A DNA stretch of 64,000 bases, from contig JABHCC010000189.1 of NCBI GenBank assembly GCA_018669475.1, positions 18,383-82,382 of the forward strand, in the 5' to 3' direction. The translations under genes and the position numbers were made by a program. Origin of the DNA: Bacteroidota bacterium. GTDB taxonomy: Bacteria > Bacteroidota > Bacteroidia > Bacteroidales > UBA12481. How positions within the stretch are numbered: position 1 is the first letter of the stretch; every line of letters starts with the position of its first letter. Below the pieces are notes generated by a model that saw nothing but the letters and a program-made list of their open reading frames with translations, had not been told where the DNA came from and ran no database searches. This document shows positions 1 to 64,000 of the stretch, in pieces.

Positions 1-1325
1 TGGGCGAATGGTATGGACGATGGATGTACCAGGATAATATGTGGGCTTACAACTATCACCTGGAACATTATGGACATCCATCTGAATTTGGTTATAAAGA
101 TTTTATTCCGATGTGGAAGGCTGAGAATTTCAATCCTGATCCTTTGCTTGCACTATTTAAGAGAGCAGGTGCGAAGTATTTTACCCCCTGTGCAGTTCAC
201 CATGATAATTTCGATTTGTGGGACTCAAAATATCAGCCATGGAATGCCGTTAATATGGGACCCAAAAAGGATCTTATAGGTATGTGGCGTGAGGCTACTA
301 TCAAGCAAGGCTTGAGATTCGGAGTTACCACCCACCTTGCAAGATCATATAGTTGGATGAATACTGCTAATCAGTCAGACAGGGAAGGTCGGCTTGCCGG
401 TGTGCCCTACGATGGTGATGACCCTGAATATGATAGGCTTTACCATAAAAAGCATGAAGATATTTCTTCAAGAGGTCCGGTTGATCCAACTGATGAATGG
501 AAGGAAGAATGGGCTGACAGGATGAAAGATTTGATAGATAATTACCATCCCGACCATTTTTATTTTGATGGAGCTATCCCTTTTAGTGGTGAGGACTATG
601 GTAAAACCGGAATGGATGTGGTCGCACACCTCCTGAATCATTCAATGGAAGTAAATGGTGGAAAACTGGAAGCTGTAATGTGTTACAAGGAGCGTCCCTT
701 CAATGGGATCTTCGTTGATGGGATGTTAACCCTCGATTATGAAAGAGGGAAATCGCCTGAGATCAGGAAAAAACCCTGGCAAACAGATGATACTATCGGA
801 CCATGGGGTTATCGCAAAGGTGCCAAGTATAAGTCAACTAATGCAGTGATAGATAAACTAATCGACATCGTGAGTAAGAACGGAAACCTATTGCTTAATA
901 TTCCAATAAAAGCTGATGGCACTCTTGATGATGAATCAGTTAAGATACTGGAGGAAATTGGTGAGTGGATGGAGATCAATGGAGAAGGAATTTATGGAAC
1001 ACGGCCCTGGTATAGGTTTGGTGATGGTAAAGTGAATGAGATACCTGAAATGGGAAGAACATCATTGTTTACAGAGAAAGATATTCGCTTTACTACAAAG
1101 GATGATCTCCTGTATGCTTTTGTGATGGATTGGCCTGTGAAGAATAAAACTGTATGGATGAAACATATCTCACCCAATAATATTAGTGCCGGTAAGGTAA
1201 AATCAGTTTCTATGCTTGGAGTTGGAGATATCGAATGGAGACAAGACAGGGTAGGATTGTATGTTACCATGCCAAATGAGAAACCGCATAACTTTGCCTA
1301 TGGACTCAAAATTAAATTTGAATAG
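1..1325 (+). CDS. alpha-L-fucosidase, GH29 family (5' end truncated by the window edge)
   Basis: The reading frame is open from nt 3 (GEWYGRWMY...). GH29-type block AVHHDNFDLWDSKYQPWNAVNMGPKKDLIGMW matches the KHHDGFxLWxS pattern. Length and C-terminal beta-sandwich are typical of the family. Confidence 0.85.
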   Translation, partial: GEWYGRWMYQDNMWAYNYHLEHYGHPSEFGYKDFIPMWKAENFNPDPLLALFKRAGAKYFTPCAVHHDNFDLWDSKYQPWNAVNMGPKKDLIGMWREATIKQGLRFGVTTHLARSYSWMNTANQSDREGRLAGVPYDGDDPEYDRLYHKKHEDISSRGPVDPTDEWKEEWADRMKDLIDNYHPDHFYFDGAIPFSGEDYGKTGMDVVAHLLNHSMEVNGGKLEAVMCYKERPFNGIFVDGMLTLDYERGKSPEIRKKPWQTDDTIGPWGYRKGAKYKSTNAVIDKLIDIVSKNGNLLLNIPIKADGTLDDESVKILEEIGEWMEINGEGIYGTRPWYRFGDGKVNEIPEMGRTSLFTEKDIRFTTKDDLLYAFVMDWPVKNKTVWMKHISPNNISAGKVKSVSMLGVGDIEWRQDRVGLYVTMPNEKPHNFAYGLKIKFE

Positions 1326-1346
1326 TTTTATAAGTAGAAGAATGAA

Positions 1347-4300
1347 ATGGATAAAAAAGATCTACTACCAAGAATACAAGAATATATGGGAAATATGAGA
1401 GTATTCAGTTTAGTATCAGCAGGACTTTGCCTGATATTGCTTTTCAGTTGCAGCTTAAAACCTGAAATAAAACCTAACATTGTCTTGTTTTTGGTTGATG
1501 ATATGGGTTGGCAGGAAACTTCAGTCCCTTTTTACAAAGAGCTAACAGAGCTTAATAAACGTTACCATACACCGGCGATGGAAACCCTGGCGGAGCAGGG
1601 AATGAAGTTTACTCAGGCCTATGCTTGTCCCTTGTGCTCTCCAACCCGAGTAAGCCTTATGACAGGTGTTAATTCCGCCCGTCATATGGTTACTAACTGG
1701 ACCCTGCGCAAGAACATCTCTCCCGATCGTGATCACGAAACTCTTGAAATCCCGGTATGGAATGTCAATGGGCTTAGTCCGGTTGAAGGTATTGAGAATA
1801 CATTTGTCGCTAAAACACTTCCAATGTATTTGCAGGAAGTCGGTTATACCACTATTCATGCCGGAAAAGCACATTGGGGAGCAAAAGGAACACCTGGGGA
1901 AGATCCTTTAAATTTGGGATTTGATGTAAATATTGCCGGACATGCAGCAGGAGGTCCGGGCTCATATTATGGTAAATATAACTTTAGTGCGGCCTGGCGC
2001 AATGCCGACCGAATCTGGGATGTGCCCGGTTTGGAGAAATACCATGGACAGGAAATCAACATAACTGAAGCCCTTACTCTGGAGGCCATGGACGAAATGC
2101 AAAAGGCTGTTGAAGATAAAAAACCATTTTATTTATATATGTCACACTATGCCATTCATGCTCCATGGGAGAAGGATGAGCGATTTTATCAGAAATATGC
2201 AGATCGGGGGTTATCCGATTTCGAGGCAACTTATGCTTCTATGATCGAGAGTATGGATAAATCGCTAGGCGACATTATGAATAAAGTACGGGAATTGGCA
2301 ATAGAGGATAATACGATCATTATGTTTATGTCGGATAATGGTTCTCCATCCCAGTGTCCACAGAATGAGCCCCTGCGCGGATGTAAAATCAGCCCTTACG
2401 AAGGAGGAATCCGTGAACCAATGATAGTTTACTGGCCATCCATGACAAAAGCAGGGAGTGTTTGTAATACCCCATTAATCATTGAGGACTTCTTCCCAAC
2501 CATCCTTGAAATGGGTGGTGTGAACTTAAACAAAGTTTCTGAGGAGATAGATGGTATTAGCTTTATCCCACTACTTCAAGGGAAGAAGGTGAGATCAGCT
2601 AAACGGGAGTTTTTCTGGCATTTTCCGCACAATTACGGTTTCGAACCATATAGTGTTATACGTAAGGGAGATTGGAAACTAATTAATTGGTATAAGGATG
2701 GGAAAACTGAGTTATACAATATACCCAATGATATTAGCGAAAAGATTGATTTATCAACTCAACACCCGGAAATTGTAGAAAAACTGGTAACAAGCTTAGG
2801 GAAATATCTAAAATCATGTGGAGCTGGAATACCAATGGAGAAATCCAGCTCGCAATCAGAAACCATTGAATTGGCAAAGCCATCAGAAATTCAATATAAA
2901 TGGCATGAGCAGGAGCGCATTATGTTTGTTTGCCTTGATCCATGTACCTGGCAAGGGAGGGAATATGATAACCATTCTGTTCCGCTGGATCGGATTAATC
3001 CGAAAGATCTGAATACTGACCAATGGTGTGAGGTAGCGCAATCCTGGGGAGCCAAAGAAATACTTTTCGTTGCTAAACATACCGGAGGATTCTGCTGGTG
3101 GCAAACAGAAACGACTGATTATGGAATAAGAAATACTCCATACAAGGAAGGTAAAGGCGATGTACTGAAAGAACTTTCAGAATCATGCAAAGAGTATGGA
3201 TTAAATCTTGGAATTTACGTTTACCCGGGTGATGAAACCTGGGGGGCAGGAATTGGAAGTGGCGGATTGACAAAAGATTCATCGAAACAGGAAGTCTACA
3301 ACAAAGTTTTCCGTCAGCAATTGACTGAAACACTTACCAACTACGGTGAAACTATCGAAGTATGGTTTGACGGAAGTTGTAAAATTGATGTATCAGATAT
3401 TTTAGAGAAGTATGCTAAAAATTCAGTTATCTTCCAGGGGCCACACGCCACCCTGCGCTGGCCAGGAACAGAGTCGGGTAAACTATTCTATCCGGCCTGG
3501 AATACTGTAAAAAGTGAGGACTTTGAAACCGGCGTTTCAACCCAGATCCATGGGGATCCGGATGGAGATATCTGGGCACCTCTTGAAACAAATACAACGC
3601 TATACGATCATCACTGGTTTTGGTCTCCTGAGAAGGAGAAAAAGCGTAAATCTCTGGATCAATTGATGGAATGCTATTATAAATCAGTAGGATATGGCAG
3701 TGTTTTTCTTTTGAATTCCACACCAGATACAAACGGCCTGATTCCTGCAGATGATATAAAATTGTATAAGGCTTTCAGGCAGGAAATCGACAGACGGTTC
3801 AAGAAACCATTGGCAGCGATTAAAAACAAAAAAGGAGAGCTAAAGACCCTCAATTTCAAGCTTACCAAAAAAGTCAACCACCTGATTACCATGGAAGACT
3901 ACCGACAAGGCCACCGGATAAGGGAATACAGTATCGAAGGCTATCGGAATGGTCAATGGGAAGAGCTCTACAAAGGACAGTCTGTGGGTCGTAAAAAAAT
4001 TGACTTCTTCCCAGATGTTGAAATTTCAAAAATCCGTATTAAGGCTCTTAATTCAATCGGAGAGCCCCTGATCAGAAGTCTTTCGGCCTATTATGTGGAA
4101 GACTTTATCCCTCCAAAAAAACAAAGTGTCCATGCCTGGTCAACCTGGGCAAGGATTGGTCAATGGGATAATAATGGCTTTGAAAATGGGATAAAAGAAA
4201 TTAAAGTCGATCTGTCAGCAAAGATTAAATACCCTGGCCAGTTCTCCCTTAAAATAACACCGGATAATTCAGACATTGAAATAGAGATTGTTAATGCAGA

Positions 4301-4478
4301 GATACATTATGAGGGGCATCGTGCATTGGATGAATTCGTGACAGTGGAAGGCAATAGCATCCAAATCAACCGAACTGCTCAGGTGACAGATGAAAGCAGT
4401 TCTGTCATCTACCTCAGCATCAAATGCCAGGAAGCTTGTAAAGGTATAATAGAGTTCAAACCGGCATTGATTTATTAA
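1347..4478 (+). CDS. Three-domain fusion: S1 formylglycine-type sulfatase, GH29-like fucosidase and F5/8-type-C (discoidin)-like domain, plus an extra C-terminal beta-rich region
   Basis: Lipoprotein-like leader (LILLFSC; the true start may be the ATG at 1386 or 1395). Sulfatase motifs LFLVDDMGW and CPLCSPTRVSLMTG (C-x-P-x-R). A Ser-rich linker lies near aa 497-512. The GH29-like part has AKHTGGFCWWQTETTDY and IEVWFDGS. A discoidin-like stretch lies around aa 830-915. Confidence 0.8.
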   Translation: MDKKDLLPRIQEYMGNMRVFSLVSAGLCLILLFSCSLKPEIKPNIVLFLVDDMGWQETSVPFYKELTELNKRYHTPAMETLAEQGMKFTQAYACPLCSPTRVSLMTGVNSARHMVTNWTLRKNISPDRDHETLEIPVWNVNGLSPVEGIENTFVAKTLPMYLQEVGYTTIHAGKAHWGAKGTPGEDPLNLGFDVNIAGHAAGGPGSYYGKYNFSAAWRNADRIWDVPGLEKYHGQEINITEALTLEAMDEMQKAVEDKKPFYLYMSHYAIHAPWEKDERFYQKYADRGLSDFEATYASMIESMDKSLGDIMNKVRELAIEDNTIIMFMSDNGSPSQCPQNEPLRGCKISPYEGGIREPMIVYWPSMTKAGSVCNTPLIIEDFFPTILEMGGVNLNKVSEEIDGISFIPLLQGKKVRSAKREFFWHFPHNYGFEPYSVIRKGDWKLINWYKDGKTELYNIPNDISEKIDLSTQHPEIVEKLVTSLGKYLKSCGAGIPMEKSSSQSETIELAKPSEIQYKWHEQERIMFVCLDPCTWQGREYDNHSVPLDRINPKDLNTDQWCEVAQSWGAKEILFVAKHTGGFCWWQTETTDYGIRNTPYKEGKGDVLKELSESCKEYGLNLGIYVYPGDETWGAGIGSGGLTKDSSKQEVYNKVFRQQLTETLTNYGETIEVWFDGSCKIDVSDILEKYAKNSVIFQGPHATLRWPGTESGKLFYPAWNTVKSEDFETGVSTQIHGDPDGDIWAPLETNTTLYDHHWFWSPEKEKKRKSLDQLMECYYKSVGYGSVFLLNSTPDTNGLIPADDIKLYKAFRQEIDRRFKKPLAAIKNKKGELKTLNFKLTKKVNHLITMEDYRQGHRIREYSIEGYRNGQWEELYKGQSVGRKKIDFFPDVEISKIRIKALNSIGEPLIRSLSAYYVEDFIPPKKQSVHAWSTWARIGQWDNNGFENGIKEIKVDLSAKIKYPGQFSLKITPDNSDIEIEIVNAEIHYEGHRALDEFVTVEGNSIQINRTAQVTDESSSVIYLSIKCQEACKGIIEFKPALIY

Positions 4479-4496
4479 TATTACAAAAAACTAATT

Positions 4497-5879
4497 GTGA
4501 AGAACTCTTTTAATTACAAATACTTAGCGTTTATTGTCCTTATTTCAGCGCTTGGCGGACTATTATTTGGTTACGACTGGGTGGTTATCGGAGGAGCAAA
4601 GCGGTTTTACGAGATTTATTTCGACATAAGAGGAATGCCTGCTTTGCAAGGCTGGGTTATGAGTAGTGCCCTTGTGGGGTGCCTGCTTGGGGCAATTTCA
4701 GCTGGTACAATATCGGATAAGCTCGGCAGGAAAAAACCATTAATTTTCGCAGCTGCCTTATTCACTCTTTCAGCAATAGGCACAGGCGCTTCAAATAGCC
4801 TGACACTTTTTATCTCTTATAGAATTATTGGTGGTTTGGGAATAGGGATGGCTTCTGTTCTTTCACCTATTTACATTGCCGAAGTTTCACCCGCAAACAT
4901 GCGTGGACGATTTGTGGCCATTAACCAGCTTACCATTGTTATTGGAATTTTACTTGCACAAATTATTAACCTGACTATTGCTCAGGATGTTCCTGTCGAT
5001 TATAACGATAGCCAGATTCTGGATTCATGGAATGGCCAGAATGCCTGGCGCTGGATGTTTTGGGCTGAAACATTATTTGCCGGACTATTTTTTCTGTTAG
5101 CCTTTTTTATTCCTGAAAGTCCACGGTGGTTAGTGAAAGCAAAGCAAGGCTCCCTGGCCACATCTGTTTTAACAAAAATAGGAGGTGGAGAATACGGTAA
5201 AACAACATATCAATCAATAAAAGAAACACTTGCACGGGACACCTCAAAAATTGATTTCAAATATTTAAAAAATCCAAAAATTAAACGAATTGTTTTTATT
5301 GGTATGATACTGGCTATCCTGCAACAGTGGTGTGGAATAAATGTTATTTTCAATTATGCCGATGAAATTTTCACACAGGCCGGATATGGAATTAACGATA
5401 TGTTATTCAATATCGTGGCGACAGGAAGTGTTAACCTGTTGTTTACACTTGTTGGTATGGCACTTATCGATCGATGGGGACGAAGGGTATTATTATTGGT
5501 AGGTTTTGGTGGACTCAGTATCATCTACCTGTTTTTCGGGTTGTTTTACCAGCTCGAATTAAAGGGATTTATTATGCTGGCAAGCGTATTAATGGGTATT
5601 TCACTCTATGCCATGACTCTGGCTCCAACAACCTGGGTTGTACTCTCCGAGATTTTTCCAAATAAGGTTCGCGGCCTTGCCATGTCAATTGCAACAATGG
5701 CACTATGGAGTGCTTGTTTTATTTTAACTTATACATTCCCAATTCTGAATAACTGGGCAGGAGCTTCAGGAACATTTTGGGCCTTTGGGGTAATTTGTAT
5801 AGCAGGATTTATTTTTATCAGAAAAGTTCTTCCTGAAACAAAAGGAAAATCACTCGAAGAAATTGAGAAGGAATTGTAG
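4497..5879 (+). CDS. MFS sugar porter (sugar:H+ symporter, XylE/GalP-like)
   Basis: 12-TM profile with sugar-porter signatures GRKKPL, PESPRWL and PETKGKSLEEIE. GTG start. Confidence 0.9.
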   Translation: MKNSFNYKYLAFIVLISALGGLLFGYDWVVIGGAKRFYEIYFDIRGMPALQGWVMSSALVGCLLGAISAGTISDKLGRKKPLIFAAALFTLSAIGTGASNSLTLFISYRIIGGLGIGMASVLSPIYIAEVSPANMRGRFVAINQLTIVIGILLAQIINLTIAQDVPVDYNDSQILDSWNGQNAWRWMFWAETLFAGLFFLLAFFIPESPRWLVKAKQGSLATSVLTKIGGGEYGKTTYQSIKETLARDTSKIDFKYLKNPKIKRIVFIGMILAILQQWCGINVIFNYADEIFTQAGYGINDMLFNIVATGSVNLLFTLVGMALIDRWGRRVLLLVGFGGLSIIYLFFGLFYQLELKGFIMLASVLMGISLYAMTLAPTTWVVLSEIFPNKVRGLAMSIATMALWSACFILTYTFPILNNWAGASGTFWAFGVICIAGFIFIRKVLPETKGKSLEEIEKEL

Positions 5880-5944
5880 GCTGGAAAATAGCATTGGGGC
5901 AAGTACTGGTAGTTTGACGTAAATTGTTGACTAGGGAAAAGAAT

Positions 5945-7144
5945 ATGAAAAAAAAATATTACCTCATAATTGTAATTATTTGCTTACTGTCACCACCACA
6001 GAATTATGCACAGGATACAATTATTGTTTATGATGTTGCAAGTCGAACTATTAATGAAATTCCTCCGGTATTTTTCGATCCATCAATAGCATTTGATAAT
6101 TCATCATATTCTGTCGGTAATCTTGGAAATCAAATTTCCTTGAACCTATCACCACCCACCTCAAACTTGTTCAATGGTACAAATTTTAGCAATATTGAGA
6201 GAGCAGAGTTATTTTACAATGTAACAGATTACCCTGTTAGAGCTGCTGTGAAATTATTTGGGTGGAATCAAAACACATTAGAACATTGCTGTTCAGGTAT
6301 TATGATTTCTGAGAACTTTGTTTTAACAGCTGCCCACTGCATTCAGGACCGATTATCACAAAATTGGAATTACGATAGCATTTTTATTGCTCCATCGTAT
6401 GATAATGGCATAATTCAGCCATCACTACCCAATTCAATTGTAGAAAAATATTATGTCTTTAAATCAAATTATAATCATACCGCATTTGACGACATTGCTT
6501 TGCTCCAATTACATGAGCCTATTGGAAAGGAAATTGGTTGGCTTGGGATGGCGTTTAATTCAAACACAAGTTATTTTTCAAATAAAGTATTTCACAAACT
6601 TAGCTATCCATCTATACCTGATCCGAATAATCCATCATTAATCTACAATGGGGATACGCTATATTATAATTATGGTGAAATAGATGTTCTTGGTCGGTTT
6701 TTGGGTGTAAACGGAGCAACTGGTGTTCCGGGCCAAAGTGGAAGTTCATTGTTTTATACCGATAATAATGAATATTACTCATTTGGCGTTTTGTCATTCT
6801 CAACCGGATACAGACATTATCAAATTACGAACAATATTTTTTATCAGTTTGAGAGTATTATCAATAATAATGCTTCCACTATCATAGGAAAATACGAAAA
6901 GACACCACTAAATATTTATCCAAATCCATTTATAGAATCGGCAGTTTTAGAGTTTAATAATCCGCAGCAAATAAATCACACTTTGAATGTGTATAATGTG
7001 AAAGGTGAGTTAATGCGTGTTATTAATAGCATAACAGAAAATAGAGTAATAATTCACAAAGGAGATTTAGCAAGTGGCATCTACTTTTTTCATCTTCTAA
7101 ATGATAGTCAAATCATCTCTTACGGTAAACTGATAATTGAGTAA
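5945..7144 (+). CDS. Secreted S1 (chymotrypsin-fold, S1B/Glu-endopeptidase-like) serine protease with a T9SS C-terminal sorting domain
   Basis: Signal peptide starting MKKKYYLIIVIICLL. Triad context LTAAHC, DDIALLQL and GQSGSS. The C-terminus YPNPF...GIYFFHLL... is typical of a Por/T9SS CTD. The ORF track starts at a TTG at 5924, but the ATG at 5945 is preferred. Confidence 0.7.
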   Translation: MKKKYYLIIVIICLLSPPQNYAQDTIIVYDVASRTINEIPPVFFDPSIAFDNSSYSVGNLGNQISLNLSPPTSNLFNGTNFSNIERAELFYNVTDYPVRAAVKLFGWNQNTLEHCCSGIMISENFVLTAAHCIQDRLSQNWNYDSIFIAPSYDNGIIQPSLPNSIVEKYYVFKSNYNHTAFDDIALLQLHEPIGKEIGWLGMAFNSNTSYFSNKVFHKLSYPSIPDPNNPSLIYNGDTLYYNYGEIDVLGRFLGVNGATGVPGQSGSSLFYTDNNEYYSFGVLSFSTGYRHYQITNNIFYQFESIINNNASTIIGKYEKTPLNIYPNPFIESAVLEFNNPQQINHTLNVYNVKGELMRVINSITENRVIIHKGDLASGIYFFHLLNDSQIISYGKLIIE

Positions 7145-7207
7145 GAACCTGACTGGCATTTGTACGGCAAATGACTGCAAATCCTACCACCATATTTTAT
7201 ATTGAAA

Positions 7208-8059
7208 TTACCTGTGGAGCTTCCGATACTCCGATGGGGTACAATCCATGACAGATCTGAAGTAATGATTGAAATTAGCAAGGGTATTATACCCGCTGTC
7301 AAAGCATATTTGGGTTACTGATTTTTCAGTTTCAATTAGCATCTTTGCTGCAAGGCCAATGCGAACTTTTTTAACGTATTCCATAAAGGTCAGATTGGTC
7401 TTCTTCTTAAAATACCTGCAAAATGAGCCGGGAGCCATGTTAATCAATTCTGCCACTTTTTTCAACTTAATTCCTTCTTCTATGTGGAGGAAAACATATT
7501 CATACACCCGGTTGATCTGTCCAAGGTCTTTTGTGAAATGGGCCGAATAATTCAATGTTTCTGACAGATAGTCGTAGTCTTCAACGTGAATTAGCTGATT
7601 AAATACATTTAAAAGATTAATGTAACTTTCTAATCCACTCATAGTCACCAGCTGTTCAAGATTTGCCTTTATCTTTTTTGCTTTCTTCCCTTTAAAGGCG
7701 ATTCCCTTATCAGCTTTTTTCAGAAGCTTTTCAACACCTTCCAATTCAGGGATATTGAAGAAATCTGAACGGATAATATTTTCATAAAAATGAATTGTAA
7801 TACATGTTGGTGGTATGTTTGTTTTGATTTCCAGAATTTCCCAGCAATGAGGTATCTCCGGCCCGAGAAGAACCAGATCATTATCCTCAAAACTGGAAAT
7901 GTCATTGCCGACAATTCTTCTTCCCGCTCCTGAAACAATGAAATTCAATTCGAAATTCTTGTGTGAGTGAATTATTGGCAAGCGTTCAGCCAGCTGAATC
8001 TTTCGTGCGATGAAGGAGTGCTTACTGGGGATGTTTATTTTCTCAAAAACATAATCCAT
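7208..8059 (-). CDS. AraC-family transcriptional regulator (cupin sensor plus HTH_18)
   Basis: The N-terminal cupin-like half has HSHKNFELNFIVSGAG. The C-terminal double HTH is ...SFCRYFKKKTNLTFMEYVKKVRIGLAAKML...GYNTLANFNHYFRSVMDCTPSEYR. It is divergent from the 8229 operon. Confidence 0.85.
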   Translation of the reverse strand: MDYVFEKINIPSKHSFIARKIQLAERLPIIHSHKNFELNFIVSGAGRRIVGNDISSFEDNDLVLLGPEIPHCWEILEIKTNIPPTCITIHFYENIIRSDFFNIPELEGVEKLLKKADKGIAFKGKKAKKIKANLEQLVTMSGLESYINLLNVFNQLIHVEDYDYLSETLNYSAHFTKDLGQINRVYEYVFLHIEEGIKLKKVAELINMAPGSFCRYFKKKTNLTFMEYVKKVRIGLAAKMLIETEKSVTQICFDSGYNTLANFNHYFRSVMDCTPSEYRKLHR

Positions 8060-8176
8060 GCCAATGACATTAAATATTGCGCAAAATAGAAAATATTATT
8101 GTCATTTTCTTTGATTTGGGTTAAGAAACAATGTGAATTGACTAAAATAACAGGAGTTAACTATTCTCATATTAGC

Positions 8177-8184
8177 TAATTTTG
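8177..8184 (+). promoter_or_regulatory. Candidate Bacteroidota -7 promoter box (TAATTTTG, matching TAnnTTTG)
   Basis: Exact match to TAnnTTTG about 45 nt upstream of the ATG at 8229. I saw no clear -33 TTTG. Confidence 0.25.
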
Positions 8185-8228
8185 TTTGTTAAGATAATAA
8201 GTACATAAAAGTCAAAAATTCCTTTATT

Positions 8229-9134
8229 ATGCAATTACCTTTAAAAGGAATCATACCACCGGTGATTACTCCCTTGAATAATTATAGTGATCTTGATGTC
8301 GAGGGGCTGCAAAACCTCATTGAGCACCTGATTGCTGGCAATGTGCATGGTCTGTTCCTTCTTGGCACTAATGGTGAAGCTCCTTCACTTAGTTACCAGC
8401 TTCGAAAAGATTTTATTAAATTGACCTGTGATTTAGTAAATCATAGAGTTCCGGTATTAGTTGGAATATCAGATACATCATTCGCTGGCTCACTGGATAT
8501 TTCGGAGTATTCCAAAGCTTGTGGTGCAGATGCAGTTGTTGTTGCTCCACCATATTATTTCCCTGTAGCCGAGGAAGAATTGATTAATTATTTTGAAGCA
8601 CTTACTACAAGGTTGAATTTGCCATTTCTACTGTATAACATGCCAAGCCATACAAAAGTCAACTTATCACTTGAAACAGTCAAAAGAGTGAAAGAAATGG
8701 GAGCAATCGGGATCAAAGATAGCTCAGGAGATATGTTCTTTTTGTATTCCTTAATTGCAGAATTTATTGGTTCGCCAGACTTCTCAATTTTCACCGGTAC
8801 TGAGCTGTTTTTACCCGAAACAATCAGGTATGGAGGCCATGGAGCAGTGGCCGGTGGGGCAAACATTTTCCCTGAGCTCTTTGTTAAACTATATGAAGCA
8901 TCCATAAGTAATGATTCTGAGACAATTGCACGGCTTCGAAACAAAGTGATAATGCTGTATGATACTATTTATAAAGTGGGGAAATTTACATCGCGAATAA
9001 CCAAGGGAATAAAATGTAGTTTATCTGTAATGAGTATTTGTAGTGATTATATGGCACCTCCATTCAGCAATTTTAACTCTGCGGAACGAAAAAAGATAGA
9101 AGAACACCTGAAAGAAATTGCTAAAGTGAACTAA
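8229..9134 (+). CDS. DHDPS / N-acetylneuraminate-lyase family class I aldolase
   Basis: Family motifs GTNGEAPSLS (GTTGE-like), LLYNMPSHT and the Schiff-base lysine context GIKDSSGD. About 300 aa. Confidence 0.8.
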   Translation: MQLPLKGIIPPVITPLNNYSDLDVEGLQNLIEHLIAGNVHGLFLLGTNGEAPSLSYQLRKDFIKLTCDLVNHRVPVLVGISDTSFAGSLDISEYSKACGADAVVVAPPYYFPVAEEELINYFEALTTRLNLPFLLYNMPSHTKVNLSLETVKRVKEMGAIGIKDSSGDMFFLYSLIAEFIGSPDFSIFTGTELFLPETIRYGGHGAVAGGANIFPELFVKLYEASISNDSETIARLRNKVIMLYDTIYKVGKFTSRITKGIKCSLSVMSICSDYMAPPFSNFNSAERKKIEEHLKEIAKVN

Positions 9135-9136
9135 TC

Positions 9137-10624
9137 ATGGAATTCCACCTGGGTACGATCGACACGAGTATTCTGATTATTTATGGAGTTGTACTTATAG
9201 GTATGGGTGTTTATTTTATTAGAAAAAACAAGACATCTGAACAGTTCATGGTCGCCGGACGAAGTATTCCTGCCTGGGCAGCCGGTCTGGCTGTTATGAG
9301 TGCCTATACAAGTAGTATTTCGTACATTGCTGTTCCCGGAAAGGCATTCGATTCGAATTGGCATCCACTGATCTTTGCTTTAACTGCTTTACCTGTTGCA
9401 TGGTTCGTTACGAAATATGTTGTTCCATATTACAGGAAGAAGAATATTATTTCAGTTTATGGATATCTTGAGGAAAAAATTGGTGGGTGGGCCAGAATTT
9501 ATGCCTCAATTTCATTCGTGCTTTTTATGATAGGACGAACAGCCGTTATCCTTTATCTCTCTTCACTTCTTCTAAGCTCTTTTGTGACCATTGATATTCG
9601 TATACTAATAGTAATGATTGGTATCATAACTATTATCTACACCTTAATGGGAGGCATGGAGGCTGTGATCTGGACTGATGTTGTACAATCTGTAATCATG
9701 ATCGGTGGTATTCTTTTCATTGGATTTATTCTAACTAAAGATGTTTTTGCAAAACCTGATTTCCTGATCCAAAATGCTTTTGATGCTAACAAGTTTAGTT
9801 TGGGGGAAAGCACTTTGTCGTTGAAGAGTAGAACTATCTGGGTTATGATTATATATGGTGTAACCGAAAATATCAGGAACCTGATAGCAGATCAAAATTA
9901 TACGCAGAAGTATTGTTCCGTACCCGATGAAAAACAAGCAAAAAAGTCTGTATGGATCGCAATGTTAATCTATTTACCTCTGACGGCTCTGTTTTTGTAT
10001 ATCGGAACTTCTTTGTTTGCTTTTTATTCAGGATCTGAAAATGCTCTCGGTGAAGCTATTACCAAAGGAGATCAGGTCTTCCCTCATTTTATTGCCACAC
10101 AACTTCCTGTGGGAATGAAAGGATTAATTATAGCTGCAATTCTTGCTGCTTCAATGAGTACCATTGATTCTGCTTTGAATTGTTCTGCCACCGTACTTTT
10201 CATTGATTATTATAAAAAGTATTTCAGATCCGAACCTTCTGAGAAAAGCAGTATTCTTTTCTTGCGACTCACAACTGTTGTCTGGGGTGTCGCTGGTATT
10301 GCTTTTGCACTATTACTCATAAATGCAAAAAGCGCACTTGATATTTGGTGGATAATTGCCGGTATTTTTGGTGGGGGAATCCTGGGCTTGTTCCTTCTGA
10401 GTATTTTCAATATTAAGATTAGACAATCTCAAGGTATTATTTCAGTTATTTTTAGCCTTATAATCATCATTTGGGCTTCGTTTGCCAGAGATTTACCAGA
10501 TAATCTTGCCTGGTTAGAATGCAGCATAGATCCCATTATTATTGGAGCTTTCAGCACACTTGGTTTAGTGCTTATGGCGCTGCTGTTTGTTATTGTGAAT
10601 CGAAGAGTATTAAAGTCTCCTTAA
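9137..10624 (+). CDS. Sodium:solute symporter (SSS family)
   Basis: About 13 TM segments. SSS N-terminal block FMVAGRSIPAWAAGLAVMSAYTSSISYIAVPG. Starts 3 nt after the lyase stop. Confidence 0.85.
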   Translation: MEFHLGTIDTSILIIYGVVLIGMGVYFIRKNKTSEQFMVAGRSIPAWAAGLAVMSAYTSSISYIAVPGKAFDSNWHPLIFALTALPVAWFVTKYVVPYYRKKNIISVYGYLEEKIGGWARIYASISFVLFMIGRTAVILYLSSLLLSSFVTIDIRILIVMIGIITIIYTLMGGMEAVIWTDVVQSVIMIGGILFIGFILTKDVFAKPDFLIQNAFDANKFSLGESTLSLKSRTIWVMIIYGVTENIRNLIADQNYTQKYCSVPDEKQAKKSVWIAMLIYLPLTALFLYIGTSLFAFYSGSENALGEAITKGDQVFPHFIATQLPVGMKGLIIAAILAASMSTIDSALNCSATVLFIDYYKKYFRSEPSEKSSILFLRLTTVVWGVAGIAFALLLINAKSALDIWWIIAGIFGGGILGLFLLSIFNIKIRQSQGIISVIFSLIIIIWASFARDLPDNLAWLECSIDPIIIGAFSTLGLVLMALLFVIVNRRVLKSP

Positions 10625-10684
10625 ACTGATTATGCACTAAGCTTAGTGGTATTCTTCGAAGTTTTGGAACATAAAAGTTTTCGT

Positions 10685-11776
10685 ATGAGAGTTTCAACCA
10701 TCTTTTTAGTACTACTGTTTTCCGGCCATGTGTTGGCCGATGAACCTGATACAACTTCGAATGCAATAGTTTTATCTGAATATATTTTCGATGCAAAAGA
10801 TGTTAGCTTCCCGAGTTGTCACGCCTCTACCATCGTAGAGACTAAAGAGGGTCTTTTGGTTGCCTGGTTTGCAGGAACTAAAGAGAAAGATCCGGATGTT
10901 GGTATCTGGCTCAGCCAATACTTACACGGAGAATGGTCCGTGCCTGTTGAAGTGGCTAACGGAGTACGAGGCAAAGCAAAGCAATTCCCAACCTGGAATC
11001 CGGTTCTTTTTAATACAGGTAAGGAGATAAAACTATTTTACAAAGTTGGTCCCTCTCCAAGAGAGTGGTGGGGTGAAGTGAAAACTTCTGTAGATAATGG
11101 GCTTACATGGTCACTTCCTCTCAGGCTTCCCAAAAATATTTTTGGCCCGATAAAAAATAAACCCCTTAAACTTGCTGATGGTAAATTGTTATGTCCTTCC
11201 AGTACGGAAAATGAGGGCTGGAGAGTTCACATGGAATTCTATACAGATATGGATAAAACATGGGAACGCACAGATGCATTGAATGACGGCAATAATATAT
11301 CGCTTATTCAGCCCGCAATTCTGACACATTCTGACAACGCGATCCAGATTTTATGCAGAAGCATGAATGGCGCAATTTTTTCTTCATGGTCAAACGACAA
11401 TGGATACACCTGGAGTGAATTTGAAACTATCGGATTACCGAATCCTAATTCCGGTTTCGATGCGGTGACATTAAAGGATGGAAGGCATATTTTGGTTTAC
11501 AATCATATTGCATGTAAAACCGGTGAGAAATGGGGTGACAGGAATATACTGAATATTGCCATTTCAGATGATGGCAAACTTTGGAAAGCGGCTGAACTGC
11601 TTGAAAATGATAAGGATGAAGATGCTGAGTATTCTTATCCTGCAGTTATTCAGACGAATGATGGTAATGTTCATATTACCTATACCTGGAACAGGACATT
11701 AATAAAACATGTTGTGCTTGATCCGCTAAAAATTAATACCAAAGATATAATTAATGGAATCTGGCCTTTGGAATAG
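10685..11776 (+). CDS. Secreted BNR/Asp-box six-bladed-propeller protein (sialidase fold, non-canonical)
   Basis: Signal peptide MRVSTIFLVLLFSG. Asp-boxes SVDNGLTW, SNDNGYTW and SDDGKLW. C-terminal YSYPAVIQTNDGNVHITY. No (F/Y)RIP motif is visible. The ORF track starts at a GTG at 10646. Confidence 0.75.
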   Translation: MRVSTIFLVLLFSGHVLADEPDTTSNAIVLSEYIFDAKDVSFPSCHASTIVETKEGLLVAWFAGTKEKDPDVGIWLSQYLHGEWSVPVEVANGVRGKAKQFPTWNPVLFNTGKEIKLFYKVGPSPREWWGEVKTSVDNGLTWSLPLRLPKNIFGPIKNKPLKLADGKLLCPSSTENEGWRVHMEFYTDMDKTWERTDALNDGNNISLIQPAILTHSDNAIQILCRSMNGAIFSSWSNDNGYTWSEFETIGLPNPNSGFDAVTLKDGRHILVYNHIACKTGEKWGDRNILNIAISDDGKLWKAAELLENDKDEDAEYSYPAVIQTNDGNVHITYTWNRTLIKHVVLDPLKINTKDIINGIWPLE

Positions 11777-11815
11777 AAGGTTTGAATCATAGAATAAGTC
11801 AAAACTACAAGAGCA

Positions 11816-13105
11816 ATGTCAAAAACAATCAGCTACTTATTTGTGGCCGTTGTGCTGGGTTTGGGATGGGCGATGCGAGGACATTTTGGCCATGAGTGGG
11901 GTGCCTCATGGGCCGGGGCAATGGGAGCTTTGGCTGTCGTGCTTGTAGCTAAAAGAAAAGACTGGGTTCGCAGAGCACCTGCATTGGCAGCTCTGGGAGC
12001 TCTTGGATGGGGTGTTGGAGGGATGATGAGTTATGGTATTGTAATTGGGTATTGCAGATCTGTTTCTTTTGTAAATTCACTCTATGGCTATGCTATGCTG
12101 GTCGTAATTGGAGGCTTGTATGGTTTTATTGGTGGGGGGCTGTTTGGTCTGGGGCTTGAATCAAGTGAAAAGAATAAACCTAACTGGCCAAACCTTATTG
12201 TTCAGATGTTTGCCGGGGGATTTCTGGTATGGGGACTTCTGATCTATCAGATGGAGTGGTTTATGACTCCTCCCCGTTCTGAACTTTGGGCAGGATGTAT
12301 GGGCGCTGCACTAGCACTGGCATGGTTTCTGAATCGAAATAGTTTCAAAAGAGCACTTCGGGTGGCCTTATTTTCAGCTTTAGGTGCCGGGTTTGGATTT
12401 GCATTTGGAAATTTTATTCAATTACTGGGAAACACTGCTGAAATTCAATACAATTGGTGGAACGTAATGGAATTCACTCTTGGCTTTTTTGGAGGTTTAG
12501 GAATGATTTATGCAGTTCTTACACGTGATTGGCCGGAGTCAGTAAAACCATCAAAAACCGGAAACTGGATTGCACTGATCTTTGTATTTCTATTTGTACC
12601 TGTCACCAATTATTTCAATGGATTCACCATGGATCATTTTATTGAACTTGCCGGGAAACTTGATATTGCCGAAGTAGATACCTATGCCAATAAGCAATTC
12701 ATTTTTGCGGGAATTGCAGTACTTGTTTTCGGTGTATTAGCTCTTATAGCCTGGAGGAAGTGCTTAGCCAATGATGAAAAATTACGCAATTATGGTATTT
12801 TGGTTCTGCTATTAATTACAGCTATCCACTACAATTTATTCTGCTACATTAAACTTGGCACTTTTGTTAGTCCGTTCACCTTTGTCCACTCTCACTCTTT
12901 ATACATTTTTATAATAATTCTGATTCTATTCACCTGGTTTTTCAGTCTAAGGGGGATACAAGAGTTTCCCGGCAAAATGGCCAAAGATGAAACCGGGATG
13001 CGATGGGCAATAATTTTGATTAGTCTTGTGATAATCATTATCTTAATCACATTTATCTCAGTTAATATCCATTATGAAATACCAGGCGCACACAACAGAT
13101 TCTAA
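11816..13105 (+). CDS. Polytopic inner-membrane protein of unknown family (about 11-12 TM)
   Basis: Long ORF with a Gly/aromatic-rich hydrophobic segment pattern (GWAMRGHFGHEWGASWAGAMGAL...). I recognised no transporter signature. It is tightly packed between two BNR genes. Confidence 0.55.
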   Translation: MSKTISYLFVAVVLGLGWAMRGHFGHEWGASWAGAMGALAVVLVAKRKDWVRRAPALAALGALGWGVGGMMSYGIVIGYCRSVSFVNSLYGYAMLVVIGGLYGFIGGGLFGLGLESSEKNKPNWPNLIVQMFAGGFLVWGLLIYQMEWFMTPPRSELWAGCMGAALALAWFLNRNSFKRALRVALFSALGAGFGFAFGNFIQLLGNTAEIQYNWWNVMEFTLGFFGGLGMIYAVLTRDWPESVKPSKTGNWIALIFVFLFVPVTNYFNGFTMDHFIELAGKLDIAEVDTYANKQFIFAGIAVLVFGVLALIAWRKCLANDEKLRNYGILVLLLITAIHYNLFCYIKLGTFVSPFTFVHSHSLYIFIIILILFTWFFSLRGIQEFPGKMAKDETGMRWAIILISLVIIIILITFISVNIHYEIPGAHNRF

Positions 13106-13118
13106 GTTCATTCCTCAT

Positions 13119-15557
13119 ATGAAAGTTTTCATCCTGATTCTTATTCTTGGATTCGGTTTATGTCAGAACACATTAGAAGCGCAAATATCATCTGACAATT
13201 CTCAGTCAGTGAGATTTACATCTCAGTACATTTTCCCCTTACAAGATTTGCATGTTCATAGTAGTTCCATAATTGAATTACCGAAGGGTGATCTGTTGTG
13301 CTGCTGGTTCGAGGGATCTGGAGAACGTACTGCTAATGATGTAGTAATTATGGGAGCGCGTTATAGCATGAGAGATCTTGAATGGGGTAAACCATTCCTA
13401 ATGGCAGATACTCCCGGTCATCCTGATTGTAACCCAACTTTGTTTATTGATGAGGATAATCGTTTACACCTTTTCTGGATTGTTGTACAAGCTAATCGAT
13501 GGGAAACTTCAGTATTGAAATCAAGAGTTTCATCCTCTTATCAAAATTCTGGTTCCCCTGAATGGGAATGGCAGGATGTAATTTTGTTAAAGCCCGGTGA
13601 AGAATTTGCAGAGACGATCATAGATCAATTTATGGAATCCGATAAGCTGGGTCTTGCCTGGGGAGAATATGCACCGCGTTATGAATCGATGATCTATGAA
13701 GCAGCTAAAGATCCCAAAAAGAGAGAAACGGGATGGATGACAAGAACTCATCCCATTCAGATCCCAAACGGAAGAATACTATTACCTCTGTACTCTGATG
13801 GGTTTAATCTCTCATTAATAGCAATTTCAGATGATATGGGAGAAACCTGGCGGCCAGGATTGCCTATTGTAGGTCGGGGTAATGTCCAGCCCAGTATTGT
13901 TAGAAAAACAGATGGTACTCTCCTTGCCTATATGCGGGATAATGGTGATGAGCCTGGCAGGATTATGAAAAGCATTTCAATGAATGATGGATACGAATGG
14001 ACCAGGGCAACAGATACAGACTTAGCTAATCCGGGAACGAGCGTTGAAGCTTTAGTCCTTGAAAATGGGAATTGGATAATAGTTTATAATGATATTGAAA
14101 ATGGACGGTATAGTTTAGCGATTAGCCTTTCTGATGATGAAGGAGAAACATGGAAGTGGACCCGGCATCTGGAGCAAAAAGCAGAGGGTGAGGGCTCATT
14201 TTCTTATCCATCTGTTATTCAGACCAGGGATGGATTAATTCACATTTCTTACTCATTTCATTTGCCAGAGCATAAGACTATCAAGCATGTAGCCTTTTCT
14301 GCAGAATGGACAAAAGAGCAAGCTTCCACTATCAAAGCTAATGTTGCGGTAAGAAAGCTTACTCCACCTCTGGAGATGGACTATACTCTGGGAGGATATG
14401 GTGCACGCATGAACAAACCGGCAATGGGAATACATGATGATATCTGGGCAAAGGCTCTGGTATTAGATGATGGTGACAAAAAGTATGCGATTGTCACACT
14501 TGACATCCTGGGATTACCACCAAATGTCAAACCGCAGGTAATTGAGCAACTTAATCAGGAGGGATGGACCGAGGAAAACATTATGTTCCTGCCCAGTCAT
14601 TCTCATGCCTCTCTTGAGATGTTTGCCTTGAATGATAAGAATATCTTCGGGATAGCCCCAATTGGGATCTTTCAACCACAGCTACTCGATTATCTGGTAA
14701 ATTCTTTAGCTGATTTAATCAAATCGGCAGATCAGAACTTAAAGCCTGTTAGGATTGGCAGTCTTAGCAAACAAATTGATGGATTAAACCGCAACCGAAG
14801 AGGAGAATCCTTTATCGATAATTTCTTAACTGTGACACGGATTGACCATATCAATGGAAAACCAATGACGGTTCTGGTTAACTGGACAGGACATCCCACA
14901 ATTATGGACGAACATGATATGCATGTATCTGGTGGTTGGCCTGGATATTTGCAACGTGAATTAGAAAGCCATATTGCTGAGGGTGTTGTTGCGATGTACT
15001 ATAACGGACCTGTAGGAGACCAATCAGTGATTGCTGGAAATGCAGGAAGCCACTATGAAAAAGCAGAAAAATATGGCCGTACTATGGCTGTCAATGCCTT
15101 GAATGTATACAAGGATATCAAAACTGAAGAAAAGATCAAATTCAATTACAATTATAAAATCATTCAATTGCCCAATAGAGAGGCTCATCCAGATTTCATG
15201 GAAACAGGAGGTAAAGAATATGGACTTGATAAAGAAAAAATAATGATACTCCTTGATCAGGTTTTCCCGGAACAGACCTCAATTGGAGCCTGCAGATTGG
15301 GTGACCTTCTGATCGTCGGTGCACCAGGTGAATTGATTGCTGAATTGGGCTTGAATATTAAAGATAAACTCAAAGCAAGAGGCGTTAAATATCCGGCAAT
15401 CGGGGGCCTGGCCAATCAATGGATTAGTTACATTCTAAGCGAAAACGCATATAACAGGGGTGGATATGAAACTAGTGCTAGTTTCTACGGCAAAGATTTG
15501 GGGAAAGTAATAGTTAAAAGCATGATGGAAACAGCATTGCCATTAATTGAAGAGTAA
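13119..15557 (+). CDS. Fusion: secreted BNR/Asp-box propeller (N-terminal) plus neutral/alkaline-ceramidase-like amidohydrolase domain (C-terminal)
   Basis: Signal peptide MKVFILILILGFGLC. Asp-boxes SDDMGETW, SMNDGYEW and SDDEGETW. From about nt 14340: GGYGARMNKPAMGIHDDIWAKALVLDDG...TLDILGLP and LPSHSHAS, a ceramidase N-domain-like pattern. The ATG at 13119 is preferred over 13074. Confidence 0.7.
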   Translation: MKVFILILILGFGLCQNTLEAQISSDNSQSVRFTSQYIFPLQDLHVHSSSIIELPKGDLLCCWFEGSGERTANDVVIMGARYSMRDLEWGKPFLMADTPGHPDCNPTLFIDEDNRLHLFWIVVQANRWETSVLKSRVSSSYQNSGSPEWEWQDVILLKPGEEFAETIIDQFMESDKLGLAWGEYAPRYESMIYEAAKDPKKRETGWMTRTHPIQIPNGRILLPLYSDGFNLSLIAISDDMGETWRPGLPIVGRGNVQPSIVRKTDGTLLAYMRDNGDEPGRIMKSISMNDGYEWTRATDTDLANPGTSVEALVLENGNWIIVYNDIENGRYSLAISLSDDEGETWKWTRHLEQKAEGEGSFSYPSVIQTRDGLIHISYSFHLPEHKTIKHVAFSAEWTKEQASTIKANVAVRKLTPPLEMDYTLGGYGARMNKPAMGIHDDIWAKALVLDDGDKKYAIVTLDILGLPPNVKPQVIEQLNQEGWTEENIMFLPSHSHASLEMFALNDKNIFGIAPIGIFQPQLLDYLVNSLADLIKSADQNLKPVRIGSLSKQIDGLNRNRRGESFIDNFLTVTRIDHINGKPMTVLVNWTGHPTIMDEHDMHVSGGWPGYLQRELESHIAEGVVAMYYNGPVGDQSVIAGNAGSHYEKAEKYGRTMAVNALNVYKDIKTEEKIKFNYNYKIIQLPNREAHPDFMETGGKEYGLDKEKIMILLDQVFPEQTSIGACRLGDLLIVGAPGELIAELGLNIKDKLKARGVKYPAIGGLANQWISYILSENAYNRGGYETSASFYGKDLGKVIVKSMMETALPLIEE

Positions 15558-15576
15558 TGTCAACAGAAATATAATT

Positions 15577-18237
15577 GTGAAAATCAAATCCATACTTATA
15601 AGTATTGCAATCTCTTTTCTTCTGTCCCATGCTTATGAGGCCATTGGAGAAGAATTAAATCTGATGCAGTCAGATGAAAATTTCGCTACATATAATGCCG
15701 AGGATTTAAATGACGGAGAGTTTTTGCACGATTTTTTACTACTTGGACCTTTCCCCAATCCCCTGTCTGATGGAATAAGCGAATATTTTCATACGGATGA
15801 AGAATGTTTAGGATTTGATAAGGACTATTTAATCTCCGTGGGTGGTGAAAGTGGAGTGAAGCCCGGAGTGAGGCAGAGTGTGTCATTTGAAGATGGGGAA
15901 CCAATAACATGGCAGGCCCACCATTCCGATTTTGATAGAGTTGATTTGAAGAAAATATTTACACCTAATGAAGGTGTGATTTGCTATGCTGCTATCTGGA
16001 TTGAAAGCCAGAAAAATCAGGAAAAACTCTTTGGGATTGGTTCAAATGATGGGCTTAAAGTATGGCATAATGGTAAATTTCTTTTAAAAGTACATAAGCC
16101 CAGAACGGTTAATGTTGATGATGAATACCTGAACCTCAAGCTAAAAAAAGGAAGGAATCTTTTACTTATTAAAATCGAACAGGGTTTAGGAGGCTGGGGA
16201 TTCATTCTGAGGCCGGTTGATGTGGAAACTGCCTGGAAGCAAGTTAATGAAAACCTTGATATTGCTTTAAACAGTGAATTTATTGTTGAGGATGGATTTA
16301 TAAAAGGGACAATTGGAGATAGGAATATCGTTGGTATGCTCAGAGGGCTTCCCATGGCAGAAATCGAATTCCGGTCAATAAACTCAGACCACTACAAGAA
16401 AATTGAAGCGCCATTAGGCACTTCACTGAAACTCCCAATTAAGGAATTTCCGGGAGGTGAATATGCCATTACAATTTCATTCTCAACGCAGGATGGGGTC
16501 AAACAGTCTTACGCATATATGAACACCTCAGGAGATGTTGTTGAACAAACAAAAGAGCTAATATACAAGGCGATACCATCAATGCCATCCTCATTAATGG
16601 CTGATTATTACACTAATTTTATCGAAACTACCCACTGGTTGGATAAAACGAATAAACTATGGCAACACCCATATGGATATAGAAGATATCTTGATGGTTT
16701 AAAACATGTGCATACCGAGGCATTAAAGTTAAGTATATCCGCTAATCCATTTAGTGGTATTTTCCCTGCTCCAGGCCTAATTAATACTATTGGTGGAGAA
16801 ACAAAGATTACTTCTGATTGGATGATTTTTGATGCAGCTAAATCTGACGATTTTATCAAAGCTGAAATAGAGAGAGTATGGAAGCAGAAGTTTAATAGAG
16901 TACCCCGATACACTGATGATCCTGATGGCAAAAATACAATTCGCTTGCTTATAGCGACTACAGAAAGCTCAAACACCAATGCAGGAAGCTATATCCTGCA
17001 AATTGAAAGCAACAGAATAACAATCACCTCAGGCTTAAGGCAAGGTCTGTATTATGGTGTAAATTCACTAATACAGGCCTTAGAGCAAAATGACGTAATT
17101 CCACTGGGAGAAATTATTGACCAACCCGCTTTTACAGTCCGCAGTACCCTGCAAACAACAACGAAATTAACACCTGAATTCATTCAATATATTGAACAGA
17201 TTGCCAGAATGAAATATAATGTAGTATATATCTCTTCAGGCAACTATTTAGATCTGGATGATAAGCAAAAGCTCAAAGATATCATAGACGTATTCGACTT
17301 TTGTAAATCGAGATTTACCGAGCCCGTACCTTATTTTGAAACTTTCGGGGCAGGAACAATTACAAGAGTAATGGATCCCTGCTTAGATGAGGGAATTTTT
17401 CATGAAAAGGAATTATGGCTGGTGCCTGACAATGGCATAATTGAATTAGATGTGCCACGTATTCAGGATTGCCCCAATACTACTATTCATATTTTCACTG
17501 CAAATGGAAGAGAGATAAAAAAAGATTCAGAATATAAAATACTGTCAACAGAGAAACCAAAACTTCAAATTCTGAATAATGACTTATTTAACTCTGAATT
17601 GCTATTAAGTTATGATGCGGTTGACTTCTCACTTTATCCACATCCTGCAAGTTGTCCTTCAGATCCTGCCGGATGGAAGATTCAAGAAACTGTGATTTCA
17701 AATGTCATCACAAAATTGCACCCAAACAGTATTCATATAAGCCAGGATGAAGCAGGGCTTATTAACCAATGCAGCCGGTGCCTTGCCCGAAACCTGAGTA
17801 ACAAGCAAATAATGATCGACCAGATAAACAGGGTCCACAATATTATCAGAAAATATGACCCGAATATTGATATTTGTATTTGGGGTGATCTCTTCAACGA
17901 CTTTCAAAATGCCCCTATGCTTGGTGTCGAAGGCGCTGTTGAAGGATTACCTAAAGATATAATCATTCATGACTGGAATTATGTAGCAGTTTACCACAGT
18001 GATAAGATGCAAACCATTAATCAAATGAATTTTTACTTTAACCGTGGCTATAGGGTGGGTGGTGTTGCCTGGTTTGAACCAGCTAATATTCTGGATATAC
18101 TTCTAGCCGGAGAGAATAAGGGGAATCAGTTTATTGGTATTATGCACACTGCCTGGGCAGGCTTTGATCAAAGTTTATATACTACTGCTGAAGCAAACTG
18201 GACTGGAACAACGATTTTAGGTAAATTAAGATTTTAA
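15577..18237 (+). CDS. Secreted multidomain protein: N-terminal jelly-roll-like domain, GH20b-like domain and a TIM-barrel candidate (GH20/DUF4838-like glycosidase)
   Basis: A GTG at 15577 gives the leader (M)KIKSILISIAISFLLSHA. The ORF track uses a TTG at 15547. The block SYILQIESNRITITSGLRQGLYYGVNSLIQAL...IIDQPAFTVRS resembles the GH20 N-terminal domain. IHISQDEAG resembles the GH20 HxGGDE catalytic pair. Confidence 0.45.
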   Translation: MKIKSILISIAISFLLSHAYEAIGEELNLMQSDENFATYNAEDLNDGEFLHDFLLLGPFPNPLSDGISEYFHTDEECLGFDKDYLISVGGESGVKPGVRQSVSFEDGEPITWQAHHSDFDRVDLKKIFTPNEGVICYAAIWIESQKNQEKLFGIGSNDGLKVWHNGKFLLKVHKPRTVNVDDEYLNLKLKKGRNLLLIKIEQGLGGWGFILRPVDVETAWKQVNENLDIALNSEFIVEDGFIKGTIGDRNIVGMLRGLPMAEIEFRSINSDHYKKIEAPLGTSLKLPIKEFPGGEYAITISFSTQDGVKQSYAYMNTSGDVVEQTKELIYKAIPSMPSSLMADYYTNFIETTHWLDKTNKLWQHPYGYRRYLDGLKHVHTEALKLSISANPFSGIFPAPGLINTIGGETKITSDWMIFDAAKSDDFIKAEIERVWKQKFNRVPRYTDDPDGKNTIRLLIATTESSNTNAGSYILQIESNRITITSGLRQGLYYGVNSLIQALEQNDVIPLGEIIDQPAFTVRSTLQTTTKLTPEFIQYIEQIARMKYNVVYISSGNYLDLDDKQKLKDIIDVFDFCKSRFTEPVPYFETFGAGTITRVMDPCLDEGIFHEKELWLVPDNGIIELDVPRIQDCPNTTIHIFTANGREIKKDSEYKILSTEKPKLQILNNDLFNSELLLSYDAVDFSLYPHPASCPSDPAGWKIQETVISNVITKLHPNSIHISQDEAGLINQCSRCLARNLSNKQIMIDQINRVHNIIRKYDPNIDICIWGDLFNDFQNAPMLGVEGAVEGLPKDIIIHDWNYVAVYHSDKMQTINQMNFYFNRGYRVGGVAWFEPANILDILLAGENKGNQFIGIMHTAWAGFDQSLYTTAEANWTGTTILGKLRF

Positions 18238-18240
18238 ACA

Positions 18241-18566
18241 ATGAATAACACTGAGAAGGCAATGCATAGTTTAAAGCTTTTTGCTCTTATACTGATACTT
18301 TTTATTTCAAGTGGCCGGCTTGTGGCACAATCAGAGCCTGTAATCCAAACCTCGACAATCATAAATACAAAGAATGGGAGCAAATTGACCTGCCGGATCA
18401 TAAGGCAAGCCGCGACAATGATGAAACCGATGAAGGAGAGTATTATCTATACCATTATATTGTTGTTGAGATTGATGGAAAGAATCTTAAATACAAGGCT
18501 GTAAAAATGAATGGCGATGGAAGCCATGGTGGGGTCTTCGATTCAATTGAATTAAAACACAAATAG
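18241..18566 (+). pseudogene. Small secreted protein gene apparently disrupted by a 1-nt frameshift
   Basis: The frame of the ATG at 18241 encodes a good signal peptide ([23 protein letters not shown]) and then an implausible tail. The -1 frame is open from 18270 to 18566 and encodes a protein-like C-terminus, [44 protein letters not shown], with no start codon of its own. Confidence 0.4.
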
Positions 18567-18585
18567 TATTAAACTAAGCATAGAT

Positions 18586-20826
18586 ATGATAAAAACAACT
18601 ATAACAGCATTGAGTCAGAGCAATAAACTCAGGCTTATTCTTCTTGGACTAATTATTTCTTTTGCTGCTTGTACAGATTCTGATTCTCAGATGAATACCC
18701 GGGTATATGATGACCTGCCGTTTATCCAGGATTATGCAGAGCAATTTGAATTAATAACAACACAGGCAGTGCCGGAACTTCTCGAGGTAAGATGTGACAG
18801 GAATAATAATATTAAAATTCTCTCTTCAGAAGGTTTGTTGCAGCCCTGGGAAAAGAACCTTGTAGCTGATCAGCTTTATAGTCCGATTCGGGATATGAGA
18901 ATAATTTCAATCGCTTCATTTAAGAACCAGTTTGTTTATTTAACCGACAAAGCAATTTTGAGCAATGCTTGGGCCGGAAAGTTTTATGTTAAACATAATA
19001 TTGAGAACTGTTCCCATTTTGTTTTAGGAGATGATTTCTCAGTTCTGGTAGCTGCCAGGGAGAAATTGGCCTTCTTTACTGATTCAGAATTGGTATGGGA
19101 AGAATCACTTGATGATTTTGAGCCTGTCGAACTTCTGTATAATTCAAGTCAGGGAGTTTTTGTAATTCTTTCAAAAAGTGCAATTTATACATTTACCATA
19201 GCAGATAAGCAATTGATTATGAGGTCAGATGCTGGAAATTTCACATCAATGGCCTTTGTAGCAGAAAATAGCCTATTAATGCTTGGAACAGAAGATGGGA
19301 TTTTGTCTTTGGATTCAGAATCGTTTAAAGAAATTTCACCTCTGAATACTAAACTTCCAGATACTAAAATATCATGCATTACTAAAATAAATGGAAAGTT
19401 ATGGTTCGGATCATCCAAAGGAGCTTTTTCGCAAAGAGATGATAATAAATACGATTATTATGCATCAAAGCGCTGGCTGGTCGATGATCAGGTTATTGAT
19501 ATCAGCGCGGGACCAGATAATAGTGTATTAATTCTTACAGAAACAGGATTAAGCCAAATCGTTTTTACAAAGATAACCCTTGCTGATAAAGCTGAATATT
19601 TCCAAAAAGTGCAAAGGCTTCGGCATGTTCGCTATGGTTTTAGTTCAGCAACGAGCCTTAAAGTGCCAGGAGATCTGTCATCTGCAGTTTTGCATGATAC
19701 AGATAATGATGGCCTTTGGACATCTATGTACCTGGCTGGTGAGCTGTTCCGTTATGGAGTGACCAAGTCGAATGACGCTCTGCAAAATGCGTACGAAGCT
19801 TTTGAAGCCATGGAACGTCTTACTGAAATAAGTGGAATTCAAGGATTCCCGGCAAGAACATATGAGATTGATGGTTATCAGTCAAGTGATACTGATCCAA
19901 ATATGTCTGAGGATGAGAAAATCTGGAGGCTTACTGAAGATAAGCGCTGGAGGTGGAAGTCAACAACAAGCAGTGATGAATCGTGCGGTCACTTTTTTGT
20001 TTATGCCCTTTTTGCTGAAATTGTGCCTGATCAGGAGTGGAGAGACCGTGCAATTCATCAAATAAAAATCGAGATGGATCACATTATTGAACACGACTGG
20101 TACCTTGTAACATGGAACGGAAACAGGACAGAATGGGGAAGATGGAATCCTGAATATGTTAACAGTTTTCCAATTACAGTTGGTGATCGACGCTTGAATT
20201 CAACACTTATTCTTGCTTTTCTGCAAACAGCATATCATTTTACCGGAGAGAAGATCTACAAGGAGAAAGCGTTTGAACTTATGAAAGACCATGGCTACGA
20301 CGAAAACACCATCCGACCTGCTACCGTTATCGGAGAAGTTGAGGGAGAGATTCTGAGTGATACCTGGAATCACTCGGATGATGAAATGTACTTTTTAACA
20401 ATTCCTGCACTATTAAAATATGCTTTTAACGACGAATTAAAAGAAAAATTTTTTGAATCGGCAAAAAGCCATTGGGAAATTGAACGATCTGAAAAGAATC
20501 CTCTCTGGAATTTTTTGTATCTCATGTCAGGTGGTGGAGATTATGACCTGGAAGAATCAGTCTGGTGGCTCAAAGAATTCCCAATGGATCTCATATCATG
20601 GAATGTTGAGAATAGTCACAGGCAGGATTTAACAAGAGTTGAGCAAAACTTCAGAAGACAAGAATATACCGAAGTGTTGCCAAGAGATGAACGACCCATG
20701 CACTTGCATAACAATGCATTCCGAAACAATGGAGGAAATGGCGGTAGAGAAGAGTATCCTCCTTATATTTTTCTACTGCCTTATTGGGCAGGAAGATATG
20801 CAGGTGTGATTAGTCCGGCAGAATAA
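18586..20826 (+). CDS. Large lipoprotein of unknown function (N-terminal beta-propeller-like repeats, C-terminal helical toroid-like region)
   Basis: Lipobox LIISFAAC. The N-terminal half has Reg_prop-like repeats (INGKLWFGSSKGAFS). The C-terminal half is helix-rich (DNDGLWTSMYLAGELFRYG...ESCGHFFVYALFAEI...). I could not assign a confident family. Confidence 0.4.
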   Translation: MIKTTITALSQSNKLRLILLGLIISFAACTDSDSQMNTRVYDDLPFIQDYAEQFELITTQAVPELLEVRCDRNNNIKILSSEGLLQPWEKNLVADQLYSPIRDMRIISIASFKNQFVYLTDKAILSNAWAGKFYVKHNIENCSHFVLGDDFSVLVAAREKLAFFTDSELVWEESLDDFEPVELLYNSSQGVFVILSKSAIYTFTIADKQLIMRSDAGNFTSMAFVAENSLLMLGTEDGILSLDSESFKEISPLNTKLPDTKISCITKINGKLWFGSSKGAFSQRDDNKYDYYASKRWLVDDQVIDISAGPDNSVLILTETGLSQIVFTKITLADKAEYFQKVQRLRHVRYGFSSATSLKVPGDLSSAVLHDTDNDGLWTSMYLAGELFRYGVTKSNDALQNAYEAFEAMERLTEISGIQGFPARTYEIDGYQSSDTDPNMSEDEKIWRLTEDKRWRWKSTTSSDESCGHFFVYALFAEIVPDQEWRDRAIHQIKIEMDHIIEHDWYLVTWNGNRTEWGRWNPEYVNSFPITVGDRRLNSTLILAFLQTAYHFTGEKIYKEKAFELMKDHGYDENTIRPATVIGEVEGEILSDTWNHSDDEMYFLTIPALLKYAFNDELKEKFFESAKSHWEIERSEKNPLWNFLYLMSGGGDYDLEESVWWLKEFPMDLISWNVENSHRQDLTRVEQNFRRQEYTEVLPRDERPMHLHNNAFRNNGGNGGREEYPPYIFLLPYWAGRYAGVISPAE

Positions 20827-20907
20827 ATGAAGCTACTATTACTTTTTTTGCAGATTATCTCATTTTGGAAGTAGATTTAGAGTAAATTATTACAATAAAT
20901 TAAGACC

Positions 20908-23043
20908 ATGAAACAGATTTTATCTTTATTAATACTTACGGTTGTTACATGTTTTGTTAGTGGTCAGTCAAGTCAGAATTCTACTGATAGCGGATCATTT
21001 GCTGATATAATGAGCACTAAAGTTATTTGTAAACAGGAAGGTAAGTATATCGGCTGGCCAAGTATCACCAAAACAGATTCTGGTGAATTATTGGTCGTTT
21101 TTTCAGGTAATCGCGAAGCGCATGTGTGTCCATTTGGAGTTACCCAGATGATTCGGAGTTCTGATAATGGTGAAACCTGGAGTGATCCTGAAACGATTAA
21201 TAATACACCCCTTGACGATCGCGATCCGGGAATCCTTGAAACAAAAAACGGAACCCTTTTAGTTAACTGGTTTACTTCTCTGGCCTTTGATAAAGACAAG
21301 TATTATGATAGAAATCCAACATGGAAGCTTCATGCGGATAAATTGGGAAATGAAACAAAGAAATACTGGATAGGGAACTGGACCAGGCGCTCATTAAACA
21401 GTGGTCAATCGTGGGAGAATCCTGTAAAACAAGTTGTTTCAGCGCCCCATGGACCAATTGAGATGACTGATGGCAGATTGTTATATGTTGGCACAGCAGT
21501 TATTAATGGGAGTAAAATGATGGGAGTTGAACAGTCTTGTGATGATGGAAAATCATGGCAATATATTTCCACAATTCCCTTGAATACTGATGACGATGTT
21601 GCTTTCTATCATGAACCACATGTTGTCGAAATTAAGAACGGTAAGCTGATTGCAATGTTTCGTTACCAGCCCCGTGATCGGGATCAATCATATTTGAGAC
21701 AATCAGAAAGTTACAATGGCGGCAGGAGCTGGACTACCAGCCACAAGATTAGTATATGGGGTTATCCGCCCCATCTTATCCAGTTAAACAACGGGTGGCT
21801 TATGGTATCATACGGTGTGCGCCGGGAACCATTCGGAGAAATGGCCTGTATCAGTAAGGACGGTGGAGAAACCTGGGAAACAGACAAGCAGATAATGATA
21901 AATCCAGCCATTAACTCCGATCTGGGTTATCCGGCCTCGGTCCAGCTTGATGATGGTTCAATTATGACTGTATACTACCAGATTGATAAGAAGGGTGAGA
22001 AAACATGCTTGTTTAGTACTCATTGGCGAATCAGGGAATCAGAGTTTGAAGATGATAACGCAAAAGTATTTGTTGGGGTAGATCATATCAAAGAAGAACA
22101 ACGTGTTGATATTCTGATAGATGATATCTTATTCACATCATATCTTTATATTGATACAATCCCAGACCTTAAAAAACCGGTTCTATTCCCGATATTCTCC
22201 GCAAAGGGTTCTGTTGTCACACGTGGTTATCCTCTTGATCCACGTCCGGGAGAACGTACCGATCATCCTCACCAAATAGGTTTATGGTTGAATTATGGTG
22301 ATGTGAATAATATCGATTTCTGGGGCAATTCGAATGCAATTCCTGATGATCAAAGGGATAGAATGGGTACTGTACTGCATAAAAAAGTTGCGCAAGTAAA
22401 AAGTGGGAAAAGTAGTGGTTCCTTAAAAGTTGAGATGGAATGGGTGAATTCTGATAATCTCACTTTACTTAAAGAAAATACCAGCTTTGTTTTTCAGGCT
22501 GGAGAAAACTATCGGATAATTGACCGGATTACAACGCTGACAGCACAGAAGGGAAATATCCTCTTTGAGGATACCAAGGAAGGCATGATGGCAATCCGTG
22601 TAAACAGAGCACTGGAACTACCGAGTGATAAGCCTGTAGTTTTAAGTGATGTACATGGTAATATAACAGAAGTGGCAAAACTTGATAATACAGGGGTTAA
22701 CGGGAAATACCTGAATAGTGAAGGGATCGAAGGATTGGATGTATGGGGAAAGCAGGCAAGCTGGGTATCCCTTTCCGGGAAGATAGGTAACGAAGATGTT
22801 TCTGTTATCATCTTTGATCATCCTGAGAATCCAGGCCATACTACATATTGGCATGCCAGGGGTTATGGACTGTTTGCCGCAAATCCGCTGGGACAAAAAA
22901 CTTTTACTAAGGGAGAAAAGGAACTGAATCTTTCTCTTGATCCCGGAGAATCGGTCACGTTTAAATATCGAGTCCTAATTAAGTCGGGTCTTATAACTTC
23001 ATCTGAAATAAGTGATATATATGATTCATTTGTAAAGGAATAG
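20908..23043 (+). CDS. Fusion: secreted BNR/Asp-box propeller (N-terminal) plus DUF6807 (formerly the 'PmoA' family) domain (C-terminal)
   Basis: Signal peptide present. Asp-boxes SSDNGETW, CDDGKSW, SYNGGRSW and SKDGGETW. From about nt 22060: KKPVLFPIFSAKGSVVTRGYPLDPRPGERTDHPHQIGLWLNYGDVNNIDFWGNS, the hallmark DH-x-H-Q/H-x-G-L-W block of DUF6807. Confidence 0.7.
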   Translation: MKQILSLLILTVVTCFVSGQSSQNSTDSGSFADIMSTKVICKQEGKYIGWPSITKTDSGELLVVFSGNREAHVCPFGVTQMIRSSDNGETWSDPETINNTPLDDRDPGILETKNGTLLVNWFTSLAFDKDKYYDRNPTWKLHADKLGNETKKYWIGNWTRRSLNSGQSWENPVKQVVSAPHGPIEMTDGRLLYVGTAVINGSKMMGVEQSCDDGKSWQYISTIPLNTDDDVAFYHEPHVVEIKNGKLIAMFRYQPRDRDQSYLRQSESYNGGRSWTTSHKISIWGYPPHLIQLNNGWLMVSYGVRREPFGEMACISKDGGETWETDKQIMINPAINSDLGYPASVQLDDGSIMTVYYQIDKKGEKTCLFSTHWRIRESEFEDDNAKVFVGVDHIKEEQRVDILIDDILFTSYLYIDTIPDLKKPVLFPIFSAKGSVVTRGYPLDPRPGERTDHPHQIGLWLNYGDVNNIDFWGNSNAIPDDQRDRMGTVLHKKVAQVKSGKSSGSLKVEMEWVNSDNLTLLKENTSFVFQAGENYRIIDRITTLTAQKGNILFEDTKEGMMAIRVNRALELPSDKPVVLSDVHGNITEVAKLDNTGVNGKYLNSEGIEGLDVWGKQASWVSLSGKIGNEDVSVIIFDHPENPGHTTYWHARGYGLFAANPLGQKTFTKGEKELNLSLDPGESVTFKYRVLIKSGLITSSEISDIYDSFVKE

Positions 23044-23100
23044 CTTGATTGAGCAATTTCTGATCAATTGAGAATCTCGTATCTGTGGAGTAAGTATAAT

Positions 23101-24246
23101 CTACTTCCTTCTTTCCACAATAATCTCTTCAATCAGATCACCATTGATGTCAATGGCTTCCAAGCTAGTATTATCTATACCCACATTTACTCTCACGTAA
23201 TGTTCAATTTTCTTATATGCAACGGTTTCTGCTTGTATAGAGTCCGTGGCATACAGGGGGGCTCCACCTCCTCCTGTTACGATGTAATGAGTTCCTCTGT
23301 TTTCGGCATGATGGTAATAATGGTCGTGGCCGTTTAATACAGCTGTCACATCGTGGCGCTCAAAAACATCTCCCCAGAATTCTCTTCTGAGCTCTGCATC
23401 TGCAACTCGACTTTTCTTTATGCTGTAATAGGTGGGATGAAAGAATACAAAAATGTAACCTGCATCATTATTTAAGTTTAAGATGTTTTCAAGCCATTCT
23501 TTCTCTTCCTCGAAATATTTCTTGCTAATATCGGTCCAGAATGCATTCCTGCTTTCACCTTGCAGATATTCAGGAGTTTCGTAATCCGGTCCTTCCATAT
23601 CAAGTATGATAAAAAGAGCGTCTCCAACGGAGAAAAAGTAGTAACTCTCATTGCCGGGAAGGGAAAAGAAATCATAGTAATTTTCAGAATCCTGCTCATG
23701 ATTTCCTAAAACTGTGTAATATGGGACATGACGAATCAAAGAGTCATTTATCCTGAAAAAATGTTCCCAGTCGTTCATATTGTTTCCCTGACTTACTAAA
23801 TCACCTGTATTTATAACAAACAGAGGATTCTCTTCAATAATTCTATTCACAATTGTTTGATGAACACTATGACGGGTCCGCGTATCTCCTAAAACAGCGA
23901 AATGGAATGCTTGTATTGAATCCGGAAATGTTGTAAAGGTGCCTTTTCCCCAGTCTGTGCCATCATTGAGTACATCGTAGGAATACGTAGTGTTTGGTTT
24001 CAAGCGAGTAATTACAGATTTGTGATTACTATATTGATTCACTTTATGAATGATACTATCGCCGACTCTGATTTGGGTTGTCCCAATCATGGTAGACCAA
24101 CAAAGTGTAACTTCATTCTGTGTCATACTTTGTACATATGGCCCGATCATTTCAGGCAAATTATCTGCTTCCTTCTTTTGACAGTGCGTGAAACCCACAA
24201 TAAAAATTGAAATAAACAGATAGTTGACAGTTTGTCGCAGATTCAT
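23101..24246 (-). CDS. Calcineurin-like metallophosphoesterase, purple-acid-phosphatase-like lipoprotein
   Basis: Motifs GDTRT, GDLVSQGN, GNHEQD and GHDHYYHH, preceded by a PAP N-terminal beta domain. The ATG at 24246 lies 2 nt after the SusD-like stop and gives the leader MNLRQTVNYLFISIFIVGFTHC. Confidence 0.8.
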   Translation of the reverse strand: MNLRQTVNYLFISIFIVGFTHCQKKEADNLPEMIGPYVQSMTQNEVTLCWSTMIGTTQIRVGDSIIHKVNQYSNHKSVITRLKPNTTYSYDVLNDGTDWGKGTFTTFPDSIQAFHFAVLGDTRTRHSVHQTIVNRIIEENPLFVINTGDLVSQGNNMNDWEHFFRINDSLIRHVPYYTVLGNHEQDSENYYDFFSLPGNESYYFFSVGDALFIILDMEGPDYETPEYLQGESRNAFWTDISKKYFEEEKEWLENILNLNNDAGYIFVFFHPTYYSIKKSRVADAELRREFWGDVFERHDVTAVLNGHDHYYHHAENRGTHYIVTGGGGAPLYATDSIQAETVAYKKIEHYVRVNVGIDNTSLEAIDINGDLIEEIIVERRK

Positions 24247-24248
24247 AA

Positions 24249-25907
24249 TTATTGTAATAACCACATTTTCGACCAGGCGCTGTTTTTACCATCCTCCGCT
24301 GAAAAAGCGGTCTTTTCAAGCAGATCAATCGCCGACTGGGTATTCACAGGATTGTAATCCATCTCATCTATAGAGTAATAGAATCTTAAGGGTAAGGCAT
24401 CTCTTTTAACAACAGCCCCGGGCTGCAAGGCAGGTAATCCGGTTCTCCTGAAGTCAAACCAGGATTCAGCAGCAGCAGTCCAGCTGGCAATCCATTTTTG
24501 CTCCATGATCTGCTTCTGAGTGCCCTCATACGCTACACCTTCATTAAGAATGTAACTATCATAAGCTCGGCTGATCCCCCAGGCTTTTAGAGAGGCTTGT
24601 ACTCCGGCCTCATAGTGAACCTGTGCAGACTCATTGGTCCATCCCATAAGTGCAGCCTCAGCAATTATTAAATGTACTTCAGCAGCAGTAAGCAAGCGTG
24701 ATTTTAATAGTGGACCAGAAGCTTTTTTATATCTGTCATTAAGATGAGAAGCATGTGGATTTCGAGGTGCTTGTCCCCAGTTATTATCCGGATTCATATT
24801 GTATGCTTGTGGTAAATTCGACCATGAAGGAGGAAGTCCGACAAACTCCGGATCTTCGTCTACCGGAAAACCAAATTGATTAAGATACTGATCGACAGCA
24901 TCTGATCCAACATAGCGTATACCATCAACTATCTCATTCCTGTCAGCCGGAGAGGCAACAACAACCAGCGGGATATCAATTTTTTGAGCCCATAATTCCA
25001 GTCTCGGATCGTTCAATTCCTGCATAGCATCCACAAGCGTAGCACACATTTTAAGTCGTCTGAAAGAGCCCTGCTCCAATTGACCAAATACTGTATTTGT
25101 AGGCCATGAATCCACTGTGCTGGCACCTGGGTAATCCATATTAACATCATCGCTGGTATTCAGAATTATCGGATAGCCTACCGGATTGTTAACAATTTTC
25201 TCAATACCTGCCCGGGCCATGGAAGGATCCTTCTCAGAGAGCCGCATATAGTATCTTAAAGCCAGGGAATTTGCAAATTTTCTCCACAGGTCAACATCAC
25301 CTTTGAGTAGGATGTCCTGGGCAGGACTAATACCCAAATAGTCATTCTGATTCTTTGATAGTAAGGTATTTGCAGTGTCAAGGTCAGCAAGGATGCCAGT
25401 ATAAATATCTTCCTGACGGTCAAAAGCCGGTTTGATGTTTTCTTCTCCACTCTGGTCACCCATAAGAGCCCGTGAGTAAGGAGCATCTCCCCAAATATCT
25501 GTGATAAGTCCAAAAATATATGATTTGATCACTAAGGCCACTCCCTGATGAAATTCAAGTTCCATATCCACTGACTTTTTATACATCTCATCAGTATTCC
25601 TGAGTATGCCATAATACCCTGCCCAATCCTGGTTTGTTGACCAATCATAGCCGTTATGGCCACCACTCCAGCCATCTTTCTGTGTATGCTGCATAACACC
25701 GGCAATATTTCCAAATCCTAAACCAACAACTGCCAGTCCTGTTTGGGATACAATAGTGCTCATTAGTAAATTCGGATGTGCAATAGCAGGATCTACTCCG
25801 TTTGGATTGATGTTCATATCTTCCAGTTTCTCGCACGAAAAGAGAAGGGTGGCTAACAAAATCAAGGGGAGTATTAATTTGTTCCTATGTGTGTATTTTG
25901 TCTTCAT
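24249..25907 (-). CDS. SusD/RagB-family nutrient-binding outer-membrane lipoprotein
   Basis: Lipobox LLFSC and TPR-like helical composition. It sits immediately downstream of the SusC-like gene (11-nt gap). Confidence 0.85.
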   Translation of the reverse strand: MKTKYTHRNKLILPLILLATLLFSCEKLEDMNINPNGVDPAIAHPNLLMSTIVSQTGLAVVGLGFGNIAGVMQHTQKDGWSGGHNGYDWSTNQDWAGYYGILRNTDEMYKKSVDMELEFHQGVALVIKSYIFGLITDIWGDAPYSRALMGDQSGEENIKPAFDRQEDIYTGILADLDTANTLLSKNQNDYLGISPAQDILLKGDVDLWRKFANSLALRYYMRLSEKDPSMARAGIEKIVNNPVGYPIILNTSDDVNMDYPGASTVDSWPTNTVFGQLEQGSFRRLKMCATLVDAMQELNDPRLELWAQKIDIPLVVVASPADRNEIVDGIRYVGSDAVDQYLNQFGFPVDEDPEFVGLPPSWSNLPQAYNMNPDNNWGQAPRNPHASHLNDRYKKASGPLLKSRLLTAAEVHLIIAEAALMGWTNESAQVHYEAGVQASLKAWGISRAYDSYILNEGVAYEGTQKQIMEQKWIASWTAAAESWFDFRRTGLPALQPGAVVKRDALPLRFYYSIDEMDYNPVNTQSAIDLLEKTAFSAEDGKNSAWSKMWLLQ

Positions 25908-25918
25908 AGTTATAGTTT

Positions 25919-28900
25919 TTAGAAAGTAAGGTGAAATTTAAAGCCAATTGGCATTACCCATGGTTCAAGATTATATCTTTCAATGCCTTGCTTAAATCCA
26001 GAAGCTTCTGCCTGAAATGCTCTTTCAGGATCAACCCCTATTTTGGCCTTTGTCCATAAATTAATATTCCGACTGTAAATTGATACCGTTATATCTTGAA
26101 AACCATATCGATGAGCGAAATCGGAGGGAATCTGGTAAGTCAGTGATACTTCTCTTAACTTAACAAAATCTGCATCGAAGGTTGAAGATTTTGTAAAGCT
26201 CCATGGGTACAATATAATGTAAGGAACAAACATAGTGCCTTCTTCACCAAGGTTCTCAGTATAAGTTCCGTCAGAATTCTGGATCACACCCGGTATAAAT
26301 GCTCCATCATTAACTATCACACCACTATAACCTTCAGGGAATCCTCCATATTCAGAGGTTGGACCGCCAATTACATGAAAACCATTTAATATTAGTGTTT
26401 CTTCATTTTCTATCAGCCAGTCACGAAGTTCTTGTCCGGTCCTGTCTCCGGGATTGACCATTTGATCCAGCCAATGTTGAGAGTTCTTATTCTCTGACAT
26501 ATACCTGTGTGTTTGAGAAACAAATTGACCTCCTTTTCTCCAATCAAAAGTCATATTCAAAGTAAAGCCTTTGTAGGAGATTCCTGATTGCAGCCCTAGT
26601 AAGAAGTCAGGATTATAATTTCCAATTTTAGACATGAAAGCCTGACTTGGATCATCCTGCCACCTCAGATTTTCTCCACCAACTATCGGATAACCGTAAT
26701 AAGGAGAGTTTGGATCCTCAACAACTAATAGGGTAGCATCGTATATATCACCAATGTCATCCCCGACGTAGGTTTTGGCTCCTCCTTTGGCATCTCTCCA
26801 GAACTCAATAAAATCAATACCGTCAGAGATTTCAACCAATGTTGTTCGGTTTCTGGAGAAATTCATATCAATATCCCATACTAAGTTATTGTTTCTGATT
26901 GGTGTACCCCCGAAAAGGAATTCCCATCCTTTACTCTCTATCAAGCCGGCATTAATATTAACACTGCTGAAACCAGATGAACTGGCAATAGGAATATTCC
27001 TGATTATCTGATTTCTGTTCTCGACAGAATAGTATGTTCCTTCAATTCTTATCCTGTCTCTGGCTATCCTCATATCGGTACCAATTTCCCAGGAAGTAGC
27101 TTCTTCCGGTTTTAAATCAGGAGTTAAAATCGTACCTGATTTGGAGAGCCGTGTTGCATCACCCCATTGACCTGCGTTGCCATAGCTTGGGTAAAGTTGG
27201 TAGGGATTAGCATCGTTACCAACTTTGGCCCAGCCTCCTCGTATTTTCAGTAAGTCAAACATGTCTCCCACCTCGAGCATTTCATTCAGGAGTACACTAA
27301 GTGATGCAGAAGGGTAGAAATAAGATTGATTCTCCTTTGGCAGAGTGCTTGACCAGTCATTTCTGGCTGTCAAATCAAGGTAAATCATACTATTGTAGGA
27401 GAGATTGGCCATTCCATAAAGACTGTAGATTGCCTTCTGATACCAGCTGCTTCCATAATTTAATGAACCCGACTTAATATTACTTATAGTGTAAACTTCC
27501 GGAACAATCAAGCCCGTACTTGGCTTTGAGGAATTACTTATCGATGAGCCTTTCCTGTATAATGAATTCCCGCCGGCAGAAACAGATATATTGAAATTAT
27601 TTAATTGCTTATTGTAAGTGGCAAGAACATCAGCGTTGCCTTCAAAATTGTTAATATCCACAATTCCATATGCTCCGTTATTTGATTCTCTTGTGTAACT
27701 CGGTGATATTTTAGTTTCCCTTCTTTCATCGTATCTGTCAATTGAATACCTTCCCATCAGGCTGAACTCAGGAGTGATCTGCAATACCGCTTTCATGTTG
27801 CCAAAGAATCTTTCCCTGGCAAAACTATTATTCACTTCATTAGCCAGGAAGTATGGATTATTATAAATCCCATTTGCAGGGGTTCTTTGTTGAACTCCTT
27901 CCTGACCAGGTTCCCAGTAATCCTGCAAGTCAAGGATATCAATGTTCAAAGGCATCTTGTATGCCCACTCAAGCGGATTTGTTCCCCTGTTACTGGAAGG
28001 ACGATTATTGGACCATGATTTATTAATATTAATATTTGAGCTAATAGTGAGTTTTTCACTTGCGCGAATGTCAGTGCCCACCGAAAAATTATTCCTGAAA
28101 AGATCGGAGTTTGGAATAATTCCCCTGTTGGTCATGCTGGTAACCCCAAGCCTGTAATTCATCATTTCCGTATTGCTGGACACAGAAACCCCATTGGTGG
28201 ATGTAATGCCTGTCTGAACAAAGTTTGCTACATTATCGGGGTAGGATATCAGCTCGATTGGAACTTTGTTACCGTTTGCATCCCGCGGACTTTGCCATTG
28301 AATAGCAAAATATCCCTTATCACATTCTATTCCTGCACCTGCGCCTTGTGCCGGATCAACTACCATAACAGAGCCCGGATAATTATCGGGTGTAAAAGAG
28401 AAATAGCCTGATGAAAAATGCTTTTGAGTTTCAAAATATTTAAAAGGCTTGTCAAAAACAGTATTTGAAGTGATTGAAACTGTTATTCCTCTGTCTTTCT
28501 TTCCTCTTTTGGTTGTAATCAGCACAACACCATTTCCGGCTCTTGAACCATACAATGCGGCAGCACTGGGTCCTTTCAAAATTGAAACACTTTCAATATC
28601 ATCCGGATTAAGGTCAGAAATGGCATTTCCATAATCTACGATATTTCTTTCGCCGAACTGGGTCATATTACTCAAGGAATTAATCATCGGTACTCCATCA
28701 ACCACAAAAAGAGGCTGGTTATCACTGCTCAGAGAAGTAGCCCCCCTTATCACCATACTCACTGATGAGCCGGTTCCTCCTGTGCTGTTAACAGTTACAC
28801 CGGCTACCTTGCCCGCCAGGGAACTTATAACATTTTCACGCGTTACCCTGGTCATGTCTTCTCCATCAACTTTCCCTACAGCATAACCCAGAGACTTCTC

Positions 28901-29275
28901 CTGACGAGTGATACCAAGGGCTGTTACAACAACTTCATCCAATCTCTGTATGCTCTCCTGAAGCACGATATTAATAATTAGTTTATTTCCAACGAGTACC
29001 TCCTGGACTTCATAGCCAACAAATGAGAATCTCAATATGCTGTTTTCTCCGGGAACATTAATACTATAATCACCATTGCTGTTAGTAATCACACCGGCGC
29101 CGGTGCCTTTCACCACAACAGATACTCCTGGCAGACCATTCCCATCAACAGATGAGGTAACTTTTCCAGATACTTGAATAGTATTTGCCCAAGCATTTCC
29201 AGAAAATATCATGGCGAACAATAAAACGCTGATCATACGTCTTATTAACTTTTTGGAAAAACATTTAATAATCAT
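25919..29275 (-). CDS. SusC/RagA-family TonB-dependent outer-membrane transporter
   Basis: Signal peptide, then a CarboxypepD_reg-like domain (VSGKVTSSVDGNGLPGVSVVVKGT). Plug region DEVVVTALGITRQEKSLGYAV. Long beta-barrel ending in an aromatic residue (...FKFHLTF). No STN/anti-sigma domain is seen. Confidence 0.9.
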   Translation of the reverse strand: MIIKCFSKKLIRRMISVLLFAMIFSGNAWANTIQVSGKVTSSVDGNGLPGVSVVVKGTGAGVITNSNGDYSINVPGENSILRFSFVGYEVQEVLVGNKLIINIVLQESIQRLDEVVVTALGITRQEKSLGYAVGKVDGEDMTRVTRENVISSLAGKVAGVTVNSTGGTGSSVSMVIRGATSLSSDNQPLFVVDGVPMINSLSNMTQFGERNIVDYGNAISDLNPDDIESVSILKGPSAAALYGSRAGNGVVLITTKRGKKDRGITVSITSNTVFDKPFKYFETQKHFSSGYFSFTPDNYPGSVMVVDPAQGAGAGIECDKGYFAIQWQSPRDANGNKVPIELISYPDNVANFVQTGITSTNGVSVSSNTEMMNYRLGVTSMTNRGIIPNSDLFRNNFSVGTDIRASEKLTISSNININKSWSNNRPSSNRGTNPLEWAYKMPLNIDILDLQDYWEPGQEGVQQRTPANGIYNNPYFLANEVNNSFARERFFGNMKAVLQITPEFSLMGRYSIDRYDERRETKISPSYTRESNNGAYGIVDINNFEGNADVLATYNKQLNNFNISVSAGGNSLYRKGSSISNSSKPSTGLIVPEVYTISNIKSGSLNYGSSWYQKAIYSLYGMANLSYNSMIYLDLTARNDWSSTLPKENQSYFYPSASLSVLLNEMLEVGDMFDLLKIRGGWAKVGNDANPYQLYPSYGNAGQWGDATRLSKSGTILTPDLKPEEATSWEIGTDMRIARDRIRIEGTYYSVENRNQIIRNIPIASSSGFSSVNINAGLIESKGWEFLFGGTPIRNNNLVWDIDMNFSRNRTTLVEISDGIDFIEFWRDAKGGAKTYVGDDIGDIYDATLLVVEDPNSPYYGYPIVGGENLRWQDDPSQAFMSKIGNYNPDFLLGLQSGISYKGFTLNMTFDWRKGGQFVSQTHRYMSENKNSQHWLDQMVNPGDRTGQELRDWLIENEETLILNGFHVIGGPTSEYGGFPEGYSGVIVNDGAFIPGVIQNSDGTYTENLGEEGTMFVPYIILYPWSFTKSSTFDADFVKLREVSLTYQIPSDFAHRYGFQDITVSIYSRNINLWTKAKIGVDPERAFQAEASGFKQGIERYNLEPWVMPIGFKFHLTF

Positions 29276-29392
29276 AGTTATTGGGTAGGTTAATAATTGA
29301 TGAATCGAACAATAAATATAAGGAAATTTAAGTAAGTTTGTATTAAGTTTTAACCTTATCTTACAGTGATATTGACAATATAACTATGATAG

Positions 29393-29425
29393 GTTAATAT
29401 TCCTGTAGGAATTGTTAATATTCCT
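29393..29425 (+). promoter_or_regulatory. Candidate operator: 12-bp perfect direct repeat GTTAATATTCCT (two copies, 21 bp start to start) that includes the palindrome ATTCCT-GT-AGGAAT
   Basis: Read directly: copies at 29393-29404 and 29414-25, palindrome at 29399-29412. It lies 26-58 nt upstream of the ATG at 29451, in the divergent region shared with SusC. Confidence 0.3.
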
Positions 29426-29450
29426 TAAATGAAACTAATCTTTCCTATAG

Positions 29451-30332
29451 ATGATAGATATTAAAATCACAACAATTGCTCTATGTCTATTATTGATTTC
29501 ATGCAGAGGCATTAAGGAACTTCCGATAGCTAAATATTATGAATATGACCAGAATTTGCCAGTTCAGGATTCTTTTCATTTAGAAAAAGATACAACAGAT
29601 TCCAATTTGTACTATTTGACATACCAGAGTATTCATGATTGTGAAGTAAACGCTCTATTATCTCTGCCAGAAACAGGGAGAGCACCTTACCCAACGGTAA
29701 TCCTGATGCACGGCCTCGGTGATAGAAAAACTGTTGATTATATTGAGCTTGGTAATAAGTACTTTCTTGAGGCAGGATATGCGGTGCTTAGATTGGATAT
29801 AAGCAACCATGGTGATCGTTACAAAAATGATTACGATTTCAATCTTACATCAGGTTATAAATACTGGTCAAGAGATATAATTTCTCAAACTGTTTTTGAC
29901 CTGAGGCGGGCTGTTGATGTCATTATTAAAAATAATGATCTGGATAATGAGAGAATAGCATATTTTGGAATAAGCCTTGGAGGAATAATCGGTACAATTT
30001 TCTGTGGTGTGGAAAACAGAATTAAAGTACCGATTATTGTATTAGCGGGAGGGAATCTGAATCTTATGTTTGGAATGGATGCATTATCTGCTGAAACAAA
30101 GGAATTCCTGAGTATTATTGACCCGATCAACTATGTTAGAATGATCTCTCCCAGGCCTCTGCTAATGATCAATGCCAGTAATGATGATGTGATTCCACCC
30201 ATAACAAGCAAACTTCTTTTTAAAGCTGCAAAGAAGCCTAAAGAAATCATATGGTATCCAACAAAGCACCATGACTTGCCTATAGAGAAAGTTTATCCTG
30301 ATGGGATTCGCTGGCTACAAGAGTATTTATAA
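29451..30332 (+). CDS. Alpha/beta-hydrolase lipoprotein (esterase, dienelactone-hydrolase/peptidase S9-like)
   Basis: Lipobox LLLISC, nucleophile elbow GISLGG, and later NDDV and KHHD as candidate Asp and His. Confidence 0.7.
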   Translation: MIDIKITTIALCLLLISCRGIKELPIAKYYEYDQNLPVQDSFHLEKDTTDSNLYYLTYQSIHDCEVNALLSLPETGRAPYPTVILMHGLGDRKTVDYIELGNKYFLEAGYAVLRLDISNHGDRYKNDYDFNLTSGYKYWSRDIISQTVFDLRRAVDVIIKNNDLDNERIAYFGISLGGIIGTIFCGVENRIKVPIIVLAGGNLNLMFGMDALSAETKEFLSIIDPINYVRMISPRPLLMINASNDDVIPPITSKLLFKAAKKPKEIIWYPTKHHDLPIEKVYPDGIRWLQEYL

Positions 30333-30337
30333 GTCCT

Positions 30338-32122
30338 ATGAAAAATTCAGCTCGTATACGAAAGCGACTAAAAGCAGTACTAATTCTACTCGGGATTCTG
30401 CTCCTGCTTTCCTATTTTTATATTTTTCTTCCTCTCTGGGGTTACCCTTTTAACCATAAAAGACATGGGAATCCGCCATTAACTCCGGCATGGGCACTTG
30501 AATGTTGGTTATGGGAAGATGATATCAACACAGCCCAAAGAGTTGATGAATTGCTTGAAGGTTATGCCCTGCATGATATCCCGGTACGGACAATCCTCAT
30601 GGACAGTCCATGGAGTTTAAGATATAATGACTTTGAGGTTGACACAGTTCGTTATCCTGAACCTGCAAAATGGTTTGGTAAACTCCAGGATAATGGCTAT
30701 CGGGTGGTTCTCTGGATGACTCCCATGGTTAACAGTTTCAGCAAAGACACAAGGATCAACCAATCTGAACCATGGTATAATACTGCCAAAGATAAGGGAT
30801 ACCTTGTAGACAAGGATGACCAGACCAGGTGGTGGAAAGGCGTAGGTGGCTTCATCGATTACACCAATCCGGAAGCCAAGAAATGGTGGCATGGTATGCA
30901 GCAAAAGGTATTCGATTACGGTATTGATGGTTGGAAACTTGATGGAACCGCAACACTGTTATGGGAAGAACTTGGCCCTGTACCTTTCTTCTATAAGAGA
31001 ACACAAGAAGGATTAATTACAACCCGGGGCTATATGGACCTTTATTATCGCAACGAATATAGTAAGGGGCTAAAACATAATCCGGAATTTGCTACTCTGT
31101 CGCGTGCTATGGACAGAGGATATCATCCTGAAGGTTTTGCACCGATTGATGCAGCCCCGGTCACCTGGGTTGGAGATCAGGAGCATCACTGGGAATCTAA
31201 AGATAATACAGGGAATTCTGATGAAACTAAAACAGACATTGCCCTGAAAGGTATTCAGGGATTTGAATCTGCAATTGAAAATGTATTAAAAAGTGCCAAG
31301 AAAGGCTACAATATTATCGGATCTGATGTTGCGGGGTTCTCTGGAGGCACTATCCCTCCTCGTCTATATATCCGATGGACTCAGTTTTCTGCTTTTTGCG
31401 GATTATTTCTTAACGGAGGACACGGTGAAAGGGCTTTGTGGAAGAGAAGCGAGCAAGAATTGGAAATTATCCGCAAATATTCCTGGCTCCATACTGAGTT
31501 AATACCATACATGTATAGTTATGTTGTTCAGGCGAACCAGGGAGCTGAAGTTTTGCAGAGGCCTGTTCGCGGTAAATATCATTACATGTTTGGTGATTAC
31601 ATTCTTGTTGCTCCCATTTATAAAGATAATTTGAATAATGAGGTCAGGCTACCTGAAGGTCAATGGAGGTATTGGTTTGATGATAACGAGTTACTGGATG
31701 GAAAACAAATCTTCAAGAAGGAATTTCCATTGGATGAGTTTCCTGTTTTTATCAAAGAGGGGGCAATAATTCCAATGAATATAGAAAGGGGGTATACAGG
31801 TATTGGTGACAAGGGCTCCAAGGGCTATTTAACCTTACTGATATATCCTCATTATAATAGTAACTTCACCGTATATGATCCTGAGGACGGGGAAAGTACT
31901 AAAATTGTTGGAGAAGAAACCAGAGAGTCAGTAAAGATTGTTATTACAGGTAAAAAAAGAGCACATATCTTGTCAGTGCATTTTTCATCCAAACCGAAAC
32001 TGGTTAAACTGGATAAGACAGTATTATCAGACTCCCTGGATTATCATTTTGATGAGGAGCGTAATAAATTGATTATCAAAACAGAAGAATACTCATCAGG
32101 AGAGTACATAATATTAAAGTAA
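30338..32122 (+). CDS. GH31-family glycoside hydrolase with an N-terminal membrane anchor
   Basis: N-terminal TM segment (AVLILLGILLLLSYFYIFL). GH31-like blocks GIDGWKLDGTA (nucleophile region) and VTWVGDQEHHW (W-x-GD acid/base region). Confidence 0.75.
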   Translation: MKNSARIRKRLKAVLILLGILLLLSYFYIFLPLWGYPFNHKRHGNPPLTPAWALECWLWEDDINTAQRVDELLEGYALHDIPVRTILMDSPWSLRYNDFEVDTVRYPEPAKWFGKLQDNGYRVVLWMTPMVNSFSKDTRINQSEPWYNTAKDKGYLVDKDDQTRWWKGVGGFIDYTNPEAKKWWHGMQQKVFDYGIDGWKLDGTATLLWEELGPVPFFYKRTQEGLITTRGYMDLYYRNEYSKGLKHNPEFATLSRAMDRGYHPEGFAPIDAAPVTWVGDQEHHWESKDNTGNSDETKTDIALKGIQGFESAIENVLKSAKKGYNIIGSDVAGFSGGTIPPRLYIRWTQFSAFCGLFLNGGHGERALWKRSEQELEIIRKYSWLHTELIPYMYSYVVQANQGAEVLQRPVRGKYHYMFGDYILVAPIYKDNLNNEVRLPEGQWRYWFDDNELLDGKQIFKKEFPLDEFPVFIKEGAIIPMNIERGYTGIGDKGSKGYLTLLIYPHYNSNFTVYDPEDGESTKIVGEETRESVKIVITGKKRAHILSVHFSSKPKLVKLDKTVLSDSLDYHFDEERNKLIIKTEEYSSGEYIILK

Positions 32123-32127
32123 CAAAC

Positions 32128-33138
32128 ATGAAAACAAACAACACAAGGCTTTATGCAATTCGCATTATAACTATTTCATTGTTAGTTATATATTCAACTT
32201 CTTGCATGCAAAAGCAAAAAAAAGACAGTCAGCAAGAGCAGGAGACAAGCTGGGCTGAAAAATTAAACTATCCTTCAGGGAAGAAAGTCATAATTCTTCA
32301 TGCTGATGATGCAGGAATGTCTGCAGGAGCTAATATCGCCACTATTCAATACCTTGAAAACAATCAGATACAATCAGCTGCAGTTATGGCTCCTTGCCCG
32401 AATGCTGAGGAATTTATTCAATGGGCTATTGATCATCCTGATTCAGATGTGGGTATGCACCTCACTTTAACCAGTGAATGGAAAACATATCGTTGGACTG
32501 CGATTGCGAATCCAGATGAGATTCCCGGTCTGATTGATCCTGATGGAATGTTCTGGCATGAAGTCTATGATGTAGTGAAAAGTGCAACTGCTGAAGAGGT
32601 TGAAAAAGAAATCAGGGCTCAAATTGATATGGCAATTTCAATGGGTTATCAGCCCGATCATCTTGACACCCACATGGGAACCCTCTATGGTCATCCAAGT
32701 TATCTGGAAGTGTTTATCAACGTTGCTGAAGAGTATGGCATTCCTGCAAATATTATAGATCTCTCTGATTCTCTCGTTGCTGACAGATTTAGAAAGGAGG
32801 GCTATCCAATAGATGATAATGTTATTGGATTGGTGGATAAATATAGCTTGCCAAAACTTGATAATTTCACCAGCGTTCCTAAAGGGAATACTTATGAGGA
32901 GAAAATTGAAAACTTTACAAAACTTGTCCAATCATTGCCATCTGGTCTTACCGAAATAATATTTCATCCATCAGTTCAAGGTGAACAATTAAAGAGTATT
33001 ACTAATTCCTGGCAACAAAGAGTGTGGGAAGCAGAAATGTTTTCTGATCCAGAATTGATCAGGTTTTTTGAAGACGAAGGGATTATTTTCACAAACTGGA
33101 AAGAAATAATGCAACGATACAGGGAAATGGAAGAATAA
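32128..33138 (+). CDS. YdjC/ChbG-family carbohydrate deacetylase lipoprotein
   Basis: Lipobox YSTSC. YdjC motifs ILHADDAGMS, VGMHLTLTSEW and HLDTHMG. Confidence 0.75.
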   Translation: MKTNNTRLYAIRIITISLLVIYSTSCMQKQKKDSQQEQETSWAEKLNYPSGKKVIILHADDAGMSAGANIATIQYLENNQIQSAAVMAPCPNAEEFIQWAIDHPDSDVGMHLTLTSEWKTYRWTAIANPDEIPGLIDPDGMFWHEVYDVVKSATAEEVEKEIRAQIDMAISMGYQPDHLDTHMGTLYGHPSYLEVFINVAEEYGIPANIIDLSDSLVADRFRKEGYPIDDNVIGLVDKYSLPKLDNFTSVPKGNTYEEKIENFTKLVQSLPSGLTEIIFHPSVQGEQLKSITNSWQQRVWEAEMFSDPELIRFFEDEGIIFTNWKEIMQRYREMEE

Positions 33139-33171
33139 TCTATACTACCAATTTCCATCACGATATAATAT

Positions 33172-34155
33172 TTGAATATGACAATAAAAAGAACCCTTGC
33201 AATTTTGTTTCTGTCTTTTTTTATCCTAGGTGCTTGTATTAGTCAAAATCGAGGGAAGGAAAACCCTCCTAAACCGCCACGCGGCTATTCCGGCGAGAAG
33301 ATATTGAAGCTGGCTATTGCTGTTGGTCTGGTTGATCTGATAGAGAGAAATCCTGAGATACCTGATTATATTGACGAGATTAAAAATGTCACCTATAAGC
33401 AAGTGGGAGATATCTCATTACAGATGGATATTTATAAACGAAAGGATCTGGCTGAAGATGCACCGGTAATCGTTTTTATCCATGGAGGTTCATGGACAAA
33501 AGGTAAGCGATCTGATTACCTGCCTTATCTGCTGGATTATGCGAAAAAGGGATACGTTACTGCAACAATTACTTACAGATTATCCCAGATTGCTATGTTC
33601 CCGGCCGCCCTTGAAGACACCAAATGTGCAGTTCGCTGGATTCGGGCTCATGCAGAAGATTTCATGATTGATTCTGAGAAGATTGCTGTCGTAGGTGGTT
33701 CAGCAGGTGCTCATCTGGCTATGATGATTGCCTATTCCAATGAGAATGAATTTGATGCAGGTTGTAGCGAAACTGCCAGCAGCAAGGTTCAGGCTATTGT
33801 CAATCTTTACGGTCCTGTTGATCTGACCACAGAGTACGCCCGTGAAGCAGGTTCTGTGATAAAATTTTTAGGTGCTACTTATCAGGATGACCCACAAAGA
33901 TATACATATGCATCACCCAAAACATATATATCACCAGGAGATTCTCCGACATTAATCTTTCAAGGGACATTAGATTCTTTGGTTCCTGTGAGCCAGGCAG
34001 ATTCATTGCATGTATGGCTCGAGAAAGCAGGTGTTTATAGTGAATATCATCGATTAAAAGGATGGCCCCATACTATGGATTTATCCAAAAAGGTCAACGA
34101 TTATTGCCAGTATTATATGGATGCATTCTTTGAGAAATACCTTAGAACTGATTGA
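33172..34155 (+). CDS. Alpha/beta-hydrolase esterase (Abhydrolase_3 / BD-FAE-like)
   Basis: Signal with lipobox ILGAC. Oxyanion block VFIHGGSW, nucleophile GGSAGAH, and the late GTLDS and WPH. Confidence 0.75.
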   Translation: MNMTIKRTLAILFLSFFILGACISQNRGKENPPKPPRGYSGEKILKLAIAVGLVDLIERNPEIPDYIDEIKNVTYKQVGDISLQMDIYKRKDLAEDAPVIVFIHGGSWTKGKRSDYLPYLLDYAKKGYVTATITYRLSQIAMFPAALEDTKCAVRWIRAHAEDFMIDSEKIAVVGGSAGAHLAMMIAYSNENEFDAGCSETASSKVQAIVNLYGPVDLTTEYAREAGSVIKFLGATYQDDPQRYTYASPKTYISPGDSPTLIFQGTLDSLVPVSQADSLHVWLEKAGVYSEYHRLKGWPHTMDLSKKVNDYCQYYMDAFFEKYLRTD

Positions 34156-34372
34156 ATAATAACTTATTTTACTACATATTTGCATTCGGTACAAACAAGA
34201 AAAAATTGATAATAAGGGCTTAACAAAGTTAATTGTAAAATATCCTGAAATTACATATGGTTAATATATAAGGTAATTATGTTAAGAAAATATTGCTCTA
34301 TTTGAAAAATAAGTAATAAATTTCACAAAATATTTGATATTAATAATAATCTAAACGCAAAATGGAATAATT

Positions 34373-35284
34373 ATGAAAAAAATTGCTTCTTTTCTTATTA
34401 GCCTTACTGTGATAGGATTTATGGTTCTTTCTTTTTCTTCATGTAAAAAGGTAGACCCACCTACAGTAACAATCTTTGCCAGTGTGGATGGCTATGTGGT
34501 GGCCTTTACTGCAACCGCTACAGACACTGATAATTACAGCTGGACCTTCGGTGATGGTGAAGTGGGATCCGATCAAAACCCCGTACATACCTATGCTCAG
34601 TCTGGATCTTACACAGCTACCCTTACTGTAACAGGAGAAGGTGGAGTAGCAGAGGTATCTACCACGGTTACTATTGCAGCATCCCCATTGGAGATGTTAA
34701 CGGGTGGACCTGCGGCCGCCAATGGCAAAACATGGGTTTTCAGCCCGGCAGGAGGAGAAGGTGATGGAATCTATAAAGCTGATGTAGATTTTACTTTTGA
34801 AGATCCCCTTCCGGCTGGAATTCTGGGTCTGATAGGTCTTCCTACTGAGTATGAGGATGAATTTACTTTCCATAATGATCTTAGCTATTCACATGATGTT
34901 AAGAATGACAGTGTGGTAACTGATATTATTTTTGCGATGATCAATCAAATTCCATTCAGACCATCAGCAGAAGATGTTATTGTTCTTTGTCCGTTTATAC
35001 CTTCTGCTGCCACATTTACATTTACTGAGGGTACTGACTTAACCCTTGAAACAACAAGTGATAGTGACAACGAAAATATCTGGGAAACAACCTGGAGTGG
35101 TGTTACTGTTCTTGAAATCGAAGGGGGAGCAGAATTTTTGGGAGTTATGGATTTCACAAGAAAATATATTGTTTTTAATATTTCTGTTGATGCTCTTCAG
35201 TTAGGAATATTTGTTTCTGCTACTGAAGGATCAAAAATGAATTATCCTTCACACCTATTAAGAATGACCTTTATTCCCAAGTAG
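34373..35284 (+). CDS. PKD-domain surface lipoprotein
   Basis: Lipobox SFSSC. PKD signature YSWTFGDGEVGSDQNPVHTYAQSGSYTATLTVTGEGG. Preceded by a 217-nt AT-rich intergenic region. Confidence 0.7.
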   Translation: MKKIASFLISLTVIGFMVLSFSSCKKVDPPTVTIFASVDGYVVAFTATATDTDNYSWTFGDGEVGSDQNPVHTYAQSGSYTATLTVTGEGGVAEVSTTVTIAASPLEMLTGGPAAANGKTWVFSPAGGEGDGIYKADVDFTFEDPLPAGILGLIGLPTEYEDEFTFHNDLSYSHDVKNDSVVTDIIFAMINQIPFRPSAEDVIVLCPFIPSAATFTFTEGTDLTLETTSDSDNENIWETTWSGVTVLEIEGGAEFLGVMDFTRKYIVFNISVDALQLGIFVSATEGSKMNYPSHLLRMTFIPK

Positions 35285-35322
35285 TAAGCTAAGGAATAAC
35301 AGTCTACAGGTTGGGAAATAAC

Positions 35323-35366
35323 ATAATAAGGGTTTGCAGGGCGATAGCCCTGCAAACCCTTATTAT
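35323..35366. terminator. Bidirectional rho-independent terminator hairpin
   Basis: Perfect 20-bp stem ATAATAAGGGTTTGCAGGGC / GCCCTGCAAACCCTTATTAT with loop GATA. It lies between convergent genes that end at 35284 (+) and 35392 (-), and has A/T-rich flanks on both sides. Confidence 0.75.
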
Positions 35367-35391
35367 TAGCCCCGGCAATTGATTGCTGGCT

Positions 35392-36795
35392 TTAAAGTGA
35401 AATTATCTTTTTCATCATTCGTTTGATTATCTCATCTGTATATGGATCCATGGATGGCCCAAACCATGACATCAAGCGCGATTCATAATCATTCAAATGA
35501 TAATATTTATCTGGAATAATATACCCCACATAATTGCCATTGAAACCGGTTGTCAGCGACTTGAATCCTTCTGCATTCATAGTATTCTTAAAATCAATAG
35601 CTGTTTCTCCACTAAAGTCAGCAGGTGTTGTGGTCCATACCAGATCTCCTATCCTTGCTGTTTGAATATATGTATCACCAAATGATGGTAATAGCTTTCT
35701 GCTTATGACAGGGTTTAGTCGCAGATTATCTGTTACTCTGACATGAAGTTCCGGCAGATTAATTTTTACGCTTAGATAGGCCATTCCAATACTATCATTA
35801 AGCTCAACATACCGGCTATACTTAAGAACACTGTCAGCCAGGGCTTCACCCAAATATGCAGGTTTTTCAAATTTATCTCCCTTGCTCCCGGGACCATGGC
35901 TGCCAACACTACCTGCAAAAAATACAGCCATATCAGCACCTGTATCTTCCAGATGCCGCTGCCAGTAACCAGGGTAGTCAGCACTGAATTGCATATTCCA
36001 TCCACCCAGAGTTGTTGCATGTGCATCAAATGAGCCTATAACAATACTTTTCCCTTCCTCCTGTTTGGCAACTATAAATACAAATTCTGCATTTTTTTCA
36101 CCTCGCTCTCCAATCAGGCGGTTGGAAATTAAATCAGAAGCCTCAAAACTACCTGTGCCAATACTCCCTGGTCTAAGGTCTTCAACAGCATCTTCAATTG
36201 CCTTGGTATATTGTAATACCAGCCAATCTATAATACTCTGATTTGGCAAGCCGGCAAATTGTTTTCCTACATAGCCTTCAGACCAGCCACCAACACTCGA
36301 ATGGGTATGGCTTGCAGTAAAGAAAAGCTGATTTCGCTTGATCCCCAGTTTCTCATCTACTATCCGGCTAACTCCTTCGCTGATATTTGGTGGCACTATC
36401 AGAATGTCGGAGCCAATCATCAAAATTAATCTTTCCTTCACCCGAACAGCTACAACCTTAACAAAAAGACTATCATGAATACCTTCGGCATATGTACCCT
36501 TTCTACTTCCGAATCCAGCCATAGGAACTTCTTTAAAAGCCCCAGCTTCCGGAATATCTTCCTGAGCTCCGATAAGTGGTGTGATACTAGCCTTTCCGGT
36601 TCCAATATAAACTTTGCCTTCTGCCAGGCTTAATTCTTTTGATAAGCTGTCGAAATGTGTAATAGTTTCTTGGTAATAGTCACTTTCAAAATAGGGGGAA
36701 TAATCCACTTTTTCACAAGCCCAAATCAGAACAAGTAAAATAATTACAGATATCACTCCTATGGTCTTTCCTATAATCTTTAAAAACTTCAGCAT
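35392..36795 (-). CDS. Membrane-anchored neutral/alkaline-ceramidase-like amidohydrolase (paralogue 2)
   Basis: N-terminal TM segment (GVISVIILLVLIWAC). Motifs MAGFGSRKGTYAEGIHDSLFVKVVAV...GSDILIV and FTASHTHSSVGGW. Confidence 0.65.
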   Translation of the reverse strand: MLKFLKIIGKTIGVISVIILLVLIWACEKVDYSPYFESDYYQETITHFDSLSKELSLAEGKVYIGTGKASITPLIGAQEDIPEAGAFKEVPMAGFGSRKGTYAEGIHDSLFVKVVAVRVKERLILMIGSDILIVPPNISEGVSRIVDEKLGIKRNQLFFTASHTHSSVGGWSEGYVGKQFAGLPNQSIIDWLVLQYTKAIEDAVEDLRPGSIGTGSFEASDLISNRLIGERGEKNAEFVFIVAKQEEGKSIVIGSFDAHATTLGGWNMQFSADYPGYWQRHLEDTGADMAVFFAGSVGSHGPGSKGDKFEKPAYLGEALADSVLKYSRYVELNDSIGMAYLSVKINLPELHVRVTDNLRLNPVISRKLLPSFGDTYIQTARIGDLVWTTTPADFSGETAIDFKNTMNAEGFKSLTTGFNGNYVGYIIPDKYYHLNDYESRLMSWFGPSMDPYTDEIIKRMMKKIISL

Positions 36796-36841
36796 GCAAT
36801 TTGCTAATAAAATTTACTTCTTACATTTTAAAAAATTCTCA

Positions 36842-39178
36842 TTAGTAATCCCCAGGCTTAGCTGCCATGAGGAAACGCAACACTCCTCCTTCTGCAATCT
36901 CTGAGTGTTGTATCCAGCTACGGTTCAGAACGGTATCATTCAGCCAAATATTTTGTACATAAATATTTTCAGGAGCATAATTATCAGCCTGAATTGTGAG
37001 AGTTTTCCCGTTGATTTCAACTTCAGCTGTTCTGAAAAGAGGAGCTCCAAGCTGATATATATCGGAACCGGCAATGGGATAAAATCCCATCGAACTGAAA
37101 ATATACCAGGCTGAAAGGGTTGCTCCATCATCATTTCCGTCTAAACCCTTATATGATGTATCATATTTATTATCAAGAATCCATCGAACCCATTTCTGGG
37201 TTAGGTCAGGTCTCCCGGCCACATTAAAAAGGTATGCAACGTGGATGTCGGGCTCATTACCGTGCCAGTAATACGGCCCGGGATTCCAGGCCCCCATCCG
37301 TGGATCAGATTCTGAAAAGAAGCTTTCAAGTTCACTCACAAATTTTCCCGGACTTTCATAAAGAGAAATCAATCCTGGGGCATCAAATGGAACTGCCCAA
37401 CGCCATTGCAGAGCACTTCCTTCGACATAATCATCTGTATATTTTTCTCTAAAGTCGAGATAGCTCAGTAATTTTGGCTTAAAATCCTTAACAAAACTTC
37501 CATCCGAATTTCGGGGATGAAAATATTTTGTCTCCGGATTCCATGTATTACGATAGTATTGAGTATGTTCAGCAAATAATTCAGCATCTTCTTTTTTGTC
37601 CAATGCCTTTGCCAGCTGTCCGATAGAATAATCTGCCCACGCATATTCCAGAGTTTTTGATACAGCTTTGTCCATGTCATCTGCTGAACAATAGCCGTAT
37701 TTCAGGTATGATTCAATACCTCTTCTTCCCGAGAATTCTGCACCTGGAGAGGTAGGGCCTAAGGCAGTATTTCGCATGGCTTCGTATGCATATTCAATAT
37801 CAAAATCACGAATACCCTTTAGCCAGGCTTCAGCTATGGTTATATCAGCAGGGCTACCCAGCATAGACCCGGTATACCCGTTTCCGGATGGCCATCTGGG
37901 CAACCACCCTCCTTCTTCTGTCATTTTGAGTAATGAAACCATCATGTCTCTCTGATCATCACGGGCGATGATATTATATAATGGATGCAAGGTCCTGAAA
38001 GTATCCCACAGAGATAAGTCTGTGAAATATTGAAAATCAGTAGCTTGGTGCACTTGATTGTCAAATCCAATGTATTCCCCGTTGATGTCATTGAAAACAG
38101 TTGGCATTTGAAAACTCCTGTACAAAGCAGTATAAAAAATTGTTCTCTGGGTTTTTGAAGCACCGTCGATCTTTATGAGTGATAATCTATCTTCCCAAAT
38201 CTCCTGTGCGTCAGCGAGAATTTTGTCAAATTGTTTATCGCCGGCTTCTGCTTCCAGGTTGGCCCTGGCATTATCGACACTTATGTGGGATATAGCCAGT
38301 TTTAGGACTACTTCTTTCCCATTGTCACCAAGTGAAAATCCAAGGTCAGCACCAATATTGTCTCTTTCAATTTTTCTTTTTTTGGAAGATCCTTCATGCT
38401 GCCAGGTTTGATAGTTCTTAAAAGGTTGATCGAAGCGGGCAACAAAGAACACCTTTTGTCCTCCATACCGACGAGCAAAGGTGCCAAATGTTCTTATACT
38501 GCCTTCAATCTCTTGTTTTTCAGGTAATACTCTTACAGTAGCTTCAGTGCTTTTTGCCTTTCCAATCGCATTACTAACATCAATCAGTAAATGAGCTTCT
38601 TCCGCCTCAGGAAAAGTGTAACGATGAATCCCAACTCGTTCTGTAGTAGTTAGTTCAATAAATATATTCCCATCGTGCAGCTTCACGGCATAATATCCTG
38701 GAAATGCTGTCTCATCCTTGTGTGAGAATTTTGAAAAATGCCCTGAGCTGTATTTTTTTTTCTTAATTGGTCCAGAAACGGGAATTACCAGAAAATGGCC
38801 ACCGTCAGTCGCTCCTGTACCGCTCAGCCGGGTATGGCTGAAACCGCATATTTTATTGTCTCCGTAATGATAACCCGAAGTGCTTTTACCCCTTCTATTT
38901 GTGAGGGCTGAAGCAGTTTCCGGACTCAGACGTACCATCCCAAAAGGTAGGGAGGCACCAGGGTAATTGTGGGCGCACACCCATGGATAACCTCCTGTGC
39001 CGATAAAAGGATTTACCTCCTTTATCAGCGGAAAGACTGGCTTGGCAGCATTTGGCATCAACTGAGGTTCAGCATTAACAATATGCCTGTGATTTATCCA
39101 GAGGCCTGTCAGGAACAATATACCGGCACATGCAACAAGGCCAATTGCCGCGATTAATCTTTTCCAGACTTTTTTCAT
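36842..39178 (-). CDS. GH92 alpha-mannosidase
   Basis: Motifs NPFIGTGGYPW, GFSHTRLSGTG, GNEPDIHVAYLFN and GNDDGATLSAWYIF. The ATG at 39178 (MKKVWKRLIAAIGLVACAG) is preferred over the TTG at 39241. Confidence 0.9.
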   Translation of the reverse strand: MKKVWKRLIAAIGLVACAGILFLTGLWINHRHIVNAEPQLMPNAAKPVFPLIKEVNPFIGTGGYPWVCAHNYPGASLPFGMVRLSPETASALTNRRGKSTSGYHYGDNKICGFSHTRLSGTGATDGGHFLVIPVSGPIKKKKYSSGHFSKFSHKDETAFPGYYAVKLHDGNIFIELTTTERVGIHRYTFPEAEEAHLLIDVSNAIGKAKSTEATVRVLPEKQEIEGSIRTFGTFARRYGGQKVFFVARFDQPFKNYQTWQHEGSSKKRKIERDNIGADLGFSLGDNGKEVVLKLAISHISVDNARANLEAEAGDKQFDKILADAQEIWEDRLSLIKIDGASKTQRTIFYTALYRSFQMPTVFNDINGEYIGFDNQVHQATDFQYFTDLSLWDTFRTLHPLYNIIARDDQRDMMVSLLKMTEEGGWLPRWPSGNGYTGSMLGSPADITIAEAWLKGIRDFDIEYAYEAMRNTALGPTSPGAEFSGRRGIESYLKYGYCSADDMDKAVSKTLEYAWADYSIGQLAKALDKKEDAELFAEHTQYYRNTWNPETKYFHPRNSDGSFVKDFKPKLLSYLDFREKYTDDYVEGSALQWRWAVPFDAPGLISLYESPGKFVSELESFFSESDPRMGAWNPGPYYWHGNEPDIHVAYLFNVAGRPDLTQKWVRWILDNKYDTSYKGLDGNDDGATLSAWYIFSSMGFYPIAGSDIYQLGAPLFRTAEVEINGKTLTIQADNYAPENIYVQNIWLNDTVLNRSWIQHSEIAEGGVLRFLMAAKPGDY

Positions 39179-39290
39179 CCGTTTATATTTAATTTTATTT
39201 GTTCCCGATTGAAATCGGGAGAGCTCACACAACAAAACCAATCATCAGTGTGTGTGTTAAAATATTTTTCCTTTTGTCATGCTCGGTTCA

Positions 39291-40568
39291 TCAACTAATC
39301 TTTTTCAAACGTTCGATACTTTGGATCATGGCCCTTACAGTATGATAGTTTACTTTCCATGAATGACTCATATGATCCCAAATAGGCTTGCCCTCCCTCG
39401 TGAGCAACGGAAACCATTCACCAACCTTATGGTTTATCACCTTGTCGAATACAAATCGATGTACATTCTTATATGCATCCCAGAATTTCTCTTTTCCAAA
39501 CATCAAATAGGCATCAAGAGCGCCAATCATTATTTCGGCTTGCTGCCAAAATTCTTTCTCCATGTCATATACACCGCCTGAATGAGGTCCCTCAACAAAA
39601 ACTCCTCCATATTTTTTATCAATTCCGTTATCAATGGTATGCTCAAATATTTCAGCTAATAGTTTTTGGTAATTATCATTTTTTACTCCAAGGATTTTCA
39701 GTGCATGAATCAAAAGCCAGGCAAACTCTGCATTATGACCATAACATGTATTGTCAGTTGAATTATCCTTCTCTCCCTCTTCCGAGAATCGATCCCAGCC
39801 CCAGATAATATCAAACTTTATCTGAGGTGCAATTTTCCAGTTTGGAAAATATTGGGGAATTCCGGTTTTATACCGGGGATGCATTATCCTGTTTAATAAG
39901 ATTTCAATGTCTTCGAGCAATTTTCTGCGATGCAGCTCATTATTACTACATTCAAATAGAGTAGTAAATGCTTCCATCAGATGCATGTGAACATCAAGAG
40001 TTTTCCGGTCTCCTCCCTTACTGCCAGGACCAGCCAGAGACCAGTTCCGGTCAAACATCTCAAAATATCCACCAAAATATGTATCCGTACAGTTTTTTTG
40101 TATCAGGTCAAAGGTCTTTTCTGCATATTCTCTTCCATGGGTGTCACCTGTGGCAAGAGTATATTCACTAAGTGAATAAATAGCAAAACTAAGACCATAC
40201 AGGATCTTCTTATCTACCTGTACATTCCCTTTTCTGTCCATCATCCAATAAAAACCACCATATTCCTTATCCCACATTTTATCTATCATGAAGTTAACTC
40301 CATGCTTAGCCATACCGGCCAATGCACCATCTCCGTATCCTGCTCTATGTGCAGATGACAGTGTGTAAACAGATCGGGATTGAGCTATCAGTGATTTTTC
40401 ATCCTCTCCCGTATCAAGCCCATCTCTGTCAAAATGTGTAATATACCCACCATTCCTTTCATCAATCATTCGGTTTGTCCAGAAAGGCAAAAGCTCGTTT
40501 CTCAGGTGGTTCTCAGCTTCATTTAAGTACTTACTTATTTCTTCATTTTGCATACTGCATGTCTTCAT
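39291..40568 (-). CDS. AGE-superfamily epimerase/isomerase (N-acylglucosamine 2-epimerase / cellobiose 2-epimerase / mannose isomerase-like)
   Basis: (alpha/alpha)6 pattern with ELLPFWTNRMIDERNGGYITHFDRDG and a repeated W/H-rich helix spacing typical of AGE enzymes. No signal peptide. Confidence 0.8.
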   Translation of the reverse strand: MKTCSMQNEEISKYLNEAENHLRNELLPFWTNRMIDERNGGYITHFDRDGLDTGEDEKSLIAQSRSVYTLSSAHRAGYGDGALAGMAKHGVNFMIDKMWDKEYGGFYWMMDRKGNVQVDKKILYGLSFAIYSLSEYTLATGDTHGREYAEKTFDLIQKNCTDTYFGGYFEMFDRNWSLAGPGSKGGDRKTLDVHMHLMEAFTTLFECSNNELHRRKLLEDIEILLNRIMHPRYKTGIPQYFPNWKIAPQIKFDIIWGWDRFSEEGEKDNSTDNTCYGHNAEFAWLLIHALKILGVKNDNYQKLLAEIFEHTIDNGIDKKYGGVFVEGPHSGGVYDMEKEFWQQAEIMIGALDAYLMFGKEKFWDAYKNVHRFVFDKVINHKVGEWFPLLTREGKPIWDHMSHSWKVNYHTVRAMIQSIERLKKIS

Positions 40569-40599
40569 TATTGCAATGTTGCACTAAAAGTTACTTCTG

Positions 40600-40607
40600 C
40601 AAAAATA
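40600..40607 (-). promoter_or_regulatory. Candidate -7 promoter box (TATTTTTG on the minus strand, matching TAnnTTTG)
   Basis: The plus strand reads CAAAAATA, 32-39 nt upstream of the minus-strand ATG at 40568. Confidence 0.25.
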
Positions 40608-40726
40608 CCTACTTTTAATATAATAGAAAGTGAAGTTATTTTCAACTATTGTTAAGAAACAGGTTGTTTATAGCCCATATGTGCTGTTAATTAGCTGTTG
40701 CGTCGAATTTTCATACATTACTAGTC

Positions 40727-42958
40727 ATGCGAAAAGCTATAATATTCCTTACAGCCCTTCTGCTTGTCGGCTGTGGGCCTCAGTCTGACAGTAAATCGAA
40801 TCTCCAATATGTTGATCCTCACATTGGTGGTATGGGACATCTTCTTCATCCGACCCGGCCCAATGTTCAACTACCAAACCAGATGATACGGATGCACCCT
40901 TTACGTGCCGACTATCTTGATGATCAGATTAGCTTTTTCCCTCTGACAATGATTTCTCATCGTAAAGGAGAGCTATTTGGGATTATGCCTTACGTCGGCT
41001 CAATTAGTGATGAAAAGTGGGATATTCGTCAAACTTATGACCATGATCTTGAAATTGTACATCCCTATTACTATTCAACCTACATGATTGATTCCGATAT
41101 CAGAGTTGAATTTACCCCAGGTAGTAAAGCCGGATACTTCAGGTTTACTTTTCCAGAGAAAGGCAATAGGATAATAAAACTTCAGACTAATCATGAGGGA
41201 AAATGGAAGATTAATCCTGATAACTCTGTTTCGGGAGTCGAATCCTTTTATGGGATGAAAGCGTACGTTTATGCAGAATTTGGCCAGGAAGGAAAGTCAT
41301 ATCTCAATGAAGTGGTATTATATGAATTTACCGAGGAAGAGGACAGACTTGTCGATTTTAGATATGGAATTTCCTTTATCAGCGTTGAACAAGCCAAAGA
41401 TAACATGGCAGATGAGATTCCGATATGGGATTTTGAAGCTTTAGAAAACAAAGGAGAAGATGCCTGGTCTGACAAGCTTGGACAAATTCAGGTCAGGGGA
41501 GGTAGCGATGCTCAACGACGAACTTTTTACACATCCCTGTATCGCTGTTATGAGCGTATGGTAAATATCAATGAAGATGGAAGGTATTACAGTTCTTATG
41601 ACCACAATGTACATGTCGATGATCGCGATTTTTATATCGACGATTGGGTTTGGGATTCTTACCTTGCACATCACCCCCTGAGGACATTACTCGATCCGAC
41701 TGCTGAAGCAGATATGCTGCAATCTTATGTAAATATGTATGAGCAATATGGCTGGATGCCCCAATTTCCCTTACTTTACAGAGATGATCCGGCGATGCAC
41801 GGTTTTCACTCTACCATAGTTTTTCTGGATGCATGGAGAAAAGGAATCCGCGATTTTGATATAGAAAAGGCATATGAAGGGATGAGAAAAAATGCCCTTG
41901 AGGCAACAATGCTGCCCTGGCGAAACGGTCCGAAATGTGTCCTCGACGATTTCTATCGTGAAAATGGCTTTTACCCTGCACTTAAACCCGGAGAAATAGA
42001 AACAATTGAGGAAGTTCACAGTTTTGAAAAACGCCAGAGCGTTGCTATTACCTTGGCACACAGTTATGATGACTGGGCGCTTGCTGAAATGGCCGGTGAG
42101 CTGAAAAAAACAGAGGATTACAAATATTTTACCGGGGAGGCAACAAATTATCGTAATTTATATCGTCCTGACAAAAAACTGATGTGGCCCAAAGATTCTA
42201 TAGGGGAGTGGATAGATATTGATCCGAAATTTGACGGAGGCCCAGGCGGCAGAGATTATTATGATGAGAACAACGGGTATACCTATGCATGGCAAGCACA
42301 GCATGATATACATGGACTGATAAAACTGATGGGCGGACGGGAAGAGTTTATAACAAATCTTGATCAGCTATTTCGCGAAGACCTGGGCCGCAGGAAATGG
42401 CAATTCTGGGCCAAGTTTCCGGATGCTACCGGTTTGGTTGGACAGTTTTCAATGGGAAATGAGCCAAGCTTCCACATTCCATACCTATATAATTATGCAG
42501 GTGAACCATGGAAAACTCAAAAACGAATCAGGTTCTTGCTAGACGTCTGGTTTCAAGATAATATCTTCGGTATTCCTGGAGATGAAGATGGTGGAGGCAT
42601 GACTGCCTTTGTAGTATTTTCATCAATGGGATTCTACCCTGTAAGCCCGGGATTACCTGTCTATTCTATTGGCAGCCCGGTTTTTGAGGAGATCTCAATT
42701 AAGCTTGATAATGGAAAAACCTTTACAATTCAGGCTCATAATTGCTCGAAAACCAATAAGTATATCCAGTCGGCAAATCTTAATGGTGAAACCTTAAGCC
42801 GCCCTTGGTTTACTCATGACGATATTTTGAATGGAAGTACTCTTGAACTTGAAATGGGTCCATATCCCAATAAACAGTGGGGTGCATCAATTAATGCCGC
42901 TCCACCATCAAAGGTGATATTAAACAGCTCGAAGAAAGGCAGTGAAAATGAAATTTAA
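40727..42958 (+). CDS. GH92 alpha-mannosidase-like lipoprotein
   Basis: Lipobox LLLVGC. Motifs VDPHIGGMGHLL, MGNEPSFHIPYLYNY and GDEDGGGMTAFVVFSSMGFYP. Confidence 0.85.
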   Translation: MRKAIIFLTALLLVGCGPQSDSKSNLQYVDPHIGGMGHLLHPTRPNVQLPNQMIRMHPLRADYLDDQISFFPLTMISHRKGELFGIMPYVGSISDEKWDIRQTYDHDLEIVHPYYYSTYMIDSDIRVEFTPGSKAGYFRFTFPEKGNRIIKLQTNHEGKWKINPDNSVSGVESFYGMKAYVYAEFGQEGKSYLNEVVLYEFTEEEDRLVDFRYGISFISVEQAKDNMADEIPIWDFEALENKGEDAWSDKLGQIQVRGGSDAQRRTFYTSLYRCYERMVNINEDGRYYSSYDHNVHVDDRDFYIDDWVWDSYLAHHPLRTLLDPTAEADMLQSYVNMYEQYGWMPQFPLLYRDDPAMHGFHSTIVFLDAWRKGIRDFDIEKAYEGMRKNALEATMLPWRNGPKCVLDDFYRENGFYPALKPGEIETIEEVHSFEKRQSVAITLAHSYDDWALAEMAGELKKTEDYKYFTGEATNYRNLYRPDKKLMWPKDSIGEWIDIDPKFDGGPGGRDYYDENNGYTYAWQAQHDIHGLIKLMGGREEFITNLDQLFREDLGRRKWQFWAKFPDATGLVGQFSMGNEPSFHIPYLYNYAGEPWKTQKRIRFLLDVWFQDNIFGIPGDEDGGGMTAFVVFSSMGFYPVSPGLPVYSIGSPVFEEISIKLDNGKTFTIQAHNCSKTNKYIQSANLNGETLSRPWFTHDDILNGSTLELEMGPYPNKQWGASINAAPPSKVILNSSKKGSENEI

Positions 42959-45317
42959 AGACAAGTTTTTAACCTTCATGGTGATAGGAATTATCACTCT
43001 GGGATGTGTGAAAACCAAAGAACCTGTAGGCTATGTTGATCCATTTATTGGAACAGATTTCTTTGCACATACATACCCGGGGCCAGGATTGCCATTTGGA
43101 ATGGTACACCTGAGTCCTGACGGATATACAGAGGGATGGACATACGCATCGGGCTACCAGTACGCAGACAATACCATAATGGGATTCAGTCATACTCATT
43201 ATAGTGGAGTGGGGATGACCGGTAAGGGTGATATTCTAATAATGCCAACGGTTGGACAGAAACTCCAGGTTATTCCTGGTTCACGAGAAAACCCTGATGA
43301 GGGTTATCGGTCAAGGTTTGAACACAGTGAAGAAACTGCATCTCCGGGTTATTACTCAGTTCATCTGAAAGATTATGACATCCTGGCTGAGTTAACTGTC
43401 ACCAAAAGAGCCGGGATGCACAGATATACATTTCCAAAATCAGATTGTTCTCATATCCTGATTGATCTGGGCCATTCCATCGGAAGGTCCTCAGATGAGG
43501 AGTCGAGAATCAGAATTGTAGATGATCATATTATCGAAGGATATAAAATCTCCAAAGAGACCATAGTATATTTTGTAGCAGAATTCGATAAGGAGTTTGC
43601 CGCTTATGGAACCTGGGACGGAAACTTTAATACACCGGAATCCGGAGCCGGACTTTTCCCATATCGGTCTGCAGAATCAGGTAGCAATATTGGAGCCTTT
43701 GTGAATTATGTAACCACCTCTGATGAAGTTATTTTGCTTAAGATAGGTCTGTCTTATGTAAGTGTTGAAGGAGCCCGAAATAATCTGAAAGCCGAAATTC
43801 CTGATTGGAACTTTGATGATGTTAAATCGGAGGCAAGAGAAATCTGGAATAAAGAATTGGGTAAGATTCAGGTAAGGGGAGAATCTGAGGAGCAAAAGCA
43901 AGTTTTTTATACGGCTCTCTATCGTTCATTGTTGGCTCAGGGCATATCCTCTGACGTAGATGGTAAATATTTCGGAATGGATGGCATGATTCATACAGCT
44001 GAGGATCATCAGTTCTTTCCTTCCTTTTTCTGTTGGGATACGTACCGCTCTGAGCACCCACTCATGACTATAATTGAGCCTGAATATGTGAATGATATGA
44101 TCAAATCAATCGTATCAAAGACAAAAAATTTCGGGTGGTTGCCGGCACAACACTCACGTAATACTTTCGGACAGGGGATGGTGGGGGACCACCTTGTTCC
44201 GATTATAGTAGATGCGTATATGAAAGGTTTCAGGGATTATGATGTTGAATTCATTTATCAGGCGATGAGAACGAAAGCCCTGGAACTTCCACCCCCGCCC
44301 CTACCTCCATCCTACGGCCGATCCGGATTAAAATACTACATGGAACTGGGTTACATACCTGTCGATAAGGTTCCCGAATCAGTATCCAATACACTTGAAT
44401 TGTCATATGATGACTGGTGCCTGGCACAAATGGCACAAGAGCTTGGGTATGAGGAAGATTATCAGATATTTATGGAACGTGCTGGGAACTATAAGAACCT
44501 ATTTGATCCTGGAACTAATTTTATGCGTCCGAAAAACCTGAATGGCACATGGTTAAGATCTTGTGAAAATCTGCCAGCAGAAATTACAAGAAATGAGGAT
44601 CATACATATTACAGCTGTTTTGATCCCCTGCTGGTAGGCAGGCGTCCGAACAGGTACTTTACTGAATCAAATGCCTGGCAATATAACTGGTCTGTACAAC
44701 ATGATATCGGTGGACTGATCAAGCTCCTCGGAGGTAACAATGATTTTGCTGCCAGGCTTGATACCTTCTTCACCATGAGTCCAGATATCAGTGAGCCAAA
44801 GTATGTTGGAGTGGTGGGTACAATCGGCCAGTATGTTCATGGTAATCAACCTTCACATCATGTTGCCTATCTGTACAATTATGCCAGAATGCCATGGAAA
44901 ACACAGGAGAAGGTCAGCCAGGTCATGAACCTCTACAGAACAGGAGCAGGAGGTATTTGCGGCAATGAGGATATGGGTTCTCTTTCATCCTGGTATGTGC
45001 TGAGTGCAATGGGTTTCTATCCCGTTTGTCCGGGGCAGAATGTGTATTTAATTGGAACCCCTCTTTTTGAAGAAGCAATAATTTCTTTAAATAGTCATAA
45101 TAAATCCAGGCAGTTCATTGTGAAAGCTAATAATGTTTCGCTGGAGAATAAATATATTCAATCAGCTATCCTGAATGGAAAGCCGATGAAAAAGAGCTGG
45201 CTCTCTCATGATGAGATAATAAATGGTGGCACTCTTATTTTCGAAATGGGCCCTGCCCCTAATATGGAATGGGGTGCCAATCCTTTAGATCTCCCCCCTT
45301 CAATGGAAAGTCAATAA
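42942..45317 (+). CDS. GH92 alpha-mannosidase lipoprotein
   Basis: Lipobox IITLGC. Motifs VDPFIGTDFFAHTYPGPGLPFGMVHLSPD, GFSHTHYSGVG, HGNQPSHHVAYLYNY and GNEDMGSLSSWYV. Overlaps the upstream stop by 17 nt. Confidence 0.9.
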   Translation: MKMKFKDKFLTFMVIGIITLGCVKTKEPVGYVDPFIGTDFFAHTYPGPGLPFGMVHLSPDGYTEGWTYASGYQYADNTIMGFSHTHYSGVGMTGKGDILIMPTVGQKLQVIPGSRENPDEGYRSRFEHSEETASPGYYSVHLKDYDILAELTVTKRAGMHRYTFPKSDCSHILIDLGHSIGRSSDEESRIRIVDDHIIEGYKISKETIVYFVAEFDKEFAAYGTWDGNFNTPESGAGLFPYRSAESGSNIGAFVNYVTTSDEVILLKIGLSYVSVEGARNNLKAEIPDWNFDDVKSEAREIWNKELGKIQVRGESEEQKQVFYTALYRSLLAQGISSDVDGKYFGMDGMIHTAEDHQFFPSFFCWDTYRSEHPLMTIIEPEYVNDMIKSIVSKTKNFGWLPAQHSRNTFGQGMVGDHLVPIIVDAYMKGFRDYDVEFIYQAMRTKALELPPPPLPPSYGRSGLKYYMELGYIPVDKVPESVSNTLELSYDDWCLAQMAQELGYEEDYQIFMERAGNYKNLFDPGTNFMRPKNLNGTWLRSCENLPAEITRNEDHTYYSCFDPLLVGRRPNRYFTESNAWQYNWSVQHDIGGLIKLLGGNNDFAARLDTFFTMSPDISEPKYVGVVGTIGQYVHGNQPSHHVAYLYNYARMPWKTQEKVSQVMNLYRTGAGGICGNEDMGSLSSWYVLSAMGFYPVCPGQNVYLIGTPLFEEAIISLNSHNKSRQFIVKANNVSLENKYIQSAILNGKPMKKSWLSHDEIINGGTLIFEMGPAPNMEWGANPLDLPPSMESQ

Positions 45318-45404
45318 ACTATGCGTATTGAATAAGATATTAGAAGTTTAGAATACTCATTTGGTTTTACTTTGTATGGATAAACAAAAACAGGAGACTC
45401 GCCT

Positions 45405-46904
45405 ATGTTAACAGGCATTGACTATTTTATCGTAATAGCATACATAATTGGGATCCTGATTCTTGGTTATTATTTTAAGCGATTCGTAAACACATCTGAA
45501 GATTACTTCCTGGGGGGTAGGAGCCTGCCTTTTTGGGCTATTGGGATGTCTATTGTTGTTTCGGACATTGGTGCACTTGATTTTGTGGGTGTATCAGGAC
45601 AAGCATATCGGTATGGAATTTCAGTAGGCAACTTTGACTGGATCGGATCTGTTCCTGCGATGCTTTTGGCTGCATTTATTTTCATCCCTTATTTTTGGCG
45701 AGGAGGGATGTACACCATACCTGAGTACTTAGGAAGAAGATATAATAGTTCTGTTCGTACCATAGCCTCATTAACCTGGATAATATTTTTTGCTGTGGAT
45801 TTGGGAGTGCTTTTCTGGGCCAGTGCGGTATTACTCAATGTTCTGATGGGCTGGCCAATCTGGATGTCAATAATGATAACAGCTGGTGTTGTTGGTCTCT
45901 ATACTTATTTTGGAGGAATTACGGCCGTCGTGATGACGGATGTGGTTCAAATGGTTATTATGTTTGTTGGTGGCCTGACCTTAACATTTTTAGGCCTGCA
46001 TGCTGTTGGTGGTTTTGATGTCCTGGTTGATAAAATAACTACTATGGGCCCTGAATATCGAAGTCATTTCGATCTTATTCAATCCTCTGATACGAAGACT
46101 CCCTTTCCCTGGACAGGCATATTATTTGGTCTTACCTTTGTCATGGCCAATGCCTATATGATTGGTAATCAGTCGATAGTGCAGCGATGTCTTACGGCGA
46201 AAAATGAATGGCATGCAAAAGCGAGTATGGTATTTGCTTCCGGGCTTAAAATGCTAATCCCAATTCTGGTACTTTTCCCCGGACTTATGGCGATTATCAT
46301 TCATCCCGGTTTGGAGGATGGTGACCAGTCTTTGCCAATGATGATAAAAAGCATACTGCCACCTGGTCTTATTGGATTAGTATTCGCTGCATTTTTTGCT
46401 GGCTTGATGTCAAGTGTTGATTCGATATTAAACTCTACTGCAACGCTTTTTACAAAAGATATCTATGAGCCTTTCATAAAAAAAGGAGCAAGTGATGTGC
46501 ATTATCTAAAAGTTGGTAAACTGACCACTCTGGTGTTATTGATTATTGGTGTTGCTACTTCGCCAATAAGTAGCAAGTTCCCTGGAATTTATGTTGCTGT
46601 ACAAACCTTTTTGTCATTCTTTCAGGGGCCATTATTTGCGATACTTCTTCTTGGAATTTTCTGGAAACGAACAACCCAGTGGGGCGGACTCTCAGGTATA
46701 ATAATTGGTATTGGGTTTGCGACTGTACTTAACCTTTTTAAGGGTGAATTCTTCACAATAGAAGATCCTTTCCTCTATGTGTCATGGTGGTCGTTTTTAG
46801 TAGGTTTTATTGTTACTGTTACTGTAAGCCTGATTACTCCCCGACATTCAGATTTAAAACTGGAAGGATTAGTTTACAAAAGATTTGGAAAAAAAGACAA
46901 ATGA
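45405..46904 (+). CDS. Sodium:solute symporter (SSS/SGLT-like)
   Basis: About 13-14 TM segments. Block YFLGGRSLPFWAIGMSIVVSDIGALDFVG. Confidence 0.85.
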   Translation: MLTGIDYFIVIAYIIGILILGYYFKRFVNTSEDYFLGGRSLPFWAIGMSIVVSDIGALDFVGVSGQAYRYGISVGNFDWIGSVPAMLLAAFIFIPYFWRGGMYTIPEYLGRRYNSSVRTIASLTWIIFFAVDLGVLFWASAVLLNVLMGWPIWMSIMITAGVVGLYTYFGGITAVVMTDVVQMVIMFVGGLTLTFLGLHAVGGFDVLVDKITTMGPEYRSHFDLIQSSDTKTPFPWTGILFGLTFVMANAYMIGNQSIVQRCLTAKNEWHAKASMVFASGLKMLIPILVLFPGLMAIIIHPGLEDGDQSLPMMIKSILPPGLIGLVFAAFFAGLMSSVDSILNSTATLFTKDIYEPFIKKGASDVHYLKVGKLTTLVLLIIGVATSPISSKFPGIYVAVQTFLSFFQGPLFAILLLGIFWKRTTQWGGLSGIIIGIGFATVLNLFKGEFFTIEDPFLYVSWWSFLVGFIVTVTVSLITPRHSDLKLEGLVYKRFGKKDK

Positions 46905-46941
46905 TAATTGTGTAATGGTTACTTAAAACGGAGAATGAAAT

Positions 46942-47157
46942 ATGCTAAACTTTGATTGGCTTGCGGGAGTATCGCAGGAGACAGCTAAAATTGTTTTCCT
47001 GAGCCTGTTCATTCTCATTGCAATTGTTGTCTTACTGATCCCGAATGACTATATTTTTCAAGGAGTGAAAAAAAAGGACAGACATTGGTGGAATAACCTG
47101 AAAATATGGGCCATATTTGTGTTGGCCTCATTGTTCTTTGTGTATTATATATTCTAA
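46942..47157 (+). CDS. Small two-TM membrane protein (71 aa), unknown function
   Basis: ORF with two hydrophobic helices, 37 nt after the SSS stop. No family recognised. Confidence 0.4.
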   Translation: MLNFDWLAGVSQETAKIVFLSLFILIAIVVLLIPNDYIFQGVKKKDRHWWNNLKIWAIFVLASLFFVYYIF

Positions 47158-47165
47158 TCATTATC

Positions 47166-47384
47166 ATGGACGAAAGAGAAAAAGTAAACAAAATCAAAAA
47201 TGCAAAGATTAATAATGCATTGGGTGTGTTCATCCTGTTTTTTGGCTTCATCGTGATTTTTGCGATGATATTCGCGGATACTTTTGTTCAGCAAATGACA
47301 AACCTTGTTGCCGGTCTTGTTCTTTGTATTATTGGTGGTGGTATGATGTTAAAATCCAGAATAACTATGAGATCATTAAAATAG
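47166..47384 (+). CDS. Small two-TM membrane protein (72 aa), unknown function
   Basis: The ATG at 47166 (MDEREKVNKIKNAK...) lies 8 nt after the previous stop. Two hydrophobic helices. The ORF-track start at 47106 would overlap the previous gene. Confidence 0.4.
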   Translation: MDEREKVNKIKNAKINNALGVFILFFGFIVIFAMIFADTFVQQMTNLVAGLVLCIIGGGMMLKSRITMRSLK

Positions 47385-47419
47385 TGGTATCAGAGTTATG
47401 TTAAGCTCACTACCAGAAG

Positions 47420-50047
47420 ATGATTGCAAATTATAAAAGAGAACTTTCCAATAATTGGCAGATTCAATCCTCTGAAAAGATAACACCAGGGGGGGGGGAG
47501 ATATCCTGTGCTGAATATTCTGCAATTAGCTGGTTCCCAACAAACGTACCTTCAACTGTTCTGGCCACCTTAGTTAAGAACAAGCAATATCAAGATCCAT
47601 ATTTCGGTACAAATATGAAAGGAATACCTCAGGAACAATTTAAGGTTCCATGGTGGTATCGAACTGAATTTGAGCTTTCAAAAACTGAGGCAAACAATAC
47701 CATTCTATTAAGCTTTGATGGTATTAACTACCGGGCTAGCATCTGGATTAATGGTAAACAACTTGCTACTTCTAAAATATATAACGGAGCCTTCCGCAGA
47801 ATTAAGCTTGACATCAGTAATAACATTGTTTCTGGCAATAATATCCTGGCCATCGAGGTAATTCCTCCTGAGCCAGGGGATTTTTCTATTGGCTTTGTAG
47901 ATTGGAATGTTGATCCGCCAGACAGGAATATGGGAATATTCAGGGGTGTGAGTTTGCATATAAATGGTGGTATTTCTATTGAGAATCCATTTGTTGATAC
48001 AAAAATCAATCGTGATAATTCAAATGATGCTGTCCTATGCCTTTCAACAGAATTAGTTAATCACACCGGTGAAGCGATATCAGGCGTTCTTACAGGAGTA
48101 TTTGATAATATTCAGTTGAAGAAATCTCTTACTCTTTCTCCTGCTGAAAGGGCTACTGTTGTATTCAGGCCTGACGAGTTTCCTGAATTGAATATAAAAG
48201 ATGCTAAGTTTTGGTGGCCTTATCAGATAGGAGAACCTGACTTACATAATCTGAAGCTTTCTCTCGATATTGATAATTATACTTCAGATATCCAACAACT
48301 TAAATTTGGGATTCGTGAGGTGGAAGATTATGTTAATGAAGCCGGACACCGGGGATTCAAAATCAATGGAAAGAAAGTTCTTATAAAAGGAGCTGGATGG
48401 ACCGATGACCTGTTCCTTCAGGATACTCACGAGTCTCTTGAAGACCAGATTAGCTATGTGAAGCAGATGAATCTGAATTGCATTCGTTTGGAGGGATTCT
48501 GGGGAAAAGACCAGAAGCTGTATGACCTTTGCGATCAGGCTGGGATTTTAATGATAGTCGGATGGAGTTGTCATTGGGAGCATGAAGAGTACCTGGGAAA
48601 GCCGGTTGATCCTCTTTATGGAGGGGTTACCGAAGTTGATGAAATAGAGCTCATCTCCCGCTCATGGGAGGAACAAATACTCTGGCTTCGAAACCATCCA
48701 GCCATATTTGTCTGGAATGTGGGTAGTGACATGGTCCCTCACCCTGATCTGGAAAGAAAATACATTGAAACATTTAATAAGTATGATAATACACGTCCGT
48801 ATCTGAATTCTACGGGTGGAGTTGGAAGTGAACAGGGGATCATTACCGAGGTGGAGGTAGTGAGTGAAATCAGTGGTTCTTCACGGGTAAAAATGTTAGG
48901 ACCATACGCTTATACACCACCCGTATATTGGTATACTGATAAAAAATTGGGTGGGGCCTACGGTTTTAATACTGAAACATGTCCAGGGGCGAACATCCCT
49001 CCGCTTGACAGCATACAAAAAATGATTCCATCAGATCATCTCTGGCCCATTGATGAAACATGGGAATATCATTGTGGTAAAAATGACTTCAGTAAGCTCG
49101 ACCGGGTCAAAAAGGCGATAGCATACCGTTATGGACCGGCTAAGAATATAAAGGATTTTGCATATAAGGCACAATTGCTGAATTATGAGCTCATGCGTCC
49201 TATGTTTGAAGCTTTTCAGGTAAATAAACATATTGCTACCGGTGTTATTCAGTGGATGCTAAATTCTGCCCTGCCCAATATGTACTGGCAATTGTATGAT
49301 AGCTACCTGATGCCCAACGGCGCTTTCTACAGCACAAGAAAAGCATGCGAACCTCTTCACCTGGCATATAACTATGGTGATCATTCAATCAACATTATCA
49401 ATGATCATTTACACCCTGTAGCGGATCATCGGGCATACATCCGGATCTTTGACATTTCTTCCCATGAAGTATTCAGTGAAAGTGTTGTCGTGAATGTTCT
49501 GGAGGAGTCATCATCGGTCTTGATGAAGCTTCCTGAGAATATGGAACTTACCGATACGTGGTTTCTGGATCTGCGTTTGTTTAACCATTCTGAAAAACAA
49601 CTCGGAAATAATTTCTACTGGCTGTCACTGAAAAGAGATGAGCTGGATTACGAGGCGAAATTTGACAACTGGCCGTTCTATACACCAAGTAAATCTTATG
49701 CTGACTACACATCCTTGCACAGTTTGAAAAAAGCAAGCATCAGAGTCAAGCATCAGTTAAAAATGTGTGGAGACAGGCAGACTCTGACTGTTTGGATAGA
49801 AAACCCCACCGATCAGATTGCGTTTTTCATCTATCTGAGGATTTCGGGAAAAGAAGGCAGAAAAGCAGTTTTACCAGTTTGGTGGAATGACAATTACATA
49901 ACACTTCTTCCTCATGAGATCAGGGTTTTAACTGCATCTTTCAAATCAAGCGCCAGAGAAAATGACTTGGGATGGCTTGAGGTGAGTGGCTGGAATATTG
50001 AGCACCGTGAACAAATGATAAATACCTATGGCACAATTAGCGATTAA
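47420..50047 (+). CDS. GH2 glycoside hydrolase, exo-beta-D-glucosaminidase (CsxA)/beta-mannosidase-like, no signal peptide
   Basis: N-terminal block VPSTVLATLVKNKQYQDPYFGTNMKGIPQEQFKVPWWYRTEF closely follows the CsxA-type GH2 pattern as I recall it. LSFDGINYRASIWINGKQL is the GH2 sugar-binding domain. The N-terminus MIANYKRELSNNW has no leader. Confidence 0.8.
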   Translation: MIANYKRELSNNWQIQSSEKITPGGGEISCAEYSAISWFPTNVPSTVLATLVKNKQYQDPYFGTNMKGIPQEQFKVPWWYRTEFELSKTEANNTILLSFDGINYRASIWINGKQLATSKIYNGAFRRIKLDISNNIVSGNNILAIEVIPPEPGDFSIGFVDWNVDPPDRNMGIFRGVSLHINGGISIENPFVDTKINRDNSNDAVLCLSTELVNHTGEAISGVLTGVFDNIQLKKSLTLSPAERATVVFRPDEFPELNIKDAKFWWPYQIGEPDLHNLKLSLDIDNYTSDIQQLKFGIREVEDYVNEAGHRGFKINGKKVLIKGAGWTDDLFLQDTHESLEDQISYVKQMNLNCIRLEGFWGKDQKLYDLCDQAGILMIVGWSCHWEHEEYLGKPVDPLYGGVTEVDEIELISRSWEEQILWLRNHPAIFVWNVGSDMVPHPDLERKYIETFNKYDNTRPYLNSTGGVGSEQGIITEVEVVSEISGSSRVKMLGPYAYTPPVYWYTDKKLGGAYGFNTETCPGANIPPLDSIQKMIPSDHLWPIDETWEYHCGKNDFSKLDRVKKAIAYRYGPAKNIKDFAYKAQLLNYELMRPMFEAFQVNKHIATGVIQWMLNSALPNMYWQLYDSYLMPNGAFYSTRKACEPLHLAYNYGDHSINIINDHLHPVADHRAYIRIFDISSHEVFSESVVVNVLEESSSVLMKLPENMELTDTWFLDLRLFNHSEKQLGNNFYWLSLKRDELDYEAKFDNWPFYTPSKSYADYTSLHSLKKASIRVKHQLKMCGDRQTLTVWIENPTDQIAFFIYLRISGKEGRKAVLPVWWNDNYITLLPHEIRVLTASFKSSARENDLGWLEVSGWNIEHREQMINTYGTISD
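47489..47498 (+). repeat. G10 homopolymeric tract inside codons 24-27 of the GH2 gene
   Basis: Read directly: cca ggg ggg ggg gag. The other G or C runs I noticed in the window are 6 nt long. Confidence 0.9.
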
Positions 50048-51311
50048 CGGAGGATCTTCCGTGAGAGATACAAAAGTAAATCCCTGGCCGTCGTGGCCTG
50101 TGTGGGATGAGCATGAAGAAAAAGCCCTCATTGATGTGCTGAATAGTGGGATTTGGTCTTATAACGGACCAAAAGAGCAGGAATTCAATTTAGCCTTTGC
50201 AGAATACATTGGTGCCAAATATGCGATATCCGCTGCCAATGGCACGGTTACTATTCAGCTGGCTTTGGAGGCCCTGGGTATTGGTCTTGGTGATGAAGTG
50301 ATTGTGCCGGGTTTAACATGGCAAGGCACAGCTGCAGCAGCCCTTGATGTAAATGCTATACCTGTTCTGGTTGATGTTTGCGAGGATACCTGGTGCATTG
50401 ATCCTGAGGAGGTTGAAAAGTCTATAACACCCAGAACCAAAGCAATTATTCCAGTTCACTTATATGGAAGCTTTGCCGATATGGATGCAATCATGGATAT
50501 TGCAAAAAGACATAATCTATTTGTGATAGAAGATTGTGCCCATAAAACCGGAGGTGAATGGAGTGGGAGAAAAGCCGGTAGTATAGGAGATATCGGGAGT
50601 TTCAGCTTTCAATTGTCAAAACACCTGACAGCGGGCGAAGGGGGCGCAATGACTACCAATGATCCACTTTTGGCTGAGAAGCTTGATGCTTTGAGAAACT
50701 GCGGCAGAAGACCTGAAACCGAAGAATATTCACAGGAGATTAAAGGAGCTGGATTTTATAGCGACGAAGGAAACTTTATCCAGTCAGGTAATTATCGGAT
50801 AACAGAATTTCAGGCAGCTATCCTGGTTGAAGCTTTAAAAAGATTGCCCGAACAAAACAGTATCAGAGACAAAAATGGATTATATATGAACTCACTCCTT
50901 TTTGACTTACCCGGAGTGAGCCCCATGCGTCGCGATAAAAGAGAAACCAAAGAGGCCTATTTCAATTTTGCTTTCAGATATCATCAGGATGAATTCAATA
51001 GTCTGCCTGTCGATAAATTCAGGAAGGCATTTGAAAGTGAATTGGGAATCGGGGTCGACAGCTCTTATGAACCATTGAACATCTGCTCGCTATACGCACC
51101 TTTAACAAAACCTGCACGATATAAAATCAATGATCCGGAATGGGCTAAAATTGACCCATCGGGATTTAAGTTGCCGGTATGTGAAAGAATTTTTAAAGAG
51201 GAGTCAGTTTGCCTTCCTCACAAAATTCTTCTTGGAAATCAACCGGATATGGACCTGATAGCAAAGGCGATAGAAAAGATTAGAATTAATTCGATGGAAG
51301 TGATTAAATGA
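50028..51311 (+). CDS. DegT/DnrJ/EryC1/StrS-family PLP aminotransferase (glutamine:scyllo-inosose aminotransferase-like)
   Basis: The N-terminus NGGSSVRDTKVNPWPSWPVWDEHEEKAL is typical of this subfamily. PLP-lysine context FSFQLSKHLTAGEGG. Overlaps the GH2 stop by 20 nt. Confidence 0.85.
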   Translation: MAQLAINGGSSVRDTKVNPWPSWPVWDEHEEKALIDVLNSGIWSYNGPKEQEFNLAFAEYIGAKYAISAANGTVTIQLALEALGIGLGDEVIVPGLTWQGTAAAALDVNAIPVLVDVCEDTWCIDPEEVEKSITPRTKAIIPVHLYGSFADMDAIMDIAKRHNLFVIEDCAHKTGGEWSGRKAGSIGDIGSFSFQLSKHLTAGEGGAMTTNDPLLAEKLDALRNCGRRPETEEYSQEIKGAGFYSDEGNFIQSGNYRITEFQAAILVEALKRLPEQNSIRDKNGLYMNSLLFDLPGVSPMRRDKRETKEAYFNFAFRYHQDEFNSLPVDKFRKAFESELGIGVDSSYEPLNICSLYAPLTKPARYKINDPEWAKIDPSGFKLPVCERIFKEESVCLPHKILLGNQPDMDLIAKAIEKIRINSMEVIK

Positions 51312-51318
51312 TATTCCA

Positions 51319-52323
51319 ATGAACAGATTTAGAATTGCCATTATCGGTACCGGATATATTGCTCATTATCACGCGCGTGCCCTGCAATTATTGCCTGATG
51401 TGGAGATTGCAATAGTCGTTGACAATCAGCTTGATAAGGCTAATAAATTTGCTGAAATATACAAAACCAAAGAGATCGCAACAGATGCCATGGCGCTTGT
51501 TGACAGACCTGATATCAACGCAGTTCTGATACTCACCCCCAACAAATTCCATGCTCCCTATACAATTGAGTTCTTAAGCCGGGGCAAAGATGTGTTTCTG
51601 GAAAAACCCATGGCAATGAATGCCAGTGAAGGAGATCAAATCATTGAAGTTTCAAATAGGAATGGTCAACTCGTTATGGTGGGCCATATGTGGCGGTTTG
51701 ATGCCGAAGTAGATTACATCAAAAAAGTTGTTGATTCTGGTCGCCTGGGAAAGATCGTCAAGACAAAAGGATATGGAATACATGAAAACTGGGGACCTTC
51801 TGGTTGGTTCACTCAGAAAGAGCTGGCTGGTGGAGGAGCATTAGCCGATATGGGAGTTCATGCCATTGATACTGTAAGATATATTCTTGGTGATCCCAAA
51901 CCACTTTCAGTTTATGCAGCCATTGATACCCAATATGGTAACTATGACGTGGATGATAACGGCATTGTGATAATCTCTTGGGATAATGGTGTCCACTCAA
52001 TTATAGAGAGTGGTTGGTGGCACCCCCATATGGATGGTGTTGAAGCCGCTACCCGACTGTTTGGAACCAAAGGGTATGGCAGTGTATTTCCTACTTGTTA
52101 CAAAGCCGATGAGGGGAAAACTAAGGAGGAGTATAAGCCTCAGGGACCATTAAAATCTGAGCATTGCGATCAAAGTATTTATAATCGCCAGATGGAGTAT
52201 TTTATCGAGTGTATTAGAACACGAAAACAACCTTCCCCCGGACTCAAGGAAGGGCAAACTGTATTAAATATTGTTGATGCTGCCTACCTTTCAGCTAAAA
52301 AGAACGAACTTATAAGATTATAG
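51319..52323 (+). CDS. Gfo/Idh/MocA-family NAD(P)-dependent oxidoreductase
   Basis: Rossmann motif IAIIGTGYIAHYH and EKP motif (VFLEKPMA). About 334 aa. Confidence 0.85.
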   Translation: MNRFRIAIIGTGYIAHYHARALQLLPDVEIAIVVDNQLDKANKFAEIYKTKEIATDAMALVDRPDINAVLILTPNKFHAPYTIEFLSRGKDVFLEKPMAMNASEGDQIIEVSNRNGQLVMVGHMWRFDAEVDYIKKVVDSGRLGKIVKTKGYGIHENWGPSGWFTQKELAGGGALADMGVHAIDTVRYILGDPKPLSVYAAIDTQYGNYDVDDNGIVIISWDNGVHSIIESGWWHPHMDGVEAATRLFGTKGYGSVFPTCYKADEGKTKEEYKPQGPLKSEHCDQSIYNRQMEYFIECIRTRKQPSPGLKEGQTVLNIVDAAYLSAKKNELIRL

Positions 52324-52340
52324 TTATAAAAATACAACTC

Positions 52341-53711
52341 ATGAAAAAAAAGAATCTACAATTACTGTGGTTGATATCGCTTATAATAATTCCTTTCATG
52401 CTGGGTTCCTGCACAAAAAAGCTCGAGGTTACCACGGCAGAAACTGCACTGCAAAGATATTTGGATAATGAAGATGACACATTCTCATTCAAGCTATCCG
52501 GATCTGTCAGTCGTGATGAACTTGTTGTTTATTCCCTGATCTTAACTTCACAGCAGTGGCGCGAACACACCTGGAAACACAGGCTTACGATTCTGGCTCC
52601 AAATGAAAACAATCATGATGGTGCATTATTATTTATTACCGGAGGAAAAAATAAGGATGGTGAACCTGTTAAACGTAGTGGTGATGATGATTTAATTAAG
52701 TCATTATCTTATCTGGCTGTTAAAAACAAAGCAATGATTGCCATCATTTGGCAAACACCAAACCAGCCGCTTTATGATGATTTAACCGAAGATGAATTAA
52801 TCTCTTTTACTCTTCACAATTTTCAGAATGACGGAGATTATTCCTGGCCTTTACTTTTTCCGATGGTTAAAACTGCTGTTCGCTCAATGGATGCCGTACA
52901 ACTATTCTCAGATGAAACCCTAAATCATAAGATCTCCAGTTTTGTTGTTACCGGTGCATCGAAGCGTGGATGGACAACCTGGCTAACTGGTGCACATGAC
53001 AGTCGGGTGGAAGCCATTGCACCTATGGTGATAGATGTCCTCAATATGCCGCTTAGCCTGACTTATCATCTTACTACATGGAATGATTACAGTGTGCAGA
53101 TCCAGGATTATGTAGATCTTGGAATTGCGCAAGAGATTGTTAATGAGGGTGGTAATGAATTAACAACTATGATCGATCCCTATTCGTATCGTGATAAGCT
53201 TACAATGCCTAAGCTTATAATTAATGGAACCAATGATGAATACTGGCCGGTGGATGCAATTAAACATTATTTGGATGATATCCCGGGAGAGAATTACCTT
53301 CACTATGTGCCAAATGCCGGCCATGATCTCGATGGAGGAGAGCAGGCTTTTAAGGCATTAAGTGCTTTTTTTGGAAGAACAATGTCTAAAGAAGCATATC
53401 CAATTTGTGAATGGAATGTTTCTGAGAGTGAGCAAGAGCTTTCTTTAACCGTTATGAAATCTCCTGCAGAATTCCTGGGCGCTTTGATATGGTCAGCTGA
53501 TTCAGAAGACCGTGATTTTCGTGATGAGGTTTGGAGTAGTGAAAATGTAACTATTGTAAGTCAGGATAAGGTTGAAGTTCAGGTAGATTATCCGGAATCA
53601 GGATTTCGTGCATTTTATTTAGATCTTAGATATTCCGACCCAAACGGAGGGGAGTATACAATAAGCACAAGAATGTTTGTTGTAGATGATAATAAATTGC
53701 TTGTAGACTAA
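52341..53711 (+). CDS. PhoPQ-activated pathogenicity-related (PqaA, PF10142-like) alpha/beta-hydrolase lipoprotein
   Basis: Lipobox FMLGSC. Motifs LTSQQWREHTWKHRLTILAP, ALLFITGG and GASKRGWTTWLTG, which I remember as signatures of the PhoPQ_related family. Confidence 0.6.
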   Translation: MKKKNLQLLWLISLIIIPFMLGSCTKKLEVTTAETALQRYLDNEDDTFSFKLSGSVSRDELVVYSLILTSQQWREHTWKHRLTILAPNENNHDGALLFITGGKNKDGEPVKRSGDDDLIKSLSYLAVKNKAMIAIIWQTPNQPLYDDLTEDELISFTLHNFQNDGDYSWPLLFPMVKTAVRSMDAVQLFSDETLNHKISSFVVTGASKRGWTTWLTGAHDSRVEAIAPMVIDVLNMPLSLTYHLTTWNDYSVQIQDYVDLGIAQEIVNEGGNELTTMIDPYSYRDKLTMPKLIINGTNDEYWPVDAIKHYLDDIPGENYLHYVPNAGHDLDGGEQAFKALSAFFGRTMSKEAYPICEWNVSESEQELSLTVMKSPAEFLGALIWSADSEDRDFRDEVWSSENVTIVSQDKVEVQVDYPESGFRAFYLDLRYSDPNGGEYTISTRMFVVDDNKLLVD

Positions 53712-53732
53712 GCCTATTAATAAGCACTAAAA

Positions 53733-54896
53733 ATGGAAAAGCTTAATCTGAAGAAAATATTGCCAGTATTGATGGCCTCTTTGATAATGGGTTTCGCTGA
53801 TATCGTGGGTGTGGCCACAGGGTACATCAAGAATGATTTCGGACTAACTGACGATCTCGCACAGCTAATACCTTTTATGGCTCTTATATGGTTCTTCTTT
53901 CTTGCTGTACCAACCGGAATTTTACAAGATAGATATGGTAAAAAGACCATGTTGAACATAGGCACAGCATTATTAGGATTAGGGATGCTCGTTCCTTTTA
54001 TCCATTATTCATTTGCTGTGATGCTTCCGGCAATGATTCTGATGGGTATTGGAAATACAATCGTTCAGGTATCGGCCAATCCTTTGTTAATGAATGTTGT
54101 ACCAAAAGACAAGTTCTCGAGTTTCATGAGCCTGTCGCAGTTTTTGAAGGCAATAAGTTCACTTTTAGGCCCAATAATTACAACATTCGTTGCGATACAA
54201 TTTGGAAACTGGAAACTAGTGTTTGTTGTTTATGCTGCTACATCTTTGATTGCAGTTACATGGCTGTTCTTTACAAAAATTGATGAGTCAAAGGGTAATG
54301 AAAAACCAGCAACATTTAAATCTTGTTTCTCTTTATTGAAAAATAAGTTTGTAATACTCATGGCCCTGGGGATATTTTTCCTTGTTGGGGCAGATGTTGG
54401 GATGAATACAAATATTGCAAATTATCTTCAATCCACCTTTAGTTTGTCTCTCGAACAAGCCTCACTAGGAATTAGTATTTATTTTGCGGCCTTAATGATT
54501 GGTCGTTTTATGGGAGTCATTATCCTGAACTGGTTACCTGCAAAAAAGTTCCTTGTTGGAACAACTGTCATAGCCCTGATCAGTATGCTGGTCATGATAT
54601 TTGCTCCAAACGTATTGATTGCAAGGATTGCTATTTTTATGGTAGGACTTGGATCTGGTAATCTTTTCCCATTAATTTTTGCTATTACACTCGAAAAAAT
54701 GCCGAAGCGAGCAAATGAGATTTCTGGTCTGATGATTATGGCAATTTCCGGAGGTGCTATCATTCCGCCTATCATGGGTCTTGTTAGCACTAACTTTGGA
54801 ATAACTGCCAGCTTAATGGTTTTAGCTGCTTGTTTATTATATATTCTGGTGGCAAGTCTGTATACACTAAGGAAAAGGGAAGATAATGGACTATAA
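53733..54896 (+). CDS. MFS sugar transporter (FucP/GluP-like)
   Basis: 12-TM profile, about 387 aa. The N-terminal block GFADIVGVATGYIKNDFGLTDDLAQLIPF is typical of the FucP/GluP subfamily. Confidence 0.75.
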   Translation: MEKLNLKKILPVLMASLIMGFADIVGVATGYIKNDFGLTDDLAQLIPFMALIWFFFLAVPTGILQDRYGKKTMLNIGTALLGLGMLVPFIHYSFAVMLPAMILMGIGNTIVQVSANPLLMNVVPKDKFSSFMSLSQFLKAISSLLGPIITTFVAIQFGNWKLVFVVYAATSLIAVTWLFFTKIDESKGNEKPATFKSCFSLLKNKFVILMALGIFFLVGADVGMNTNIANYLQSTFSLSLEQASLGISIYFAALMIGRFMGVIILNWLPAKKFLVGTTVIALISMLVMIFAPNVLIARIAIFMVGLGSGNLFPLIFAITLEKMPKRANEISGLMIMAISGGAIIPPIMGLVSTNFGITASLMVLAACLLYILVASLYTLRKREDNGL

Positions 54897-55917
54897 AGGG
54901 ATATACAAAATCTTTGATGCAGAGAAGATTAATACTTATCCAGTATCTGAGCGCACTAATAAATCCAAGCTTAGTGATCTGCTTAGGCTCGAAGATATTG
55001 ATGAAATGTCTTTTGATGTCTCAGAAGAAGCTGAAGTTAATCTTACTCTTCTTGCTCGTGAGATTATTGCTGCCAGAGAGAAGAATAGCCCGGTTATATT
55101 CTTTACAGGAGGCCATCTTGTGAAAAACGGACTAAGTGGGCTACTTGGAGATCTTGTCAAACGTGGTCTTTTCACTATGATCTCTGGAAATGCAGCTACT
55201 TCAATACATGACTTTGAACTGGCGTTAATTGGAGAAACAAGCGAATATGTTCCGCAGGCACTTGAAAAAGGGCAATTTGGGATGGCTTATGAATTCAACT
55301 ACATAAATGCTGCCCTTACTCTGGGCGATAAAAATTGTCTAGGCTACGGTGAAGCAGTTGGAAAAATGATTTGCGACGAGCTCTTCAGAGATGAGGTAGT
55401 TAAAACTCTGAATCCGGAACATGCATCCTTTGAATTCATGCATCCTGAAATTAGCTTACAGGCTATTTGTTATGAAAAAAAAGTTCCAATGACAATTCAT
55501 GTCGGTATTGGTACAGATGTTATTGATCAGCATACATTTTTCGACGGCAGGGCAAAAGGTGGGTGCTCAGGCCGTGACTTCCTGATTTATACTCAGGAGA
55601 TATCTGAACTTACTAAAGGAGGTGTGGTATTAAACGTGGGTAGTGCAGTTACCGGGCCTGAGGTGTTTCTTAAGGCTGCTTCAATGGCCGGAAATATTGG
55701 AAATATTCCGAATGGAATTATTACTGCCAATTTTGATCTAAGATCTTATAATCCTGATGATTTCATTAATGAAAATACTGTAGGCTATTACTATCGCGAC
55801 CAGAAGAGTATTGTAACCCGGGTTCCGCAGGCATATGGAGGACAAGGTTATTACATTGGCGGAAATCAAAAGCAGACTATTCCTCTGTTATATAAGAAAT
55901 TACTACAGCTTCTGTAG
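54886..55917 (+). CDS. Cytoplasmic protein of unknown function (weak deoxyhypusine-synthase-like / DHS-like Rossmann pattern)
   Basis: Clean 343-aa ORF overlapping the MFS stop by 11 nt. IFFTGGHLVKNGLSGLLGDLVKRGLFTMISGNAATSIHDFELAL loosely resembles the DHS block. This assignment is tentative. Confidence 0.3.
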   Translation: MDYKGIYKIFDAEKINTYPVSERTNKSKLSDLLRLEDIDEMSFDVSEEAEVNLTLLAREIIAAREKNSPVIFFTGGHLVKNGLSGLLGDLVKRGLFTMISGNAATSIHDFELALIGETSEYVPQALEKGQFGMAYEFNYINAALTLGDKNCLGYGEAVGKMICDELFRDEVVKTLNPEHASFEFMHPEISLQAICYEKKVPMTIHVGIGTDVIDQHTFFDGRAKGGCSGRDFLIYTQEISELTKGGVVLNVGSAVTGPEVFLKAASMAGNIGNIPNGIITANFDLRSYNPDDFINENTVGYYYRDQKSIVTRVPQAYGGQGYYIGGNQKQTIPLLYKKLLQLL

Positions 55918-55942
55918 CCGGATTATAATTAATTATTTACCA

Positions 55943-57847
55943 ATGGAAAGAGATCGAATTAATGAAATTCTCACAAAAATCAGCAGTGTAAGAATTGCCG
56001 TGTATGGAGATTTTTGTCTGGATGCCTATTGGCTTATGGATCCTGATGGATCTGAAGTTTCAGTTGAGACCGGTTTGAAGGCAGAAGCTGTAGCAAGCCA
56101 TGTGTACTCTCCGGGAGGAGCTGGCAATATTGTAGCGAACCTGGCTGCGCTAAAACCGGCTGCCATCAAAGTGATTGGTGTTGCAGGCAACGATATTTAT
56201 GGACGTGAACTATCATCACAGCTCCGCGATCTGGGTGCTGACACTGACGCATTAATCATCCAGAATGAAAAATTTGATACCTATACATACACTAAAAAGT
56301 ACTATGGCGACAAGGAAGATCCCCGGATTGATTTCGGATTGAAAAATAATCGCTCTGAGGATACTGATACTGCCATCCTGCTTAATCTGAAAGATGCACT
56401 CGAAAATTATGATGCTCTGATTTTCAATCAACAGGTTACAGGCAGCATTTCTAAGCTGTCGTTCATTGATGAGGCAAACAAACTCTTCGAGCAGTACAGT
56501 GATAAAATCGTTGTCCTTGATTCACGTCATTTCAATGCAAACTTTCGGAATGTATTCCGGAAAACTAATGAGATTGAAATAGCAGTACTAGGTGGAAAAG
56601 ATGTTAATCCCCAGGATTTTGTTTCAATATCAGAGGTGAGACAATATGGGAGTCAGGAATATGAGCAATACAAAAAACCTGTCTTTGTCACATGTGGAGA
56701 TCGGGGTATTATCAGTATTGACTCATCCGGGATCACAGAGACTCCCGGTATACAATTATTAAAAAAGCTTGATACAGTTGGGGCAGGAGATACCACAATC
56801 AGTGCGCTTTCACTCTGTCTGGCGGCACAAGTCAGCCCTGCCGAATCAGCACAATTTGCCAATCTTGCTGCCGGGGTTACGGTACAGAAATTGTTTACCA
56901 CCGGAACAGCTAATGGCGAAGAGATCATGGCACTTAATGATGATGCTGATTACAACCATCGGCCTGAACTTGCCGTGGATATCCGACTGGCAAAATATCT
57001 GCCGGATTCTGAAATTGAATTGTGCAATAGTGATATCGCATCAAAAGCCGGAAGTATAGAACATGCCCTTTTTGACCATGATGGAACAATAAGCACCTTA
57101 AGGCAAGGGTGGGAAGCTATTATGGAGCCCGTTATGATCAAGGCCATATTGGGAGACAAATATGAAACTGCTGACAGCAATCTCTTCCAGAAGGTAATAG
57201 AACAGGTTGTTGAGTTCATCGATATGTCAACAGGAATACAGACCATTCTGCAAATGGAAGGCCTTGTCAAAATGGTCGATGATTTCAATATTGTTCCGAA
57301 AGAGGAAATCCTGGACAAGTTTGCTTATAAAAAGATCTTTAATGATGCCCTGATGGTGGTTGTTTCCGAAAGACTGGAGAAACTTGTAAGCGGACAATTA
57401 AGTATATCCGACTATACTCTCAAAGGTGCGATCAGGTTTCTGGAAGCGCTGAAAGATAGGGAAATAAAGCTCTATCTTGCCAGTGGGACTGATAAGGATG
57501 ATGTTATTAATGAAGCCCGGATGCTTGGATATGCCGATCTCTTTGATGGTGGCATCTATGGTTCTGAAAATGATATTAAAAAGTATTCGAAAAAGATGAT
57601 TATTAACAAGATCATCAATGAAAACAATCTCAAAGGCAATGAGCTTGTCGTTTTTGGTGATGGTCCTGTTGAGATCAAAGAATGTATTAGGGCAAACGGA
57701 ATAGCCATTGGAGTATCCAGCGATGAAGTCACAAGATATGATCTGAACCTTAAAAAACGAACAAGATTGATCAAGGCAGGGGCACAAATCATTATACCCG
57801 ACTTTTCACAATCAAATCAGCTGATTGAACTATTGTTAAACAATTGA
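55943..57847 (+). CDS. Fusion: PfkB-family sugar(-phosphate) kinase (HldE/RfaE domain-I-like) plus HAD-superfamily phosphatase/mutase domain
   Basis: Kinase motifs: IAVYGDFCLDAYW, GGAGNIVANLAAL and DTVGAGDTTISAL...ANLAAGVTVQK. HAD motifs: LFDHDGTIS (motif I), LASGTDKDD and FGDGPVE. The ATG at 55943 is preferred over 55835, which would overlap the upstream gene. Confidence 0.75.
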   Translation: MERDRINEILTKISSVRIAVYGDFCLDAYWLMDPDGSEVSVETGLKAEAVASHVYSPGGAGNIVANLAALKPAAIKVIGVAGNDIYGRELSSQLRDLGADTDALIIQNEKFDTYTYTKKYYGDKEDPRIDFGLKNNRSEDTDTAILLNLKDALENYDALIFNQQVTGSISKLSFIDEANKLFEQYSDKIVVLDSRHFNANFRNVFRKTNEIEIAVLGGKDVNPQDFVSISEVRQYGSQEYEQYKKPVFVTCGDRGIISIDSSGITETPGIQLLKKLDTVGAGDTTISALSLCLAAQVSPAESAQFANLAAGVTVQKLFTTGTANGEEIMALNDDADYNHRPELAVDIRLAKYLPDSEIELCNSDIASKAGSIEHALFDHDGTISTLRQGWEAIMEPVMIKAILGDKYETADSNLFQKVIEQVVEFIDMSTGIQTILQMEGLVKMVDDFNIVPKEEILDKFAYKKIFNDALMVVVSERLEKLVSGQLSISDYTLKGAIRFLEALKDREIKLYLASGTDKDDVINEARMLGYADLFDGGIYGSENDIKKYSKKMIINKIINENNLKGNELVVFGDGPVEIKECIRANGIAIGVSSDEVTRYDLNLKKRTRLIKAGAQIIIPDFSQSNQLIELLLNN

Positions 57848-57852
57848 GATTC

Positions 57853-58773
57853 ATGAATACAAAGTATCATTCACGAGATTATTATTTAGGACTTGATATT
57901 GGCGGAACAAAGTGCGGCCTTGTATTAGGTGATAAAGATTTTAATCTGCTGGAGAAGATTGTTTTTCCAACAAGGACAGAAAGAGGATACCGCGAGATTA
58001 TTGATGAGTTTATCAGCCGGGCTCACTACTTGCTCGAAAAACACGGTAAAAACCATTTGCTTAAAATAGGCATCAGTTGCGGAGGTCCCCTGGATTCAAA
58101 AAAAGGGATCATATATTCTCCACCCAATTTGCCCGGATGGGATTCTGTACCAATTGTCGATATTTTCAAAAAGGAATTTGATGTTGATGTTGAGGTTCAG
58201 AATGATGCCAATGCCTGCGCATTAGCAGAATGGATGATGGGTGCAGGTGTTGGTACACAAAATATGATTTTTCTGACCTTCGGAACCGGTATGGGTGCAG
58301 GCCTGATACTAAACGGACAACTTTATGCCGGAACAAATGATTTAGCCGGAGAAGTCGGACATATGAGGATGGCTGAAGATGGTCCTGTGGGCTTTGGAAA
58401 GGCAGGCTCTTTTGAAGGTTTCTGTAGCGGAGGCGGAATTGCTCAACTGGCCAAAAGTCGAATGTCTGAAAATATTACAGCCAGGGAGGTATTTGAGGCT
58501 GCAAATTCCGGTGATCCGCTTGCAGAAGAGATCGTACGTATCTCTGCTGAATATCTGGGAAAAGGGCTGGCGGTTTTGATAGATATCCTGAATCCCGAAT
58601 GCATTGTTATCGGAAGTATTTATGCCAGAAATGAGGCTATTTTAAAGCCGTATATTGAAGAAGTTTTGAGTCATGAAGCAATTCCGGCCGCGAATAAGGT
58701 TTGTAAGATACTGCCTGCAGCTTTAGGAGAATCGATAGGTGATTATGCTGCGCTTTGTGTTGCAATGAATTGA
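57853..58773 (+). CDS. ROK-family sugar kinase (the canonical Cys-rich zinc motif is not evident)
   Basis: Motifs LGLDIGGTKCG, CGGPLD and NDANACALAE. The region after GEVGHM reads RMAEDGPVGFGKAGSFEGFCSGGG rather than CxCGxxGCxE. Confidence 0.8.
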   Translation: MNTKYHSRDYYLGLDIGGTKCGLVLGDKDFNLLEKIVFPTRTERGYREIIDEFISRAHYLLEKHGKNHLLKIGISCGGPLDSKKGIIYSPPNLPGWDSVPIVDIFKKEFDVDVEVQNDANACALAEWMMGAGVGTQNMIFLTFGTGMGAGLILNGQLYAGTNDLAGEVGHMRMAEDGPVGFGKAGSFEGFCSGGGIAQLAKSRMSENITAREVFEAANSGDPLAEEIVRISAEYLGKGLAVLIDILNPECIVIGSIYARNEAILKPYIEEVLSHEAIPAANKVCKILPAALGESIGDYAALCVAMN

Positions 58774-58795
58774 AATTCAGGGAAAAACAAGAAGA

Positions 58796-59434
58796 ATGAA
58801 AGAAGAAGTTTATATAAATGACTTGGTTAAACGCTATCCCGCACTTGAATCATGTAAAGGGGATATCAATCAGGCTATCCAGGCAATCATCAAATGCTAT
58901 TCAGATAATGGTAAGCTTTTGATTTGTGGTAATGGAGGTAGCTGTGCTGATGCTGATCATATAGTAGGAGAGCTGATGAAGAGTTTTGAAAAGCAGCGAC
59001 CAGTTGATGATGAGCTAAGAAATAGCCTGTTATCTGTTTCTGATGAGAGGGGTAGCAGTATCGCCGGCAGACTGCAAAAGGCCCTTCCTGCAATCTCGCT
59101 AAATGCACATACTGCTCTGTACTCTGCCATTGCGAATGATATAGATGCTGAGATCGTTTTTGCTCAGCAGGTAGCCGGTTATGGAGAAAAGGGTGATGTA
59201 TTGATAGCTATCAGCACATCAGGAAATTCTCAGAATGTCATCGATGCCGCAATTACTGCCAAAGCGCTTGGATTAACAGTTATCGCACTTACCGGACAAA
59301 ATGGAGGGAAAATGAAACAATACAGTGATATCGCCGTTTGTGTTCCAGCTGATAATACTGCAGATGTACAGGAGTTTCATCTTCCGGTTTATCACACAAT
59401 TTGTAAGATGGTAGAAAGTTGGTTCTATGAGTAA
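58796..59434 (+). CDS. SIS-domain sugar-phosphate isomerase, GmhA (sedoheptulose-7-phosphate isomerase)-like
   Basis: GKLLICGNGGSCADADHIVGEL, GDVLIAISTSGNSQNVIDA, LTGQNGGKM and VQEFHLPVYH parallel the E. coli GmhA blocks as I recall them. Confidence 0.8.
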   Translation: MKEEVYINDLVKRYPALESCKGDINQAIQAIIKCYSDNGKLLICGNGGSCADADHIVGELMKSFEKQRPVDDELRNSLLSVSDERGSSIAGRLQKALPAISLNAHTALYSAIANDIDAEIVFAQQVAGYGEKGDVLIAISTSGNSQNVIDAAITAKALGLTVIALTGQNGGKMKQYSDIAVCVPADNTADVQEFHLPVYHTICKMVESWFYE

Positions 59435-60899
59435 AAAGAATAACCTGATTATAGTAGCGATCATTGCAGTGTTTGCTTTGATCTCTGTCCTTTTCCATTA
59501 TCCAGTTCAGATCATTGATGCTCTGAGCTCAGAAACAGTTCCGGGTTTTGGGCTTAGAATTACGGTCTGGCGAGTGATCTTTGAACCATTTTTGGGGATA
59601 TTATTGTTTTATCTGAGAGCAGATCAACCAATACTGGAATTCGTGATGTTGTTGATCTGGGTACTGGTATTTTATCTTCTTATCACGGTAACTTTTCGAG
59701 TTCTAAGAAAAGATAATGGCTTGGGTAAAATGGTGTTAAAGAGCCTCTGGATGTGGTTAAAAAATGTGCCCCTGATTGTGAGTCTTTGGCTCGGATTACT
59801 GGTATTGATCATTTTTATTGCTCTTCCTGCCAACACTATTCAGAATGATCGGGAAAATGCTGTTTTGATCAATACCCACAGCCATTCAGAATATAGCCAC
59901 GACGGGATTATTTCTCAGAAGAGGCTTCAGAAGTGGCATGGGAAGCATAACTTCGATGCCTTTTTTATCACGGATCATAATCATCACGAAAAAACTATGG
60001 AGGCTGTGCAAGCCCAGAGAGATGGGAATTTCCCTTCTGAGCCCCTGATTATATGTGGTGAGGAGTTTTCAGGCAGTAACCACATGACTTTGCTTGGGCT
60101 AAAAAGGAATTTTATAACCCGGGGCCTTACTGATCTGCAAGTAATTGATTCTACACATTATGATAATGGGATTGTTATTGTAGCACACTGGTTCGATGGA
60201 GAACGAGAATCTTTACCCTTTTTTATTGACCTGGATGTTGACGGTTTTGAAATTGCGAATCAGGGACCGGAATCAGTTTATGACAAGCGTATTTTTAATA
60301 GTATTGTGGACGCCTGTACAGCCAATGGCTTGATCATGAATGGAGCTGTGGATTATCATGGATACGGAAGCACCTGTTTTACCTGGAACGCTCTTGACAT
60401 TCCTGGATGGAATGATATGGATATGGATCAGAAACAGGAATCCATATTAAATGTTCTGCGCCAAAGGGATATGAGTAAAATTACAGTGCTGATTTATGAT
60501 GATAGAAAAGCATTTAATCCTGAACTGGTTTATTTAAGCCCTGTTTTTTCGATAATTAACTATCTACGAACCTTGAACTTCTTTCAGATTCTTTCCTGGT
60601 TTATTTGGTTGATCATTATTCAAATCATCAGGCTGCGATTTTTTAACAGAAACAGATCTGGGCAAGCAAATTCATCCTCCTTGCAACTTATAGAAATGCT
60701 GACTATTCTCAGCGGTCTTTTCATGTTGATCCTGGGATTGATTCTAATCAACAGGTCTTCTTCTCTGACAGATTACAATGATATTTATTTGGAATATGGA
60801 ACAGCATTGTGTTGGATTGGAGGAGGTGCCCTCACATACTTGGTGATATTAGTAGTTCTTAAAAAAAGACTCAGACGGTTAAAATCAACACATGCGTAA
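59427..60899 (+). CDS. Integral-membrane PHP-domain metal-dependent phosphoesterase
   Basis: About 4 N-terminal and about 3 C-terminal TM helices flank a PHP domain (INTHSHSEYSHDG, FFITDHNHHE). Overlaps the upstream stop by 8 nt. Confidence 0.65.
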   Translation: MSKKNNLIIVAIIAVFALISVLFHYPVQIIDALSSETVPGFGLRITVWRVIFEPFLGILLFYLRADQPILEFVMLLIWVLVFYLLITVTFRVLRKDNGLGKMVLKSLWMWLKNVPLIVSLWLGLLVLIIFIALPANTIQNDRENAVLINTHSHSEYSHDGIISQKRLQKWHGKHNFDAFFITDHNHHEKTMEAVQAQRDGNFPSEPLIICGEEFSGSNHMTLLGLKRNFITRGLTDLQVIDSTHYDNGIVIVAHWFDGERESLPFFIDLDVDGFEIANQGPESVYDKRIFNSIVDACTANGLIMNGAVDYHGYGSTCFTWNALDIPGWNDMDMDQKQESILNVLRQRDMSKITVLIYDDRKAFNPELVYLSPVFSIINYLRTLNFFQILSWFIWLIIIQIIRLRFFNRNRSGQANSSSLQLIEMLTILSGLFMLILGLILINRSSSLTDYNDIYLEYGTALCWIGGGALTYLVILVVLKKRLRRLKSTHA

Positions 60900-60921
60900 A
60901 GCCTGTGAAAAACAATAAGAG

Positions 60922-62478
60922 ATGAAAAAGTGGTTAATTAGAATAGGTGCTGTAATTATCGGAATTGCTATTCTTATGTGTTTATGGGTAATGTGGAATT
61001 TAAAGGATCGCCATTCCGGATACGAGATTGATTTGACTCTTAAAACCTCGGATCTGCCGGGCAGTTTAAAAGTTGGTTTTGCTGCTCTACCTATAACCCC
61101 CGATATTATTGATACTTGGAACGATGTTAACGATGATGCAGAATACAGTGAAAAAGATGGGGATACCTATAACGACAATAATACTAATGGCAAGTTCGAT
61201 GCATACTGGATAGCAGGCTTCAGCCAGGCCCGGGCAGCCAACGGCGTTCATGATGATGTATGGGCTCGTGTGGTCGTCTTTGATGATGGCGCAAGCAGGT
61301 TTGCTTTGGTTTCACTTGATGCAATTGGATTTCGTCATGATGATGTTGTTGATATCAGAAAAATGATTCCGGATGATGCGGGAATAGATTATGCTATAAT
61401 CTCAAGTACACATACACATGAAAGTAATGATTTGATCGGGATTTGGGGGAAAGGTTGGTTCTCCAGCGGCGTAAACAAGGAGCACATGCAGTATGTGAAG
61501 AAACAGGCTGTCACTGCTATCACTCAGGCTGTGAGTAATTTAAGGCCAGCAAGATTGAGTTTTGCCCAGGATCTTACAGGAGCTGAGGATCTTCTTATGG
61601 ACACCCGGAAGCCTATTGTAACAGATTCGGGACTCCGACTTATACAGGCTATTGATTCCGAAACCAATACTACTCTTGGCGTTTTGCTTGCCTGGGCAAA
61701 TCATCCCGAAACGCTCTGGTCTGACAATCTGTTTATCAGCTCAGATTTCCCGCATTATGTTAGGGAATATATTGAAAATGGAGTGTACGACGGAGATTCA
61801 TTAGTGAGGCCCGGACTCGGCGGTACAGCAGTTTATATTAACGGGGCAATTGGTGGTTTAATGACTACCAGAGGCAGCATGCCGATAAACGATCCGTTTT
61901 CAGATACTGTTTATATTGAACCAACTTTTGATAAAGCAAAAGCTCAGGGACAAAAACTCGCATTATTGGCACTTAATGCCCTGGCTAAACCTGATACTAT
62001 TATTGAGAAAGCAAATATTTCACTTAGAGCTAAAACCTTATTATTGCCATTAGATAATAATATGTTTCGTCTAGCCGCTTCCCTGGGAATCCTGGATTTT
62101 GGGATGAAGGGATGGTTTAAAATACGATCAGAAATTGCTGCATTCTCTTTAGGTCCGGCAAGTTTTCTGTGTATTCCAGGTGAAATCTATCCTGAAATCA
62201 TTAACGGTGGAATTGAAACGCCTGAAGGACAGGATTACAATACAGATATTGTTGAGACACCACCTCTGCGAAACCTAATGCCAGGTGAGTTTAAATTCAT
62301 TATTGGTTTAGCTAATGATGAGATTGGCTATATAATTCCCAAAAGCGAGTGGGATAATGAACAACCGTTTATCTATGATGATGCTGATGATTCTCCATAC
62401 GGGGAAGAAAACTCTATCGGTCCGGAAACAGCCCCAATACTTTACAAAGAGCTAAAGGGGATATTAGGAGAATTGTAG
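60922..62478 (+). CDS. Membrane-anchored neutral/alkaline-ceramidase-like amidohydrolase (paralogue 3)
   Basis: N-terminal TM segment (IGAVIIGIAILMCLWVMW). Motifs GVHDDVWARVVVFDDG...SLDAIGF and SSTHTHESNDL. Asp/Asn-rich insert NDVNDDAEYSEKDGDTYNDNNTNGKFD. Confidence 0.65.
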   Translation: MKKWLIRIGAVIIGIAILMCLWVMWNLKDRHSGYEIDLTLKTSDLPGSLKVGFAALPITPDIIDTWNDVNDDAEYSEKDGDTYNDNNTNGKFDAYWIAGFSQARAANGVHDDVWARVVVFDDGASRFALVSLDAIGFRHDDVVDIRKMIPDDAGIDYAIISSTHTHESNDLIGIWGKGWFSSGVNKEHMQYVKKQAVTAITQAVSNLRPARLSFAQDLTGAEDLLMDTRKPIVTDSGLRLIQAIDSETNTTLGVLLAWANHPETLWSDNLFISSDFPHYVREYIENGVYDGDSLVRPGLGGTAVYINGAIGGLMTTRGSMPINDPFSDTVYIEPTFDKAKAQGQKLALLALNALAKPDTIIEKANISLRAKTLLLPLDNNMFRLAASLGILDFGMKGWFKIRSEIAAFSLGPASFLCIPGEIYPEIINGGIETPEGQDYNTDIVETPPLRNLMPGEFKFIIGLANDEIGYIIPKSEWDNEQPFIYDDADDSPYGEENSIGPETAPILYKELKGILGEL

Positions 62479-62491
62479 GGTAGCTGTATCC

Positions 62492-64000
62492 TCAAAATTT
62501 CACTCTGGCTTGCAAGGTGATATTCCTTGGTGCCCCTATATCTCCTGGTCTGCCAATATATTCCTTATTAAGCAGGTTTCTTGCTATCAGATTAAATCTG
62601 ATGAACTCATTGATTTTCCATGCTAAGCGCATATCCATAAGAAAGTATCCGGAGTTATTATTCTTCTGGTAATCGGGATATCCGGGAAGGAAGAAATTAC
62701 CAAAGAACCGATCGATAAATACATCGTCAACACTAACCATTCTACTGGAGTATTTTATATTTACACCAAGAAGCAGACGTTTCGTTTCAGCCTCAAAATC
62801 TGCTTTAAAAGCATGCTTGTACCTGTATTTCAGAATGTAATCGTCGGGCTCTAATCCTTCTTCTGTTAATTTGTCAATATCTATGGGATGCATAAAAGTA
62901 TATCCTGAAATAATCCGAAAAACAACCGGGGAGTAAGTTACTTCACCCATAAAGGTGAGTTCAGCTCCTGTGATACGGGCATTTCCAATATTCAGTGCTT
63001 TAAATCCGAGATAGTCGTAGCTGGGATATAAGATCGAATCGGGAGCATACATTCCGAAAGTGTATTCGATCATATTGTTGTATTTGGTCTGGAAAAGTGC
63101 GAGATCGGCATATCCTCTCCACCTCCCCAAGGATAATCCCTGTTTAACTCCAATTTCAGCACTCCATCCCTTTTCGGGATCTAAATCGTGATTCGGAAAT
63201 ATTCTTAAGCCACCAACTTCGGCACTTGCAAATTTCTCGGCAAGTGATGGAAAGCGGTAGCCCTGTCCTAATGAACTTCTTATGAATGTAGCCTTGCCAA
63301 TCCTGTAGTTTAAGCCCATCCGTAACACAGGTAAAGCATTGTAAGACAAGCCATCAAGCATATTCATTTCCCACCTTACTCCCCCGGATAATTTGAATCT
63401 TTCACCTACTCTGGCATCGAGCTGTGAATAGATAGCATAATTTGCTGAGTTATGATTATCAAGCAGTCTGGCCTCAATCTTTGATTTTGTTACAGAGGTT
63501 CCGCTTGACCATACAATCCCGTTTTTAAAATTCTTCTGATATCTGTAATCCGTATAAACGGTTCTTGCATAACTACTTTTGTTTTTATCAAGAGTGGCAT
63601 TTCCAATGGTATATATTCTTGTTTTCAATGAATGTTTACCTCCTTTTGCAGTGATGTATTCTGCGTACGGATCAATGTTGTACCTTAGTCCCAAATAGGG
63701 ATCATAAGATGCAGGATTCTGCCTGTATGCTCCTGAGTCTGCATCCTGCCATAATAAGAAGTTAGATGCATCAACAGACATAATGCTGCTTGATATACCA
63801 GCTATTAAACCCGGCACTTTTTTAAATCGGTATCGCAGATTTAAGTTTCCCCGTCCGCGTTTCTCATACTCCAATTCCCTGTATCCGTTATCCTGAAAGT
63901 AATTACCGCTGATCATCACATCCAGGTTCCCGATTTTCCTGAGGTGCGAGATTGTAGTCCCGGCAAAAACCGGTGAGCTGTCCCACCAGACCAGCTCCTT
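62492..64000 (-). CDS. TonB-dependent receptor, C-terminal beta-barrel portion (N-terminus lies beyond the window)
   Basis: Alternating beta-strand pattern ending ...NITLQARVKF (terminal Phe). The minus-strand frame stays open upstream of 63919 to nt 64000 (KELVWWDSSPVFAGTTISHLRKIGNLD...). Confidence 0.8.
   Translation of the reverse strand, partial: KELVWWDSSPVFAGTTISHLRKIGNLDVMISGNYFQDNGYRELEYEKRGRGNLNLRYRFKKVPGLIAGISSSIMSVDASNFLLWQDADSGAYRQNPASYDPYLGLRYNIDPYAEYITAKGGKHSLKTRIYTIGNATLDKNKSSYARTVYTDYRYQKNFKNGIVWSSGTSVTKSKIEARLLDNHNSANYAIYSQLDARVGERFKLSGGVRWEMNMLDGLSYNALPVLRMGLNYRIGKATFIRSSLGQGYRFPSLAEKFASAEVGGLRIFPNHDLDPEKGWSAEIGVKQGLSLGRWRGYADLALFQTKYNNMIEYTFGMYAPDSILYPSYDYLGFKALNIGNARITGAELTFMGEVTYSPVVFRIISGYTFMHPIDIDKLTEEGLEPDDYILKYRYKHAFKADFEAETKRLLLGVNIKYSSRMVSVDDVFIDRFFGNFFLPGYPDYQKNNNSGYFLMDMRLAWKINEFIRFNLIARNLLNKEYIGRPGDIGAPRNITLQARVKF

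What the first reader, a model, noticed from the sequence alone, without database searches (positions are those of the whole stretch)
8229..11776. Nan-like core (aldolase, SSS, BNR) under an AraC regulator, but none of the three BNR domains shows a canonical sialidase RIP motif
The window holds the parts of the Bacteroides-type sialate route, scattered across operons:
- class I aldolase at 8229
- transporter at 9137
- AGE epimerase at 39291
- ROK kinase at 57853

I found no (F/Y)RIP motif in any of the three BNR domains (10685, 13119, 20908). Two of them instead share F-x-S-x-H-(A/S)-S-(T/S)-I and a C-terminal (Y/F)SYP(A/S)VIQT..G..HI(T/S)Y. These propellers may therefore target a different acidic ketose (KDN, Kdo, Dha, or legionaminic/pseudaminic acids) or act as lyases or trans-glycosidases.
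Basis: partly seen in the sequence, partly recalled or inferred. Interest (0 to 1): 0.55.

Follow-up and report, generated by a model that had tools for sequence, protein, structure and literature searches.

The report
Kdo-type sugar-acid scavenging gene cassette
These genes look like a sialic-acid harvesting set, but the "sialidase" belongs to a widespread family whose one tested member releases the bacterial and plant sugar acid Kdo, so the cassette probably harvests Kdo and offers candidate genes for a Kdo transporter and the still gene-less Kdo aldolase.

Summary
None of the three BNR domains has an (F/Y)RIP motif, and the coordinates are right.

BNR1 (10685-11776) and BNR2 (13119-~14300) belong to a very large, RIP-less clade with a sialidase fold (PF13088/COG4692). 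Its near-invariant residues are H46, E67, D71, N105, K120, K159, Q209, R225, R286 and Y318. By alignment to GH33 enzymes, Arg2, Arg3 and the Tyr nucleophile are kept. The RIP arginine is lost (His46 or Ser48 in its place). The Glu partner of the Tyr is Gln209 or Ala/Leu207.

The closest functionally described relative I found is the C-terminal domain of a Bacteroides GH78-BNR_2 fusion. It is 41% identical and keeps every signature residue. It sits next to GH140, which is the BT1012/BT1013 arrangement. The literature reports the BT1013 C-terminus as a validated Kdo hydrolase.

The transporter is closest to the sialic-acid symporter SiaT. Its carboxylate site is conserved; its distal pocket is changed. 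The aldolase is a class I lysine aldolase but is neither NanA nor DapA.

BNR_2, the SSS transporter and the DHDPS-family aldolase recur together across phyla. Best reading: a Kdo-type ulosonic-acid scavenging cassette, not a Neu5Ac route. BNR3 is a different lineage. AGE and ROK are not shown to belong. No enzyme has been assayed.

The parts
7208..8059 (-). AraC-family transcription regulator, divergently transcribed from the cassette
   Evidence: Pfam HTH_18, E 1e-22. The same divergent position is seen in L001, L004-L007, L088-L091 and 8 genome loci.
8229..9134 (+). Class I (Schiff-base lysine) pyruvate aldolase of the DHDPS family; candidate ulosonate (Kdo) aldolase. Not NanA and not DapA.
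   Evidence: Pfam DHDPS, E 1e-54. NCBIfam: dapA 175 bits (cut-off 206); nanA 98 and 120 bits (cut-offs 382 and 281). Closest PDB entry is 4XKY (B. thetaiotaomicron 'DHDPS'), E 5e-93; next are the E. coli YagE entries, one deposited as a probable 2-keto-3-deoxy-galactonate aldolase, E 2e-39. K163, Y136, Y110 and T47 align with DapA K161, Y133, Y107 and T44, but DapA Arg138 is His141 here (the DapA sequence was recalled from memory and only its residue numbering was checked).
9137..10624 (+). Na+/solute symporter most similar to the sialic-acid transporter SiaT; candidate transporter for the released sugar acid
   Evidence: Best PDB hit is 5NV9 (SiaT), E 5e-72, 246 bits; the next SSS scores 134 bits. 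SiaT carboxylate binders S60, T63 and R135 align with S59, S62 and R134. Distal contacts are changed: Q82->A81, F78->P77, G81->F80, F243->G241, Q250->N248.
10685..11776 (+). BNR1: exported six-bladed sialidase-fold protein of the RIP-less 'H-A-S ... Q-P ... R ... R ... S-Y-P' family; predicted exo-Kdo (ulosonic acid) hydrolase
   Evidence: PF13088, E 1e-82. AF2 model pLDDT 93. Foldseek: GH33 sialidases at TM about 0.73, 16% identity. 41% identity and 263 bits to the BT1013-like C-terminal domain, with all signature residues shared. N-terminal signal peptide MRVSTIFLVLLFSGHVLA.
10808..10834 (+). FPSCHASTI: first inner strand of blade 1, where GH33 enzymes carry (F/Y)RIP. His46 is the conserved residue.
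   Evidence: H46 in 46/47. Strand 44-52 in the model. The global hhalign places NEU2 R21 opposite S48; a manual alignment places it opposite H46. There is no Arg either way.
11630..11656 (+). YSYPAVIQT: first strand of blade 6. Tyr318 is the equivalent of the GH33 nucleophile.
   Evidence: NanB Y653 aligns with Y318. Y318 in 46/47; position 316 is Y or F.
11816..13105 (+). Polytopic membrane protein (at least 9 predicted TM segments) of unknown family, directly after BNR1 and overlapping the BNR2 ORF
   Evidence: Hydropathy scan. No Pfam, NCBIfam or PDB match. Homologues sit beside BNR1-type genes in L019 and L020.
13119..15557 (+). BNR2: divergent member of the same RIP-less family (about 13119-14300) fused to a neutral-ceramidase-like Zn-amidase domain (about 14330-15557). 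Probable lipoprotein.
   Evidence: Pfam BNR_2 E 1e-47 plus Ceramidase_alk E 6e-25. A1 profile 181 bits. Keeps the His, E67, D71, N-P, Q-P, R225, R286 and S-Y-P equivalents. C-terminal domain against neutral ceramidases 2ZWS and 4WGK, E 1e-9, with SHSH aligned to THTH.
15547..18237 (+). Distant GH20-like protein (hexosaminidase-like), same operon
   Evidence: Pfam Glyco_hydro_20b E 2.5e-11. PDB GH20 catalytic domains 9FYL and 9FYM, E 3e-7.
18586..20826 (+). 746-aa protein of unknown function; a recurrent neighbour of the cassette in relatives
   Evidence: Only sub-threshold Pfam hits. Homologues in L008-L011 and L019.
20908..23043 (+). BNR3: a different BNR_2 lineage (about 20908-22060) fused to DUF6807 (about 22105-23020). 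No His46 equivalent, Glu at the Q209 position, Arg2 and Tyr kept, Arg3 not evident.
   Evidence: Pfam DUF6807 E 6e-75 and BNR_2 E 2e-19. A1 profile only 58 bits. Signature table; alignment.
23101..29275 (-). Convergent Metallophos phosphoesterase, SusD-like and SusC-like genes (PUL context)
   Evidence: Pfam. Metallophos and SusC/D also sit next to the cassette in L005, L006 and L019.

Best explanation
Region 8229-11776 is a three-gene scavenging cassette for a 2-keto-3-deoxy sugar acid (ulosonic acid), most likely Kdo. It is controlled by the divergent AraC-type regulator. It is not a Neu5Ac pathway.

Proposed steps:
1. BNR1 is exported to the periplasm. There it acts as an exo-glycosidase that releases terminal Kdo-type residues. 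It has a sialidase-like six-bladed propeller. Two arginines (R225, R286) hold the sugar carboxylate, Tyr318 is the presumed nucleophile, and an acid in the blade-1 loop (E67 or D71) is the presumed proton donor. The third (RIP) arginine is replaced by His46 or Ser48. The Glu that activates the Tyr in GH33 is replaced by Gln209.
2. The SiaT-like Na+ symporter imports the free acid. Its carboxylate site is kept and its distal pocket is re-shaped.
3. The DHDPS-family class I aldolase splits the acid into pyruvate plus an aldose (D-arabinose if the substrate is Kdo).

BNR2 is a diverged paralogue fused to a ceramidase-like amidase. BNR3 is another kind of propeller.

What is shown: fold, family membership, residue conservation, and gene linkage across phyla. 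What is inferred: substrate identity, the catalytic role of each residue, and the direction and products of the aldolase step.
For: (1) Fold. The AF2 model has pLDDT 93. Its best functionally annotated PDB neighbours are GH33 sialidases.

(2) Family. 5359 representative clusters match at E<1e-3. H46, E67, N105, K120, K159, Q209, R225, R286 and Y318 are each present in at least 43 of 47 representatives, and D71 in 39 of 47. In the model, H46, E67, D71, N105, K120, Q209, R225, R286 and Y318 sit at the starts of A strands or in B-C loops, and K159 sits in the loop before blade 3's A strand. That is the canonical active-site face of a sialidase propeller (my reading of the secondary-structure map).

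(3) Catalytic mapping. NEU2 R237 aligns with R225 and R304 with R286. NanB R557 aligns with R225 and Y653 with Y318.

(4) Closest described relative. The C-terminal domain of the B. finegoldii GH78-BNR_2 protein lies next to GH140. It is 41% identical (263 bits) to BNR1 and scores 340+70 bits against the family profile. It keeps every signature residue and has no R[IVL]P anywhere in its 1288 aa. The GH78 + BNR_2 architecture recurs in at least 120 Bacteroides protein clusters. PMC13501991, citing Ndeh 2017, states that BT1013 has an N-terminal GH78 rhamnosidase and a C-terminal, experimentally validated KDO hydrolase acting on RG-II chain C.

(5) Transporter. SiaT is by far the best PDB hit, and the carboxylate triad is conserved. 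E. coli takes up Kdo through its sialic-acid transporter NanT (PMC10619137).

(6) Aldolase. The Schiff-base Lys and the catalytic Tyr are kept. The NanA and DapA models are failed, and DapA Arg138 is His.

(7) Linkage. Of 47 genome loci with at least 5 kb on both sides, 22 carry the orthologous aldolase and/or SSS within 5 kb on the same strand. These include Planctomycetota and Verrucomicrobiota.

(8) Independent pairings in Proteobacteria. Family members pair with unrelated DHDPS-family genes. The Klebsiella plasmid has an FGGY kinase, a weakly FucI-like protein, a DHDPS-family gene, BNR_2 and an MFS transporter. R. etli and E. coli GR6 have a DUF1537 kinase, PdxA, Fe-ADH, a DHDPS-family gene and BNR_2.
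Against: - No enzyme in this clade has been assayed. At 41% identity to the BT1013-type domain, Kdo specificity does not transfer safely. Dha and KDN are close analogues.
- I could not retrieve BT1013 itself. Equating the B. finegoldii protein with it rests on architecture and the GH140 neighbour.
- No RG-II genes and no obvious D-arabinose catabolic genes lie beside the cassette.
- B. thetaiotaomicron has a 51%-identical homologue of the aldolase (4XKY), yet it is reported to excrete free Kdo during growth on RG-II.
- About half of the family loci have neither the aldolase nor the SSS nearby.
- The placement of His46 opposite Arg1 and of Gln209 opposite the Glu is uncertain by two residues between methods. 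No coordinate superposition was possible.
- Loss of the Glu leaves the activation of the Tyr unexplained.
Confidence: 0.6

Rival explanations
1. The cassette has the same architecture and logic, but the sugar is another ulosonic acid. [quoted passage not shown]
For: The family clearly spans more than one specificity. The R. etli and E. coli GR6 clusters couple BNR_2 and a DHDPS-family gene to Fe-ADH, a four-carbon acid-sugar kinase and PdxA. That fits a C7 diacid giving pyruvate plus a C4 acid (my inference). The Klebsiella cluster instead has a pentose-type FGGY kinase and a weakly FucI-like protein. The changed SiaT distal pocket says only 'not Neu5Ac'. Ceramidase-like fusions would also suit KDN- or sialo-glycosphingolipids.
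Against: The closest described relative is a Kdo hydrolase: 41% identity, against 28% to the R. etli type. The known Dha hydrolase, GH143 (BT1020), is a five-bladed propeller that keeps the Tyr-Glu pair (PMC6811678). It matches the family profile only weakly and locally (5MQR, E 2e-8). The window has no DUF1537 or PdxA genes.
Confidence: 0.25
2. BNR1, together with the adjacent polytopic membrane protein, trims Kdo from the cell's own LPS. This would resemble the two-component Kdo hydrolase (KdoH1/KdoH2, also called KdhAB) of Francisella and Helicobacter, rather than nutrient scavenging.
For: A sialidase-like protein is followed by a multi-TM protein. Some Bacteroidota LPS carries a single Kdo and no Kdo hydrolase has been identified for them (PMC3342949).
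Against: BNR1 is co-operonic with a symporter and a catabolic aldolase, under a sugar-type AraC regulator, and next to SusC/D and glycosidases. The membrane protein accompanies BNR1 in only a few loci. BNR1 has a cleavable-looking signal peptide, not a membrane anchor. Sequence similarity to KdoH1/KdoH2 could not be tested.
Confidence: 0.07
3. It is an ordinary Neu5Ac (Nan) cluster with a divergent GH33 sialidase, completed by the distant AGE epimerase and ROK kinase.
For: The gene trio mirrors NanH-SiaT-NanA. SiaT is the best structural relative of the transporter. AGE and ROK genes exist in the window. In L013 an AGE gene lies directly upstream of SSS-BNR1.
Against: - There is no RIP arginine and no Glu partner.
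- The NanA models are failed by a wide margin.
- The SiaT residues that hold the glycerol tail and the N-acetyl group are replaced.
- The family is most abundant in Planctomycetota, Verrucomicrobiota and soil or aquatic Bacteroidota, and on plasmids of plant-associated Proteobacteria.
- AGE and ROK sit in other operons.
Confidence: 0.03
4. The propeller is not a hydrolase. It could be a lyase or trans-glycosidase, an anomerase, or a binding protein.
For: The loss of the Glu and of one Arg would be compatible with altered chemistry.
Against: The homologous BT1013 domain is reported to be a hydrolase. A conserved Tyr, two Arg and a loop acid on the active-site face point to glycosidase chemistry.
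Confidence: 0.05

Closest known systems
C-terminal Kdo hydrolase domain of Bacteroides thetaiotaomicron BT1013 (GH78-BNR_2 fusion of the RG-II PUL; Ndeh et al. 2017, as summarised in PMC13501991)
   Same: Same sequence family: 41% identity over the whole propeller to the B. finegoldii orthologue-by-synteny. All signature residues are shared and there is no RIP motif.
   Different: BNR1 is a stand-alone exported protein. It is not fused to GH78 and is not in an RG-II PUL. It is instead co-operonic with a transporter and an aldolase, which B. thetaiotaomicron does not appear to use for Kdo since it excretes Kdo. Linkage specificity is unknown.
GH33 exo-sialidases (e.g. NanB 2VW0, NEU2 1SNT, M. 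viridifaciens 1EUS)
   Same: Six-bladed propeller, Asp-boxes, Arg2, Arg3 and the Tyr nucleophile position. TM about 0.73.
   Different: About 16% identity. No (F/Y)RIP arginine. Gln (or Ala/Leu) where GH33 has the Glu that activates the Tyr. The profile match is partial (E 1e-16 at best, blades 3-6 only).
Nan clusters: NanH/NanA/SiaT type, and the Bacteroides NanL-NanE(AGE)-RokA type
   Same: Same logic: periplasmic exo-glycosidase, then a sugar-acid symporter, then a class I pyruvate aldolase, under a dedicated regulator.
   Different: The aldolase is not a NanA equivalog. The transporter's distal pocket differs. No epimerase or kinase lies in the operon. The regulator is AraC-type.
GH143 Dha hydrolase (BT1020 N-terminal domain, 5MQR)
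   Same: A sialidase-related propeller that acts on an ulosonic acid of RG-II.
   Different: GH143 is five-bladed and retains the Tyr-Glu pair (PMC6811678). Only a weak local profile match was found (E 2e-8).
Two-component Kdo hydrolase KdoH1/KdoH2 (also called KdhAB) of Francisella, Helicobacter and Legionella
   Same: A sialidase-like catalytic protein next to a polytopic membrane protein. The substrate is Kdo.
   Different: That enzyme is an inner-membrane LPS-remodelling activity with no linked transporter or aldolase. Sequence relatedness could not be tested here.

Membership tests
GH33 canonical exo-sialidase | Six-bladed beta-propeller with Asp-box repeats | tested here: met
   AF2 model pLDDT 93 with six four-stranded blades. 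Foldseek hits to GH33 structures. SVDNGLTW and SNDNGYTW Asp-boxes.
GH33 canonical exo-sialidase | (F/Y)RIP motif supplying the first arginine of the triad | tested here: not met
   No RIP. His46 or Ser48 lies at the aligned position. H46 is present in 46/47 family representatives.
GH33 canonical exo-sialidase | Second and third arginines of the triad | tested here: met
   R225 aligns with NEU2 R237 and NanB R557. R286 aligns with NEU2 R304. Present in 47/47 and 45/47.
GH33 canonical exo-sialidase | Tyr nucleophile with its Glu partner | tested here: not met
   The Tyr is present: Y318 aligns with NanB Y653. At the Glu position the family has Gln209 (45/47) by HMMER, or Ala/Leu207 by hhalign.
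GH33 canonical exo-sialidase | Asp acid/base in the blade-1 loop | tested here: inconclusive
   Conserved E67 (44/47) and D71 (39/47) lie in the equivalent B-C loop. NEU2 D46 falls in an alignment gap. No coordinates were available for a superposition.
BT1013-type Kdo hydrolase family (RIP-less BNR_2 / COG4692) | Full-length homology to the characterised domain, with shared signature residues | tested here: met
   41% identity and 263 bits to the B. finegoldii GH78-BNR_2 C-terminal domain. H46, E67, D71, N105, P106, K120, K157, K159, S173, E175, Q209, P210, R225, R286, Y316, S317, Y318 and P319 are all shared. That this protein equals BT1013 is inferred from its architecture and GH140 neighbour.
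BT1013-type Kdo hydrolase family (RIP-less BNR_2 / COG4692) | Release of Kdo from a glycoside | not testable with these tools
   Needs an enzyme assay.
N-acetylneuraminate lyase (NanA/NanL) | Score above the curated NanA model cut-offs | tested here: not met
   NF003164 120 bits (cut-off 281). TIGR00683 98 bits (cut-off 382).
4-hydroxy-tetrahydrodipicolinate synthase (DapA) | Score above the DapA model cut-off, and Arg138 for aspartate-semialdehyde binding | tested here: not met
   TIGR00674 175 bits (cut-off 206). Arg138 is His141; 4XKY has the same His.
DHDPS/NAL superfamily class I aldolase | Schiff-base Lys and catalytic Tyr/Thr | tested here: met
   K163, Y136, Y110 and T47 align with DapA K161, Y133, Y107 and T44. 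Pfam DHDPS E 1e-54.
SiaT-type sialic acid Na+ symporter | Carboxylate-binding Ser/Thr/Arg (S60, T63, R135) | tested here: met
   S59, S62 and R134.
SiaT-type sialic acid Na+ symporter | Residues holding the glycerol tail and N-acetyl group (Q82, F78, G81, F243) | tested here: not met
   A81, P77, F80 and G241.
Bacteroides-type Nan route (NanL + AGE-type NanE + RokA) | Epimerase and kinase functionally linked to the lyase | tested here: inconclusive
   AGE (39291-40568, -) heads a GH92/ceramidase-like operon. Its best match is the cellobiose 2-epimerase model (155 bits, cut-off 800). ROK lies in an HldE-like/GmhA-like operon. However, in L013 the AGE, SSS2, SSS and BNR1 genes are contiguous.
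GH143 Dha hydrolase | Homology to the BT1020 N-terminal propeller, with a Tyr-Glu pair | tested here: not met
   Only a local hit to 5MQR, E 2e-8, over profile positions 235-337. The family has Gln, not Glu. GH143 is described as five-bladed.

The most novel reading that the evidence does not exclude
The cassette is the catabolic end of a system that dismantles Kdo-lipid A / LPS inner core, or other Kdo-rich bacterial glycolipids and capsules, as food. If so, it would give the first gene assignments for Kdo aldolase (EC 4.1.2.23, an activity known since 1966 with no annotated gene) and for a dedicated Kdo transporter.

Circumstantial support in the window and in related loci:
- A Kdo-hydrolase-type propeller fused to a ceramidase-like fatty-acyl amidase, and fused to YdjC deacylases in relatives.
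- A polytopic membrane partner next to BNR1.
- A GH20-like gene and Metallophos, PHP and GDPD phosphoesterases.
- Several esterases.
- Paralogues of the heptose-pathway genes GmhA and HldE-kinase/HAD sitting among catabolic genes.
Probability: 0.2. Interest if true: 0.8.

Novelty: new variant of a known kind. Interest (0 to 1): 0.55.

Why it matters
Kdo occurs in nearly all Gram-negative LPS, in many capsules, in plant RG-II and in algal scales. Even so, the ten full-text searches run here, over the held PMC and bioRxiv library, returned no description of a Kdo catabolic gene set. Recent papers state that no Kdo aldolase gene is annotated and that pathways for free Kdo in gut microbes are unconfirmed.

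This cassette recurs in Bacteroidota, and its parts pair up across several other phyla. It gives three concrete, clonable candidates: hydrolase, transporter and aldolase.

It also matters for annotation. Thousands of genes labelled 'exo-alpha-sialidase' or 'predicted neuraminidase' probably do not act on sialic acid. The same applies to the 'dihydrodipicolinate synthase' label on PDB entry 4XKY.

Tried and rejected
Tools and sources that failed:
- Alignment A1 was too diverse for the search for related loci. I used the narrower A2.
- Ndeh 2017, Zhao & Raetz 2010 and Stead 2010 are not held. BT1013 function is therefore cited second-hand from PMC13501991, and similarity to KdoH1/KdoH2 was not tested.
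- Literature searches for PF13088, COG4692 and 4XKY gave almost nothing. The exception was the E. coli BEN2908 paper, which led to the proteobacterial clusters.
- Looking up the B. finegoldii protein's cluster and its homologues did not return a sequence named as B. thetaiotaomicron.

Ideas considered and set aside:
- DapA or a lysine-biosynthesis role for the aldolase: fails the model cut-off and lacks Arg138.
- NanA: fails both models.
- A GPI-anchor or glycosyl-inositol-phosphoceramide degradation locus. Ceramidase-like, GDPD, GH92 and HGSNAT neighbours suggested it, but it does not explain the SiaT-like/aldolase/propeller triad.
- LRLP at BNR1 residues 146-149 as a displaced RIP motif: wrong blade and not conserved.

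The sigma-70 promoter and terminator scan was uninformative for this Bacteroidota operon.

Full report
**What is there.** The window is from a Bacteroidota genome of about 40% GC. Its nearest named relatives are Maribellus, Draconibacterium and Mariniphaga. On the + strand, a tightly packed gene row runs from 8229 to at least 18237, and probably to 23043:
- DHDPS-family protein (8229-9134).
- SSS transporter (9137-10624), 2 bp downstream.
- BNR_2 protein (10685-11776), 60 bp further on.
- A 429-aa polytopic membrane protein (11816-13105).
- A BNR_2 + ceramidase-like fusion (13119-15557, overlapping the previous ORF).
- A distant GH20-like protein (15547-18237).
- A 746-aa unknown protein (18586-20826).
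- A BNR_2 + DUF6807 fusion (20908-23043).

An AraC-family gene (7208-8059) is divergent. A Metallophos gene and a SusD/SusC pair are convergent.

**The observation.** No RIP tripeptide occurs in any of the three propellers. The LRLP at BNR1 residues 146-149 lies in blade 2, and its Arg is present in only 20 of 47 relatives. BNR1 and BNR2 share H-(A/S)-S-(T/S)-I on the first strand of blade 1 and (Y/F)SYP(A/S)VIQT..G..HI(T/S)Y on blade 6. BNR3 has neither motif.

**The family.** BNR1 belongs to a very large family:
- All 8000 scored candidates in the 90%-identity protein database matched.
- 5359 clusters at 50% identity matched at E<1e-3, and 672 matched below 1e-30. Many carry other fused domains.
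- In 47 representatives that are 38-64% identical to BNR1, these residues are invariant or nearly so: H46, A47, E67, D71, N105, P106, K120, K157/K159, S173, E175, Q209, P210, R225, R286, S317, Y318 and P319.

The AF2 model is confident (pLDDT 93, pTM 0.89) and shows six four-stranded blades. Foldseek's best PDB matches are an uncharacterised Dyadobacter protein (5HX0), then GH33 sialidases at TM about 0.73 and about 16% identity. H46, E67, D71, N105, K120, Q209, R225, R286 and Y318 all lie at the start of an inner (A) strand or in a B-C loop. K159 lies in the loop before blade 3's A strand. This is the face that carries the sialidase active site. That last point is my reading of the secondary-structure map, not a coordinate measurement.

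**Catalytic constellation.**
- Profile-to-sequence alignment with NanB puts R557 on R225, Y653 on Y318 and E541 on Q209. R619 falls two residues from R286.
- Profile alignment with human NEU2 puts R237 on R225 and R304 on R286. It puts E218 on position 207 (Ala/Leu). I recalled the NEU2 sequence from memory and then verified it against 1SNT.
- So neither method finds a Glu at that site.
- At the N-terminus, the global alignment puts R21 opposite S48. A manual alignment puts it opposite H46. Neither gives an Arg.
- D46 falls in the loop that holds E67 and D71.

In summary, Arg2, Arg3 and the Tyr are retained. Arg1 and the Glu are not. The acid/base residue is plausible but unassigned.

BNR2 keeps the same set of residues, with Phe at 316. 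That singles out Y318 as the key Tyr. BNR3 differs: it has no His, it has Glu at the Q209 position, it keeps Arg2 and the Tyr, and Arg3 is not evident.

**Closest functionally described relative.** A tblastn search of plasmid-labelled records found a Bacteroides finegoldii protein of 1288 aa. It has GH78 domains followed by a BNR_2 domain, and it lies immediately after a GH140 gene among GH28, GH78 and DUF3826 genes.
- Its C-terminal domain is 41% identical (263 bits) to BNR1 and scores 340+70 bits against the family profile.
- It carries every signature residue.
- The whole protein has no R[IVL]P.
- The GH78 + BNR_2 architecture is shared by at least 120 protein clusters from Bacteroides.

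A 2026 review, citing Ndeh et al. 2017, lists BT1012 as the GH140 apiosidase and BT1013 as an N-terminal GH78 rhamnosidase. It lists the BT1013 C-terminus as an experimentally validated KDO hydrolase acting on RG-II chain C, and as not assigned to a CAZy family. My own recollection that the original paper labelled it GH33 is unverified.

I could not fetch BT1013 itself. Equating the B. finegoldii protein with it is therefore an inference from architecture and synteny. On that basis, the RIP-less family is the Kdo-hydrolase type of sialidase-fold enzyme.

**Partners.**
- The transporter's best solved relative is SiaT, the Proteus mirabilis sialic-acid symporter (E 5e-72, 246 bits). The next SSS scores 134 bits.
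- I used the contacts listed in PMC5931594 and the alignment. The carboxylate binders S60, T63 and R135 are conserved as S59, S62 and R134. Q82 (glycerol tail) is Ala. The N-acetyl pocket residues F78, G81 and F243 are Pro, Phe and Gly.
- The aldolase keeps the Schiff-base Lys and the Tyr/Thr residues. It fails the NanA and DapA models and has His at DapA Arg138. So does its closest solved relative, 4XKY, deposited as B. thetaiotaomicron DHDPS. After 4XKY, the nearest PDB entries are the E. coli YagE structures, one of which is deposited as a probable 2-keto-3-deoxy-galactonate aldolase.

**Linkage.**
- AraC(-)/DHDPS/SSS/BNR_2 is conserved in six other Bacteroidota contigs.
- In a scan of species-representative genomes, 22 of 47 loci with at least 5 kb on both sides have the orthologous aldolase and/or SSS within 5 kb on the same strand. 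These include Planctomycetota and Verrucomicrobiota. The aldolase also neighbours BNR_2 in an Alphaproteobacteria MAG.
- In Proteobacteria, family members sit beside unrelated DHDPS-family genes (about 25% identical to the window's). A Klebsiella plasmid has an FGGY kinase, a protein with a sub-threshold L-fucose-isomerase C-domain hit, a DHDPS-family gene, BNR_2, an MFS transporter and LacI.
- R. etli and E. coli BEN2908 GR6 have a four-carbon acid-sugar kinase (DUF1537), PdxA, Fe-ADH, a DHDPS-family gene and BNR_2. In E. coli there is also a NanQ/YhcH-like gene.

This repeated, independently assembled pairing of the propeller with a pyruvate aldolase argues that its product is a 2-keto-3-deoxy acid. 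The pentose-type module fits Kdo (pyruvate + D-arabinose). The C4-acid module fits Dha (pyruvate + a threuronate that is reduced to D-threonate). Both assignments are my inference.

**Mechanism proposed.** BNR1 is exported to the periplasm (signal peptide) and removes terminal Kdo-type residues from imported glycans. The SiaT-like symporter takes up the free acid. The aldolase cleaves it. The AraC protein senses the sugar or a derivative. E. coli is known to import Kdo through its sialic-acid transporter, and Kdo aldolase activity has no annotated gene. A 2026 preprint reports that B. thetaiotaomicron excretes Kdo and that Kdo pathways in other gut microbes are unconfirmed. Searches for 'Kdo catabolism', 'Kdo utilization' and 'heptosidase' returned no paper using those phrases; all 44 hits came from the other three search terms.

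**What argues against it.**
- 41% identity does not fix specificity.
- There are no RG-II or D-arabinose genes beside the cassette.
- B. thetaiotaomicron has a 51%-identical aldolase homologue, yet it excretes Kdo.
- Half of the family loci lack these partners.
- Residue equivalences are uncertain by two positions.
- Without the Glu, the activation of Tyr318 is unexplained.

**AGE and ROK.** The AGE-family gene heads a minus-strand operon with GH92 and a ceramidase-like gene. The ROK gene follows a PfkB-HAD fusion whose best model is heptose-7-phosphate kinase (118 bits, below cut-off), and it precedes a GmhA-like SIS protein (174 bits, below cut-off). They are not shown to be part of a sialate route. 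In one close relative (L013), the SIS, PfkB-HAD, AGE, SSS2, SSS and BNR1 genes are contiguous, so some functional tie cannot be excluded.

**Wider reading.** Several features are what a system for dismantling Kdo-lipid A or LPS inner core would need:
- BNR2 is fused to a neutral-ceramidase-like amidase.
- Relatives carry BNR_2-YdjC fusions.
- A polytopic membrane partner follows BNR1.
- There is a GH20-like gene, along with phosphoesterases and esterases.
- Heptose-pathway paralogues sit among catabolic genes.

This is circumstantial. I give it about 0.2.

**Verdict.**
- Observation: confirmed.
- Interpretation: partly supported. The 'different acidic ketose' idea holds, with Kdo the leading candidate. 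The 'scattered Bacteroides sialate route' and 'lyase/trans-glycosidase' ideas do not.
- The hydrolase is a new member of a known, sparsely studied family.
- Its fixed association with a SiaT-like transporter and a non-NanA aldolase is, as far as the searchable literature shows, an undescribed variant of the Nan scheme, and it is directly testable.

Noticed in passing
window 11816-13105 (+): A 429-aa protein with at least 9 predicted transmembrane segments and no family match. It is wedged between BNR1 and BNR2, and homologues occupy the same position in L019 and L020. This recalls the membrane subunit of the Francisella/Helicobacter two-component Kdo hydrolase.
   Followed up: partly
window 13119-15557 (+); 35392-36795 (-); 60922-62478 (+): Three neutral-ceramidase-like genes lie in one 64-kb window. 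One is fused to a Kdo-hydrolase-type propeller. In the fusion the SHSH motif aligns with the THTH motif of the Pseudomonas ceramidase. Relatives have BNR_2-YdjC fusions instead (L005, L088).
   Followed up: partly
window 55835-59434 (+): A PfkB-HAD fusion (best model: HldE heptose-7-P kinase domain), a ROK kinase and a GmhA-like SIS protein (best model: phosphoheptose isomerase). All score below the equivalog cut-offs. They sit among catabolic genes, so they may form a heptose catabolic branch. In L013 the PfkB-HAD and SIS genes are contiguous with AGE-SSS2-SSS-BNR1.
   Followed up: partly
window 20908-23043 (+): BNR_2 fused to DUF6807 ('PmoA-like', function unknown). This propeller keeps a Glu at the GH33 Glu position and the Tyr. 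It lacks the RIP Arg, and no Arg3 is evident. It is a separate lineage from BNR1 and BNR2.
   Followed up: partly
PDB 4XKY, compared with window 8229-9134: The structure deposited as B. thetaiotaomicron dihydrodipicolinate synthase is 51% identical to the window aldolase. It is 67% identical to the aldolase of the L087 PUL. It has His at the DapA Arg138 position. It is probably not a DapA.
   Followed up: partly
L087 (Bacteroides sp. 51) 357-18000: A PUL with SusC/D, a BNR1-type propeller fused to a nucleoside-hydrolase domain, a BT_1020-like propeller, two ribokinase-like PfkB genes, a ribose-type transporter, two DHDPS-family genes, an SSS and an AXE1 esterase. It resembles a 'rus'-type ribose PUL. 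It could target ribose-Kdo capsular polymers, though that is speculation.
   Followed up: partly
L096 (R. etli plasmid) 1022-12676; E. coli BEN2908 GR6 (PMC12928451): BNR_2 and a DHDPS-family gene are clustered with Fe-ADH, a DUF1537 four-carbon acid-sugar kinase and PdxA/PdxA2. In E. coli there is also a NanQ-like gene. This fits a pathway from a C7 ulosonic diacid (Dha) to pyruvate plus D-threonate and then DHAP, which is my inference.
   Followed up: partly
L094 (Klebsiella pneumoniae IncFIB plasmid) 4756-12657: A mobile-element-flanked cluster on a conjugative plasmid. It holds an FGGY kinase, a 548-aa protein with a weak L-fucose-isomerase C-domain hit, a DHDPS-family gene, a RIP-less BNR_2, an MFS transporter and LacI.
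   Followed up: partly
L022 2514-11041 (and L016, L021, L023): In Rikenellaceae and Bacteroidales MAGs, the SSS-BNR1 pair lacks the aldolase. In L022, where the neighbours were annotated, it sits back-to-back with an L-arabinose operon (AraA, AraD-like, NUDIX-AraR and an SSS); the other three loci were seen only to carry the same upstream SSS2-type gene.
   Followed up: partly
window 1347-4478 (+): A single 1043-aa ORF combines a sulfatase domain with a GH29 alpha-L-fucosidase domain, next to a stand-alone GH29 (24-1325).
   Followed up: no
window 50028-52323 (+): A DegT-type aminotransferase (closest models PseC and ArnB) and an IolG-like Gfo/Idh/MocA dehydrogenase sit inside a catabolic gene row. 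They are followed by a PhoPQ-related protein and an MFS transporter.
   Followed up: no
window 15547-18237 (+): An 896-aa protein with only a GH20 'domain 2' Pfam hit and a remote match (E 3e-7) to GH20 catalytic domains. It may be a divergent hexosaminidase-like enzyme of the same operon.
   Followed up: partly

Follow-up and report, generated by a model that had tools for sequence, protein, structure and literature searches.

The adjacent genes of a DegT-family aminotransferase and a Gfo/Idh/MocA oxidoreductase (DegT and Gfo below) are tentatively read as the cytoplasmic end of a conserved catabolic cassette, in which the amino group of a sugar would be transaminated off and the resulting keto sugar would then be reduced; the probability of this reading is put at roughly 0.45. 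The cassette is composed of an importer, a CsxA-type GH2 glycoside hydrolase, DegT and Gfo, plus a ROK kinase in some loci, and its features in the window (i.e., the whole stretch of 64,000 nucleotides that was analysed) are listed in Table 1. No description of such a transaminase–reductase removal of amino groups from sugars was found in the literature, and if the reading is true, it would be an amino-sugar deamination route so far undescribed.

Table 1. Features of the cassette and its surroundings in the window.
Feature	Coordinates	Strand	Evidence
YdjC-family carbohydrate N-deacetylase	32128..33138	+	PF04794 E 4e-57
SSS-family sodium:solute symporter, candidate cassette importer	45405..46904	+	PF00474 E 5.7e-78
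GH2, predicted exo-beta-D-glucosaminidase, CsxA type	47420..50047	+	PDB 2vzs E 6e-148; PF18368 Ig_GlcNase E 1.5e-27
DegT/BtrR-like PLP aminotransferase, predicted cytoplasmic	50028..51311	+	PF01041 E 2.7e-98; 5w71/2c7t E 1e-91
Gfo/Idh/MocA NAD-type oxidoreductase, DegT partner	51319..52323	+	PF01408 E 1.8e-27; PF22725 E 3.3e-25
MFS sugar transporter, GluP/FucP/NagP-like	53733..54896	+	PF07690 E 6.5e-47; TIGR01272 gluP 97 bits
Accessory sugar-phosphate module: PfkB kinase–HAD fusion, ROK and GmhA-like SIS isomerase	55835..59434	+	
ROK-family sugar kinase	57844..58773	+	PF00480 E 3.2e-59

The proposed pathway can be divided into four steps. First of all, N-deacetylases or amidases may bare the amine on the glycan, and GH2 would free a 2-amino sugar from its beta linkage, in the simplest case D-glucosamine. 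Secondly, DegT would move the amino group of the free sugar, by means of PLP, to a 2-oxo acid, giving a keto sugar and an amino acid. Thirdly, the NAD(H)-dependent Gfo would turn the keto sugar into an ordinary hydroxyl sugar, and finally a kinase would channel this sugar to central metabolism, although phosphorylation may come first or last. If C-2 of glucosamine is attacked, the intermediate would be 2-keto-glucose and the product mannose or glucose; if it is C-3 of a 2,3-diamino sugar, glucosamine would result.

In the window, the DegT ORF (427 aa) and the Gfo ORF (334 aa) are separated by 7 nt (51312–51318), and the first 20 nt of DegT lie within the end of the GH2 gene. This arrangement is the one described in an earlier sequence-only reading of the stretch, according to which a DegT enzyme with a WPxWP N-terminus overlaps a glycoside hydrolase gene and is followed 7 nt later by Gfo. 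The same reading had also pointed to a HAD domain 4 kb downstream and, by analogy with NtdC/NtdA/NtdB, to its role as a phosphatase partner. A HAD domain is indeed present some 4.7 kb beyond the Gfo stop codon; however, it is the C-terminal half (aa 409–622) of a PfkB kinase–HAD fusion (55835–57847, 3.5 kb away) that occurs with DegT in 7 of 79 loci, and the analogy fails on this point as well as on the distance of NtdA, to which DegT is similar at 5e-33 in the core domain only. In the accessory module to which the fusion belongs, the matches are E 1.4e-27 for PfkB and E 2.5e-10 for HAD, the best PDB match of the PfkB part is the heptose-7-P kinase 4e84 (1e-6), and the SIS protein matches GmhA 1tk9 at 3e-36; the whole module stands beside DegT in only 5–7 of the 79 loci. 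For the ROK kinase, NCBIfam gives the ROK glucokinase family as best match (182 bits, under the cut-off of 260). As for the YdjC protein, it scores 119 bits as a carbohydrate deacetylase and 80 bits as a chitin disaccharide deacetylase, both below cut-off; it could expose the free amine ahead of GH2, and we infer that its gene is a member of the cassette. Three ceramidase-like amidase homologues are also contained in the window, together with esterases and phosphatases.

The identity of GH2 as a glucosaminidase, which had been missed by the sequence-only reading, is the key to the likely substrate of the pair. GH2 matches the CsxA structure over its full length, and its E358, S436-D437 and E519 are aligned to CsxA Glu394, Ser-Asp469 (acid/base) and Glu541 (nucleophile), respectively; Glu394 of CsxA is the contact of the C2-NH2 group (PMC6566704). 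The amine-binding Glu is found in 84/84 GH2 sequences, and the acid/base Asp together with the nucleophile Glu in 77/84. With both the full-length similarity and the key residues of the CsxA subfamily, GH2 is, as judged from its sequence, an exo-beta-D-glucosaminidase of the CsxA type. No signal peptide was found in the GH2 of this window, whereas the GH2 of Prolixibacteraceae-type loci has a lipoprotein signal peptide, with ROK and MFS genes next in line; DegT and Gfo never have a signal peptide. That is to say, the GH2 of this window would be a cytoplasmic enzyme, and that of other lineages a periplasmic one. Since GH2 is a lipoprotein in some lineages while DegT, Gfo and ROK are cytoplasmic, the pair would have to act on the imported monosaccharide; and since the pair lies beside a glucosamine-releasing GH2 in a widespread sugar cassette, removal of the amino group from glucosamine is most likely.

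DegT belongs clearly to its family (PF01041 at 330 bits, gathering cut-off 19.8), and among solved structures it is nearest to the L-glutamine:2-deoxy-scyllo-inosose aminotransferases 5w71, 2c7t and 5w70 (E 1e-91 to 4e-88), with about 40% identity and an alignment that covers the full length including the C-terminal region. The next-best PDB family is AHBA synthase (8e-56), and WbpE is reached at 3e-41. Residues 20–24 of DegT (WPSWP) are aligned to WPEWP of BtrR, and only three of 102 relatives lack the W/Y-P-x-W-P motif. Lys198 corresponds to the PLP lysine Lys192 of BtrR and is kept in 101/102 relatives; DegT-family dehydratases carry His at this Schiff-base position. Because its nearest relatives are of the BtrR type and the Schiff-base lysine is kept, DegT is predicted to be a transaminase, and neither a dehydratase nor an NDP-sugar enzyme; its sequence is closest to enzymes acting on free, non-nucleotide substrates. 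By nearest relationship and WPxWP motif it is of the BtrR/StsC type, and neither the gene annotation of the 64-kb window nor the clusters that recur over the 79 loci showed an aminocyclitol cluster around it, with 2-DOI synthase or inositol pathway genes and glycosyltransferases.

BtrR and RbmB, the nearest characterised relatives of DegT, are biosynthetic enzymes with glutamine as the amino donor, which speaks for amination. It can be supposed that a sugar, taken up or released, is oxidised by Gfo and then aminated by DegT with glutamine to a 3-amino sugar or aminocyclitol, much as kanosamine or the aminoglycosides are made; the product could be a metabolite, a signal or a precursor of the cell envelope. 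All characterised close relatives run in this direction, and the operon does encode a HAD domain and kinases. However, a glycosyltransferase, 2-deoxy-scyllo-inosose synthase, nucleotidyltransferase or exporter was seen neither in the annotation of the window nor in the recurrent gene clusters of the 79 loci, the HAD fusion is as rare as stated above, and the constant partners are a hydrolase, importers and catabolic regulators, which makes a biosynthetic role very improbable.

In Gfo, both the Rossmann domain (PF01408, 97 bits) and the C-terminal domain (PF22725, 89 bits) are present, and the features of the family are found in EKP at residues 95–97 and in the Asp177/His181 pair. Asp35 closes beta-2, and an Asp at this place is typical of NAD(H) enzymes, which suggests the cofactor named above. 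Gfo is under the cut-off of every named NCBIfam family. Its top match is the myo-inositol 2-dehydrogenase IolG (TIGR04380, 170 bits, cut-off 355), and assignment to IolG was not accepted at this score; the second is the archaeal UDP-GlcNAc 3-dehydrogenase (NF040723, 140 bits, cut-off 450). Levoglucosan dehydrogenase (115 bits) and sugar 3-ketoreductase are also matched. In the PDB, the best match is DgpA (1e-32), 1,5-anhydrofructose reductase (AFR; 2glx, 4koa) is matched at about 1e-19, and NtdC is absent among the matches listed.

The cyclitol enzymes at the top of both lists invite the supposition that the pair interconverts myo-inositol, scyllo-inosose and scyllo-inosamine, like StrI/StsC or IolG/MosB, on an inositol or aminocyclitol aglycone released from a head group of the glucosaminyl-inositol type. 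A phospho-inositol glycolipid is also suggested by alpha-mannosidases, ceramidase-like proteins and periplasmic GDPD phosphodiesterases, the last found in 19/79 loci. This supposition is nevertheless improbable: the IolG score is less than half of the cut-off, no other gene of inositol catabolism was identified in the annotation of the window or of the sampled loci, amine formation is not catabolic, and distant stand-alone operons join Gfo and DegT with a hexosamine-type kinase. Moreover, GlcN–inositol linkages (GPI, mycothiol, GIPC) are alpha, whereas CsxA-type GH2 enzymes are beta-retaining.

DgpA is a glycoside 3-oxidoreductase, and GH4 enzymes, which work by transient oxidation, occur in distant loci. 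Both would agree with oxidation-assisted glycoside cleavage, the other option of the sequence-only reading, in which Gfo oxidises the intact glycoside, elimination breaks the bond and DegT acts on the keto intermediate. However, the hydrolytic catalytic set of GH2 is complete, GH2 is periplasmic in many loci while Gfo is cytoplasmic, and a xylose-isomerase-like TIM-barrel lyase is absent from the window and from the 79 loci, with the exception of L081. In addition, Gfo scores 34.6 bits against BT_2158_fam (cut-off 750) and 33.4 bits against BT_2159_fam (cut-off 650). Cleavage of this kind is hardly to be expected here.

Close relatives (67–79% identity) are known from no fewer than 585 species, which belong to Bacteroidota, Ignavibacteriota, Chlorobiota and Planctomycetota; cultivable carriers include Arenibacter, Zobellia amurskyensis, Draconibacterium and Mariniphaga sediminis. 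Distances to neighbours were counted in related loci with sufficient flanking sequence (n = 63, 61 and 51), and gene content in 79 loci. In 59/63 loci, a CsxA-type GH2 precedes DegT by at most 4 kb; the same Gfo lies at most 5 kb downstream in 44/61, being directly adjacent in 30; and an SSS, MFS or novel multi-TM importer is found within 7 kb in 47/51. In the reverse direction, wherever upstream sequence is available for a Gfo relative at 58% identity or more, the gene directly before it is DegT, and the pairing is not due to chance. The SSS symporter orthologue stands upstream of GH2 in 32/79 loci, an MFS gene is sandwiched by GH2 and DegT in another count of 32/79, and the ROK kinase, found in 24/79, mostly comes straight after GH2 or Gfo. 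GDPD phosphodiesterases, ceramidase-like proteins (beside DegT in a minority of loci only) and a PfkB-HAD/SIS/GSU2086 module are recurrent neighbours that fall outside the proposed scheme.

The orthologues are accompanied by GH2, importers, SusC/D, GH92 and ROK kinase, and the regulators of related loci are of catabolic types (LacI, Crp and AraC), which bears out the catabolic setting proposed by the sequence-only reading. They sit outside O-antigen and capsule loci, a location which that reading had named as speaking against it, and no glycosyltransferase-type cluster was seen among the recurrent gene clusters of the 79 loci. It is from this context that direction and substrate are read, and the reverse chemistry suggested earlier, from amino sugar through keto sugar to alcohol, is the direction best supported by it. 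At about 40% identity, distant Gfo/DegT pairs stand in operons of their own with the order LacI–SBP–permease–permease–Gfo–NAGK-type kinase–DegT, and larger distant operons also carry PIG-L and YdjC N-deacetylases, GH4 and GH38; a YdjC homologue is present in 12 of 54 distant Gfo loci, as compared with 5 of 79 close ones. Amine-exposing enzymes, kinase, Gfo and DegT therefore travel together even without GH2.

The carbon attacked may be either C-2 of glucosamine or C-3 of a 2,3-diamino sugar. The following points count against the proposed pathway. We know of no DegT-family enzyme that acts at C-2 of an aldose. Glucosamine is already handled simply by a kinase and NagB, and the need for two further enzymes is unexplained. 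In addition, ROK is confined to the loci counted above, and Gfo is absent from about one quarter of loci, including the Planctomycetota and Rikenellaceae types. An unlikely but more serious alternative is the C-3 version, in which GH2 frees a 2,3-diamino-2,3-dideoxy-hexose, DegT removes its amine at C-3 and Gfo reduces the ketone left there, that is, GnnA/GnnB or WlbA/WlbC reversed on a free sugar, with glucosamine as the product that passes to a kinase and NagB. Such a sugar may come from lipid A GlcN3N or from de-N-acetylated 2,3-diacetamido sugars of O-antigens or archaeal N-glycans. This would account for the enzymes needed beyond NagB; to our knowledge, all Gfo and DegT pairs acting on hexoses work at C-3, and many of the better Gfo matches (UDP-GlcNAc 3-dehydrogenase, levoglucosan dehydrogenase, DgpA and sugar 3-ketoreductase) are C-3 enzymes. 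The amidases, esterases and phosphatases of the window could strip an acylated, phosphorylated backbone, the two N-deacetylase families of the distant loci are in agreement, and the amine-binding Glu of GH2 is compatible with the 2-amino group of a diamino sugar. On the other hand, the Gfo scores are all far under the cut-offs with IolG at the top, DegT is nearer to BtrR than to C-3 enzymes of the GnnB/WbpE type, the ceramidase-like genes stand beside DegT in a minority of loci only, CsxA-type enzymes are not known to take a 3-amino sugar, and no NagB homologue was found in any locus with the NagB query used.

The proposed deamination can finally be compared with known systems. In NtdC/NtdA, GnnA/GnnB and StrI/StsC, enzymes of these two families work the opposite way and are a precedent for its steps. 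DegT resembles BtrR and RbmB in full-length similarity, WPxWP, catalytic Lys and, for these two enzymes, free non-nucleotide substrates; the difference is that they carry out amination in aminoglycoside clusters with 2-deoxy-scyllo-inosose synthase and glycosyltransferases, while a glucosaminidase, importers and a kinase are found here. The NtdC/NtdA/NtdB pathway of Bacillus subtilis kanosamine likewise joins Gfo/Idh/MocA and DegT families on an un-nucleotidylated hexose (phosphate), and the proposed pathway would be its mirror image with the phosphatase replaced by a kinase; it differs in the distance of NtdA, in the HAD domain, which is fused to PfkB here, and in the catabolic context. GnnA/GnnB and WlbA/WlbC are also Gfo and DegT pairs, which make 2,3-diamino sugars from UDP-sugar substrates in biosynthesis; on the NF040723 and WbpE scores given above, the pair is not assigned to this type. 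AFR shares the Gfo/Idh/MocA family and the Lys/Asp/His catalytic pattern with Gfo at weak similarity, and differs in being NADPH-dependent, unlike the NAD(H)-type Gfo. It reduces pyranos-2-uloses, including 2-keto-glucose to mannose, which is the very step proposed at C-2 and a precedent for it. The "deacetylate first" chitin route of Thermococcus (the deacetylase Dac, the glucosaminidase GlmA, a kinase and the deaminase GlmD) follows the same logic of deacetylases, glucosaminidase and kinase; in the known CsxA and Thermococcus routes, however, the amine is lost as ammonia from GlcN-6-P via NagB or GlmD, whereas here a transaminase and a reductase would take over this task.

The GH2 gene upstream of the DegT-family aminotransferase and the Gfo/Idh/MocA oxidoreductase (DegT and Gfo below) is the key to reading the pair. 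In CsxA, an exo-β-D-glucosaminidase of the same type, Glu394 makes a charge interaction with the C2-NH2 of glucosamine, the acid/base is an unusual Ser-Asp469 and the nucleophile is Glu541 (PMC6566704). These residues are kept in the GH2 of the window as E358, S436-D437 and E519, respectively; the amine-binding Glu is invariant among the 84 GH2 sequences of related loci, and the other two CsxA residues are found in 77 of the 84. In seven of the aligned sequences, Asp-Glu replaces Ser-Asp at the acid/base position, a motif reminiscent of the Asp-Glu in GlmA, an archaeal glucosaminidase of family GH35. A second GH2 copy lies downstream of Gfo in the related loci L027, L030, L040, L043, L050 and L077, and by position the seven Asp-Glu sequences are probably these second copies.

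The gene boundaries of the pair in the sequence-only reading, with a 7-nt spacer between the two genes and a 20-nt overlap with the hydrolase gene, all proved correct, and the WPxWP N-terminus that it described is present in DegT as WPSWP. DegT is most similar to BtrR and RbmB, which are 2-deoxy-scyllo-inosose aminotransferases (E 1e-91, about 40% identity over 402 residues), with other families far behind: AHBA synthase (8e-56), WbpE (3e-41) and NtdA (5e-33), and also perosamine synthase and ArnB. Because Lys198 aligns with the Schiff-base lysine of BtrR and is kept in 101 of 102 relatives, DegT is predicted to be a genuine transaminase, from the branch whose substrates are free and not nucleotide-bound. 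Gfo reaches the cut-off of none of the named NCBIfam families (IolG 170/355 bits, UDP-GlcNAc 3-dehydrogenase 140/450, levoglucosan dehydrogenase 115/650), and among solved structures it is closest to the glycoside 3-oxidoreductase DgpA (1e-32), aldose-aldose oxidoreductase, inositol dehydrogenases and 1,5-anhydrofructose reductase (AFR, 1e-19). It has the EKP lysine, an Asp/His pair and, at the end of β2, an Asp of the kind typical of NAD(H) users; its regiochemistry is not readable from sequence.

The window has a G+C content of about 40%, and the pair stands in an unbroken run of plus-strand genes whose gaps or overlaps are a few bases. The 92-aa ORF between the symporter and GH2 genes may encode a small transporter subunit. 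The listed start of the PfkB-HAD gene makes an 83-nt overlap with the preceding gene, and therefore Met37 (55943) is the likelier start. A promoter and terminator scan of 40–53 kb, with a sigma-70 consensus unsuited to Bacteroidota, gave counts equal to the shuffled expectation.

Features of the window in order of position, with the gene run 40727–62478 that contains the DegT/Gfo pair
Feature	Position	Strand	Remark
12-helix membrane protein (approximate)	11816–13105		no Pfam/NCBIfam match
Neutral-ceramidase-N-terminal-like protein	13074–15557		BNR_2 fusion
Lipoprotein	18586–20826		746 aa, without family
Neutral-ceramidase-N-terminal-like protein	35392–36795		
Two GH92 α-mannosidase homologues	within 40727–62478	+	first in listed run
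SSS symporter	within 40727–62478	+	after GH92 pair
92-aa ORF	47106–47384	+	about 3 predicted membrane spans; in 515-nt SSS symporter–GH2 gap
GH2	47420–50047	+	
DegT	50028–51311	+	PF01041, 330 bits
Gfo/Idh/MocA	51319–52323	+	both family halves matched
PhoPQ-related α/β-hydrolase lipoprotein	within 40727–62478	+	after Gfo
MFS transporter	within 40727–62478	+	after PhoPQ-related lipoprotein
GSU2086-family protein	54886–55917	+	NF052581, 309 bits
PfkB-kinase-HAD fusion	55835–57847	+	
ROK kinase	within 40727–62478	+	after PfkB-HAD
GmhA-like SIS protein	58796–59434	+	1tk9, 3e-36
PHP-type membrane metallohydrolase	within 40727–62478	+	after SIS protein
Neutral-ceramidase-N-terminal-like protein	60922–62478	+	last in run

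The DegT/Gfo cassette is well defined and widespread. A scan with one genome per species found a close DegT relative in at least 585 species; the best 80 relatives are 67–79% identical, apart from one spirochaete at 57%, and come from Bacteroidales, Prolixibacteraceae, Flavobacteriaceae (Arenibacter, Zobellia, Aurantibacter), Ignavibacteriales, Chlorobiota MAGs, Phycisphaerae, Sedimentisphaerales and Pirellulales. The protein families of the window were mapped onto the 79 usable loci, and for the linkage of GH2, Gfo and importer, only loci with enough flank were counted. In 59 of 63 loci, GH2 is found no more than 4 kb upstream of DegT; an orthologous Gfo is found within 5 kb downstream in 44 of 61 (directly adjoining in 30), and an importer (SSS, MFS or a family-less 12-TM protein) within 7 kb in 47 of 51; Gfo is absent beside DegT in about a quarter of the loci. 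ROK kinase, GH92 and SusC occur in 24, 23 and 22 of the 79 loci, respectively, and a compact Ignavibacteria operon consists of LacI and then SIS, PfkB-HAD, GH2, DegT, Gfo and ROK.

In biosynthetic DegT relatives the amino donor is glutamine, which would disfavour a catabolic direction for DegT; for a biosynthetic role of the pair, none of the expected partner genes was identified among the annotated genes of the window or the recurrent gene clusters of the 79 loci. The catabolic setting that had been proposed from sequence, as opposed to an O-antigen or capsule locus, is upheld, since no recurrent glycosyltransferase-, polymerase- or flippase-type cluster appeared among the 79 loci.

Two locus types can be distinguished. 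In the first (the window, Arenibacter, Ignavibacteria and Planctomycetota), GH2 is without a signal peptide and an SSS symporter precedes it; in the second (Prolixibacteraceae and relatives), GH2 bears a lipoprotein signal peptide and the genes run GH2, ROK, MFS, DegT, Gfo. Signal peptides are never found on DegT or Gfo. With a periplasmic GH2, nothing but the monosaccharide that it releases can reach DegT/Gfo, and the pair therefore acts downstream of the hydrolase; that is to say, its substrate is a small imported sugar and not an intact glycan. As for import, homologues of the approximately 12-helix protein stand directly after DegT where MFS/SSS is missing (loci L052, L060, L063 and L064), and this family is a candidate new sugar transporter. 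The family-less lipoprotein has homologues in 10 of the 79 loci, Planctomycetota included.

The sequence-only reading had also offered oxidation-assisted glycoside cleavage. This is contradicted by the intact hydrolase machinery of GH2, by the separate compartments of GH2 and DegT/Gfo, and by the absence of a lyase partner. A TIM-barrel protein of the spirochaete locus L081, considered as a keto-glycoside lyase partner, was rejected, having no homologue elsewhere. The locus itself (64–5751) comprises an M20 peptidase, two DegT paralogues flanking this xylose-isomerase-like protein, and a PfkB kinase, and may encode a related route that handles a diamino compound.

When metagenome contigs were searched with Gfo, relatives of at least 58% identity proved to belong to the same cassettes, with DegT directly upstream of each wherever the sequence reaches, and relatives at 43–51% identity belonged to a second operon class without GH2 (metagenome loci L111–L164, e.g., L126 1356–9675 and L159 323–14970). 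The minimal operon of this class consists of LacI, a binding protein, two permeases, Gfo, a kinase of the N-acetylglucosamine-kinase type (BadF/NAGK family) and DegT. Extended operons add GH38 α-mannosidase and the N-deacetylases PIG-L (BshB-like) and YdjC, and other additions are a Leloir-like trio (GalK, nucleotidyltransferase and epimerase) or a GH4 glycosidase with a ceramidase-like protein. The DegT of these operons is 40% identical to that of the window and nearer to it than to BtrR (304 vs. 237 bits), and the ABC binding protein matches weakly mannobiose-binding MBP1 (1e-17) and the M. tuberculosis solute-binding protein UspC (2e-12). What both classes have in common is Gfo, DegT, a sugar kinase and an importer, usually accompanied by enzymes that either unmask a free amine on a sugar or recognise it.

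A periplasmic GDPD-family phosphodiesterase lies between or after DegT and Gfo in 19 of the 79 loci (locus L035, 11285–15863, and 18 others), and therefore the parent substrate may carry a phosphodiester. Arenibacter has also a purple-acid-phosphatase-like protein and a small HAD protein at this site. Together with the α-mannosidase neighbours and the BtrR and IolG similarities, GDPD suggests a cyclitol role for DegT/Gfo, but the IolG score is below threshold, no iol genes were identified, the stand-alone operons carry the hexosamine-type kinase, and the CsxA-type enzyme is β-specific whereas the known natural GlcN-inositol links are α. GPI-type GlcN-inositol is ruled out as the natural target by this α linkage. 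No natural polymer fits the accessory genes (GH92/GH38, GDPD, ceramidase-like, BNR, YdjC/PIG-L, GH3, GH4) fully; the fungal wall, LPS/lipid A, the N-glycan core and teichoic acids fit in part.

Some genes of the window have no place in the scheme proposed below: PfkB-HAD, the GmhA-like SIS protein and the GSU2086-family protein accompany DegT in only 5–7 of the 79 loci. The PfkB-HAD fusion, whose PfkB domain has a heptose-7-P kinase as its best PDB match, and the SIS isomerase look like the GmhA/HldA/GmhB heptose chemistry, yet lie inside a catabolic operon. The similarity of the GSU2086-family protein to deoxyhypusine synthase (8put, 8e-4) and to a nickel-pincer-dependent ornithine cyclodeaminase model is no more than faint; a nickel-pincer link was rejected as a general feature, LarE/LarB/LarC being found beside the PfkB-HAD gene in locus L004 alone (= L067 contig). 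The three neutral-ceramidase-N-terminal-like proteins are an unusual density for one window. Alongside them (8229–39241 and 60922–62478) are three BNR_2 sialidase-like proteins, a DHDPS/NanA-like lyase, a GH20-like protein, GH31, YdjC, three esterases, a metallophosphatase and SusC/D, and this set may point to a glycolipid or lipopolysaccharide-like target.

In the scheme we favour, with a probability of roughly 45%, a freed amino sugar is transaminated and then reduced. First of all, N-deacetylases/amidases and GH2 would free a 2-amino sugar; DegT would hand an amino group of this sugar to a 2-oxo acid; Gfo with NADH would reduce the resulting keto sugar; and a kinase would trap the product. 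The reversed chemistry of the sequence-only reading, from amino sugar through keto sugar to reduced sugar, agrees with this scheme, which is the simplest that makes use of these observations.

In one version, which is possible but held tentatively, DegT acts at C-2 of glucosamine, giving 2-keto-glucose and then mannose or glucose. It is the most parsimonious, since it is precisely the C-2 amine that the deacetylases uncover and that GH2 recognises, and AFR of the Gfo family is a precedent for the reduction. Against it, we know of no DegT enzyme that acts at C-2, and glucosamine is already served by NagB. A phmmer search with an E. coli NagB query found no NagB homologue in the window or the 79 loci, which is weak negative evidence as NagB may lie elsewhere in the genome. 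The other version, which we consider unlikely, places the reaction at C-3 of a 2,3-diamino sugar, with GlcN3N from lipid A or diacetamido sugars after de-acetylation as the source, and gives glucosamine; it has full enzymatic precedent, accounts for the need of extra enzymes, and would fit the three ceramidase-like amidase homologues, esterases and phosphatases of the window, but its basis in gene linkage is weaker. Doubtful as it still is, the C-2 version would amount to a NagA/NagB-independent hexosamine route new to science, in which free glucosamine (or galactosamine in the distant operons), once N-deacetylated and cleaved from its glycoside, is transaminated directly at C-2 and the 2-keto-hexose reduced by a Gfo-family enzyme to mannose/glucose, so that nitrogen is kept as glutamate and not lost as ammonia. 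If true, the DegT family would gain its first activity at C-2 of an aldose, and hundreds of species from sediments, the sea and soils, in several phyla, would have it.

In soils, sediments and the sea, a major pool of organic carbon and nitrogen consists of amino sugars derived from chitin, chitosan, peptidoglycan, lipopolysaccharide and glycoproteins, and the textbook route for their breakdown runs by way of GlcNAc-6-P deacetylase and GlcN-6-P deaminase. A conserved branch of transaminase and reductase that is linked to an exo-glucosaminidase would be a new route, found in at least 585 species (Bacteroidota, Ignavibacteriota and Planctomycetota among them), and the fate of nitrogen would differ, being an amino acid instead of ammonia. 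The enzyme families and individual reactions are known already; the catabolic free-sugar transaminase/reductase module tied to an exo-glucosaminidase in several phyla appears undescribed in the searchable literature, where the full-text search found no paper describing the cassette and recovered the CsxA residue roles alone (PMC6566704). The scheme would re-annotate thousands of genes labelled as aminoglycoside-type "2-deoxy-scyllo-inosose aminotransferases", a common mis-annotation, and would yield enzymes for rare sugar production that work on unactivated substrates, turning amino, keto and hydroxy sugars into one another. In its chemistry, the proposed scheme is the mirror image of NtdC/NtdA, GnnA/GnnB and StrI/StsC, which run in the opposite direction.
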